64,000 nucleotides of DNA from Schmidtea polychroa. Its lineage: Eukaryota. Position numbers and translations under genes: made by a program. The notes beneath the pieces were generated by a model. That model did no database searches and had not been told where the DNA came from. It saw only the letters and a list, made by a program, of their open reading frames with translations. Location: assembly GCA_044892525.1 (NCBI GenBank), contig CM097885.1:200446001-200510000 (forward strand), in the 5' to 3' direction. Positions 1-64,000 of this stretch are shown piece by piece; position 1 is the first letter of the stretch, and every line of letters begins with the position of its first letter.

Positions 1-594
1 AAAATATTGCAACAAAGTAATAAAATAATACAACATTTTAAACTCTAGATCAATCCATTTTATAGAAAATTAAATTTTATCTATATAATATATGAATAAA
101 TATCCAAGGAAATTACGTTAACGTATAATAAATACAAATTTATCGTAAAAACATGTGTGTATTACACACAAAACAAGATACATAATTTCTAATCAATCCA
201 TTTTATAGAAAATTAAATTTTATCTATATATTATATGAATAAAATCCTAAGAAAATTACGTTAACCGCGCGAAAAATACAAATTTATCATAAAAACATGT
301 GTGTATTACACACAACATACGAGACATAATTTTTAATCAAGCTATTTTATAGAAAATTAAATTTTATCTATATAATATATGAATAAAAATCCAAGAAAAT
401 TACGTTAACCGCGCGAAAAACTACAAATTTATTGTAAAAACATGTGTGCATTACACACAAAGCATCAAACTGAAATTGTAATTGCGCCATGTTGTAGAGA
501 ATTAAATTCTGCCTATACATTGTTACACTTAAATCTCGATCAGACATGTGAAAAGAGACATAAAAGAGAAAAAACAGTAGAGTAGTATGATGTG
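1..594. repeat. Left arm of long perfect inverted repeat (partner 1495-2088); probably continues left of the window
   Basis: Position x pairs with 2089-x. Base 1 aaaatattgcaacaaag is the reverse complement of ctttgttgcaatatttt ending at 2088. ORFs 368..625(-) and 1464..1721(+) translate identically from HHTT onward. No mismatch in the blocks compared by eye. Confidence 0.97.
51..463. repeat. Three ~143-bp tandem repeats inside the inverted-repeat arm (mirrored at ~1626-2038)
   Basis: Units start caatccattttatagaaaatt at 51 and 194, and caagctattttatagaaaatt at 338. Each carries ttacgttaac and tgtgtg(t/c)attacacaca. Confidence 0.9.
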
Positions 595-660
595 AGCTCC
601 CCAGACCATGTCCCCTCCAGACCACATATACCCCCTCCCCCCCCCTCCCCCCCCCCGGTC

Positions 661-1430
661 TGAAAAATTTTATTTTTTTAGAACGATGCCTAATATTTTT
701 AGAACTATTACGTAATCAATGCCTAATATTTTTAGAACGATGCCTAATATTTTTAGAACTATTACGTAATTTTTTTTTAAATTAAGTGATCCAGCGGGGA
801 CCTACTTTTTTTCATCCCAAAAATTATTGTTCCCGCCAACATATTATATTGATCGATAGCTTATTTTAAAGCTCTGTGCAAGAACTTTCTAATGAGATAT
901 AGATTTTTATCATACGATGACTCATCACATTTTTAGAACAAAGACAATGACTCATCACATTTTTAGAATGATGTCTAATATTTTAGAATGATGCCAAATA
1001 TTTTTAGAATGATGCCAAATATTTTTAGAACGATGCCTAATATTTTTAGAACTATTACGTAATCGATGTCTAATATTTTTAGAACGATGCCAAATATTTT
1101 TAGAATGGTGCCTAATATTTTTAGAACGATTACGTCATACTTTTAGAACGATGCCTAATATTTTTAGAACTATTACGTAATCAATGCCTAATATTTTTAG
1201 AACGATGCCTAATATTTTTAGAACTATTACGTAATCAATGCCTAATATTTTTAGAACGATGCCTAATATTTTTAGAACTATTACGTAATTTTTTTAAATT
1301 AATTGGTCCAGCGGTGACCTACTTTTTTTCTTCCCAAAAGTAATGTTTCCATCATCCGAATTTATTAATCAAACACTTATTTTAAAGCCCAGTGCAAAAT
1401 CTATATACTGATATATAAATATTATTATTA
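661..1430. repeat. Spacer minisatellite (tttttagaacgatgcctaata subunits, 54-bp higher-order unit) plus a diverged direct duplicate block
   Basis: TTACGTAA recurs at 708, 762, 1055, 1173, 1227, 1281 (54-bp spacing in runs). ccagcgg(g/t)gacctactttttttc(a/t)tcccaaaa ... ttattttaaagc(t/c)c(t/a)gtgcaa occurs at ~791-881 and ~1308-1397. Confidence 0.9.
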
Positions 1431-1494
1431 ACATTATTTTACACACGGGGGGAGGGGGTATATGTGGCCGAGCGGGCTCCTGGCCGGGCGGGCC

Positions 1495-2088
1495 CACATC
1501 ATACTACTCTACTGTTTTTTCTCTTTTATGTCTCTTTTCACATGTCTGATCGAGATTTAAGTGTAACAATGTATAGGCAGAATTTAATTCTCTACAACAT
1601 GGCGCAATTACAATTTCAGTTTGATGCTTTGTGTGTAATGCACACATGTTTTTACAATAAATTTGTAGTTTTTCGCGCGGTTAACGTAATTTTCTTGGAT
1701 TTTTATTCATATATTATATAGATAAAATTTAATTTTCTATAAAATAGCTTGATTAAAAATTATGTCTCGTATGTTGTGTGTAATACACACATGTTTTTAT
1801 GATAAATTTGTATTTTTCGCGCGGTTAACGTAATTTTCTTAGGATTTTATTCATATAATATATAGATAAAATTTAATTTTCTATAAAATGGATTGATTAG
1901 AAATTATGTATCTTGTTTTGTGTGTAATACACACATGTTTTTACGATAAATTTGTATTTATTATACGTTAACGTAATTTCCTTGGATATTTATTCATATA
2001 TTATATAGATAAAATTTAATTTTCTATAAAATGGATTGATCTAGAGTTTAAAATGTTGTATTATTTTATTACTTTGTTGCAATATTTT
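1495..2088. repeat. Right arm of long inverted repeat; candidate terminal inverted repeat of the Polinton-like element
   Basis: Reverse complement of 1-594. It lies directly upstream of the pPolB promoter and is followed by more short repeats (48-bp duplicate at ~2059 and ~2166). The TIR role is inference. Confidence 0.9.
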
Positions 2089-2446
2089 TATTATTTTAGT
2101 TACAATATTCTTTTTAATTTGTTGTCCGTCTTCGAAATAATGTATTGATTTGTCTTAATTACCATTATTATTTTATTACTTTGTTGCAATATTTTTATTA
2201 TTTTAGTTACAATTTGATAAATATTTTACAACTGTTGAAAATTTATCTGAAATATGTTATTACTTTGTTACAATTTTATGAAAACGTTATTACTGTTTTG
2301 CAATTTGATGAAAAAAAAAAAAATGATATTACTTTGTGAGTTCAACACATTATTTTTATTAAATTATTATGAAAATGTTAAATAAGTCAACTTTAGCGTC
2401 AAAATGTGTTTTAAAATTTAAGTTTTAAAATACTGCAATGTAATGC

Positions 2447-2583
2447 ATTTATTTTTCCTACCCCTTCCTTGATTTTGATTGGTCAGAATATATTTATTTT
2501 TCCTACCCCTTCCTTGATTTTGATTGGTCAGAATTTAATCATGTGTAATATATAAGCAGTAACTTTTCAAATGTTTGTCATTT
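2447..2583 (+). promoter_or_regulatory. Putative RNA Pol II promoter of the polymerase gene: two reverse CCAAT boxes in a 43-bp duplication, TATA box, initiator
   Basis: atttatttttcctaccccttccttgattttgattggtcagaat at 2447-2489 and 2492-2534 (ATTGG at 2478, 2523). TATATAAG at 2549. TCATTT (Inr-like, A at 2580) lies 31 nt downstream of the TATA start. Confidence 0.6.
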
Positions 2584-2606
2584 AAACTTTTAATTTAACT
2601 TATATA

Positions 2607-5600
2607 AGTGAATAAATTTTTATTCTCTATCTAATATTAATGATTATTTTTTAGTGAACGGATGCAGTTTATATAAATTTTGTATTGCCGAAAGTCATGA
2701 AGATGTGGAGAACTGTAAATCAGTTACATCATCATATTTCAAGATAAATGACTCTACCTTATCGGGTTACATATGTCCGGAATGTCTCATTATAACACCA
2801 GGTAGGTGGTTAATGTTTGTACGACAACACGGACACCATCTTAGAAGATTCGAAGAAACGAAGAGCAGGATGATCACTAAAAGTAATACTCTTTCTACTA
2901 TTAACAATTATTAATTTTTTATAGTACAATCGAAAATGAATACATCATACGATCCTAAGGAGATTAAAGAATATGTTACAAGTTATGTTATTTAAGTTGT
3001 TTAATATTAATTATAAATATAGTTAGACAAAACTCTGGCACCACAAAACGAAAGTCAATATTTTACGGAAATGGAGACTCTAACATACAATTGTGTCCAC
3101 GTCGGGAGTCTGACTTAAACGGTTCTCGTGTTGAATTGACAAGCGATGTATCTGCAATTAATTCTCCTGACATTGTTGTTCCAGATTGTCTCATCAAAGA
3201 AATAGAAGATCATATTCAACGAATGGGGACAGTAAAAATCCAATTTGGACTTTGTGCAGAGTTTATCAAAGAGGATGGTGAAATTAAAAAATGGTGTTTG
3301 TCGAATAAAGCAATTACAATGTCATCTTCATTTATTAATGATGGAATTGAAAAATTAAAAGAAAAGTTGGAGAAATACACTCAACAAAGTAGTGGGTGGA
3401 GAATTCATAAAATATTAGAAGTTACTATGATTTTAACTAAATTATCAGACATAATACATGTATCTGGTAAGATTATTTACATTATTATATATATAAATCA
3501 AGAGATTACTTAGGTTCAAGTTACATTAAAACGCCAAATTACCTGAAAAACTGCCAGGCTTTAGTTAATGTTCAAAATAATGATCAATTCTGCTTTTTAT
3601 ATAGCATACTGGCCGTATTACATTATGATGACATAAAACATCACAGAGAAAGAGTAATGAAATATAATTTAAGTGGTAATATATATTTATATCATTCTAA
3701 AAATATATATATTTAGAGTTAAAATGGAAATCAGATTGGTTTCCAATGAAGTTGGTTAACATTTGCCAATTTGAGGCAATGAATCCTAATCTAGCGATCA
3801 ATGTTCTCAAATATAATAAAGATCCAATTAAACAAAAAACTAATGATATTTTCAAGAATCCGTTCGTTGACTTGGTATATAGAAGTACTTCGACGGGATG
3901 TCAATTATATCTCTTATTGATTGAAGAAGGTAATATTTCTTTTAATCATTAAAAATATTAACTAAATTTTAGAATTAAATTATCATTTTTTGGCTGTAAC
4001 TAATCTCGATCGACTGCTCAATTACAGAGATAGAGTAGAAGGAGTCAGAATCCAATCACATTGGTGTCATACGTGTCTTCATGGGTTTCAAAAACGTCCT
4101 GCTTTTGAAAGACATATAGGTCTTTGTAGGAAGAATGTGGAGCGGACGACTCTATACTCAATGCCAGAGAATAAATATATCGAATTTAAAGACTGGAGTA
4201 AAACTATAAAACAGCAGTTTGTTGTCTACGCGGACTTTGAATCAATATTACCTCTAGATGACAAGCACTTCCAAAAACATGAGCCGATTGCATCTGAATT
4301 TGTGCTTCTTCATCAAGGTTGTCCGATTCGAAATGAAACATTTGTTGGGAAAAACTGTATCATTCAGTTTATACAAGCATTGGATGATATAGCTACAGAC
4401 ATAGTTTATCCGTGGTATAAAATTAATGGATCGAAGGAAATGATGGAACTCACTTGGGAACAGCAGGAAGAATTCACGACTCAAACTCATTGCTACCTTT
4501 GTAAAAAGATTATCAATATACCTGTTCGAGATCATGATCATTTTACTGGTCAATATCTCGGAGCAGCGTGTCAAGATTGTAATTTGGCTAGAAGAATCAA
4601 TCCGTCTTTACCTGTTGTATTTCATAATCTTCGTGGATATGACATTCATCATATATTAAAATATGCAATTGGAAAATTCCCCGATTGGAATTTAATTGTT
4701 ATTCCTCAATCAACAGAAAAGTTTCTCACACTTACAGCGACATCGAAAGGCAGAAGAATTAGATTCATTGATTCTTTACAATTTTTAAATAGCAGCTTGG
4801 CAAATTTATCAAAAAACTTGCCACGTCTTCCACTTACTTCAAAGATTTTCAATTCGCATTTAATAACTGGTAAAGGCATATTTCCTTATGATATGGCTAC
4901 ATCAATGGATGTTTTACAGTCAATAACAGAATTACCACCGATTTGGGAGGGAGTTAGTCAAGAAGATTATATACATGCAAATCGAATCTGGCGACAATAC
5001 AACTGTGAGACACTGCTAGATTACATGCTAGTATATCTCAAGTTGGATGTTTTTCTGTTGGCCGATGTTTTTGAAGCTTTCAGAGAAAAAACATTTGACG
5101 AAGATGGACTTGAGGCTCTATCGTTTGTTTCCATACCCGGATTAAGTTGGGCATCAGCTATTAAACAGTTACCTGAACCAGTAGAACTTATTCAAGATCC
5201 AGAGCTTTACCGTTTATTTGAAGCTGGTATTCGTGGTGGAATGACATTTATCAACAAACATCATGTTGAAGCTGATGAATCAACACAAATGTCATACCTA
5301 GATGTTAATAATTTATATGGATGGGCGCTGTCGCAAAAACTTCCTGTTGGTGAATTTAGATGGATAAATGATCAGACTGAAATGAATGGTATTGTTGAAA
5401 GATGTGCAAATGGGGATAAGTTTGATGGAGATCTTGGATATGTTCTAGAGGTTGACATCGTCATTCCTGATAGTATACAAGATAAACTAGATGATTTACC
5501 TATAGCTCCTGAGCTTTGTTATCCACCTGGTAGTAAAGTTGAAAAGCTGTTGTTAACTCATGAGCCTAAGAAAAACTATGTAGTTAATGGTAGAGTTTTG

Positions 5601-6578
5601 ACAGAGTGGTTGAGTTACGGCGCAAAAGTCACAAAAGTTAATCGTGCTGTAGAATTCAAGCAAGTGGCTATTTTCAAAGGCTATATTGATTACAATACCA
5701 AAATGAGAGCAGCTAGTACAGATTCGTTTCAGCGAGATTATTATAAGTTAAAGAACAACAGTTTATACGGTAAAACTGTGGAAAACTTGAAGAAACGTAT
5801 AAATTTGAGATTATGCAGCAAAAGCAAAAGATTGATAACTTATTGTAGTAATCCTATGTTTCGTCGTAGCATCAAGATTGCGGATGATCTCATTGCTGTT
5901 ATACTCAATAAGGAAATTGTGTGTTTAGATAGACCAATGTATATTGGACAAACCGTACTTGATTTATCCAAACTTCGCATGTACCAGTTTCAATATAAAG
6001 AACTACAGAGTTATAGAGAAGAATTCAATTGTCAAATTAATATCGTAGCCGGTGACACAGATTCCTTCTTTTTAGAGTGTAAAAATGTAGATTTACGCTT
6101 ACAACTATATCCAAAAATGATTGCCGATGGGCTCCTAGATACTTCAAATTATCCAGTGACTGATCCATTGTTCTCAGATAAAATTTGTTCGGTAATCGGG
6201 AAATTCAAGGATGAGAATAAAGGAAATCAATATAAAGAATGGGTGTTTCTTCGACCCAAGTGCTACTCACTCCAAGGCGATAAAAACACTCTAAAAGCCA
6301 AAGGAATAAGACTTACAAACTCTAATCTTACACATGAAGCCTATAAAAAAGTGTATACTGATGGTGGAACAGTGAGCATCCCACAAAAAAGAATAGGAAG
6401 TGTCAATCATCAGTTGTATACTTTCATGACAGAAAAACGAGCTCTCCAATGTTTGGACGATAAAAGGTATTGGTACAATTGTAATGAAAGTTATGCCTAC
6501 GGTCACTATAAGATTCGCCAAATGCATATTGCAACTGCTATGTCTAGAAATGAATGCAAATCGAAACAAGCACTTTAA
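2607..6578 (+). CDS. polB: Spliced protein-primed family B DNA polymerase of Polinton/Maverick/adintovirus type; join(2607,2655..2882,2925..2981,3023..3466,3514..3675,3717..3929,3973..6578) = 3711 nt, 1236 aa
   Basis: Motifs: ExoI VYADFES, endonuclease-VII-like CYLC..RDHDH..GAACQDCN, ExoII FHNLRGYD, ExoIII YLKLD, PolA DVNNLY, PolB KLKNNSLYGK, PolC GDTDS, KCYS, KAKG. Splicing restores Polinton-type N-terminal motifs SGW..GSSYIKTP..VNVQNNDQFCFLYSIL..FPMKL..INV..LLLI..NYHF..NLDRLL. The first, single-base coding exon is the least certain part. Confidence 0.9.
2608..2654 (+). other. pPolB intron 1 (47 nt, phase 1, splits putative start codon A|TG)
   Basis: A|GTGAAT...TTTTTTAG|TG AAC GGA. An in-frame TAA at 2583 upstream means the spliced ATG would be the start codon. 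Confidence 0.55.
2883..2924 (+). other. pPolB intron 2 (42 nt, phase 1)
   Basis: A|GTAATA...TTTATAG|TA. Removes the in-frame TAA at 2912; reads MITKIQSKM. Confidence 0.75.
2982..3022 (+). other. pPolB intron 3 (41 nt, phase 1)
   Basis: A|GTTATG...AAATATAG|TT. Joins into the frame of ORF 3091..3513 with no stop (EYVTIRQNSG). Confidence 0.72.
3467..3513 (+). other. pPolB intron 4 (47 nt, phase 1)
   Basis: G|GTAAGA...ACTTAG|GT. Recreates the conserved GSSYI motif. Confidence 0.92.
3676..3716 (+). other. pPolB intron 5 (41 nt, phase 1)
   Basis: G|GTAATA...ATTTAG|AG. Gives KYNLSELKWKSDWFPMKL, in frame with ORF 3746. Confidence 0.9.
3930..3972 (+). other. pPolB intron 6 (43 nt, phase 1)
   Basis: G|GTAATA...ACTAAATTTTAG|AA. 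Gives LLLIEEELNYHFLAVTNLDRLL, in frame with ORF 3990. Confidence 0.92.
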
Positions 6579-6597
6579 CAATTAAATTTATGTGAAT

Positions 6598-6603
6598 AAT
6601 AAA
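6598..6603 (+). terminator. Putative polyadenylation signal of the pPolB gene
   Basis: AATAAA 20 nt after the TAA stop, followed by GT-rich sequence. AT-rich context lowers specificity. Confidence 0.4.
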
Positions 6604-7022
6604 ATATATATTGTGAATTGTTTGACTTAGTTAATTAAAATGTGTTTTATCATTTAATTATTCATTTGTCCAATTAATTTAGATAATTAGTTTCAAGTAA
6701 GAAATATTATTTTTGTGTTTATTTTATTTATTTATTTATTTTTTCCGAAATATTAATATCCAGTTTATCTAAAATTAACTCAGCGTTTTATTTTATAATA
6801 AATTAAATAATTTCTAATTAAAATTTATTCAAATTGAATAATTACTAATTAAAATTTTATTCAAATTGAAATATTATCGTTATAATTTACCTCTTGTTAG
6901 AATATAATGTAAATGTAAAATTAAAAAAAAAAAAAAAAATAAAAAAAAAAATAAAAAAAAAAAAATAATAATAAATAAAATAATAAAATAATAAAATAAT
7001 ACTAAAATAAAAGCATAATAAA

Positions 7023-7162
7023 NNNNNNNNNNNNNNNNNNNNNNNNNNNNNNNNNNNNNNNNNNNNNNNNNNNNNNNNNNNNNNNNNNNNNNNNNNNNNN
7101 NNNNNNNNNNNNNNNNNNNNNNNNNNNNNNNNNNNNNNNNNNNNNNNNNNNNNNNNNNNNNN
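7023..7162. other. Assembly gap (140 N)
   Basis: Run of N after an A-rich low-complexity stretch. Confidence 1.
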
Positions 7163-8462
7163 TGTTAATTAAAAAAAAAAATGATTCGATTGACCTATAT
7201 TTGATCTGGACATTGGGATGACCTTGAAAGTGTCCTGGAGTCCTTACTATTCACTACTATCGAGACAATTAGCTTGGTCAAAGAAAATCAATTATTAACA
7301 GTTTCTAATAGTTCGAATAATGATAGTCAATTTTAATTGTGATCGAGATCGTTTGCTTTTGTATTTTTAAACATATTTTGAAAAAACGTATAAAAGTATG
7401 ACGAATAATAATATTTATAGAAAGTAATTTTTATTTATTTCATTTATAATGTATTTGCGATTCTTAATTCGTTTTTATATAATTTTGAATACGATTAATA
7501 TAATAATTAAATGTCGATGTCTGAAACTACAGCTAGTTTAATTAAACTATTCGCCATAAACGTAAGGGATTTTCTCTTTTTCCCGGAATTCCCACCAGGA
7601 AAGTCCATTCAAATAATCAGTATGATGCTTTTTAATCATTTACATGTTGACTTCTTATTTTACAGATGTCAAAATGACTTAATTTGCTTTCTGGCGATCA
7701 ATGAAGGAAGAGATCAATTTTTTATAAATAAGTTTGCTTTTTTACACCGATGCTTCCAGAATCACCTTTCGTTTCAAATTTAATTTACTTAAAATTTTAA
7801 TTTATTTAGTTTAAAACTTATTTTAGTGCTTGTAGATTATTATGCTTAACACGTTAGTTGCCATGAAACATGTATATCGTGTCTCAGATTTGCGTAGTTT
7901 GAGCCACAAGACACTTGTGCCGTGTTTCTTTTACTCCATTATATTTAGCCGTGTGGACCACCACACATGTAATAATAATAATACAAGTAATATTAGCCAG
8001 ATCAACCGACTTGGCCCAGGAGGACAATTTTTTCTAAACATTGTAGCAGCTAACGTGTTAAATATCCTCACAGCACCGAAGTACCGATATGCGTTGTTAC
8101 AATGTTGCATCTTTGAATAAATATTTTGCAATAATAAACTTTAATTGGATATTTTGTATATTTGGTGATTGTTAAAAATAAAATAATAACAAAAAACATT
8201 CTTTAAATTAATACATATGTAAATTTCAATAATAGAAAATCCCCAAAAGTAAAATATACTTTTTATAATAAAGAATGAAAAGAAAAAGAATGAAAAGAAA
8301 AGTTAATATAATTTTGTCTCGTCTCAAACAAAAACAGTTTTATTTAAAAACTAGCAAAAATAATTTTTATTTAAATTAAAATTTAAAAATTCAAAAATAA
8401 AAACATTTGTAAATTTTATGTTTTAAATTAAAAAAAATATTTTTTGTATTCAAATGTATGAC

Positions 8463-8900
8463 AAAACAAAACTCACAAGAAAGTATTTACCTTTGGATAT
8501 AAAACTGGATATTTTGCGTCGATTTGAAACTAGGGAAAAACTGTAGATATGAGAAGAGGTCTTGGTTTGCCATCAACAACTATGAGACCTATTTGTAACC
8601 ACGAAGCTTTAAAAATCAAAGAGAATGGTAACAATGCAACTCATAACAAATCGGAGAGCAAAGTAAATGCATAATGCCTCGAAGCAAAATGATTATTAAA
8701 TGAAAAAGAACAAGCTGTATTTGACAAACTTCTTCTACGAGAGAGTAACAAGGATAAAGATGGTCACTTTGAAGACATTAACTGACGTTTTGTTCAATTT
8801 AAATCTACAAGAAACCCTTAGAACCATTTTCTGAAAAAAAGTAGTTAATGAAGACTCTTAGAAGCTGCTAACACATTTTCTAAATTATTTTTTAAATCCG
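8463..8900 (+). pseudogene. Degenerate Tigger/pogo-type transposase N-terminus (CENP-B-like HTH); remnant may extend to ~10070
   Basis: Reads KTKLTRKYLPLDIKLDILRRFETREK /frameshift/ VDMRRGLGLPSTTMRPI, resembling the Tigger HTH pattern K.SI.LE.KL.I..RF..GEK..DI...LGL..STV.TI. Stops and frameshifts follow. Confidence 0.55.
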
Positions 8901-10106
8901 GTTCAAAAGTTAACGTCATAATTCCAAGTATTTTCAAACAAATTTTCAGTATTGAATAAAATATTTTCAAAACCATTTATTAAAATTTCGATATTTAAAA
9001 AATATTTATTTAAAGATTATTTACGAATAAAACTTCTTTTAATTTTTCAATTTAAAAATTTCAATTTAAAAAATTCAATTTAAAAATTATTTTAAAAGTT
9101 ATTTTAATAGTCCATTATTTATCATTTAAAATTATCTTAATAAATCATTGAAATATTTAATTCTCAGGTGAAAACACCTCACAAAGACAAAATAACGGTG
9201 AAAAGGAAAATCTCAACTTCAAAATTCTAATTTTACATAAAAAAGCTCAAGGCCATTTTACAGATTTAAACAAGATACTTTATAATATCAAGTTAATTTT
9301 ATCCACAAAATACAGCCGCATTATCCTAAAAGTTAGACGAAAGAACTAATATAAACTTCAAAGCTTAATATATATGTAAAATCATTAACCAATTTCTCAA
9401 TGTACAGGAGACGTCGATGATAATACTATGAAAGAATTTTTGAATTATGTTGAGAGTCAAAAATAAAGAACATTCTTACTATAGGGTAACTGATGAGAGT
9501 TTAAGAAGTTTTTGGAAGAAATCATGAACAGGATGTACCAATTAATAGAAAACATGAAGAAAATAAATAAATTATGATTTACAGTACTGGCTGCTTCAGA
9601 AACCGAAAGTAACATGAAAGGTATGGAGATAGAGGACTTGTAAAGACAATATAATTCAGAAAATGAAGCAAATATATAAAGTGAAACATAAAAAAACAAC
9701 CTAAACGTAAGAACAAGAAGAAAACAGAGTACAATTCCCAGAAAAAATAACTGAAAAGCGAATTGATCATTGCATGGAACAAATTGATAAGGGAATAAAT
9801 AGACTTAACGGAGTTGATCCGAAACTCGAAAAACGAAACAACACTAAGAAATCATCTGAAAACATAAAAAATAAAAAAGTAAAGCTATCAAAAAAAAACA
9901 TTAAGCAAGAAACTGAAGATAATTTCGCGAATTAAAACGATTAATAAAAAAATAATAAAAAACAGAATAAATCAAATATAAATTTATTAATCAACAAACA
10001 GTGAATTAAATGTAAATAATTCCAAAAATCGTCGCGCTTTCCATAAATGTGAACCACGACGCAACAGAGCATTTTCAAATATAAAAAAAATAAAATTAAA
10101 TTAAAA

Positions 10107-10110
<4 letters not shown>

Positions 10111-10166
<56 letters not shown>
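10111..10166. repeat. (TA)n microsatellite
   Basis: About 28 TA units read directly. Confidence 0.98.
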
Positions 10167-10170
<4 letters not shown>

Positions 10171-10349
10171 TTAATAAAAAATTTGTTTTAAATATAAAAA
10201 AAAATAAAATTAGAATAAAATAAATAAAAAAATTAGAAAAAACAAATCAAAAATGAAAATATTATTAAATAAAACTATCAAAAAATAATTGAATAAATTT
10301 GATTAGGAATACATTATATGATGAAGATCAAATAAAATTATAATTATAG

Positions 10350-10465
10350 AAAAGGATCAGTTGTTGCTGACACGAGTGTGGAGATGAGTACACCTTGGAG
10401 TAATTATTCAGTCCCGAGAATGACTATTGCATTTGAGAATGGGACCGCACGGAATGATATAACAG
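10350..10465 (+). CDS. Mucin gene exon: C-terminal half of a SEA domain (R|KGSVVADTSVEM...NDITG)
   Basis: Acceptor ttatag| at 10349 (phase 2), SEA-type GSVV motif, donor G|gtaaag at 10466. The upstream exon with the SEA N-half was not found in the window. Confidence 0.75.
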
Positions 10466-10508
10466 GTAAAGCTTAGTTAAATGATTACTTTTGAAATATT
10501 GAAATCAG
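10466..10508 (+). other. Host intron, 43 nt, phase 1
   Basis: G|GTAAAG...AATCAG|TA. Joins the SEA exon in frame to the 8184-aa ORF and removes the TAG at 10474. Confidence 0.75.
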
Positions 10509-13500
10509 TAAATATCACAAGCCAATCAACAACATTGACAAAAATTGACCCATCTTCAGTATCGATGTCCACATCTTCAGTAACTCCAACGACTGGAACA
10601 AAAACGAGTGAAAGTTCAACAACGAAATCTACTGAAAGCACCACAGGCATTTCATCTACTGACAAAACAAGTGCGACCACAACTTCAGAATCACCAACAA
10701 CGTCAAGCAGCCAAACAACAAGCTCGATAGAAAGCACTAGTTCCACAAGTCGAACTTCATCAGCACCTGTTACAGACACATCAATCAAGTCAACTAGCCT
10801 ACCAGAAACGTCTTCAATGTCAACAGGAAAAACGAGTGAAAAATCAACTAGTTTGAGTAGCATTGACACTTCATCAGTATCGTCGTCCACATCTTCAGTA
10901 ACTCCAACGACTGGAACAAAAACGAGTGAAAGTTCAACAACGAAATCTACTGAAAGCACCACAGGCATTTCATCTACTGACAAAACAAGTGCGACCACAA
11001 CTTCAGAATCACCAACAACGTCAAGCAGCCAAACAACAAGCTCGATAGAAAGCACTAGTTCCACAAGTCGAACTTCATCAGCACCTGTTACAGACACATC
11101 AATCAAGTCAACTAGCCCACCAGAAACGTCTTCAATGTCAACAGGAAAAACGAGTGAAAAATCAACTAGTTTGAGTAGCATTGACACTTCATCAGTATCG
11201 TCGTCCACATCTTCAGTAACTCCAACGACTGGAACAAAAACGAGTGAAAGTTCAACAACGAAATCTACTGAAAGCACCACAGGCATTTCATCTACTGACA
11301 AAACAAGTGCAAAGACAACTTCAGAATCACCAACAACGTCAAGCAGCCAAACAACAAGCTCGATAGAAAGCACTAGTTCCACAAGTCGAACTTCATCAGC
11401 ACCTGTTACAGACACATCAATCAAGTCAACTAGCCTACCAGAAACGTCTTCAATGTCAACAGGAAAAACGAGTGAAAAATCAACTAGTTTGAGTAGCATT
11501 GACACTTCATCAGTATCGTCGTCCACATCTTCAGTAACTCCAACGACTGGAACAAAAACTATTGAAAGTTCAACAACGAAATCTACTGAAAGCACCACAG
11601 GCATTTCATCTACTGACAAAACAAGTGCGAAGACAACTTCAGAATCACCAACAACGTCAAGCAGCCAAACAACAAGCTCGATAGAAAGCACTAGTTCCAC
11701 AAGTCGAACTTCATCAGCACCTGTAACAGACACATCAATCAAGTCAACTAGCCTACCAAAAACGTCTTCAATGTCAACAGGAAAAACGAGTGAAAAATCA
11801 ACTAGTTTGAGTAGCATTGACACTTCATCAGTATCGTCGTCCACATCTTCAGTAACTCCAACGACTGGAACAAAAACGAGTGAAAGTTCAACAAAGAAAT
11901 CTACTGAAAGCACCACAGGCATTTCATCTACTGACAAAACAAGTGCGACCACAACTTCAGAATCACCAACAACGTCAAGCAGCAAAACAACAAGCTCGAT
12001 AGAAAGCACTAGTTCCACAAGTCGAACTTCATCAGCACCTGTAACAGACACATCAATCAAGTCAACTAGCCTACCAGAAACGTCTTCAATGTCAACAGGA
12101 AAAACGAGTGAAAAATCAACTAGTTTGAGTAGCATTGACACTTCATCAGTATCGTCGTCCACATCTTCAGTAACTCCAACGACTGGAACAAAAACGAGTG
12201 AAAGTTCAACAACGAAATCTACTGAAAGCACCACAGGCATTTCATCTACTGACAAAACAAGTGCGACCACAACTTCAGAATCACCAACAACGTCAAGCAG
12301 CCAAACAACAAGCTCGATAGAAAGCACTAGTTCCACAAGTCGAACTTCATCAGCACCTGTTACAGACACATCAATCAAGTCAACTAGCCTACCAGAAACG
12401 TCTTCAATGTCAACAGGAAAAACGAGTGAAAAATCAACTACTTTGAGTAGCATTGACACTTCATCAGTATCGTCGTCCACATCTTCAGTAACTCCAACGA
12501 CTGGAACAAAAACGAGTGAAAGTTCAACAACGAAATCTACTGAAAGCACCACAGGCATTTCATCTACTGACAAAACAAGTGCGACCACAACTTCAGAATC
12601 ACCAACAACGTCAAGCAGCCAAACAACAAGCTCGATAGAAAGCACTAGTTCCACAAGTCGAACTTCATCAGCACCTGTTACAGACACATCAATCAAGTCA
12701 ACTAGCCTACCAGAAACGTCTTCAATGTCAACAGGAAAAACGAGTGAAAAATCAACTAGTTTGAGTAGCATTGACACTTCATCAGTATCGTCGTCCACAT
12801 CTTCAGTAACTCCAACGACTGGAACAAAAACTATTGAAAGTTCAACAACGAAATCTACTGAAAGCACCACAGGCATTTCATCTACTGACAAAACAAGTGC
12901 GAAGACAACTTCAGAATCACCAACAACGTCAAGCAGCCAAACAACAAGCTCGATAGAAAGCACTAGTTCCACAAGTCGAACTTCATCAGCACCTGTAACA
13001 GACACATCAATCAAGTCAACTAGCCTACCAAAAACGTCTTCAATGTCAACAGGAAAAACGAGTGAAAAATCAACTAGTTTGAGTAGCATTGACACTTCAT
13101 CAGTATCGTCGTCCACATCTTCAGTAACTCCAACGACTGGAACAAAAACGAGTGAAAGTTCAACAACGAAATCTACTGAAAGCACCACAGGCATTTCATC
13201 TACTGACAAAACAAGTGCGAAGACAACTTCAGAATCACCAACAACGTCAAGCAGCCAAACAACAAGCTCGATAGAAAGCACTAGTTCCACAAGTCGAACT
13301 TCATCAGCACCTGTAACAGACACATCAATCAAGTCAACTAGCCTACCAAAAACGTCTTCAATGTCAACAGGGAAAACGAGTGAAAAATCAACTAGTTTGA
13401 GTAGCATTGACACTTCATCAGTATCGTCGTCCACATCTTCAGTAACTCCAACGACTGGAACAAAAACGAGTGAAAGTTCAACAACGAAATCTACTGAAAG

Positions 13501-16500
13501 CACCACAGGCATTTCATCTACTGACAAAACAAGTGCGACCACAACTTCAGAATCACCAACAACGTCAAGCAGCCAAACAACAAGCTCGATAGAAAGCACT
13601 AGTTCCACAAGTCGAACTTCATCAGCACCTGTAACAGACACATCAATCAAGTCAACTAGCCTACCAGAAACGTCTTCAATGTCAACAGGAAAAACGAGTG
13701 AAAAATCAACTAGTTTGAGTAGCATTGACACTTCATCCGTATCTTCGTCCACGTCTTCAGTAACTCCAACGACTGGAACAAAAACGAGTGAAAGTTCAAC
13801 AACCAAATCTACTGAAAGCACCACAGGCATTTCATCTACTGACAAAACAAGTGCGAAGACAACTTCAGAATCACCAACAACGTCAAGCAGCCAAACAACA
13901 AGCTCGATAGAAAGCACTAGTTCCACAAGTCGAACTTCATCAGCACCTGTAACAGACACATCAATCAAGTCAACTAGCCTACCAGAAACGTCTTCAATGT
14001 CAACAGGAAAAACGAGTGAAAAATCAACTAGTTTGAGTAGCATTGACACTTCATCAGTATCGTCGTCCACATCTTCAGTAACTCCAACGACTGGAACAAA
14101 AACGAGTGAAAGTTCAACAACGAAATCTACTGAAAGCACCACAGGCATTTCATCTACTGACAAAACAAGTGCAAAGACAACTTCAGAATCACCAACAACG
14201 TCAAGCAGCCAAACAACAAGCTCGATAGAAAGCACTAGTTCCACAAGTCGAACTTCATCAGCACCTGTAACAGACACATCAATCAAGTCAACTAGCCTAC
14301 CAGAAACGTCTTCAATGTCAACAGGAAAAACGAGTGAAAAATCAACTAGTTTGAGTAGCATTGACACTTCATCCGTATCTTCGTCCACGTCTTCAGTAAC
14401 TCCAACGACTGGAACAAAAACGAGTGAAAGTTCAACAACGAAATCTACTGAAAGCACCACAGGCATTTCATCTACTGACAAAACAAGTGCGAAGACAACT
14501 TCAGAATCACCAACAACGTCAAGCAGCCAAACAACAAGCTCGATAGAAAGCACTAGTTCCACAAGTCGAACTTCATCAGCACCTGTAACAGACACATCAA
14601 TCAAGTCAACTAGCCTACCAAAAACGTCTTCAATGTCAACAGGAAAAACGAGTGAAAAATCAACTAGTTTGAGTAGCATTGACACTTCATCAGTATCGTC
14701 GTCCACATCTTCAGTAACTCCAACGACTGGAACAAAAACGAGTGAAAGTTCAACAACGAAATCTACTGAAAGCACCACAGGCATTTCATCTAATGACAAA
14801 ACAAGTGCGACCACAACTTCAGAATCACCAACAACGTCAAGCAGCCAAACAACAAGCTCGATAGAAAGCACTAGTTCCACAAGTCGAACTTCATCAGCAC
14901 CTGTAACAGACACATCAATCAAGTCAACTAGCCTACCAGAAACGTCTTCAATGTCAACAGGAAAAACGAGTGAAAAATCAACTAGTTTGAGTAGCATTGA
15001 CACTTCATCCGTATCTTCGTCCACGTCTTCAGTAACTCCAACGACTGGAACAAAAACGAGTGAAAGTTCAACAACGAAATCTACTGAAAGCACCACAGGC
15101 ATTTCATCTACTGACAAAACAAGTGCGAAGACAACTTCAGAATCACCAACAACGTCAAGCAGCCAAACAACAAGCTCGATAGAAAGCACTAGTTCCACAA
15201 GTCGAACTTCATCAGCACCTGTGACAGACACATCAATCAAGTCAACTAGCCTACCAGACACGTCTTCAATGTCAACAGGAAAAACGAGTGAAAAATCAAC
15301 TAGTTTGAGTAGCATTGACACTTCATCAGTATCGTCGTCCACATCTTCAGTAACTCCAACGACTGGAACAAAAACGAGTGAAAGTTCAACAACGAAATCT
15401 ACTGAAAGCACCACAGGCATTTCATCTACTGACAAAACAAGTGCGACCACAACTTCAGAATCACCAACAACGTCAAGCAGCCAAACATCAAGCTCGATAG
15501 AAAGCACTAGTTCCACAAGTCGAACTTCATCAGCACCTGTAACAGACACATCAATCAAGTCAACTAGCCTACCAGAAACGTCTTCAATGTCAACAGGAAA
15601 AACGAGTGAAAAATCAACTAGTTTGAGTAGCATTGACACTTCATCCGTATCTTCGTCCACGTCTTCAGTAACTCCAACGACTGGAACAAAAACGAGTGAA
15701 AGTTCAACAACGAAATCTACTGAAAGCACCACAGGCATTTCATCTACTGACAAAACAAGTGCGAAGACAACTTCAGAATCACCAACAACGTCAAGCAGCC
15801 AAACAACAAGCTCGATAGAAAGCACTAGTTCCACAAGTCGAACTTCATCAGCACCTGTAACAGACACATCAATCAAGTCAACTAGCCTACCAGAAACGTC
15901 TTCAATGTCAACAGGAAAAACGAGTGAAAAATCAACTAGTTTGAGTAGCATTGACACTTCATCCGTATCTTCGTCCACGTCTTCAGTAACTCCAACGACT
16001 GGAACAAAAACGAGTGAAAGTTCAACAACGAAATCTACTGAAAGCACCACAGGCATTTCATCTACTGACAAAACAAGTGCGAAGACAACTTCAGAATCAC
16101 CAACAACGTCAAGCAGCCAAACAACAAGCTCGATAGAAAGCACTAGTTCCACAAGTCGAACTTCATCAGCACCTGTAACAGACACATCAATCAAGTCAAC
16201 TAGCCTACCAGAAACGTCTTCAATGTCAACAGGAAAAACGAGTGAAAAATCAACTAGTTTGAGTAGCATTGACACTTCATCAGTATCGTCGTCCACATCT
16301 TCAGTAACTCCAACGACTGGAACAAAAACGAGTGAAAGTTCAACAACGAAATCTACTGAAAGCACCACAGGCATTTCATCTACTGACAAAACAAGTGCGA
16401 CCACAACTTCAGAATCACCAACAACGTCAAGCAGCCAAACAACAAGCTCGATAGAAAGCACTAGTTCCACAAGTCGAACTTCATCAGCACCTGTTACAGA

Positions 16501-19500
16501 CACATCAATCAAGTCAACTAGCCTACCAGAAACGTCTTCAATGTCAACAGGAAAAACGAGTGAAAAATCAACTAGTTTGAGTAGCATTGACACTTCATCC
16601 GTATCTTCGTCCACGTCTTCAGTAACTCCAACGACTGGAACAAAAACGAGTGAAAGTTCAACAACGAAATCTACTGAAAGCACCACAGGCATTTCATCTA
16701 CTGACAAAACAAGTGCGAAGACAACTTCAGAATCACCAACAACGTCAAGCAGCCAAACAACAAGCTCGATAGAAAGCACTAGTTCCACAAGTCGAACTTC
16801 ATCAGCACCTGTAACAGACACATCAATCAAGTCAACTAGCCTACCAGAAACGTCTTCAATGTCAACAGGAAAAACGAGTGAAAAATCAACTAGTTTGAGT
16901 AGCATTGACACTTCATCAGTATCGTCGTCCACATCTTCAGTAACTCCAACGACTGGAACAAAAACGAGTGAAAGTTCAACAACGAAATCTACTGAAAGCA
17001 CCACAGGCATTTCATCTACTGACAAAACAAGTGCGACCACAACTTCAGAATCACCAACAACGTCAAGCAGCCAAACAACAAGCTCGATAGAAAGCACTAG
17101 TTCCACAAGTCGAACTTCATCAGCACCTGTTACAGACACATCAATCAAGTCAACTAGCCTACCAGAAACGTCTTCAATGTCAACAGGAAAAACGAGTGAA
17201 AAATCAACTAGTTTGAGTAGCATTGACACTTCATCAGTATCGTCGTCCACATCTTCAGGAACTCCAACGACTGGAACAAAAACGAGTGAAAGTTCAACAA
17301 CGAAATCCACTGAAAGCACCACAGGCATTTCATCTACTGACAAAACAAGTGCGACCACAACTTCAGAATCACCAACAACGTCAAGCAGCCAAACAACAAG
17401 CTCGATAGAAAGCACTAGTTCCACAAGTCGAACTTCATCAGCACCTGTTACAGACACATCAATCAAGTCAACTAGCCTACCAGAAACGTCTTCAATGTCA
17501 ACAGGAAAAACGAGTGAAAAATCAACTACTTTGAGTAGCATTGACACTTCATCAGTATCGTCGTCCACATCTTCAGTAACACCAACGACTGGAACAAAAA
17601 CGAGTGAAAGTTCAACAACTAAATCTACTGAAAGCACCACAGGCATTTCATCTACTGACAAAACAAGTGCGACCACAACTTCAGAATCACCAACAACGTC
17701 AAGCAGCCAAAGAACAAGCTCGATAGAAAGCACTAGTTCCACAAGTCGAACTTCATCAGCACCTGTTACAGACACATCAATCAAGTCAACTAGCCTACCA
17801 GAAACGTCTTCAATGTCAACAGGAAAAACGAGCGAAAAATCAACTAGTTTGAGTAGCATTGACACTTCATCAGTATCGTCGTCCACATCTTCAGTAACTC
17901 CAACGACTGGAACAAAAACTATTGAAAGTTCAACAACGAAATCTACTGAAAGCACCACAGGCATTTCATCTACTGACAAAACAAGTGCGAAGACAACTTC
18001 AGAATCACCAACAACGTCAAGCAGCCAAACAACAAGTTCGATAGAAAGCACTAGTTCCACAAGTCGAACTTCATCAGCACCTGTTACAGACACATCAATC
18101 AAGTCAACTAGCCTACCAAAAACGTCTTCAATGTCAACAGGAAAAACGAGTGAAAAATCAACTAGTTTGAGTAGCATTGACACTTCATCAGTATCGTCGT
18201 CCACATCTTCAGTAACTCCAACGACTGGAACAAAAACGAGTGAAAGTTCAACAACGAAATCTACTGAAAGCACCACAGGCATTTCATCTACTGACAAAAC
18301 AAGTGCGACCACAACTTCAGAATCACCAACAACGTCAAGCAGCCAAAGAACAAGCTCGATAGAAAGCACTAGTTCTACAAGTCGAACTTCATCAGCACCT
18401 GTAACAGACACATCAATCAAGTCAACTAGCCTACCAGAAACGTCTTCAATGTCAACAGGAAAAACGAGTGAAAAATCAACTAGTTTGAGTAGCATTGACA
18501 CTTCATCCGTATCTTCGTCCACGTCTTCAGTAACTCCAACGACTGGAACAAAAACGAGTGAAAGTTCAACAACGAAATCTACTGAAAGCACCACAGGCAT
18601 TTCATCTACTGACAAAACAAGTGCGAAGACAACTTCAGAATCACCAACAACGTCAAGCAGCCAAACAACAAGCTCGATAGAAAGCACTAGTTCCACAAGT
18701 CGAACTTCATCAGCACCTGTAACAGACACATCAATCAAGTCAACTAGCCTACCAGAAACGTCTTCAATGTCAACAGGAAAAACGAGTGAAAAATCAAATA
18801 GTTTGAGTAGCATTGACACTTCATCAGTATCGTCGTCCACATCTTCAGTAACTCCAACGACTGGAACAAAAACGAGTGAAAGTTCAACAACGAAATCTAC
18901 TGAAAGCACCACAGGCATTTCATCTACTGACAAAACAAGTGCGAAGACAACTTCAGAATCACCAACAACGTCAAGCAGCCAAACAATAAGCTCGATAGAA
19001 AGCACTAGTTCCACAAGTCGAACTTCATCAGCACCTGTTACAGACACATCAATCAAGTCAACTAGCCTACCAGAAACGTCTTCAATGTCAACAGGAAAAA
19101 CGAGCGAAAAATCAACTAGTTTGAGTAGCATTGACACTTCATCAGTATCGTCGTCCACATCTTCAGTAACTCCAACGACTGGAACAAAAACTATTGAAAG
19201 TTCAACAACGAAATCTACTGAAAGCACCACAGGCATTTCATCTACTGACAAAACAAGTGCGAAGACAACTTCAGAATCACCAACAACGTCAAGCAGCCAA
19301 ACAACAAGTTCGATAGAAAGCACTAGTTCCACAAGTCGAACTTCATCAGCACCTGTTACAGACACATCAATCAAGTCAACTAGCCTACCAAAAACGTCTT
19401 CAATGTCAACAGGAAAAACGAGTGAAAAATCAACTAGTTTGAGTAGCATTGACACTTCATCAGTATCGTCGTCCACATCTTCAGTAACTCCAACGACTGG

Positions 19501-22500
19501 AACAAAAACGAGTGAAAGTTCAACAACGAAATCTACTGAAAGCACCACAGGCATTTCATCTACTGACAAAACAAGTGCGACCACAACTTCAGAATCACCA
19601 ACAACGTCAAGCAGCCAAAGAACAAGCTCGATAGAAAGCACTAGTTCTACAAGTCGAACTTCATCAGCACCTGTAACAGACACATCAATCAAGTCAACTA
19701 GCCTACCAGAAACGTCTTCAATGTCAACAGGAAAAACGAGTGAAAAATCAACTAGTTTGAGTAGCATTGACACTTCATCCGTATCTTCGTCCACGTCTTC
19801 AGTAACTCCAACGACTGGAACAAAAACGAGTGAAAGTTCAACAACGAAATCTACTGAAAGCACCACAGGCATTTCATCTACTGACAAAACAAGTGCGAAG
19901 ACAACTTCAGAATCACCAACAACGTCAAGCAGCCAAACAACAAGCTCGATAGAAAGCACTAGTTCCACAAGTCGAACTTCATCAGCACCTGTAACAGACA
20001 CATCAATCAAGTCAACTAGCCTACCAGAAACGTCTTCAATGTCAACAGGAAAAACGAGTGAAAAATCAAATAGTTTGAGTAGCATTGACACTTCATCAGT
20101 ATCGTCGTCCACATCTTCAGTAACTCCAACGACTGGAACAAAAACGAGTGAAAGTTCAACAACGAAATCTACTGAAAGCACCACAGGCATTTCATCTACT
20201 GACAAAACAAGTGCGAAGACAACTTCAGAATCACCAACAACGTCAAGCAGCCAAACAATAAGCTCGATAGAAAGCACTAGTTCCACAAGTCGAACTTCAT
20301 CAGCACCTGTAACAGACACATCAATCAAGTCAACTAGCCTACCAGAAACGTCTTCAATGTCAACAGGAAAAACGAGTGAAAAATCAACTAGTTTGAGTAG
20401 CATTGACACTTCATCATTATCGTCGTCCACATCTTCAGTAACTCCAACGACTGGAACAAAAACGAGTGAAAGTTCAACAACGAAATCTACTGAAAGCACC
20501 ACAGGCATTTCATCTACTGACAAAACAAGTGCGACCACAACTTCAGAATCACCAACAACGTCAAGCAGCCAAACAACAAGCTCGATAGAAAGCACTAGTT
20601 CCACAAGTCGAACTTCATCAGCACCTGAAACAGACACATCAATCAAGTCAACTAGCCTACCAGAAAAGTCTTCAATGTCAACAGGAAAAACGAGTGAAAA
20701 ATCAACTAGTTTGAGTAGCATTGACACTTCATCAGTATCGTCGTCCACATCTTCAGTAACTCCAACGACTGGAACAAAAACGAGTGAAAGTTCAACAACG
20801 AAATCTACTGAAAGCACCACAGGCATTTCATCTACTGACAAAACAAGTGCGACCACAACTTCAGAATCACCAACAACGTCAAGCAGCCAAATAACAAGCT
20901 CGATCGAAAGCACTAGTTCCACAAGTCGAACTTCATCAGCACCTGTAACAGACACATCAATCAAGTCAACTAGCCTACCAGAAACGTCTTCAATGTCAAC
21001 AGGAAAAACGAGTGAAAAATCAACTAGTTTGAGTAACATTGACACTTCATCAGTATCGTCGTCCACATCTTCAGTAACTCCAACGACTGGAACAAAAACG
21101 AGTGAAAGTTCAACAACCAAATCTACTGAAAGCACCACAGGCATTTCATCTACTGACAAAACAAGTGCGACCACAACTTCAGAATCACCAACAACGTCAA
21201 GCAGCCAAACAACAAGCTCGATAGAAAGCACTAGTTCCACAAGTCGAACTTCATCAGCACCTGTAACAGACACATCAATCAAGTCAACTAGCCTACCAGA
21301 AACGTCTTCAATGTCAACAGGAAAAACGAGTGAAAAATCAACTAGTTTGAGTAGCATTGACACTTCATCAGTATCGTCGTCCACATCTTCAGTAACTCAA
21401 GAAACTGGAACAAAAACGAGTGAAAGTTCAACAACGAAATCTACTGAAAGCACCACAGGCATTTCATCTACTGACAAAACAAGTGCGACCACAACTTCAG
21501 AATCACCAACAACGTCAAGCAGCCAAACAACAAGCTCGATAGAAAGCACTAGTTCCACAAGTCGAACTTCATCAGCACCTGAAACAGACACATCAATCAA
21601 GTCAACTAGCCTACCAGAAAAGTCTTCAATGTCAACAGGAAAAACGAGTGAAAAATCAACTAGTTTGAGTAGCATTGACACTTCATCATTATCGTCGTCC
21701 ACATCTTCAGTAACTCCAACGACTGGAACAAAAACGAGTGAAAGTTCAACAACGAAATCTACTGAAAGCACCACAGGCATTTCATCTACTGACAAAACAA
21801 GTGCGACCACAACTTCAGAATCACCAACAACGTCAAGCAGCCAAATAACAAGCTCGATCGAAAGCACTAGTTCCACAAGTCGAACTTCATCAGCACCTGT
21901 AACAGACACATCAATCAAGTCAACTAGCCTACCAGAAACGTCTTCAATGTCAACAGGAAAAACGAGTGAAAAATCAACTAGTTTGAGTAACATTGACACT
22001 TCATCAGTATCGTCGTCCACATCTTCAGTAACTCCAACGACTGGAACAAAAACGAGTGAAAGTTCAACAACCAAATCTACTGAAAGCACCACAGGGATTT
22101 CATCTACTGACAAAACAAGTGCGACCACAACTTCAGAATCACCAACAACGTCAAGCAGCCAAACAACAAGCTCGATAGAAAGCACTAGTTCCACAAGTCG
22201 AACTTCATCAGCACCTGTAACAGACACATCAATCAAGTCAACTAGCCTACCAGAAACGTCTTCAATGTCAACAGGAAAAACGAGTGAAAAATCAACTAGT
22301 TTGAGTAGCATTGACACTTCATCAGTATCGTCGTCCACATCTTCAGTAACTCCAACGACTGGAACAAAAACGAGTGAAAGTTCAACAACGAAATCTACTG
22401 AAAGCACCACAGGCATTTCATCTACTGACAAAACAAGTGCGACCACAACTTCAGAATCACTAACAACGTCAAGTAGCCAAACAACAAGCTTGATAGAAAG

Positions 22501-25500
22501 CACTAGTTCCACAAGTCGAACTTCATCAGCACCTGTAACAGACACATCAATCAAGTCAACTAGCCTACCAGAAACATCTTCAATGTCAACAGGAAAAACG
22601 AGTGAAAAATCAACTAGTTTGAGTAACATTGACACTTCATCAGTATCGTCGTCCACATCTTCAGTAACTCCAACGACTGGAACAAAAACGAGTGAAAGTT
22701 CAACAACCAAATCTACTGAAAGCACCACAGGCATTTCATCTACTGACAAAACAAGTGCGACCACAACTTCAGAATCACCAACAACGTCAAGTAGCCAAAC
22801 AACAAGCTCGATAGAAAGCACTAGTTCCACAAGTCGAACTTCATCAGCACCTGTAACAGACACATCAATCAAGTCAACTAGCCTACCAGAAACGTCTTCA
22901 ATGTCAACAGGAAAAACGAGTGAAAAATCAACTAGTTTGAGTAGCATTGACACTTCATCAGTATCGTCGTCCACATCTTCAGTAACTCCAACGACTGGAA
23001 CAAAAACGAGTGAAAGTTCAACAACGAAATCTACTGAAAGCACCACAGGCATTTCATCTACTGACAAAACAAGTGCGACCACAACTTCAGAATCACCAAC
23101 AACGTCAAGCAGCCAAACAACAAGCTCGATAGAAAGCACTAGTTCCACAAGTCGAACTTCATCAGCACCTGAAACAGACACATCAATCAAGTCAACTAGC
23201 CTACCAGAAACGTCTTCAATGTCAACAGGAAAAACGAGTGAAAAATCAACTAGTTTGAGTAGCATTGACACTTCATCAGTATCGTCGTCCACATCTTCAG
23301 TAACTCCAACGACTGGAACAAAAACGATTGAAAGTTCAACAACGAAATCTACTGAAAGCACCACAGGCATTTCATCTACTGACAAAACTAGTGCGACCAC
23401 AACTTCAGAATCACCAACAACGTCAAGCAGCCAAATAACAAGCTCGATCGAAAGCACTAGTTCCACAAGTCGAACTTCATCAGCACCTGTAACAGACACA
23501 TCAATCAAGTCAACTAGCCTACCAGAAACGTCTTCAATGTCAACAGGAAAAACGAGTGAAAAATCAACTAGTTTGAGTAACATTGACACTTCATCAGTAT
23601 CGTCGTCCACATCTTCAGTAACTCCAACGACTGGAACAAAAACGAGTGAAAGTTCAACAACGAAATCTACTGAAAGCACCACAGGCATTTCATCTACTGA
23701 CAAAACAAGTGCGACCACAACTTCAGAATCACCAACAACGTCAAGTAGCCAAACAACAAGCTCGATAGAAAGCACTAGTTCCACAAGTCGAACTTCATCA
23801 GCACCTGTAACAGACACATCAATCAAGTCAACTAGCCTACCAGAAACGTCTTCAATGTCAACAGGAAAAACGAGTGAAAAATCAACTAGTTTGAGTAGCA
23901 TTGACACTTCATCAGTATCGTCGTCCACATCTTCAGTAACTCAAGAAACTGGAACAAGAACGAGTGAAAGTTCAACAACGAAATCTACTGAAAGCACCAC
24001 AGGCATTTCATCTACTGACAAAACAAGTGCGACCACAACTTCAGAATCACCAACAACGTCAAGTAGCCAAACAACAAGCTCGATAGAAAGCACTAGTTCC
24101 ACAAGTCGAACTTCATCAGCACCTGTAACAGACACATCAATCAAGTCAACTAGCCTACCAGAAACGTCTTCAATGTCAACAGGAAAAACGAGTGAAAAAT
24201 CAACTAGTTTGAGTAGCATTGACACTTCATCAGTATCGTCGTCCACATCTTCAGTAACTCAAGAAACTGGAACAAGAACGAGTGAAAGTTCAACAACGAA
24301 ATCTACTGAAAGCACCACAGGCATTTCATCTAATGACAAAACAAGTGCGAAGACAACTTCAGAATCACCAACAACGTCAAGCAGCCAAACAACAAGCTCG
24401 ATAGAAAGCACTAGTTCCACAAGTCGAACTTCATCAGCACCTGAAACAGACACATCAATCAAGTCAACTAGCCTACCAGAAAAGTCTTCAATGTCAACAG
24501 GAAAAACGAGTGAAAAATCAACTAGTTTGAGTAGCATTGACACTTCATCAGTATCGTCGTCCACATCTTCAGTAACTCCAACGACTGGAACAAAAACGAG
24601 TGAAAGTTCAACAACGAAATCTACTGAAAGCACCACAGGCATTTCATCTACTGACAAAACAAGTGCGACCACAACTTCAGAATCACCAACAACGTCAAGC
24701 AGCCAAATAACAAGCTCGATCGAAAGCACTAGTTCCACAAGTCGAACTTCATCAGCACCTGTAACAGACACATCAATCAAGTCAACTAGCCTACCAGAAA
24801 CGTCTTCAATGTCAACAGGAAAAACGAATGAAAAATCAACTAGTTTGAGTAACATTGACACTTCATCAGTATCGTCGTCCACATCTTCAGTAACTCCAAC
24901 GACTGGAACAAAAACGAGTGAAAGTTCAACAACGAAATCTACTGAAAGCACCACAGGCATTTCATCTACTGACAAAACAAGTGCGACCACAACTTCAGAA
25001 TCACCAACAACGTCAAGTAGCCAAACAACAAGCTCGATAGAAAGCACTAGTTCCACAAGTCGAACTTCATCAGCACCTGTAACAGACACATCAATCAAGT
25101 CAACTAGCCTACCAGAAACGTCTTCAATGTCAACAGGAAAAACGAGTGAAAAATCAACTAGTTTGAGTAGCATTGACACTTCATCAGTATCGTCGTCCAC
25201 ATCTTCTGTAACTCCAACGACTGGAACAAAAACGAGTGAAAGTTCAACAACGAAATCTACTGAAAGCACCACAGGCATTTCATCTACTGACAAAACAAGA
25301 GCGACCACAACTTCAGAATCACCAACAACGTCAAGCAGCCAAACAATAAGCTCGATAGAAAGCACTAGTTCCACAAGTCGAACTTCATCAGCACCTGTAA
25401 CAGACACATCAATCAAGTCAACTAGCCTACCAGAAAAGTCTTCAATGTCAACAGGAAAAACGAGTGAAAAATCAACTAGTTTGAGTAGCATTGACACTTC

Positions 25501-28500
25501 ATCAGTATCGTCGTCCACATCTTCAGTAACTCAAGAAACTGGAAAGAGAACGAGTGAAAGTTCAACAACGAAATCTACTGAAAGCACCACAGGCATTTCA
25601 TCTAATGACAAAACAAGTGCGACCACAACTTCAGAATCACCAACAACGTCAAGCAGCCAAACAACAAGCTCGATAGAAAGCACTAGTTCCACAAGTCGAA
25701 CTTCATCAGCACCTGAAAGAGACACATCAATCAAGTCAACTAGCCTACCAGAAAAGTCTTCAATGTCAACAGGAAAAACGAGTGAAAAATCAACTAGTTT
25801 GAGTAGCATTGACACTTCATCAGTATCGTCGTCCACATCTTCAGTAACTCGAGAAACTGGAACAAGAACGAGTGAAATTTCAACAACGAAATCTACTGAA
25901 AGCACCACAGGCATTTCATCTAATGACAAAACAAGTGCGACCACAACTTCAGAATCACCAACAACGTCAAGCAGCCAAACAACAAGCTCGATAGAAAGCA
26001 CTAGTTCCACAAGTCGAACTTCATCAGCACCTGTAACAGACACATCAATCAAGTCAACTAGCCTACCAGAAACGTCTTCAATGTCAACAGGAAAAACGAG
26101 TGAAAAATCAACTAGTTTGAGTAGCATTGACACTTCATCAGTATCGTCGTCCACATCTTCAGTAACTCCAACAACTGGAACAAAAACGAGTGAAAGTTCA
26201 ACAACGAAATCTACTGAAAGCACCACAGGCATTTCATCTACTGACAAAACAAGTGCGATCACAACTTCAGAATCACCAACAACGTCAAGCAGCCAAACAA
26301 CAAGCTCGATAGAAAGCACTAGTTCCACAAGTCGAACTTCATCAGCACCTGTAACAGACACATCAATCAAGTCAACTAGCCTACCAGAAACGTCTTCAAT
26401 GTCAACAGGAAAAACGAGTGAAAAATCAACTAGTTTGAGTAGCATTGACACTTCATCAGTATCGTCGTCCACATCTTCAGTAACTCCAACGACTAGAACA
26501 AAAACGGGTGAAAGTTCAACAACGAAATCTACTGAAAGCACCACAGGCATTTCATCTACTGACAAAACAAGTGCGACCACAACTTCAGAATCACCAACAA
26601 CGTCAAGCAGCCAAACAACAAGCTCGATAGAAAGCACTAGTTCCACAAGTCGAACTTCATCAGCACCTGTTACAGACACATCAATCAAGTCAACTAGCCT
26701 ACCAGAAACGTCTTCAATGTCACCAGGAAAAACGAGTGAAAAATCAACTAGTTTGAGTAGCATTGACACTTCATCAGTATCGTCATCCACATCTTCTATA
26801 ACTCCAACGACTGGAACAAAAACGAGTGAAAGTTCAACAACGAAATCTACTGAAAGCACCACAGGCATTTCATCTACTGACAAAACAAGTGCGACCACAA
26901 CTTCAGAATCACCAACAACCTCAAGCAGCCAAACAACAAGCTCGATAGAAAGCACTAGTTCCACAAGTCGAACTTCATCAGCACCTGTAACAGACACATC
27001 AATCAAGTCAACTAGCCTACCAGAAACGTCTTCAATGTCAACAGGAAAAACGAGTGAAAAATCAACTAGTTTGAGTAGCATTGACACTTCATCAGTATCG
27101 TCGTCCACATCTTCAGTAACTCCAACGACTGGAACAAAAACTAGTGAAAGTTCAACAACGAAATCTACTGAAAGCACCACAGGCATTTCATCTACTGACA
27201 AAACAAGTGCGACCACAACTTCAGAATCACCAACAACGTCAAGCAGCCAAACAACAAGCTCGATAGAAAGCACTAGTTCCACAAGTCGAACTTCATCAGC
27301 ACCTGTAACAGACACATCAATCAAGTCAACTAGCCTACCAGAAACGTCTTCAATGTCAACAGGAAAAACGAGTGAAAAATCAACTAGTTTGAGTAGCATT
27401 GACACTTCATCAGTATCGTCGTCCACATCTTCAGTAACTCCAACGACTGGAACAAAAACGAGTGAAAGTTCAACAACGAAATCTACTGAAAGCACCACAG
27501 GCATTTCATCTACTGACAAAACAAGTGCGACCACAACTTCAGAATCACCAACAACGTCAAGCAGCCAAACAACAAGCTCATTCGAAAGCACTAGTTCCAC
27601 AAGTCGAACTTCATCAGCACCTGTAACAGACACATCAATCAAGTCAACTAGCCTACCAGAAACGTCTTCAATGTCAACAGGAAAAACGAGTGAAAAATCA
27701 ACTAGTTTGAGTAGCATTGACACTTCATCAGTATCGTCGTCCACATCTTCAGTAACTCCAACGACTAGAACAAAAACGGGTGAAAGTTCAACAACGAAAT
27801 CTACTGAAAGCACCACAGGCATTTCATCTACTGACAAAACAAGTGCGACCACAACTTCAGAATCACCAACAACGTCAAGCAGCCAAACAACAAGCTCGAT
27901 AGAAAGCACTAGTTCCACAAGTCGAACTTCATCAGCACCTGTTACAGACACATCAATCAAGTCAACTAGCCTACCAGAAACGTCTTCAATGTCACCAGGA
28001 AAAACGAGTGAAAAATCAACTAGTTTGAGTAGCATTGACACTTCATCAGTATCGTCATCCACATCTTCTATAACTCCAACGACTGGAACAAAAACGAGTG
28101 AAAGTTCAACAACGAAATCTACTGAAAGCACCACAGGCATTTCATCTACTGACAAAACAAGTGCGACCACAACTTCAGAATCACCAACAACCTCAAGCAG
28201 CCAAACAACAAGCTCGATAGAAAGCACTAGTTCCACAAGTCGAACTTCATCAGCACCTGTAACAGACACATCAATCAAGTCAACTAGCCTACCAGAAACG
28301 TCTTCAATGTCAACAGGAAAAACGAGTGAAAAATCAACTAGTTTGAGTAGCATTGACACTTCATCAGTATCGTCGTCCACATCTTCAGTAACTCCAACGA
28401 CTGGAACAAAAACTAGTGAAAGTTCAACAACGAAATCTACTGAAAGCACCACAGGCATTTCATCTACTGACAAAACAAGTGCGACCACAACTTCAGAATC

Positions 28501-31500
28501 ACCAACAACGTCAAGCAGCCAAACAACAAGCTCGATAGAAAGCACTAGTTCCACAAGTCGAACTTCATCAGCACCTGTAACAGACACATCAATCAAGTCA
28601 ACTAGCCTACCAGAAACGTCTTCAATGTCAACAGGAAAAACGAGTGAAAAATCAACTAGTTTGAGTAGCATTGACACTTCATCAGTATCGTCGTCCACAT
28701 CTTCAGTAACTCCAACGACTGGAACAAAAACGAGTGAAAGTTCAACAACGAAATCTACTGAAAGCACCACAGGCATTTCATCTACTGACAAAACAAGTGC
28801 GACCACAACTTCAGAATCACCAACAACGTCAAGCAGCCAAACAACAAGCTCATTCGAAAGCACTAGTTCCACAAGTCGAACTTCATCAGCACCTGTAACA
28901 GACACATCAATCAAGTCAACTAGCCTACCAGAAACGTCTTCAATGTCAACAGGAAAAACGAGTGAAAAATCAACTAGTTTGAGTAGCATTGACACTTCAT
29001 CAGTATCGTCGTCCACATCTTCAGTAACTCCAACGACTGGAACAAAAACGAGTGAAAGTTCAACAACGAAATCTACTGAAAGCACCACAGGCATTTCATC
29101 TACTGACAAAACAAGTGCGACCACAACTTCAGAATCACCAACAACGTCAAGCAGCCAAACAACAAGCTCGATAGAAAGCACTAGTTCCACAAGTCGAACT
29201 TCATCAGCACCTGTAACAGACACATCAATCAAGTCAACTAGCCTACCAGAAACGTCTTCAATGTCAACAGGAAAAACGAGTGAAAAATCAACTAGTTTGA
29301 GTAGCATTGACACTTCATCAGTATCGTCGTCCACATCTTCTGTAACTCCAACGACTGGAACAAAAACGAGTGAAAGTTCAACAACGAAATCTACTGAAAG
29401 CACCACAGGCATTTCATCTACTGACAAAACAAGAGCGACCACAACTTCAGAATCACCAACAACGTCAAGCAGCCAAACAATAAGCTCGATAGAAAGCACT
29501 AGTTCCACAAGTCGAACTTCATCAGCACCTGTAACAGACATATCAATCAAGTCAACTAGCCTACCAGAAAAGTCTTCAATGTCAACAGGAAAAACGAGTG
29601 AAAAATCAACTAGTTTGAGTAGCATTGACACTTCATCAGTATCGTCGTCCACATCTTCAGTAACTCAAGAAACTGGAACAAGAACGAGTGAAAGTTCAAC
29701 AACGAAATCTACTGAAAGCACCAAAGGCATTTCATCTAATGACAAAACAAGTGCGACCACAACTTCAGAATCACCAACAACGTCAAACAGCCAAACAACA
29801 AGCTCGATAGAAAGCACTAGTTCCACAAGTCGAACTTCATCAGCACCTGTAACAGACACATCAATCAAGTCAACTAGCCTACCAGAAACGTCTTCAATGT
29901 CAACAGGAAAAACGAGTGAAAAATCAACTAGTTTGAGTAGCATTGACACTTCATCAGTATCGTCGTCCACATCTTCAGTAACTCCAACAACTGGAACAAA
30001 AACGAGTGAAAGTTCAACAACGAAATCTACTGAAAGCACCACAGGCATTTCATCTACTGACAAAACAAGTGCGACCACAACTTCAGAATCACCAACAACG
30101 TCAAGCAGCCAAACAACAATCTCGATAGAAAGCACTAGTTCCACAAGTCGAACTTCATCAGCACCTGTAACAGACACATCAATCAAGTCAACTAGCCTAC
30201 CAGAAACGTCTTCAATGTCAACAGGAAAAACGAGTGAAAAATCAACTAGTTTGAGTAGCATTGACACTTCATCAGTATCGTCGTCCACATCTTCAGTAAC
30301 TCCAACGACTGGAACAAAAACGAGTGAAAGTTCAACAACGAAATCTACTGAAAGCACCAGAGGCATTTCATCTACTGACAAAACAAGTGCGATCACAACT
30401 TCAGAATCACCAACAACGTCAAGCAGCCAAACAACAAGCTCGATAGAAAGCACTAGTTCCACAAGTCGAACTTCATCAGCACCTGTAACAGACACATCAA
30501 TCAAGTCAACTAGCCTACCAGAAACGTCTTCAATGTCAACAGGAAAAACGAGTGAAAAATCAACTAGTTTGAGTAGCATTGACACTTCATCAGTATCGTC
30601 GTCCACATCTTCAGTAACTCCAACGACTAGAACAAAAACGGGTGAAAGTTCAACAACGAAATCTACTGAAAGCACCACAGGCATTTCATCTACTGACAAA
30701 ACAAGTGCGACCACAACTTCAGAATCACCAACAACGTCAAGCAGCCAAACAACAAGCTCGATAGAAAGCACTAGTTCCACAAGTCGAACTTCATCAGCAC
30801 CTGTTACAGACACATCAATCAAGTCAACTAGCCTACCAGAAACGTCTTCAATGTCACCAGGAAAAACGAGTGAAAAATCAACTAGTTTGAGTAGCATTGA
30901 CACTTCATCAGTATCGTCATCCACATCTTCTATAACTCCAACGACTGGATTAAAAACGAGTGAAAGTTCAACAACGAAATCTACTGAAAGCACCACAGGC
31001 ATTTCATCTACTGACAAAACAAGTGCGACCACAACTTCAGAATCACCAACAACCTCAAGCAGCCAAACAACAAGCTCGATAGAAAGCACTAGTTCCACAA
31101 GTCGAACTTCATCAGCACCTGTAACAGACACATCAATCAAGTCAACTAGCCTACCAGAAACGTCTTCAATGTCAACAGGAAAAACGAGTGAAAAATCAAC
31201 TAGTTTGAGTAGCATTGACACTTCATCAGTATCGTCGTCCACATCTTCAGTAACTCCAACAACTGGAACAAAAACGAGTGAAAGTTCAACAACGAAATCT
31301 ACTGAAAGCACCACAGGCATTTCATCTACTGACAAAACAAGTGCGACCACAACTTCAGAATCACCAACAACGTCAAGCAGCCAAACAACAATCTCGATAG
31401 AAAGCACTAGTTCCACAAGTCGAACTTCATCAGCACCTGTAACAGACACATCAATCAAGTCAACTAGCCTACCAGAAACGTCTTCAATGTCAACAGGAAA

Positions 31501-34500
31501 AACGAGTGAAAAATCAACTAGTTTGAGTAGCATTGACACTTCATCAGTATCGTCGTCCACATCTTCAGTAACTCCAACGACTGGAACAAAAACGAGTGAA
31601 AGTTCAACAACGAAATCTACTGAAAGCACCAGAGGCATTTCATCTACTGACAAAACAAGTGCGATCACCACTTCAGAATCACCAACAACGTCAAGCAGCC
31701 AAACAACAAGCTCGATAGAAAGCACTAGTTCCACAAGTCGAACTTCATCAGCACCTGTAACAGACACATCAATCAAGTCAACTAGCCTACCAGAAACGTC
31801 TTCAATGTCAACAGGAAAAACGAGTGAAAAATCAACTAGTTTGAGTAGCATTGACACTTCATCAGTATCGTCGTCCACATCTTCAGTAACTCCAACGACT
31901 AGAACAAAAACGGGTGAAAGTTCAACAACGAAATCTACTGAAAGCACCACAGGCATTTCATCTACTGACAAAACAAGTGCGACCACAACTTCAGAATCAC
32001 CAACAACGTCAAGCAGCCAAACAACAAGCTCGATAGAAAGCACTAGTTCCACAAGTCGAACTTCATCAGCACCTGTTACAGACACATCAATCAAGTCAAC
32101 TAGCCTACCAGAAACGTCTTCAATGTCACCAGGAAAAACGAGTGAAAAATCAACTAGTTTGAGTAGCATTGACACTTCATCAGTATCGTCATCCACATCT
32201 TCTATAACTCCAACGACTGGAACAAAAACGAGTGAAAGTTCAACAACGAAATCTACTGAAAGCACCACAGGCATTTCATCTACTGACAAAACAAGTGCGA
32301 CCACAACTTCAGAATCACCAACAACCTCAAGCAGCCAAACAACAAGCTCGATAGAAAGCACTAGTTCCACAAGTCGAACTTCATCAGCACCTGTAACAGA
32401 CACATCAATCAAGTCAACTAGCCTACCAGAAACGTCTTCAATGTCAACAGGAAAAACGAGTGAAAAATCAACTAGTTTGAGTAGCATTGACACTTCATCA
32501 GTATCGTCGTCCACATCTTCAGTAACTCCAACGACTGGAACAAAAACTAGTGAAAGTTCAACAACGAAATCTACTGAAAGCACCACAGGCATTTCATCTA
32601 CTGACAAAACAAGTGCGACCACAACTTCAGAATCACCAACAACGTCAAGCAGCCAAACAACAAGCTCGATAGAAAGCACTAGTTCCACAAGTCGAACTTC
32701 ATCAGCACCTGTAACAGACACATCAATCAAGTCAACTAGCCTACCAGAAACGTCTTCAATGTCAACAGGAAAAACGAGTGAAAAATCAACTAGTTTGAGT
32801 AGCATTGACACTTCATCAGTATCGTCGTCCACATCTTCAGTAACTCCAACGACTGGAACAAAAACGAGTGAAAGTTCAACAACGAAATCTACTGAAAGCA
32901 CCACAGGCATTTCATCTACTGACAAAACAAGTGCGACCACAACTTCAGAATCACCAACAACGTCAAGCAGCCAAACAACAAGCTCATTCGAAAGCACTAG
33001 TTCCACAAGTCGAACTTCATCAGCACCTGTAACAGACACATCAATCAAGTCAACTAGCCTACCAGAAACGTCTTCAATGTCAACAGGAAAAACGAGTGAA
33101 AAATCAACTAGTTTGAGTAGCATTGACACTTCATCAGTATCGTCGTCCACATCTTCAGTAACTCCAACGACTGGAACAAAAACGAGTGAAAGTTCAACAA
33201 CGAAATCTACTGAAAGCACCACAGGCATTTCATCTACTGACAAAACAAGTGCGACCACAACTTCAGAATCACCAACAACGTCAAGCAGCCAAACAACAAG
33301 CTCGATAGAAAGCACTAGTTCCACAAGTCGAACTTCATCAGCACCTGTAACAGACACATCAATCAAGTCAACTAGCCTACCAGAAACGTCTTCAATGTCA
33401 ACAGGAAAAACGAGTGAAAAATCAACTAGTTTGAGTAGCATTGACACTTCATCAGTATCGTCGTCCACATCTTCAGTAACTCCAACGACTGGAACAAAAA
33501 CGAGTGAAAGTTCAACAACGAAATCTACTGAAAGCACCACAGGCATTTCATCTACTGACAAAACAAGTGCGACCACAACTTCAGAATCACCAACAACGTC
33601 AAGCAGCCAAACAACAAGCTCATTCGAAAGCACTAGTTCCACAAGTCGAACTTCATCAGCACCTGTAACAGACACATCAATCAAGTCAACTAGCCTACCA
33701 GAAACGTCTTCAATGTCAACAGGAAAAACGAGTGAAAAATCAACTAGTTTGAGTAGCATTGACACTTCATCAGTATCGTCGTCCACATCTTCAGTAACTC
33801 CAACGACTGGAACAAAAACGAGTGAAATTTCAACAACGAAATCTACTGAAAGCACCACAGGCATTTCATCTACTGACAAAACAAGTGCGACCACAACTTC
33901 AGAATCACCAACAACGTCAAGCAGCCAAACAACAAGCTCGATAGAAAGCACTAGTTCCACAAGTCGAACTTCATCAGCACCTGTAACAGACACATCAATC
34001 AAGTCAACTAGCCTACCAGAAACGTCTTCAATGTCACCAGGAAAAACGAGTGAAAAATCAACTAGTGTGAGTAGCATTGACACTTCATCAGTATCGTCAT
34101 CCACATCTTCTATAACTCCAACGACTGGAACAAAAACGAGTGAAAGTTCAACAACGAAATCTACTGAAAGCACCACAGGCATTTCATCTACTGACAAAAC
34201 AAGTGCGACCACAACTTCAGAATCACCAACAACCTCAAGCAGCCAAACAACAAGCTCGATAGAAAGCACTAGTTCCACAAGTCGAACTTCATCAGCACCT
34301 GTAACAGACACATCAATCAAGTCAACTAGCCTACCAGAAACGTCTTCAATGTCAACAGGAAAAACGAGTGAAAAATCAACTAGTTTGAGTAGCATTGACA
34401 CTTCATCAGTATCGTCGTCCACATCTTCAGTAACTCCAACGACTGGAACAAAAACTAGTGAAAGTTCAACAACGAAATCTACTGAAAGCACCACAGGCAT

Positions 34501-35031
34501 TTCATCTACTGACAAAACAAGTGCGACCACAACTTCAGAATCACCAACAACGTCAAGCAGCCAAACAACAAGCTCGATAGAAAGCACTAGTTCCACAAGT
34601 CGAACTTCATCAGCACCTGTAACAGACACATCAATCAAGTCAACTAGCCTACCAGAAACGTCTTCAATGTCAACAGGAAAAACGAGTGAAAAATCAACTA
34701 GTTTGAGTAGCATTGACACTTCATCAGTATCGTCGTCCACATCTTCAGTAACTCCAACGACTGGAACAAAAACGAGTGAAAGTTCAACAACGAAATCTAC
34801 TGAAAGCACCACAGGCATTTCATCTACTGACAAATCTGTTACTCCATCTCAAATATTTATGTCATCTGGAATTTATAATATTATCAATTATTCGGAAAAC
34901 TTTACTATTCCTCTCGGCGATTCCAGTTCCCCTGAGTTCATTGAGACCTCCCTCAAATATTCCCAATTGATTGAATCTAGGCTTAAGCAATATGAATATG
35001 TTTCAACATCTGCATGGATAATTTCTTTTCG
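10509..35031 (+). CDS. Giant mucin exon (24,523 nt): Ser/Thr-rich tandem-repeat domain followed by N-half of a second SEA domain
   Basis: Uninterrupted ORF of 106-aa S/T-rich units. Ends QIFMSSGIYNIINYSENFTIPLGDSSSPEF...WIISFR with a canonical donor CG|GTAAGT at 35032. Confidence 0.88.
10571..34833 (+). repeat. Coding tandem array 1: 76 full plus 1 partial 318-bp units
   Basis: Anchor acatcttcagtaactcc at 10571, 10889 ... 34739; 24168/318 = 76.0, so no net indel. Confidence 0.97.
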
Positions 35032-36246
35032 GTAAGTTTTCGTTACTTTCTAGTTTCAATGAATTTATTTATTGGTAATCCTTGCTGCAAAGGCCTTTTA
35101 ATTTTTATTCACAGTTTATATCATGCTGAACCTTCTGAAGGTTTTCATTGGCAACCTGATAATAATTATTAATTATTTCTGATTCTTTTTTTCAATTTTT
35201 TCCTTAATTAGTGTTTTTTATTTTTTTTTCGATCTCGCTCACTTGTACAATGGAGACATTCCCTTACATAATGTGTTTTTCTTGATCTTTTGTTGAACTT
35301 TCATTTGACTCTTTTTAGATGATTCTCTCTTATCCTATTTTTGATTATTTTTCAGTTTTTATTATCTGGTTAATTGAATTTTTCAACATTCTCTCTATGT
35401 TCTGATGGTTACATTGAATTAATCCTTACAGTTATTTGAAATTGTATTTGGATCCATCCATGTATGACGTAACCTGCCTAAGAGGTACATTGGTCACTTA
35501 TTGTGATGTGCTACTGTACATTAAATTTCTGATAAAGATAATCTTACAAAATGAACATATATAATTTATAGTCCTGATAAAAATAGGTCCCAATAGGCTT
35601 TCTAAGCTTTCAATTTTTATCCGCACAGTTCTCAATACCATAAAATCTTTTGAATCAAAATTTCCTTGAGTCTCAGAATGTTTAGTAAGATGTTCCCTCA
35701 AACTTATAATTTTTCCTTATATTTTTGTTTTTGGTAATCTCCTCTCTCAAATGGACTCGCCGGCGTCCCCGAAATATAAATTGTCACTTGCCGTGTCATC
35801 ATTTGCTTTGCCCATCACAAATATGTTAATTTTATGTTAATTAATGTTAATTAATGGTAAATAATGGTAATTAATGATTATATATGTATATATTAATTCC
35901 AATGGCCTTCATTTCCTTGCCCTTTGAATTTAATATATAATTTTTTGTTTTCTATTTGTAACTTTTCTATTAATATATAATGTGCTGAACATAATAAATT
36001 ATAAAAAAGTTATTATTTTTCAATTTTAATTTATATATATAATAAAAATTATATATAATTAAAATATATATAATAAAAATATATATAATAAAAATTATTA
36101 TTATAATAAAAATTTCCCAAATATATGAGTCCTACCGAAATGGATTGCGTAATGCGTTCTTATTTTTGTTATTAACATAGTTTGTTGTTGGTTTTATTGT
36201 TATTGTCATTTTTGTTATTATTGTGAAAGAATAAAAAACTATATAG

Positions 36247-36590
36247 CAGGGGTGCCCACTAATTTTTCTAGGAGAGCTACATTCACATCCAAAATGTGTA
36301 TGCGATCTACTTTTTAATACTTACATAATATTTAAACTAAATAAACAAAATTAAATTAAACTAAATTAAACTAAATAACATTTTGGAAATGGTGAAATCA
36401 AAATTAAAAAATGTTATTTAGTATTACCATAGAAATGGAACACAGAACATGAAAATTGGCAAAAAATTTAAGCATAAAACAGAAATTTTATATAAAATCT
36501 AAATTTATATAAAAAATATTTTTATGAAGATCTACAAAAAATCCTTCGCGATCTACCGGTAGATCGCGATCGACCTTATGGGCACCCATG
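36247..36590. mobile_element. Non-autonomous hAT element (MITE), 344 bp
   Basis: TIR CAGGGGTGCCCA ... TGGGCACCCATG (1 mismatch). 8-bp TSD CTATATAG at 36239-36246 and 36591-36598. Subterminal gcgatctac motifs. Confidence 0.9.
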
Positions 36591-37229
36591 CTATATAGTT
36601 TAAGTCTATATAATAAATTATTACTATAGAGAATTTAAAAATTTAGAAATCATTAAAAAAAATAAGGTTGAAAATCATGGAAAATGAAAGAAAATTATGA
36701 ATTTAAGAAGATTGGTATGTAAAATATTTTTTTATTTATTAAATAAAGGTTTTATTAATCATTATTATTGTTTCTTACTTTTATTGTACCACGTACAATC
36801 ACCCCCAGCTGTCCCGACAGTTTTTAGAGTTGACTCTGCTGGGTACTACAGATTATTTCTCCCCAACAATCACACAAAAAATATATACTCAACATACATA
36901 TATATATATAAACTTTGTCTACATCTACTTAACATAATAAATTGATGTCAGTGGCAAAGAAACACAACAATTATTTTTCAATCACTACACCTTTTAGAAT
37001 ACTTATTATAGAAGTATAAAGGATAGTGACACTTTTGGCCGAATACAGTAAGCCATATCCTTCAAATAAACTCATTTTGTTATACAAGAAAAAATAAATG
37101 ACGTCAAAGAAAATGAAAACAATGCAAATATAAACTACATCTTCAACCCTGAAGAAACACACACAATAAACTCCATAATAAAAACTAAAAGCAAACATAT
37201 ACAACTTTTTCACGGACGAAAACGGTACA

Positions 37230-38720
37230 CCTCAAATATGGCTAGAATCTGCCAAATTAACATTAGGTTTATCGGCCATTAAATCATCAAAAACATTATA
37301 CTCACATATAATAGCCGCACTACCCAGCAACATTTTGAATGAAATAGCAGTCAACGAGAACCCTTTCGAACTGCTATACAGAATCTTACTAAACAGAAAC
37401 AAGGTGAATAGAATATTAATACTTGAATCCTGCTTAAAAGACATACAACTAGAAAACGACAAACCTAGCGAAATTTTAAGAAACCTGGAAAAAAACTGGA
37501 ATATCTACACCCGATAATAAAAAGCTTGGGGTCCAATGAATTCGAAAAATACCTATTTATGAGGCCAATGCCAGCCGTAATTAGGTGCATTCTTGTTGCA
37601 AACAACTGAACAGACCTGGAAACGATAACCGACATAGGTGGCAATATAAATGATGAAATATACCTAACAATCTGTAAGACGTATAGAAAACAAAACCAGT
37701 GGGAAATCAAACGAGAAAGTATTCAAGATCAAGAAAACCATAACAACGAAACCAACAAATTGCCGAACTTCTTTATAATAAAAGAAGTAATAACAAAAAA
37801 CAAGAACCTTCGGAATGGTCTACAAGAATCACAAGCGAGAGAAGCAAGGAAAAACCAATACAACCAAAACTAACAAAACATATCCATTGAACAAAAAAAT
37901 ATTTCAACAACCGTGTCAACAAAACAAACAATTCAGAGAATAATTACAAACTGAACTGAAACTGGTGCTACTACCACAACAAATTCGGATACTAGGCTTT
38001 CAAATGCAACGCACTTTGCTCCTTCCACAACAAAAACTCGGAAAACAATTAAAGTTGTCAATAACATCACCAACATTCGGCGACTGCAAAACATTTAAGT
38101 TGCAAAGCAAAATACAAACTTCATTAACATAATACACAACCCAAACTATTTCAGCAAGATCGACTTACTAAAAGCATATCACCAAATTCCAGTGCGCGAT
38201 GAAAACATTAAAAAGACCACAATAATAACACCAATCGGTCTATATGAATACAACATAATGCCTTTCGTTTTAAGAAACTCACTCGCGACGTTTCAGAGGT
38301 TCACTGATCAAATACTGGAAAATCAGAGAAATACAGTAGCGTATTTAGACGATATTTTAATCGCATCAACAAACAAAACAGAATACCTACACGACATCAA
38401 CGAAGTCCTAAAAACCCTCAACAATCACAACCTTATAATCAATATTAAAAAGTGCGGATTCATGAAACACGAAATGAAATTCGTCGGACTTATTCTTAAC
38501 GAAAATGGAACAAACCGTTAGAAGACAAAATAAAAGTAATCAAAGAATTCCCACTTCCAAAAACAACAAGAGAATTGAGACGTTTTCTTGGAATGATCAA
38601 TTTTTACCACAAACACATCCCTAAATGCAGTGAAATTCTCACACCACTAAACGAACTAAACAAAACCAAAAGGAACATTAAAATAAGCTGAAATGAAGAC
38701 CTTAAAAGTATTTTCAAAAA
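37230..38720 (+). mobile_element. Degenerate Ty3/Gypsy retrotransposon fragment (gag-like remnant plus reverse transcriptase)
   Basis: YFSKIDLLKAYHQIP, TPIGLYEY..MPF.LRNS.ATFQR, AYLDDILI, KKC.F and ELRRFLGMINFY, with internal stops (TAG 38519, TGA 38689). Confidence 0.85.
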
Positions 38721-39137
38721 GACAAAAACAAAAAATAAAACAAAACAAACCCAACGCAAGTAACAGCAACATTCTTAGTGTAAATTTGGATTAATTGTTT
38801 AACTCCGGTTTTAAAGATGGAAGTTGTCTTATTAATGTAGATTGTTGTTGATTTTATTGTTATTGTCATTTTTATTATTATTGTGAAAGAATAAAAAATC
38901 TTTTAGTTTAATTCTCTATAGTAAATTATTACTATAGAGAATTTAAAAATATAGAAATCAATAAAAAAATTTTTATTTGACCATTATTCTAATTAATTTG
39001 ACTAGTAGTCAATTAGGTATTGTTTTAAAAATAATTATTTTACTATTTAAAACGTTAACATTTTTAAATTTTAACAATTTTTAAATAACAATTTTAAATT
39101 AAAAAAAAATTTAAAAACTAAATAAAAAATAATAACC

Positions 39138-40980
39138 ATGGCTTCTCAAATCCCATTTTACGAATCTTCAGAATCAGAAGATGATTTCGAAAATGAAATA
39201 TATAAAGATAAGGAAAGTATTAACAGAGGAATGAAAAAAAGATAGCGTAATTGGAAGTTTGAAATGACATACAGATAAAGATAAAGCGATCGATTTTATT
39301 AAATCCGAAAATACTTGGAGTTATCATTATGCAAATAGAACTGCTGATTCTAAAAAAGTTTGTTATAGGTGTAACAAAGCAAAATTAAGAGGAAAACAAT
39401 GTTCAGCTGCCATTTTACTTCAGATACACCTTAACAATGAGTACGTTGATATATATCGAACTGGAGCAGATCACATGCACGACAATCTATTAGATAATAA
39501 TAGATTAACTGAAGAGATGAAAGAAGAAATTATGACGCTTTACGATTTAAAACTAAAACCAAAAGCAATATTGCAAAAACTTAGAGAAAAAGACTTACAT
39601 CCAAAAAACAAATCACAAGTATTCAGCTATTTGAAAAAATTAAATAAATTGAAGTATGGATCAACAAAAATCAGTCTTGGAGAACTTGAACAGTGGTGTA
39701 TCGATCATAGTAATATACCCGAAGACGAAAATGAAAGTTTTGTTGCTGCATTTAGCATTCGATATGGCAATGAAGAAAACGAACAAGAAATGGAAACTGA
39801 AGATGAAGAGGAAGAGGATGAATACAACTTTAGAGTTCTAATTTCTACGAAGACTTATGAAATTAGCAAACAAAACTAAAAAAATTCACGCTGATGCTAC
39901 ATATAGGTTAAATTGTGAAGGCATGCCAGCTTTAATAATTGGTACAACCGATATGGACCGCCATTTTCACACCTTCGGTATCTCCGTGTGCTCTAGTGAA
40001 AAAACAAAAAATTTCATTTTTATATTTGAGTCAATTGTTAATTCGTTAAAAAATTTCGGTGAGAACATTCATTTGGGTACTTTGATTTCAGACGCTTCAA
40101 ATTCAATCCGAAATGCTTTCAAAAAGGTTTTTGGCGAAGATTCAAACTTAATTATGTGTTGGGCTTATATGCGTCGTAATGTAGTCAAACATTTGCATTT
40201 AGTTGAACAAGAATTCAGAGAGGATATATTAAATGATATTGATACTTTTCAGATGGCTTTAAATAAGATTATTTTTGAAAAAGCAAAGCAATTATTTATT
40301 AAAAAATGGCTTCAAAAGAAACAAAATCATTTTATCGACTACATGAAGGTAATGTGGTTAACAACTCATCAGAATTGGTATGAAGGAGCACTCAGCAATA
40401 CTCCATCAACCAACAATGCACTAGAATCATATAATTAGTTATTAAAAAAGAGGATACTCTCAGAGAAAAATTTCCATTATCGCGTTATTTTAAACTTTGT
40501 CACGATTCTGTTAAAAAATGGTCAAATCTTTATGAATACAATGACAAAGTATTCGTCGAATCTCCAACGATTTATCTAAAAAAATAGTCAGATGGTTACC
40601 ATTGGGCCAAAAGTAGTAAAATAATAACATCCAAAACTCCATCCAATTGTGTAGAGTACTACTGTCCAGCAGGAAACGAATCAAAAGTATCAGAGGATCA
40701 AATACAAAATGTGAAAAGCATGCGTTGGAATACATTCGATCAATTTATAAAAAGATCTTCGGTTGTGTGGATCGTAAATATTTCGTGAGATGATGCCAAA
40801 TGGAAGTAAGGTACATGCACTTGTCCATCTTTTTTAAAAAAATACATGTGCAAGCATGTAATTGGTGTATTCGTCTAAAATATGTCAAGCCACAACCTGC
40901 TGCCAAACAAATACCAATTGGAGAGAAACGTCAGCGAGGAAGACTAAAGAAAACAACAAAAGCATTACGAGTAGATTAAA
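39138..40980 (+). mobile_element. Degenerate Mutator-like (MULE) transposase
   Basis: N-terminal WSYHY..CYRC..C zinc-binding segment; MULE core ADATYRLN..LISDAS.SIRNAF..CWAY..STNNALES; C-terminal SWIM CTCPSFLKKYMCKH at ~40813. Several stops and frameshifts. Tandem tactgatca subterminal motifs at ~41030-41270. Confidence 0.85.
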
Positions 40981-41527
40981 TTAAAATTAAATTTTTTTAA
41001 AAGAAAATTAATTTTAAATTTAAATAAAATAATACTGATTAATTTTCTTTACTGATCACCTTTTACCAATCATTTTTTGAATAAATACTGATCGTTTGTT
41101 AATTTTTGTTTGATCAAATTCCATTTTAATACTAATCATTTATTTTTTTTTACTGATTAAAAGACATTAAATACTGATCATTTAATTAAAATATTGATCA
41201 TTTTCATAAAATACTGATGGAAAAAACATTTTTTTGCTGATCAATTTTTACTTAAAATACTGATCAAAAACATAAAAAATAATGATTATTTTTACTAAAA
41301 TATTAATTATTTTATTTGTTACCTTATTCTTTATTGTACCACATACAATCACCCCAGCTGTCCCGACACAATTTTTAGAAGTAACTCTGCTCGGCACTAC
41401 AGATTATTTCTTTTGGATTATTTCTCCGATTTCTGGAATTAATAGTGATTCTCAAAATTCTCATTTTCCTGCAATGCTAGGCCAAAAATTTCACCCACCA
41501 AAAGCTACTTTAGGATGTAGTGCTACG

Positions 41528-41907
41528 CAGTGCTCGAAGTGGAACAAAATATGTGCCGGGATAGGCATGCTGTGGCACCCGGGATTCCAGGCTTTTATGC
41601 AGAAATTTTCAGTTGGGGGTGTTGCAAAACTTTGGGGGGTGTCCAACAAATACCTACCTATCCATTACTGCTGCTTGGGAAATTCTTAATTGAATAGAGA
41701 ATAGAGAATAAAGAATATATATATATATACATAAATATATGGATGTACTATGTGTGACCTTAATTGCAGTATTTGTGTGCCTATAAAATGAAATAAGTAC
41801 CGGGATAAACCTATAGATTATATGAAATGAAGTGCCGGGATGCAATTCCGCCTACATAATCAATGCCGGGATAATATCCCGGCTATCCCGTCTCACTTCG
41901 AGCACTG
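41528..41907. mobile_element. Non-autonomous hAT element (MITE), 380 bp
   Basis: Perfect 14-bp TIR CAGTGCTCGAAGTG / CACTTCGAGCACTG. 8-bp TSD GTGCTACG at 41520-41527 and 41908-41915. Repeated gccgggata subterminal motif. Confidence 0.95.
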
Positions 41908-42576
41908 GTGCTACGTCAAATAGCCGTGGGACTCATTGTTAACACTGCTTACCTACCCATTCTGTAGCACATATCCTGATATACGGGAATTATATATTCA
42001 TCATTATCACTGAAATTTTTACATATTTCAATTGATGTTTATTTTCTGATCTCTATTTTGAGTTATTGAAATTTATATCAAATGCTTTAATTATTTAATG
42101 GGAATTAAAATATATAAAAAGGGAGTGGGAACTTACAAATAATAATAAATTTATTTAATTGATATTCTTTTAAATCTCTTTAATAAGCTGGATGAATTTC
42201 CTTGAAATGATTTTCTATTTTATTTGTTAATTTCAACAATAAAATTTATTAATGTGTAATTTATTTTGCAAATTAAATATAATATACACTGAAATAACTT
42301 TTGTTTAAACTTACTGGTAAAAATAAACAAATTGCATCATCAAAATATGAATTCAATTATAAATAATTTTATCAAAAATCTATTCAAGGTGACTCCATTC
42401 TATCAGGTAGATATACATGCGATTTCTAGCTAGTATTCAACTGCATTTATATATTCAACATTTGTTGACATTTCAATAAATCTAATTTTACTAAATAAGA
42501 AAATGTTTTTATTATATAATTCTTAAATAAATTTTATTAAATTACTTAAATTATTTTTAAATTGTCTATTTATCTT

Positions 42577-45500
42577 AGGTAAATCCAACTCGGTTTTAAA
42601 ATTCTGCAAATTCGCCATAAAAATATCCAATTTTTCAAAAAAACGTGTCAACTTACTTATTTAAACAAATTAATTCAGATTTCCAACTCTCCTCTTCTTA
42701 AGAATGTTTCCACTTCTTTCTTTCGTCCCTTCTTGTGAATGTAGTTTGACTCGACGAAGTAATAGAAATCTGACGACTTTAGATGGGTCATCGTATTGCA
42801 TACCATCATTGTGACTTTTTTGTGGTTCTTTGCTTACGAGTGCCTTCTCCCTCGCCTCGAAAACACGAGAACCCCTCTTTGTCTTATTCATAGCTCTTAC
42901 AGTGTCTGCGGCTTTACTTCAGTCAAATCGCGCGTCTTGATATCTCGGCTTGTTTCATGTTGAAATGTGGGTTAAGACTTCGTCCATAAATTATCTATAA
43001 TGATTATAAACGTGCAGCACTCTTTCGACTGCTATTTATAGTGAACTCTATTCTAGGTAGAAGTTCATGCCAGTTTCTCTTTAGACATCTACCTGCCAAT
43101 GTAACTGTAATAAGATCTCTTATTGTTCGTATGGTTCGTTCGTCTAAACCATTTGATTGGCGCTGGTAAGGTGAGCTGAATTCCTGTTTAATTCCAAGTT
43201 TTGGTAGCTTCTGCCTTAGAAAATTCCCTTCGAAATTGCGGTCTCTACCATCACTACCATATAATTTTATGGCGTTTTTTTCCATTTAGGCCATATCTAT
43301 AAAATTCTGTTGTTGTAATTCAGATCTATATCGAGGAATAAATATTTTCTTGGTTCTTTTCTGATCGATCTTTCTCTCAGAGCAGATCTCGCAATATTGT
43401 AGACAGAGTTGGATTGTTTCTTGCATTTTCGGCCAGTAAAATACTTTTCCCATACAATGAAATGATTTCTTAACTCCAATGTGACATAGTTCTTCATGAA
43501 GGGTTGTTGTTAACAGGCCTACAAAAGTTTCTGGGAGTATCATTAAGATATTTTTGTTCTTTTCTATTGTTATTAATCCTCCATTAATTCGTATATTCTT
43601 TACGTTAAATGGAATAACAATTCTTTTTGTCCTGTGTACATCTATTTTCAAATATTTCTCGCAGCTCTCGTAACCGAATGTCATTTCGCTGTTTTTCATA
43701 TACTTTTCCCATAGCTTTTTTTCTTTGGATAGTACATATAAATATATATATATATATCTTTGATTTTCCTTCCTTAGATTCTTCATGTCTTGTTTGACAC
43801 TGGGTGTAAATCATACTTTTTAATCTTGATAGTCCATCTGCATTCGAGTGTTCTTCGCCTTTCCGATATTTTAGTTCAAAATCATATTCTGACAGGTTAG
43901 CTAACCATGTTTGGAACTGCGGACTGATTGGTGGTTTTGCAGTATTCATGAAAACCAATGGTTTGTGGTCGTTGCGAATTATGAATTTCTTCACGTACAG
44001 ATATTCTCTAAAATGCATTACGTATTCATGTACGGCGAGCCTTTCTTTCCTGGTTACACAGTAACCCTTTTCATGCTATAACATATGTCTCGAGTCATAA
44101 GCTATGACAGATTCTTTTCCTTCTTTAATCTGACTCAAAACTGCACCAATAGGTCCGAAACTAGCATCTGTGTCTAGGATAAAAGTCCTATATTCTGTTC
44201 GAAAATCAAAAATAGGTACCTCGCACAACCGTCTCTTCAAAGTTTGGAAGCGATCATTGCATTCTTTAACCCAAGTTATATCTTTATCGCATCCAGATTT
44301 TGCAGCGTATAATGGTTCGGCGATTTTGGCATAGCCTTTGATGAATCTTCTATCGTAGTCCGTTAATCCGAGAAACGATCTCAATTGATTTGAACATTTT
44401 CCTACTTCTGCTTTCGCGATCTCTTCAATTTTCTTTCTGATTGTCTGTATATCATATGTCCAAGGAAACGTTATTCTGTTTAATTGAATTCGCATTTTTC
44501 TGTATTTATCTTCAGTCCTGCCATTTGAATTCTTCTGAATATTTCCCTTTATTGCTCATTGTGGTCTTTTTGACTTTACATATACATCAGGATATCATCT
44601 AGATAAACTATCACCACCTTGATTACTCTGAAATGTAGCAAGAGCTGTTGCTAAGCCAAATGATAGTCTATAGAAGCAAAATTGTCCTTCTCTTGTACCG
44701 AATGCAGTCATTTTTTGAGTTTCTGGAGCCAACTCTATTTGATAATATCCTTTTGCCAAAATCAATTGACGAAAATATTTTTGCATTTGCAAGGCAGTCT
44801 AGTAAGAATTTGGTATTAGGTATCGGAAATGACTTCTTTTCTGTTATGGCATTCAATCCACCATTATCTACATACATACTGATAGATCCATCTTTCTTCC
44901 CTACTATCACTAACAGGGCATTCCAAGGACTCTTGCAACACCGAATAATATTTCTTTTCATTAACTCTATTACCAGCTCTTCAATCCTTTTCTACATGTA
45001 CATTGGTTGATGTCGAGGATGTTGCATTATTTGGACTCCTGTTATCCAAATCTCGTGTCGAACTAAGTTTGTAAATCTCAGATCAAATTTCGATGCCATA
45101 AAAATTCTGTCGTATTCCCTGAGCATTCCTTCAATATCTTTACTATTCTCACCTGCCATCGCCACTAGTGCTTTATTTATTCTTTCTTCATCAGTTTGGA
45201 TTTTGTTTATCAATGAAGTTTCTATATTATTGATGTTCACTAACTTTACTCTAAACTCTTTCATTGTATCAATGCCCCCTATGAATTCGAGCTTGATCTC
45301 TTTTACCACTACTACTGTGATTATTTTGGTTTCCTGATTCTACGTGGCCAGTATAGTCATGTATCCCATTGCTTCTTCACCTCCAGTTGAAAAAACTCCG
45401 CATAATTAATATAGGACTATCAGTCTGCCTTGCAAATTTTCTCCAACACATTCTTGCTCATGACTGTTAATGATGCTCCAGAGTCTCATAAAATATCTAA

Positions 45501-46969
45501 TTCTGCATTATTCAACAATCTTTACTCCAATTTTTTCCATCTTCCATCTGGTACATCTCTTATTCTGCCTCGTCTCCTCGTCGTTCATTTCTTCTTTCAC
45601 AATTTATTGTCTTGACTCCACCGACGAAATGAAATCCACGGAGTCGCTGATGTTTTTTCCGTCTTATCTCAATGTAGTATATTTCTCAGTGACTTTGTAA
45701 CTATATTCCATATCGCTGTTATCCATTCTGAAATCATGGCTGTTCTCGGTGTAATCTCTTCTTTCAGATTTGGAATTTCTTCTCCTATGCACGCTATTCT
45801 TTGATATTGATGTGGAATCTCTTTCCGTAGCGAAAAACAATCTCGGAACCCGTGTCCTTCCTTCTCACATATCAAACATTTATTTCCCAGTGGATACTCA
45901 TACCTTTTGTGTCACCTTTGGCCACAACAAAAACAATAACCTACCGTTAATTTTGGAATCGATGCTTGTTGTAGTTCTCTACTTTCGTTGTACAACCTCC
46001 TTGCTATATTCTTCATGGACATTGTTGGCAGTTTGCTTTCTGAGCTCTCCGGGATTCTTGCATTTCTCAAAAAATTGTACTCTTGGGGATTGTTCTTGAC
46101 AACCGTGGTTATTTCTTTCATATTGTACTGGTCCGCGTATAAAATGTCCGTATCTTCTTGATTTGTAGTGACTAAATGACTGTTCTGATAGTCTTCTTTG
46201 TGGTGATGTAAGTATGGTATCTTGAGTATTCTTTTGAATTCTCACCTGTCTTCCCTCAGTCAAGCTAGGGTATGTTCTTTGACCGATTGCATTAATAAAA
46301 TCCATTTTATTGTTTCAATTTATGTTACTTTCAAAGGTTTTCTCCAATGATCTCGTTTCTTCAATTTTTGTTTCTGGTTTCGTCAATAATATCTCCCTCA
46401 GTCTTGTATCGCGTGCTTTATTTGCGATGAGATCTTGAACAATATCTTCTTCTGATCGTCCTGAATTTACAACTTCGACTAAAGTATCTCAAAAGCTGCA
46501 AAGCGTTAATCACCTCCAGTTTCCATAACTGACAATTCTCTGATTTTGTCAGTTATTGATTTTGTAATTGTAAACATATGTAAGAACCACACTTTGGCTT
46601 TCACATCTCTTGTATCTGTTTCTCTGACGTTTCGCCCCAATGTCTTTGCTTCGAAAGTGCTTATCAATCGCTGTCCATTTGTCAGCAGCTATTCTTCGGC
46701 TTCTTTTAATCCTCGTCAATCAAATCGTTTGATGTTCAGTGTAAAAATGTCTTGTCATGATTTCATTAGGCATTCCATTAGCGATTTTGTAGATTTCGAA
46801 ATTGCATTGACGTTCTGATTTTCCGTGTGGTCGCCAGTTAAATCCAACTTGGTTCCATAATTTTGGAAATTTGACATAAATTTATCATAATCCAATTTTT
46901 CAAAAAAACGTGAAAACTCACAAATTTAAACAAATTAATTCAGATATCCAACTATCATAAAGAACCTTC
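42577..46969 (-). mobile_element. Degenerate near-full-length Ty3/Gypsy LTR retrotransposon (gag-CCHC, RT, RNase H, integrase)
   Basis: Minus-strand fragments in Gypsy order: CEKEGHGFRDC knuckle; FSSIDF/GYYQIEL/FGLATALATFQ (RT); LDTDAS, NDHKPL, NADGLSR (RNase H); HEELCH..WPKM..C..C and SSPYQRQSNG..ERTIRTI (integrase). Diverged direct repeats at ~42579-42690 and ~46840-46960. PBS-like TGGCGACCAC at 46836-46827. Confidence 0.88.
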
Positions 46970-47352
46970 NNNNNNNNNNNNNNNNNNNNNNNNNNNNNNN
47001 NNNNNNNNNNNNNNNNNNNNNNNNNNNNNNNNNNNNNNNNNNNNNNNNNNNNNNNNNNNNNNNNNNNNNNNNNNNNNNNNNNNNNNNNNNNNNNNNNNNN
47101 NNNNNNNNNNNNNNNNNNNNNNNNNNNNNNNNNNNNNNNNNNNNNNNNNNNNNNNNNNNNNNNNNNNNNNNNNNNNNNNNNNNNNNNNNNNNNNNNNNNN
47201 NNNNNNNNNNNNNNNNNNNNNNNNNNNNNNNNNNNNNNNNNNNNNNNNNNNNNNNNNNNNNNNNNNNNNNNNNNNNNNNNNNNNNNNNNNNNNNNNNNNN
47301 NNNNNNNNNNNNNNNNNNNNNNNNNNNNNNNNNNNNNNNNNNNNNNNNNNNN
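46970..47352. other. Assembly gap (383 N)
   Basis: Run of N. Confidence 1.
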
Positions 47353-47587
47353 TTTCATTAGTTTTTAGAATTAATAAATAGTGACCACTGAAATAATTTA
47401 TCACTCCCATAATAGATCAAGTATGTCAATATCCGAATCAAAACATAAAGTAACATTATAACAAAAAAGTTCCTTGAGACTATTAAGAGGATTTAAATTC
47501 AAGTGAATATATTAATTTAATTAAAAGGGGGAAATAAAAAAATAAATAATTATTTTTTCCATAATTTTATTATTTATTAACATTAAG

Positions 47588-50500
47588 GCAAGGATCATTG
47601 ATAGCTGAAACAAATATCACCGTTTCTTCAAGAAACTACACTCTCATTCAACAGGATACAATTGGGGAAATATTAAAAAAAAATAATACGAATATTGACG
47701 TTATTCTAGCGACAGTACCGTATCCAACAGACCCAATAACTGTAGAAATAAAGATAACAACAACTAAAAATGAAAACACCGAAATATCAAGAGCAACAGA
47801 AATCAGTAGAACAGCTAGTAAAGGACAATCATCAGAAATTATATCGACCACAGCTCCCCCATCAGGTACATCAATTTCACAAACTTCTCTGACAATTGAT
47901 ATAGAGACCAAGACATCTACTGGTTCACTTACAACATCAAGTACTTCGGGAACGATTGAATATAAAACAAGTGAAAGTTCAACAACGAAATCTAGTGAAA
48001 GCACCACAGGCATTTCATCTACTGACAAAACAAGTGCGACCACAACTTCAGAATCACCAACAACGTCAAGCAGCCAAACAACAAGCTCGATCGAAAGCAC
48101 TAGTTCCACAAGTCGAACTTCATCAGCACCGGTTACAGACACATCAATCAAGTCAACTAGCCTACCAGAAACGTCTTCAATGTCAACAGGAAAAACGAGT
48201 GAAAAATCAACTAGTTTGAGTAGCATTGACACTTCATCAGTATCGTCGTCCACATCTTCAGTAACTCCAACGACTGGAACAAAAACGGGTGAAAGTTCAA
48301 CAACGAAATCTACTGAAAGCACCACAGGCATTTCATCTACTAAAAAAACAAGTGCGACCACAACTTCAGAATCACCAACAACGTCAAGCAGCCAAACATC
48401 AAGCTCGATCGAAAGCACAAGTTCCACAAGTCGAACTTCATCAGCACCTGTTACAGACACATCAATCAAGTCAACTAGCCTACCAGAAACGTCTTCAATG
48501 TCAACAGGAAAAACGAGTGAAAAATCAACTAGTTTGAGTAGCATTGACACTTCATCAGTATCGTCGTCCACATCTTCAGTAACTCCAACGACTGGAACAA
48601 AAACGAGTGAAAGTTCAACAACGAAATCTACTGAAAGCACCACAGGCATTTCATCTACTGACAAAACAAGTGCGACCACAACTTCAGAATCACCAACAAC
48701 ATCAAGCAGCCAAACAACAAGCTCATTCGAAAGCACTAGTTCCACAAGTCGAACTTCATCAGCACCTGTAACAGACACATCAATCAAGTCAACTAGCCTA
48801 CCAGAAACGTCTTCAATGTCAACAGGAAAAACGAGTGAAAAATCAACTAGTTTGAGTAGCATTGACACTTCATCAGTATCGTCTTCCACATCTTCAGTAA
48901 CTCCAACGACTGGAACAAAAACGAGTGAAAGTTCAACAACGAAATCTACTGAAAGCACCACAGGCATTTCATCTACTGAAAAAACAAGTGCGACCACAAC
49001 TTCAGAATCACCAACAACGTCAAGCAGCCAAACAACAAGCTCATTCGAAAGCACTAGTTCCACAAGTCGAACTTCATCAGCACCTGTTACAGACACATCA
49101 ATCAAGTCAACTAGCCTACCAGAAACGTCTTCAATGTCAACAGGAAAAACGAGTGAAAAATCAACTAGTTTGAGTAGCATTGACACTTCATCAGTATCGT
49201 CGTCCACATCTTCAGTAACTCCAACGACTGGAACCAAAACGAGTGAAAGTTCAACAACGAAATATACTGAAAGCACCACAGGCATTTCATCTACTGACAA
49301 AACAAGTGCGACCACAACTTCAGAATCACCAACAACGTCAAGCAGCCAAACAACAAGCTCATTCGAAAGCACTAGTTCCACAAGTCGAACTTCATCAGCA
49401 CCTGTAACAGACACATCAATCAAGTCAACTAGCCTACCAGAAACGTCTTCAATGTCAACAGGAAAAACGAGTGAAAAATCAACTAGTTTGAGTAGCATTG
49501 ACACTTCATCAGTATCGTCTTCCACATCTTCAGTAACTCCAACGACTGGAACAAACACGAGTGAAAGTTCAACAACGAAATCTACTGAAAGCACCACAGG
49601 CATTTCATCTACTGAAAAAACAAGTGCGACCACAACTTCAGAATCACCAACAACGTCAAGCAGCCAAACATCAAGCTCGATCGAAAGCACTAGTTCCACA
49701 AGTCGAACTTCATCAGCACCTGTTACAGACACATCAATCAAGTCAACTAGCCTACCAGAAACGTCTTCAATGTCAACAGGAAAAACGAGTGAAAAATCAA
49801 CTAGTTTGAGTAGCATTGACACTTCATCAGTATCGTCGTCCACATCTTCAGTAACTCCAACGACTGGAACAAAAACGAGTGAAAATTCAACAACGAAATC
49901 TACTGAAAGCACCACAGGCATTTCATCTACTGACAAAACAAGTGCTACCACAACTTCAGAATCACCAACAACGTCAAGCAGCCAAACAACAAGCTCGATC
50001 GAAAGCACTAGTTCCACAAGTCGAACTTCATCAGCACCTGTTACAGACACATCAATCAAGTCCACTAGCCTACCAGAAACGTCTTCAATGTCAACAGGAA
50101 AAACGAGTGAAAAATCAACTAGTTTGAGTAGCATTGACACTTCATCAGTATCGTCGTCCACATCTTCAGTAACTCCAACGACTGGAACAAAAACGAGTGA
50201 AAAATCAACAACGAAATCTACTGAAAGCACCACAGGCATTTCATCTACTGACAAAACAAGTGCGACCACAACTTCAGAATCACCAACAACGTCAAGCAGC
50301 CAAACATCAAGCTCGATCGAAAGCACTAGTTCCACAAGTCGAACTTCATCAGCACCTGTTACAGACACATCAATCAAGTCAACTAGCCTACCAGAAACGT
50401 CTTCAATGTCAACAGGAAAAACGAGTGAAAAATCAACTAGTTTGAGTAGCATTGACACTTCATCAGTATCGTCGTCCACATCTTCAGTAACTCCAACGAC

Positions 50501-53500
50501 TGGAACAAAAACGAGTGAAAATCCAACAACGAAATCTACTGAAAGCACCACAGGCATTTCATCTACTGACAAAACAAGTGCGACCACAACTTCAGAATCA
50601 CCAACAACGTCAAGCAGCCAAACAACAAGCTCATTCGAAAGCACTAGTTCCACAAGTCGAACTTCATCAGCACCTGTTACAGACACATCAATCAAGTCAA
50701 CTAGCCTACCAGAAACGTCTTCAATGTCAACAGGAAAAACGAGTGAAAAATCAACTAGTTTGAGTAGCATTGACACTTCATCAGTATCGTCGTCCACATC
50801 TTCAGTAACTCCAACGACTGGAACAAAAACGAGTGAAAGTTCAACAACGAAATCTACTGAAAGCACCACAGGCATTTCATCTACTGACAAAACAAGTGCG
50901 ACCACAACTTCAGAATCACCAACAACTTCAAGCAGCCAAACAACAAGCTCGATAGAAAGCACTAGTCCCACAAGTCGAACTTCATCAGCACCTGTAACAG
51001 ACACATCAATCAAGTCAACTAGCCTACCAGAAACGTCTTCAATGTCAACAGGAAAAACGAGTGAAAAATCAACTAGTTTGAGTAGCATTGACACTTCATC
51101 AGTATCGTCGTCCACATCTTCAGTAACTCCAACGACTGGAACAAAAACGAGTGAAAGTTCAACAACGAAATCTACTGAAAGCCCCACAGGCATTTCATCT
51201 ACTGACAAAACAAGTGCGACCACAACTTCAGAATCACCAACAACGTCAAGCAGCCAAACAACAAGCTCATTCGAAAGCACTAGTTCCACAAGTCGAACTT
51301 CATCAGCACCTGTAACAGACACATCAATCAAGTCAACAAGCCTACCAGAAACGTCATCAATGTCAACAGGAAAAACGAGTGAAAAATCAACTAGTTTGAG
51401 TAGCATTGACACTTCATCAGTATCGTCGTCCACATCTTCAGTAACTCCAACGACTGGAACAAAAACGAGTGAAAGTTCAACAACGAAATCTACTGAAAGC
51501 ACTACAGGCATTTCATCTACTGACAAAACAAGTGCGACCACAACTTCAGAATCTCCAACAACGTCAAGCAGCCAAACAACAAGCTCAATAGAAAGCACTA
51601 GTTCCACAAGTCGAACTTCATCAGCACCTGTAACAGACACATCAATCAAGTCAACTAGCCTACCAGAAACGTCTTCAATGCCAACAGGAAAAACAAGTGA
51701 AAAATCAACTAGTTTGAGTAGCATTGACACTTCATCAGTATCGTCGTCCACATCTTCAGTAACTCCAACGACTGAAACAAAAACGAGTGAAAGTTCAACA
51801 ACGAAATCTACTGAAAGCACCACAGGCATTTCATCTACTGACAAAACAAGTGCGACCACAACTTCAGAATCACCAACAACGTCAAGCAGCCAAACAACAA
51901 GCTCGATAGAAAGCACTAGTTCCACAAGTCGAACTTCATCAGCACCTGTTACAGACACATCAATCAAGTCAACTAGCCTACCAGAAACGTCTTCAATGTC
52001 AACAGGAAAAACGAGTGAAAAATCAACTAGTTTGAGTAGCATTGACACTTCATCAGTATCGTCGTCCACATCTTCAGTAACTCCAACGACCGGAACAAGA
52101 ACGAGTGAAAGTTCAGCAACGAAATCTACTGAAAGCACCACAGGCATTTCATCTACTGAAAAAACAAGTGCGACCACAACTTCAGAATCACCAACAACGT
52201 CAAGCAGCCAAACAACAAGCTCGATCGAAAGCACTAGTTCCACAAGTCGAACTTCATCAGCACCTGTTACAGACACATCAATCAAGTCAACTAGCCTACC
52301 AGAAACGTCTTCAATGTCAACAGGAAAAACGAGTGAAAAATCAACTAGTTTGAAAAGCATTGACACTTCATCAGTATCGTCGTCCACATCTTCAGTAACT
52401 CCAACGACTGGAACAAAAACGAGTGAAAGTTCAACAACGAAATCTACTGAAAGAACCACAGGCATTTCATCTACTGAAAAAACAAGTGCGACCACAACTT
52501 CAGAATCACCAACAACGTCAAGCAGCCAAAAAATAAGCTCGATCGAAAGCACTAGTTCCACAAGTCGAACTTCATCAGCACCTGTTACAGACACATCAAT
52601 CAAGTCAACTAGCCTACCAGAAACGTCTTCAATGTCAACAGAAAAAACGAGTGAAAAATCAACTAGTTTGAGTAGCATTGACACTTCATCAGTATCGTCG
52701 TCCACATCTTCAGTAACTCCAACGACTGGAACAAAAACGAGTGAAAGTTCAACAACGAAATCTACTGAAAGCACCACAGGCATTTCATCTACTGACAAAA
52801 CAAGTGCGACCACAACTTCAGAATCACCAACAACGTCAAGCAGCCAAACAACAAGCTCATTCGAAAGCACTAGTTCCACAAGTCGAACTTCATCAGCACC
52901 TGTTACAGACACATCAATCAAGTCAACTAGCCTACCAGAAACGTCTTCAATGTCAACAGAAAAAACGAGTGAAAAATCAACTAGTTTGAGTAGCATTGAC
53001 ACTTCATCAGTATCGTCGTCCACATCTTCAGTAACTCCAACGACTGGAACCAAAACTAGTGAAAGTTCAACAACGAAATCTACTGAAAGCACCACAGGCA
53101 TTTCATCTACTGACAAAACAAGTGCGACCACAACTTCAGAATCACCAACAACGTCAAGCAGCCAAACAACAAGCTCATTCGAAAGCACTAGTTCCACAAG
53201 TCGAACTTCATCAGCACCTGTTACAGACACATCAATCAAGTCAACTAGCCTACCAGAAACGTCTTCAATGTCAACAGAAAAAACGAGTGAAAAATCAACT
53301 AGTTTGAGTAGCATTGACACTTCATCAGTATCGTCGTCCACATCTTCAGTAACTCCAACGACTGGAACAAAAACGAGTGAAAGTTCAACAACGAAATCTA
53401 CTGAAAGCACCACAGGCATTTCATCTACTGACAAAACAAGTGCGACCACAACTTCAGAATCACTAACAACGTCAAGCAGCCAAACAACAAGCTCGATCGA

Positions 53501-56500
53501 AAGCACTAGTTCCACAAGTCGAACTTCATCAGCACCTGTTACAGACACATCAATCAAGTCAACTAGCCTACCAGAAACGTCTTCAATGTCAACAGGAAAA
53601 ACGAGTGAAAAATCAACTAGTTTGAGTAGCATTGACACTTCATCAGTATCGTCGTCCACATCTTCAGTAACTCCAACGACTGGAACAAAAACGAGTGAAA
53701 GTTCAACAACGAAATCTACTGAAAGCACCACAGGCATTTCATCTACTGACAAAACAAGTGCGACCACAACTTCAGAATCACCAACAACTTCAAGCAGCCA
53801 AACAACAAGCTCGATAGAAAGCACTAGTTCCACAAGTCGAACTTCATCAGCACCTGTTACAGACACATCAATCAAGTCAACTAGCCTACCAGAAACGTTT
53901 TCAATGTCAACAGGAAAAACGAGTGAAAAATCAACTAGTTTGAGTAGCATTGACACTTCATCAATATCGTCGTCCACATCTTCAGTAACTCCAACGACTG
54001 GAACAAAAACGAGTGAAAATTCAACAACGAAATCTACTGAAAGCACCACAGGCATTTCATCTACTGACAAAACAAGTGCGACCACAACTTCAGAATCACC
54101 AACAACTTCAAGCAGCCAAACAACAAGCTCGATAGAAAGCACTAGTTCCACAAGTCGAACTTCATCAGCACCTGTTACAGACACATCAATCAAGTCAACT
54201 AGCCTACCAGAAACGTCTTCAATGTCAACAGGAAAAAGGAGTGAAAAATCAACTAGTTTGAGTAGCATTGACACTTCATCAGTATCGTCGTCCACATCTT
54301 CAGTAACTCCAACGACCGGAACAAGAACGAGTGAAAGTTCAACAACGAAATCTACTGAAAGCACCACAGGCATTTCATCTACTGAAAAAACAAGTGCGAC
54401 CACAACTTCAGAATCACCAACAACTTCAAGCAGCCAAACAACAAGCTCGATAGAAAGCACTAGTTCCACAAGTCGAACTTCATCAGCACCTGTTACAGAC
54501 ACATCAATCAAGTCAACTAGCCTACCAGAAACGTCTTCAATGTCAACAGGAAAAAGGAGTGAAAAATCAACTAGTTTGAGTAGCATTGACACTTCATCAG
54601 TATCGTCGTCCACATCTTCAGTAACTCCAACGACCGGAACAAGAACGAGTGAAAGTTCAACAACGAAATCTACTGAAAGCACCACAGGCATTTCATCTAC
54701 TGAAAAAACAAGTGCGACCACAACTTCAGAATCACCAACAACGTCAAGCAGCCAAACAACAAGCTCGATCGAAAGCACTAGTTCCACAAGTCGAACTTCA
54801 TCAGCACCTGTTACAGACACATCAATCAAGTCAACTAGCCTACCAGAAACGTCTTCAATGTCAACAGGAAAAACGAGTGAAAAATCAACTAGTTTGAGTA
54901 GCATTGACACTTCATCAGTATCGTCGTCCACATCTTCAGTAACTCCAACGACTGGAACAAAAACGAGTGAAAGTTCAACAACGAAATCTACTGAAAGCAC
55001 CACAGGCATTTCATCTACTGACAAAACAAGTGCGACCACAACTTCAGAATCACCAACAACTTCAAGCAGCCAAACAACAAGCTCGATAGAAAGCACTAGT
55101 CCCACAAGTCGAACTTCATCAGCACCTGTAACAGACACATCAATCAAGTCAACTAGCCTACCAGAAACGTCTTCAATGTCAACAGGAAAAACGAGTGAAA
55201 AATCAACTAGTTTGAGTAGCATTGACACTTCATCAGTATCGTCGTCCACATCTTCAGTAACTCCAACGACTGGAACAAAAACGAGTGAAAGTTCAACAAC
55301 GAAATCTACTGAAAGCCCCACAGGCATTTCATCTACTGACAAAACAAGTGCGACCACAACTTCAGAATCACCAACAACGTCAAGCAGCCAAACAACAAGC
55401 TCATTCGAAAGCACTAGTTCCACAAGTCGAACTTCATCAGCACCTGTAACAGACACATCAATCAAGTCAACTAGCCTACCAGAAACGTCATCAATGTCAA
55501 CAGGAAAAACGAGTGAAAAATCAACTAGTTTGAGTAGCATTGACACTTCATCAGTATCGTCGTCCACATCTTCAGTAACTCCAACGACTGGAACAAAAAC
55601 GAGTGAAAGTTCAACAACGAAATCTACTGAAAGCACTACAGGCATTTCATCTACTGACAAAACAAGTGCGACCACAACTTCAGAATCTCCAACAACGTCA
55701 AGCAGCCAAACAACAAGCTCAATAGAAAGCACTAGTTCCACAAGTCGAACTTCATCAGCACCTGTAACAGACACATCAATCAAGTCAACTAGCCTACCAG
55801 AAACGTCTTCAATGCCAACAGGAAAAACAAGTGAAAAATCAACTAGTTTGAGTAGCATTGACACTTCATCAGTATCGTCGTCCACATCTTCAGTAACTCC
55901 AACGACTGGAACAAAAACGAGTGAAAGTTCAAGAACGAAATCTACTGAAAGCACCACAGGCATTTCATCTACTGACAAAACAAGTGCGACCACAACTTCA
56001 GAATCACCAACAACATCAAGCAGCCAAACAACAAGCTCGATAGAAAGCACTAGTTCCACAAGTCGAACTTCATCAGCACCTGTTACAGACACATCAATCA
56101 AGTCAACTAGCCTACCAGAAACGTCTTCAATGTCAACAGGAAAAACGAGTGAAAAATCAACTAGTTTGAGTAGCATTGACACTTCATCAGTATCGTCGTC
56201 CACATCTTCAGTAACTCCAACGACCGGAACAAGAACGAGTGAAAGTTCAGCAACGAAATCTACTGAAAGCACCACAGGCATTTCATCTACTGAAAAAACA
56301 AGTGCGACCACAACTTCAGAATCACCAACAACGTCAAGCAGCCAAACAACAAGCTCGATCGAAAGCACTAGTTCCACAAGTCGAACTTCATCAGCACCTG
56401 TTACAGACACATCAATCAAGTCAACTAGCCTACCAGAAACGTCTTCAATGTCAACAGGAAAAACGAGTGAAAAATCAACTAGTTTGAAAAGCATTGACAC

Positions 56501-59500
56501 TTCATCAGTATCGTCGTCCACATCTTCAGTAACTCCAACGACTGGAACAAAAACGAGTGAAAGTTCAACAACGAAATCTACTGAAAGCACCACAGGCATT
56601 TCATCTACTGAAAAAACAAGTGCGACCACAACTTCAGAATCACCAACAACGTCAAGCAGCCAAAAAATAAGCTCGATCGAAAGCACTAGTTCCACAAGTC
56701 GAACTTCATCAGCACCTGTTACAGACACATCAATCAAGTCAACTAGCCTACCAGAAACGTCTTCAATGTCAACAGGAAAAACGAGTGAAAAATCAACTAG
56801 TTTGAGTAGCATTGACACTTCATCAGTATCGTCGTCCACATCTTCAGTAACTCCAACGACTGGAACAAAAACGAGTGAAAGTTCAAGAACGAAATCTACT
56901 GAAAGCACCACAGGCATTTCATCTACTGACAAAACAAGTGCGACCACAACTTCAGAATCACCAACAACGTCAAGCAGCCAAACAACAAGCTCATTCGAAA
57001 GCACTAGTTCCACAAGTCGAACTTCATCAGCACCTGTTACAGACACATCAATCAAGTCAACTAGCCTATTAGAAACGTCTTCAATGTCAACAGAAAAAAC
57101 GAGTGAAAAATCAACTAGTTTGAGTAGCATTGACACTTCATCAGTATCGTCGTCCACATCTTCAGTAACTCCAACGACTGGAACCAAAATTAGTGAAAGT
57201 TCAACAACGAAATCTACTGAAAGCACCACAGGCATTTCATCTACTGACAAAACAAGTGCGACCACAACTTCAGAATCACCAACAACGTCAAGCAGCCAAA
57301 CAACAAGCTCATTCGAAAGCACTAGTTCCACAAGTCGAACTTCATCAGCACCTGTTACAGACACATCAATCAAGTCAACTAGCCTACCAGAAACGTCTTC
57401 AATGTCAACAGAAAAAACGAGTGAAAAATCAACTAGTTTGAGTAGCATTGACACTTCATCAGTATCGTCGTCCACATCTTCAGTAACTCCAACGACTGGA
57501 ACAAAAACGAGTGAAAGTTCAACAACGAAATCTACTGAAAGCACCACAGGCATTTCATCTACTGACAAAACAAGTGCGACCACAACTTCAGAATCACCAA
57601 CAACGTCAAGCAGCCAAACAACAAGCTCGATCGAAAGCACTAGTTCCACAAGTCGAACTTCATCAGCACCTGTTACAGACACATCAATCAAGTCAACTAG
57701 CCTACCAGAAACGTCTTCAATGTCAACAGGAAAAACGAGTGAAAAATCAACTAGTTTGAGTAGCATTGACACTTCATCAGTATCGTCGTCCACATCTTCA
57801 GTAACTCCAACGACTGGAACAAAAACGAGTGAAAGTTCAACAACGAAATCTACTGAAAGCACCACAGGCATTTCATCTACTGACAAAACAAGTGCGACCA
57901 CAACTTCAGAATCACCAACAACTTCAAGCAGCCAAACAACAAGCTCGATAGAAAGCACTAGTTCCACAAGTCGAACTTCATCAGCACCTGTTACAGACAC
58001 ATCAATCAAGTCAACTAGCCTACCAGAAACGTCTTCAATGTCAACAGGAAAAACGAGTGAAAAATCAACTAGTTTGAGTAGCATTGACACTTCATCAGTA
58101 TCGTCGTCCACATCTTCAGTAACTCCAACGACTGGAACAAAAACGAGTGAAAATTCAACAACGAAATCTACTGAAAGCACCACAGGCATTTCATCTACTG
58201 ACAAAACAAGTGCGACCACAACTTCAGAATCACCAACAACTTCAAGCAGCCAAACAACAAGCTCGATAGAAAGCACTAGTTCCACAAGTCGAACTTCATC
58301 AGCACCTGTTACAGACACATCAATCAAGTCAACTAGCCTACCAGAAACGTCTTCAATGTCAACAGGAAAAAGGAGTGAAAAATCAACTAGTTTGAGTAGC
58401 ATTGACACTTCATCAGTATCGTCGTCCACATCTTCAGTAACTCCAACGACCGGAACAAGAACGAGTGAAAGTTCAACAACGAAATCTACTGAAAGCACCA
58501 CAGGCATTTCATCTACTGAAAAAACAAGTGCGACCACAACTTCAGAATCACCAACAACGTCAAGCAGCCAAACAACAAGCTCGATCGAAAGCACTAGTTC
58601 CACAAGTCGAACTTCATCAGCACCTGTAACAGACACATCAATCAAGTCAACTAGCCTACCAGAAACGTCTTCAATGTCAACAGGAAAAAGGAGTGAAAAA
58701 TCAACTAGTTTGAGTAGCATTGACACTTCATCAGTATCGTCGTCCACATCTTCAGTAACTCCAACGACCGGAACAAGAACGAGTGAAAGTTCAACAACGA
58801 AATCTACTGAAAGCACCACAGGCATTTCATCTACTGAAAAAACAAGTGCGACCACAACTTCAGAATCACCAACAACGTCAAGCAGCCAAACAACAAGCTC
58901 GATCGAAAGCACTAGTTCCACAAGTCGAACTTCATCAGCACCTGTTACAGACACATCAATCAAGTCAACTAGCCTACCAGAAACGTCTTCAATGCCAACA
59001 GGAAAAACAAGTGAAAAATCAACTAGTTTGAGTAGCATTGACACTTCATCAGTATCGTCGTCCACATCTTCAGTAACTCCAACGACCGGAACAAGAACGA
59101 GTGAAAGTTCAACAACGAAATCTACTGAAAGCACCACAGGCATTTCATCTACTGAAAAAACAAGTGCGACCACAACTTCAGAATCACCAACAACGTCAAG
59201 CAGCCAAACAACAAGCTCGATCGAAAGCACTAGTTCCACAAGTCGAACTTCATCAGCACCTGTTACAGACACATCAATCAAGTCAACTAGCCTACCAGAA
59301 ACGTCTTCAATGCCAACAGGAAAAACAAGTGAAAATTCAACTAGTTTGAGTAGCATTGACACTTCATCAGTATCGTCGTCCACATCTTCAGTAACTCCAA
59401 CGACTGGAACAAAAACGAGTGAAAGTTCAACAACGAAATCTACTGAAAGCACCACAGGCATTTCATCTACTGACAAAACAAGTGCGACCACAACTTCAGA

Positions 59501-62500
59501 ATCTCCAACAACGTCAAGCAGCCAAACAACTAGCTCGATAGAAAGCACTAGTTCCACAAGTCGAACTTCATCAGCACCTGTTACAGACACATCAATCAAG
59601 TCAACTAGCCTACCAGAAACGTCTTCAATGTCAACTGAAAAATCGAGTGAAAAATCAACTAGTTTGAGTAGCATTGACACTTCATCAGTATCGTCGTCCA
59701 CATCTTCAGTAACTCCAACGACTGGAACAAAAACGAGTGAAAGTTCAACAACGAAATCTACTGAAAGCACCACAGGCATTTCATCTACTGACAAAACAAG
59801 TGCGACCACAACTTCAGAATCACCAACAACGTCAAGCAGCCAAACAACAAGCTTATTCGAAAGCACTAGTTCCACAAGTCGAACTTCATCAGCACCTGTT
59901 ACAGACACATCAATCAAGTCAACTAGCCTACCAGAAACGTCTTCAATGTCAACAGAAAAAACGAGTGAAAAATCAACTAGTTTGAGTAGCATTGACACTT
60001 CATCAGTATCGTCGTCCACATCTTCAGTAACTCCAACGACTGGAACCAAAACGAGTGAAAGTTCAACAACGAAATCTACTGAAAGCACCACAGGCATTTC
60101 ATCTACTGACAAAACAAGTGCGACCACAACTTCAGAATCACCAACAACGTCAAGCAGCCAAACAACAAGCTCATTCGAAAGCACTAGTTCCACAAGTCGA
60201 ACTTCATCAGCACCTGTTACAGACACATCAATCAAGTCAACTAGCCTACCAGAAACGTCTTCAATGTCAACAGAAAAAACGAGTGAAAAATCAACAAGTT
60301 TGAGTAGCATTGACACTTCATCAGTATCGTCGTCCACATCTTCAGTAACTCCAACGACTGGAACAAAAACGAGTGAAAGTTCAATAACGAAATCTACTGA
60401 AAGCACCACAGGCATTTCATCTACTGAAAAAACAAGTGCGACCACAACTTCAGAATCACCAACAACGTCAAGCAGCCAAACAACAAGCTCGATCGAAAGC
60501 ACTAGTTCCACAAGTCGAACTTCATCAGCACCTGTTACAGACACATCAATCAAGTCAACTAGCCTACCAGAAACGTCTTCAATGTCAACAGGAAAAACGA
60601 GTGAAAAATCAACTAGTTTGAGTAGCCTTGACACTTCATCAGTATCGTCGTCCACATCTTCAGTAACTCCAACGACTGGAACAAAAACGAGTGAAAGTTC
60701 AACAACGAAATCTACTGAAAGCACCACAGGCATTTCATCTACTGACAAAACAAGTGCGACCACAACTTCAGAATCACCAACAACTTCAAGCAGCCAAACA
60801 ACAAGCTCGATAGAAAGCACTAGTTCCACAAGTCGAACTTCATCAGCACCTGTTACAGACACATCAATCAAGTCAACTAGCCTACCAGAAACGTCTTCAA
60901 TGTCAACAGGAAAAACGAGTGAAAAATCAACTAGTTTGAGTAGCATTGACACTTCATCAGTATCGTCGTCCACATCTTCAGTAACTCCAACGACTGGAAC
61001 AAAAACGAGTGAAAATTCAACAACGAAATCTACTGAAAGCACCACAGGCATTTCATCTACTGACAAAACAAGTGCGACCACAACTTCAGAATCACCAACA
61101 ACTTCAAGCAGCCAAACAACAAGCTCGATAGAAAGCACTAGTTCCACAAGTCGAACTTCATCAGCACCTGTTACAGACACATCAATCAAGTCAACTAGCC
61201 TACCAGAAACGTCTTCAATGTCAACAGGAAAAAGGAGTGAAAAATCAACTAGTTTGAGTAGCATTGACACTTCATCAGTATCGTCGTCCACATCTTCAGT
61301 AACTCCAACGACCGGAACAAGAACGAGTGAAAGTTCAACAACGAAATCTACTGAAAGCACCACAGGCATTTCATCTACTGAAAAAACAAGTGCGACCACA
61401 ACTTCAGAATCACCAACAACGTCAAGCAGCCAAACAACAAGCTCGATCGAAAGCACTAGTTCCACAAGTCGAACTTCATCAGCACCTGTAACAGACACAT
61501 CAATCAAGTCAACTAGCCTACCAGAAACGTCTTCAATGTCAACAGGAAAAAGGAGTGAAAAATCAACTAGTTTGAGTAGCATTGACACTTCATCAGTATC
61601 GTCGTCCACATCTTCAGTAACTCCAACGACCGGAACAAGAACGAGTGAAAGTTCAACAACGAAATCTACTGAAAGCACCACAGGCATTTCATCTACTGAC
61701 AAAACAAGTGCGACCACAACTTCAGAATCACCAACAACGTCAAGCAGCCAAACAACAAGCTCGATCGAAAGCACTAGTTCCACAAGTCGAACTTCATCAG
61801 CACCTGTTACAGACACATCAATCAAGTCAACTAGCCTACCAGAAACGTCTTCAATGCCAACAGGAAAAACAAGTGAAAATTCAACTAGTTTGAGTAGCAT
61901 TGACACTTCATCAGTATCGTCGTCCACATCTTCAGTAACTCCAACGACTGGAACAAAAACGAGTGAAAGTTCAACAACGAAATCTACTGAAAGCACCACA
62001 GGCATTTCATCTACTGACAAAACAAGTGCGACCACAACTTCAGAATCTCCAACAACGTCAAGCAGCCAAACAACAAGCTCGATCGAAAGCACTAGTTCCA
62101 CAAGTCGAACTTCATCAGCACCTGTTACAGACACATCAATCAAGTCAACTAGCCTACCAGAAACGTCTTCAATGTCAACAGGAAAAACGAGTGAAAAATC
62201 AACTAGTTTGAGTAGCATTGACACTTCATCAGTATCGTCGTCCACATCTTCAGTAACTCCAACGACTGGAACAAAAACGAGTGAAAGTTCAACAACGAAA
62301 TCTACTGAAAGCACCACAGGCATTTCATCTACTGACAAAACAAGTGCGACCACAACTTCAGAATCACCAACAACGTCAAGCAGCCAAACAACAAGCTCGA
62401 TAGAAAGCACTAGTTCCACAAGTCGAACTTCATCAGCACCTGTAACAGACACATCAATCAAGTCAACTAGCCTACCAGAAACGTCTTCAATGTCAACAGG

Positions 62501-64000
62501 AAAAACGAGTGAAAAATCAACTAGTTTGAGTAGCATTGACACTTCATCAGTATCGTCGTCCACATCTTCAGTAACTCCAACAACTGGAACAAAAACGAGT
62601 GAAAGTTCAACAACGAAATCTACTGAAAGCACCACAGGCATTTCATCTACTGACAAAACAAGTGCGACCACAACTTCAGAATCACCAACAACTTCAAGCA
62701 GCCAAACAACAAGCTCGATAGAAAGCACTAGTTCCACAAGTCGAACTTCATCAGCACCTGTTACAGACACATCAATCAAGTCAACTAGCCTACCAGAAAC
62801 GTCTTCAATGTCAACAGAAAAAACGAGTGAAAAATCAACAAGTTTGAGTAGCATTGACACTTCATCAGTATCGTCGTCCACATCTTCAGTAACTCCAACG
62901 ACTGGAACAAAAACGAGTGAAAGTTCAACAACGAAATCTACTGAAAGCACCACAGGCATTTCATCTACTGACAAAACAAGTTCGACCACAACTTCAGAAT
63001 CACCAACAACGTCAAGCAGCCAAACAACAAGCTCGATCGAAAGCACTAGTTCCACAAGTCGAACTTCATCAGCACCTGTTACAGACACATCAATCAAGTC
63101 AACTAGCCTACCAGAAACGTCTTCAATGTCAACAGGAAAAACGAGTGAAAAATCAACTAGTTTGAGTAGCCTTGACACTTCATCAGTATCGTCGTCCACA
63201 TCTTCAGTAACTCCAACGACTGGAACAAAAACGAGTGAAAGTTCAACAACGAAATCTACTGAAAGCACCACAGGCATTTCATCTACTGACAAAACAAGTG
63301 CGACCACAACTTCAGAATCACCAACAACTTCAAGCAGCCAAACAACAAGCTCGATAGAAAGCACTAGTTCCACAAGTCGAACTTCATCAGCACCTGTTAC
63401 AGACACATCAATCAAGTCAACTAGCCCACCAGAAACGTCTTCAATGTCAACAGGAAAAACGAGTGAAAAATCAACTAGTTTGAGTAGCATTGACACTTCA
63501 TCAGTATCGTCGTCCACATCTTCAGTAACTCCAACGACTGGAACAAAAACGAGTGAAAATTCAACAACGAAATCTACTGAAAGCACCACAGGCATTTCAT
63601 CTACTGACAAAACAAGTGCGACCACAACTTCAGAATCACCAACAACTTCAAGCAGCCAAACAACAAGCTCGATAGAAAGCACTAGTTCCACAAGTCGAAC
63701 TTCATCAGCACCTGTTACAGACACATCAATCAAGTCAACTAGCCTACCAGAAACGTCTTCAATGTCAACAGGAAAAAGGAGTGAAAAATCAACTAGTTTG
63801 AGTAGCATTGACACTTCATCAGTATCGTCGTCCACATCTTCAGTAACTCCAACGACCGGAACAAGAACGAGTGAAAGTTCAACAACGAAATCTACTGAAA
63901 GCACCACAGGCATTTCATCTACTGAAAAAACAAGTGCGACCACAACTTCAGAATCACCAACAACGTCAAGCAGCCAAACAACAAGCTCGATCGAAAGCAC
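47588..64000 (+). CDS. Mucin exon: C-half of second SEA domain, unique Thr/Ser linker, second repeat array; runs off the window
   Basis: G CAA GGA TCA TTG ATA GCT... is open through 47970 and in frame with the S/T repeat frame. The ORF track omits it, presumably because it has no stop in the window. No stop in the variant codons inspected, but not every codon was checked. Confidence 0.85.
47965..64000 (+). repeat. Coding tandem array 2: ~50.4 units of the same 318-bp repeat, incomplete
   Basis: Anchor at 48252 ... 63834; 15582/318 = 49.0 intervals, plus partial units at both ends. Confidence 0.97.

Follow-up and report, generated by a model that had tools for sequence, protein, structure and literature searches.

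Polintons (Mavericks) are defined as elements with terminal repeats of 100–1500 bp, AG...CT ends and a target-site duplication of 5–8 bp, usually 6 bp (10.1101/2023.08.22.554363). Intact vertebrate Maverick genes are reported as intronless (PMC8097293), and nematode Mavericks are described with intron-bearing cargo and intronless core genes (10.1101/2022.07.12.499685); both accounts bear out the expectation, stated in an earlier reading of this DNA made from the letters alone (the sequence-only reading), that genes for the protein-primed DNA polymerase (pPolB) are normally uninterrupted. C. elegans holds remnants made up of pPolB and a terminal inverted repeat without integrase, described as partial copies (10.1101/2024.01.15.575659), and adintoviruses are presented as combining a hexon and an rve integrase with PolB (10.1101/2024.03.25.586562). 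Spliceosomal introns in endogenous DNA viruses are already in print: dinoflagellate Polinton-like proviruses carry introners (10.1101/2025.03.18.643946) and punuivirus genes contain spliceosomal introns (10.64898/2026.10.09.758095). As described, both systems are protist or algal, and the introners are mostly young and post-integration. For virophages and PLVs, 52-nt terminal palindromes have been proposed to prime replication, mostly in elements that lack a pPolB (10.64898/2026.07.28.741278). A literature search outside Repbase and most subscription journals returned neither an intron-rich animal pPolB nor a pPolB-only palindromic Polinton.

The locus described here lies in a window of 64,000 nucleotides (the whole stretch analysed) of Schmidtea polychroa contig CM097885.1. 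It shares with published Polintons a pPolB, AG...CT ends, a 6-bp target duplication, a size of 12–14 kb and a high copy number. It differs from the published descriptions in lacking integrase, ATPase, protease and capsid genes, and in having terminal inverted repeats of ∼ 5.7 kb that hold the polymerase gene, so that the gene is present twice. In contrast to the vertebrate Mavericks (PMC8097293), its polymerase has six putatively spliced introns; as a further difference from the published TP-vOTU-EXO-PALM pPolB (10.1101/2024.03.18.585575), these lie only in the N-terminal, terminal-protein (TP) and vOTU parts, one of them at the TP border. The element resembles the introner proviruses and punuiviruses as an endogenous DNA virus with spliceosomal introns, but unlike introners its introns are old, their position being common to distant relatives and every copy examined having them. 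Introns inside a Maverick are also found in nematodes and an integrase-less pPolB beside a terminal repeat in the C. elegans remnants, whereas here we find a palindromic family. Hairpin priming would be shared with virophages and PLVs, yet here the whole element is a palindrome and pPolB is its sole gene, and, unlike an adintovirus, it has no integrase or capsid match. We propose that it is probably a non-autonomous derivative of Polintons/Mavericks, young and high in copy number: a palindrome of ∼ 13 kb in which each arm carries one spliced protein-primed polymerase gene and no other gene is present.

The polymerase gene belongs to one arm of a palindrome that measures 12,428 bp, has Polinton ends and is flanked by a 6-bp target duplication. 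Only the inner end of the left arm (1–580, reverse strand) falls within the window; the arm extends to G000:C1:200440831 and bears a second pPolB gene. Its terminus is at L013:4831, and L013 5067–10000 is identical to window 2089–7022 (100.000% over 4934 nt); nearer the centre the inverted repeat (1–642/1447–2088) is 98% identical. The non-palindromic centre, or loop (581–1508, no strand assigned), consists of tandem repeats and what is left of the two ends of another Polinton-ended element, with a 5-nt AGTAG unit just outside it on each side (576–580 and 1509–1513). The terminus and repeats of the centre also begin gene-less palindromes of 13.5–14.7 kb, which have a target duplication in 4/4 cases. 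On the forward strand, the right arm starts with a non-coding inner part (1514–2441; ∼ 144-bp tandem repeats, longest ATG ORF 59 aa) that is common to a second polymerase family, family B, at ∼ 98% (family B match 1500–2277). The arm ends in a terminus of the 5'-AGTAGT type (7241–7258, reverse strand), which has 144 + 141 exact matches in G000 against 0 for the control, followed by the 6-bp target-site duplication (7259–7264, forward strand), identical at the left end.

Queries for integrase, ATPase, two putative capsid proteins and TBP gave no true match in any of the three elements tested. The longest ATG ORF outside pPolB is 59 aa, and ORF inspection left no ORF space for a protease. One integrase match, in E083, was rejected as it came from terminal-repeat sequence within the query. 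Insertion of the centre by integrase was also rejected because its flanks are inverted rather than direct repeats. A multipartite virus, with palindromic segments carrying capsid or integrase, is unsupported: pPolB or a piece of it lay on the arm at all 14 centres sampled from ∼ 450. The palindrome arm, the second, 100% identical gene copy outside the window, the absence of any other Polinton gene and the uniform intron phase and split start codon (see below) all go beyond what the sequence-only reading had noticed.

Terminus matches indicate about 140 elements in the genome, with two polymerase genes each, and the gene itself has at least 131 matches, spread over all four large contigs and 98–100% identical. 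In a sample of the ends (the first 100 of the 285 listed), 47 pairs are spaced < 50 kb, and in 39 of these pairs the distance is 11.5–14.2 kb. The target duplication was present in all six elements for which both ends were found (7 fetched) and in 19/20 of a second set. Family B, a second polymerase lineage, has the same build (full palindrome with target duplication in 5/6). The asymmetric copy L128+L063 (7.6 kb, short left arm) also has a target duplication; a full palindrome is therefore not needed for insertion. Within 21 elements, the two arms differ by a median of 1 substitution in ∼ 4,070 nt, versus medians of 43–114 to other elements. Comparing arm pairs at 131 shared polymorphic sites gives 2707 agreements and 3 differences in 2710 comparisons, from which we conclude that both arms are probably recopied from one template. 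In only 12/21 elements is each arm closest to its own partner among all arms, since many elements are members of very young subfamilies. Element-private variants occur in both arms (57) or in one arm only (32); the latter fit mutation after insertion, and slow gene conversion or assembly smoothing would also be compatible.

Long inverted repeats are known to undergo conversion, and the time of homogenisation is not readable from arm identity alone. Together with the three discordant sites, this leaves some room for a conventional deletion derivative whose terminal repeats are very long: replication would run straight through the palindrome, and the arms would be equalised later by gene conversion, by mismatch repair (of a hairpin or in the chromosome) or partly by the assembler. 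We consider this unlikely, though it deserves some weight. The 32 one-arm variants persist, so neither chromosome nor assembler wipes every difference. Moreover, the centres are ends of other Polinton-type elements and their type is independent of arm subfamily, which requires repeated rebuilding of the palindrome. The flanks of the palindromes are unique and carry target duplications, so the palindromes are not fold-back artefacts of the reads.

The six GT-AG introns of 47, 42, 41, 47, 41 and 43 nt and the stop-free 1236-aa frame put forward in the sequence-only reading were reproduced on recomputation from the DNA, from which splicing is deduced. Their removal from the forward strand, on which all of the following features lie, leaves a coding length of 3711 nt (1236 codons and a stop, no internal stops). 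All six introns are in phase 1, every exon is phase 1-1 symmetric, and GC is 0.10–0.17 in introns versus 0.28–0.37 in exons. The 43-nt host mucin intron invoked for comparison is likewise as stated (10466–10508, GT-AG). Intron 1 (2608–2654; 47 nt, GT-AG in 20/20 copies, length 47–51) divides the start codon 1+2, the coding part of exon 1 being its first base (2607), and the start of exon 2 aligns with residue 2 of P0010 and P0015. Exon 2 (2655–2882) encodes a Cys/His-rich N-terminus that is zinc-finger-like by eye; it has no Pfam match and matches homologue N-termini (E 1e-10 to P0002). Intron 2 (2883–2924; 42 nt, in-frame stop inside; GT-AG in 20/20 copies, 42 or 45 nt) and intron 3 (2982–3022; 41 nt in 20/20 copies) enclose the weakest exon, exon 3 (2925–2981; 57 nt). 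Exon 4 (3023–3466) corresponds to the predicted TP domain and is followed by intron 4 (3467–3513; 47 nt, 47–52 nt among copies) at the TP/vOTU border. Exon 5 (3514–3675) holds the first part, with the conserved Cys, of a putative vOTU protease domain, assigned by homology and labelled after 10.1101/2024.03.18.585575. Intron 5 (3676–3716; 41 nt) keeps GT-AG at lengths of 41–108 nt across 20 copies, exon 6 (3717–3929) carries the middle of the putative vOTU domain (E 7e-25 to P0010), and intron 6 (3930–3972; 43 nt) precedes the intron-free exon 7 (3973–6578) with the conserved His, exonuclease, endonuclease VII-like insert and polymerase. Upstream, 2442–2583 is a likely RNA polymerase II promoter by its motifs: two 45-nt repeats, each with GATTGG (2477, 2522), and what we take to be a TATA-like box (2549) and an initiator-like site (2576). 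The relative L116 is preceded by an equal promoter-like layout.

Comparison of copies and homologues argues strongly that the introns are removed by splicing. As a chance control, AT-rich GT..AG candidates number 18 in 2600–3975 versus 0 in the 2.6-kb last exon. GT-AG is retained at every intron in all 20 other copies (120/120), and frame-breaking indels common to several copies are confined to introns; the exon frameshifts (n = 5) are all singletons. Among homologues, all 28 join exactly at intron 4, with one codon at the junction. At intron 6 the join is exact in 20/30 and off by one in 8; at intron 5 it is exact in only 3/30, with two more residues there in 26/30; for intron 1, 11 homologues match exon 2, whose start corresponds to residue 2 or 3 in 4 of them. 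The metagenomic relatives L115 and L116 (∼ 55% identical) share the codon positions of introns 4 and 6, where they have introns of 43 nt and 44–45 nt, respectively, with different sequences. Both lack intron 5, and L116 has a 44-nt phase-1 intron at about the position of intron 3. Since introns 4 and 6 are common to relatives from other organisms, and complete Polintons in this genome also have polymerases with spliced leader exons, the introns are old and not peculiar to this locus. Introns 2 and 3 are the least supported of the six, because exon 3 has no homologue match and can be skipped in frame. Among contigs from four sequencing runs (three guessed to be RNA, one unclassified), none of the 15 joints listed, of 71, falls at any of the six introns. 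In X1, X2 and X4, contigs pass unspliced across intron 2 or 3 (e.g. X4 2647–3347, X2 2670–2930); as their RNA origin is not on record and the DNA is very high-copy, we draw no inference from them.

In adenoviruses, pTP and polymerase are separate. By analogy, regulated isoforms, e.g. retention of intron 4, might release a free terminal protein, or the gene might be spliced with only five introns, exon 3 being skipped. Such a reading fits the symmetric phase of all exons, the position of intron 4 at the TP border, conserved among relatives, and the unmatched exon 3. We find it improbable nonetheless: at least nine residues are present at the place of exon 3 in 10 of 11 homologues, and the splice sites of introns 2 and 3 are both kept in 20/20 copies. 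Intron 4 is in frame without a stop in 12/21 arms, so its removal is not required there, and retention as a general route to free terminal protein is weakened.

The spliced product matches PF03175 (E 4e-31) and has the catalytic exonuclease and polymerase motifs. Its endonuclease VII/HNH-like insert matches PF02945 below the cut-off (E 2.5e-4, 21.3 bits versus 23.6), with Cys and His residues invariant in alignment A1, and may correspond to that of the HNH-bearing pPolB2 described in 10.1101/2023.08.22.554363. Our tree was a quick version that left out L115 and L116 and included no reference pPolB2. The model of exon 4 (pLDDT 89) has as its best structural match a Y-family little-finger domain (Z 8.3, rmsd 2.4 over 92 residues), followed by seven further Y-family polymerases (Z 6.4–7.7). 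Exon 4 also matches adintovirus and MELD PolB (adintovirus PolB-type matches, E 1e-5 and 8e-4). The model thus points to a TP domain with a little-finger/PAD-like fold, the fold given for the polinton TP in 10.1101/2024.03.18.585575, and, with a conserved Cys and His in the next domain, the protein resembles the TP-vOTU-EXO-PALM pPolB of that account. The two putative vOTU residues are nearly invariant at the expected places in alignment A2; the domain has no Pfam match. Viral contigs yielded no relatives with the single protein as query and three loci with the alignment (best 29% identity). A sequence search of solved structures gave only phi29 polymerase (E 0.069) and one unrelated chain.

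The polymerase is under purifying selection. The dN/dS check suggested by the sequence-only reading gave pN/pS 0.29 (75 synonymous variants on 746 sites, 87 non-synonymous variants on 2944). Of these, 62 synonymous and 47 non-synonymous variants are shared, and exons 4–6 (22 of each) are still under selection. Singletons (13 and 40) are near neutral, as expected under selection during transposition followed by decay after insertion. These data support an intact, selected pPolB with host-size introns in an endogenous Polinton-type lineage. The proposal of an endogenous lineage that gained host-type introns thus stands as to the lineage; the introns may have been gained there or lost elsewhere. 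Its alternative, a domesticated viral replicase serving as a host gene, would suit the host-size introns, the polymerase II-like promoter and the pN/pS value, but is hardly credible given the 131 or more near-identical matches, found on each of the four large contigs and within a mobile element, intact ends with target duplications, and near-neutral singletons. A decayed pseudogene with merely intron-like AT-rich insertions is equally implausible: the AT-rich genome supplies 18 GT..AG candidates in the 5' region, but the last exon has none, GT-AG is kept in 120/120 cases though intron length varies up to 41–108 nt, the same-codon introns of relatives differ in sequence, and selection persists on exons 4–6.

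The genome also contains complete Polintons. One of 13,274 bp has an rve integrase and an A32 ATPase above cut-off; its capsid labels have no Pfam support. Integrase matches number 124. Complete Polintons of this kind (13.3 kb) are likely helpers, and the size match, together with the absence of integrase, ATPase and capsid genes from the palindrome, would be consistent with satellite status. Element and helper outer ends are alike over only about 5 nt, so this Polinton ranks as a candidate helper.

We envisage the following cycle for the palindromic derivative. Host RNA polymerase II would very probably transcribe the polymerase gene, and the spliceosome would remove five or six introns to yield a TP-vOTU-exonuclease-polymerase polyprotein. 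On balance we favour replication outside the chromosome by the element's own terminal protein and polymerase, in which the displaced strand would fold into a full-length hairpin and one arm would template both through fold-back priming at the end that the centre has captured from a Polinton. Insertion would quite likely be carried out by a retroviral-type integrase supplied in trans by complete Polintons. We speculate, tentatively, that the common size of 13–14 kb reflects packaging in helper capsids, element size being matched to the helper genome. These elements could perhaps constitute a hairpin satellite class of Polintons, autonomous in replication and helper-dependent for integration and probably packaging. 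Their arms would be rebuilt each cycle from one template by fold-back priming at a captured Polinton end, much as retrotransposon LTRs are rebuilt; they would be padded to helper size and comprise at least two polymerase lineages, and old, all-phase-1 introns would be the rule in the clade.

The absence of introns from core genes enters into the description of Mavericks and into the decision to call them intact (PMC8097293), so a survey based on ORFs would count the entire clade as decayed; the TP and protease domains would be missed because they lie in the interrupted part of the gene. Polinton transposition has been characterised mostly in silico (10.1101/2023.08.22.554363), and the fold-back model predicts intermediates that are difficult to capture; hairpin DNA with terminal protein at one end should occur in the host. 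Some 140 young palindromes with clonal arms would offer a built-in record, in which arm identity is reset at each jump and arm divergence dates insertions. That an element with only a polymerase gene leaves target duplications of the integrase type implies that Polintons are mobilised in trans by other Polintons and, possibly, that satellite packaging occurs in an animal.

Read exon by exon, the pPolB gene contains six introns (2608-2654, 2883-2924, 2982-3022, 3467-3513, 3676-3716 and 3930-3972, + strand), whose removal leaves 3711 nt of coding sequence, i.e. 1236 codons and a stop, with no internal stop when each exon is read separately. This bears out the six GT-AG introns and the stop-free 1236-aa frame of the sequence-only reading; the 43-nt host mucin intron that it reported is likewise present (10466-10508). 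The pPolB introns are all GT-AG, have a GC content of 0.10-0.17 (versus 0.28-0.37 in exons) and lie in phase 1, the first splitting the start codon. As a chance control, AT-rich GT..AG candidates were counted: 18 in the 5' region and none in the last exon. The polymerase part of the gene is free of introns; the last exon matches the Pfam profile PF03175 (E 4e-31), with an endonuclease VII match below the cut-off.

Three independent lines of evidence (homologues, copies and relatives) identify the interruptions as introns, which are presumably spliced. We found 788 homologous proteins, the top one ∼ 60% identical, and used the 30 best of at least 1140 aa for the junctions. Homologues do not align continuously through intron 4, which all 28 informative ones join with exactly one codon. 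Intron 6 is joined exactly in 20 of the 30, and intron 5 in only 3, two extra residues being present in 26. In 4 of 11 homologues the match to exon 2 starts from residue 2 or 3; exon 3 has no match among the homologues. The contigs of two close homologues (P0001, P0002) barely exceed the ORF, and these may be genes lacking introns or transcripts already spliced.

In 20 other elements (one arm from each), GT and AG are retained in 120 of 120 cases, while intron length ranges over 47-52 nt (intron 4) and 41-108 nt (intron 5). Within the gene, frame-breaking indels common to several of these copies are confined to introns; the exon frameshifts (five) and stops (two) are all singletons. Selection, which the sequence-only reading had left to be checked, is evident from an overall pN/pS of 0.29 among the copies (746 synonymous and 2944 non-synonymous sites), shared variants numbering 62 synonymous and 47 non-synonymous, singletons 13 and 40, respectively. 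Intron positions are also shared with relatives: introns 4 and 6 each have a counterpart of 43-45 nt, GT-AG and phase 1, at the same codon in two metagenomic loci, L115 and L116, whose exon 7 is 55-56% identical. A third intron of L116 sits near intron 3, and intron 5 is absent from both; a further relative, L120, stops short of the intron sites.

The fold of exon 4 is predicted confidently, with matches to the Y-family little-finger domain (Z 8.3) and to adintovirus PolB-type proteins. The accessible text of one study assigns the polinton terminal protein a little-finger-type fold (10.1101/2024.03.18.585575), the same as predicted here. Exons 5, 6 and the beginning of 7 are a candidate vOTU domain, with conserved Cys and His at the expected places.

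The gene lies in a 12,428-bp palindrome, of which the window contains the right arm and the centre. Its arms are 100.000% identical over 4934 nt; the same AGTAGT-type terminus closes both arms and a 6-bp duplication stands on each flank. A 300-aa pPolB piece has at least 131 matches in the host genome at 98-100% identity (131 of 12,192 candidates scored), mostly in head-to-head pairs with ∼ 9 kb between copies. The terminus gave 144 + 141 matches (control, 0), and the first 100 listed form 47 pairs < 50 kb apart, 39 of them at 11.5-14.2 kb. Where both ends were found, the target duplication is perfect (6 of 6 elements); a further set gave 19 of 20. Integrase, ATPase, putative capsid and TBP were not found in three elements tested, nor is there an ATG ORF > 59 aa in the window arm outside the pPolB gene. 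The element probably behaves as a Polinton replicon, yet is not an autonomous Polinton.

A mucin gene and pieces of Gypsy and MULE elements downstream are unrelated to the element. Two huge Thr/Ser-rich tandem-repeat open frames (10481-35035, + strand, 8184 aa; 47565-64000, > 5400 aa) were noted, the first preceded by a 43-nt intron; the opposite strand, too, is mostly open. Gypsy-type fragments (RT, RNase H, integrase) and pieces of a MULE transposase lie at 37182-44555. Sequence nearly identical to 2450-6800 occurs under other organism codes in the runs X4 (2647-3347, 3 differences) and X10 (share 0.73), which may reflect labelling, transfer or a sister species.

The centre border gave 451 + 457 matches in the genome, and 14 of 14 further centres picked have all or part of pPolB on an arm (8 family B, 4 window-like, 1 third type, 1 chimera). 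Family B is ∼ 63% identical to the window family in nucleotide sequence; of six elements, five are complete palindromes (13.3-14.4 kb) that have ends of their own and are flanked by target duplications. Among six other loci tested, one holds an asymmetric 7.6-kb element, again with a duplication, and the remaining five lack clean ends. The complete Polinton family (13,274 bp, terminal repeats ∼ 1.15 kb) encodes, according to Pfam, an rve integrase, an A32 ATPase and a TBP-like protein; an ORF that looks adenain-like by eye and two putative capsid ORFs that no Pfam profile supports are also present, and there are 124 integrase matches. The TBP-like gene (L048:4418-4906; PF00352, 55.5 bits) is short and lies head to head with that of the ATPase.

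In three complete copies and one family-B copy, pPolB starts with a leader of three mini-exons; its three introns, all GT-AG and phase 1, lie at positions unlike those of family A. Every pPolB intron seen is in phase 1 (six in the window, three in each leader of L073, L071, L069 and L059, and 3 in L116 and 2 in L115), so every exon could be skipped in frame.

Some further loci were noted. L068:1709-5009 is a chimera of family-A 5' exons and a polymerase part from another lineage, and L047-L048 is a rearranged, complete Polinton in which an inverted duplication covers integrase and ATPase and a terminal-repeat piece is fused into one integrase. By eye, L044:1254 to L046:7643 (∼ 30 kb) holds two Polintons of distant type (pPolB ∼ 27% identical) with a common terminal module bounded AGTAG...CTACT and one 6-bp target duplication around both. 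At L037:2142-3536 an integrase ORF of another Polinton type is fused behind a region that by eye resembles what we take to be a parvovirus-type phospholipase motif.

Between the two arms of an element the median distance is 1 substitution over ∼ 4,070 nt (range 0-6, n = 21), versus medians of 43-114 from arms of other elements; in isolated elements, twin and nearest other arm stand at 1 versus 43, 0 versus 47 and 6 versus 30. Only 12 of 21 elements are strictly nearer to their own twin than to any other arm, because many fall in very young subfamilies. Comparison of arm pairs at 131 shared polymorphic sites gave 2707 agreements and 3 differences, thus left and right arms are not separate lineages of descent; private variants occupy both arms in 57 cases and a single arm in 32.

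The centres (237-1554 bp) are of two main types. One is the first ∼ 250 bp of the complete family's terminal repeat; the window's type corresponds to the ends of palindromes that lack genes and span 13.5-14.7 kb (target duplication in 4 of 4), and a fifth locus (6.2 kb) has no duplication. Three of the four gene-less palindromes (L134-L141), which have Polinton ends, include a ∼ 130-bp stretch resembling the window pPolB promoter region. For both types the join is precise, the foreign terminus adjoining the same arm end and 5-nt unit. Centre type does not track arm subfamily: the window has a type-1 centre, yet only 14-18 substitutions separate its arm from type-2 elements, against ∼ 112 for most type-1 elements.

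We consider the following mechanism most likely. The message would be spliced by the host, and synthesis primed by terminal protein at the element's own ends; the displaced strand would fold into a hairpin of ∼ 6 kb. One arm would then serve as template for both, with fold-back at the central, short inverted Polinton end, and the duplex would be inserted by a helper's integrase. The analysis establishes the palindrome, its ends, the selection on the gene and the clonality of the arms; the steps of replication, the helper and packaging we infer. The rival account is that the palindrome is copied straight, with conversion later.

Maverick core genes are described as intronless in the portions available of two sources (PMC8097293; 10.1101/2022.07.12.499685), whereas the window pPolB has six introns that are probably spliced. 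Endogenous DNA viruses of protists and algae with introns are in print, as far as the accessible text goes (10.1101/2025.03.18.643946; 10.64898/2026.10.09.758095); group I introns are in print as well. In the literature searched, as far as its accessible text extends and with Repbase outside its scope, we found no description of a palindromic polymerase-only architecture with an intron-rich pPolB. In a quick tree, family A groups with metagenomic proteins, away from family B and the complete family, which suggests that two separate polymerase lineages adopted the palindromic form. We conclude that the element is palindromic and polymerase-only, a putative satellite with an old polymerase whose message is presumably spliced; its mobility probably depends on a helper.
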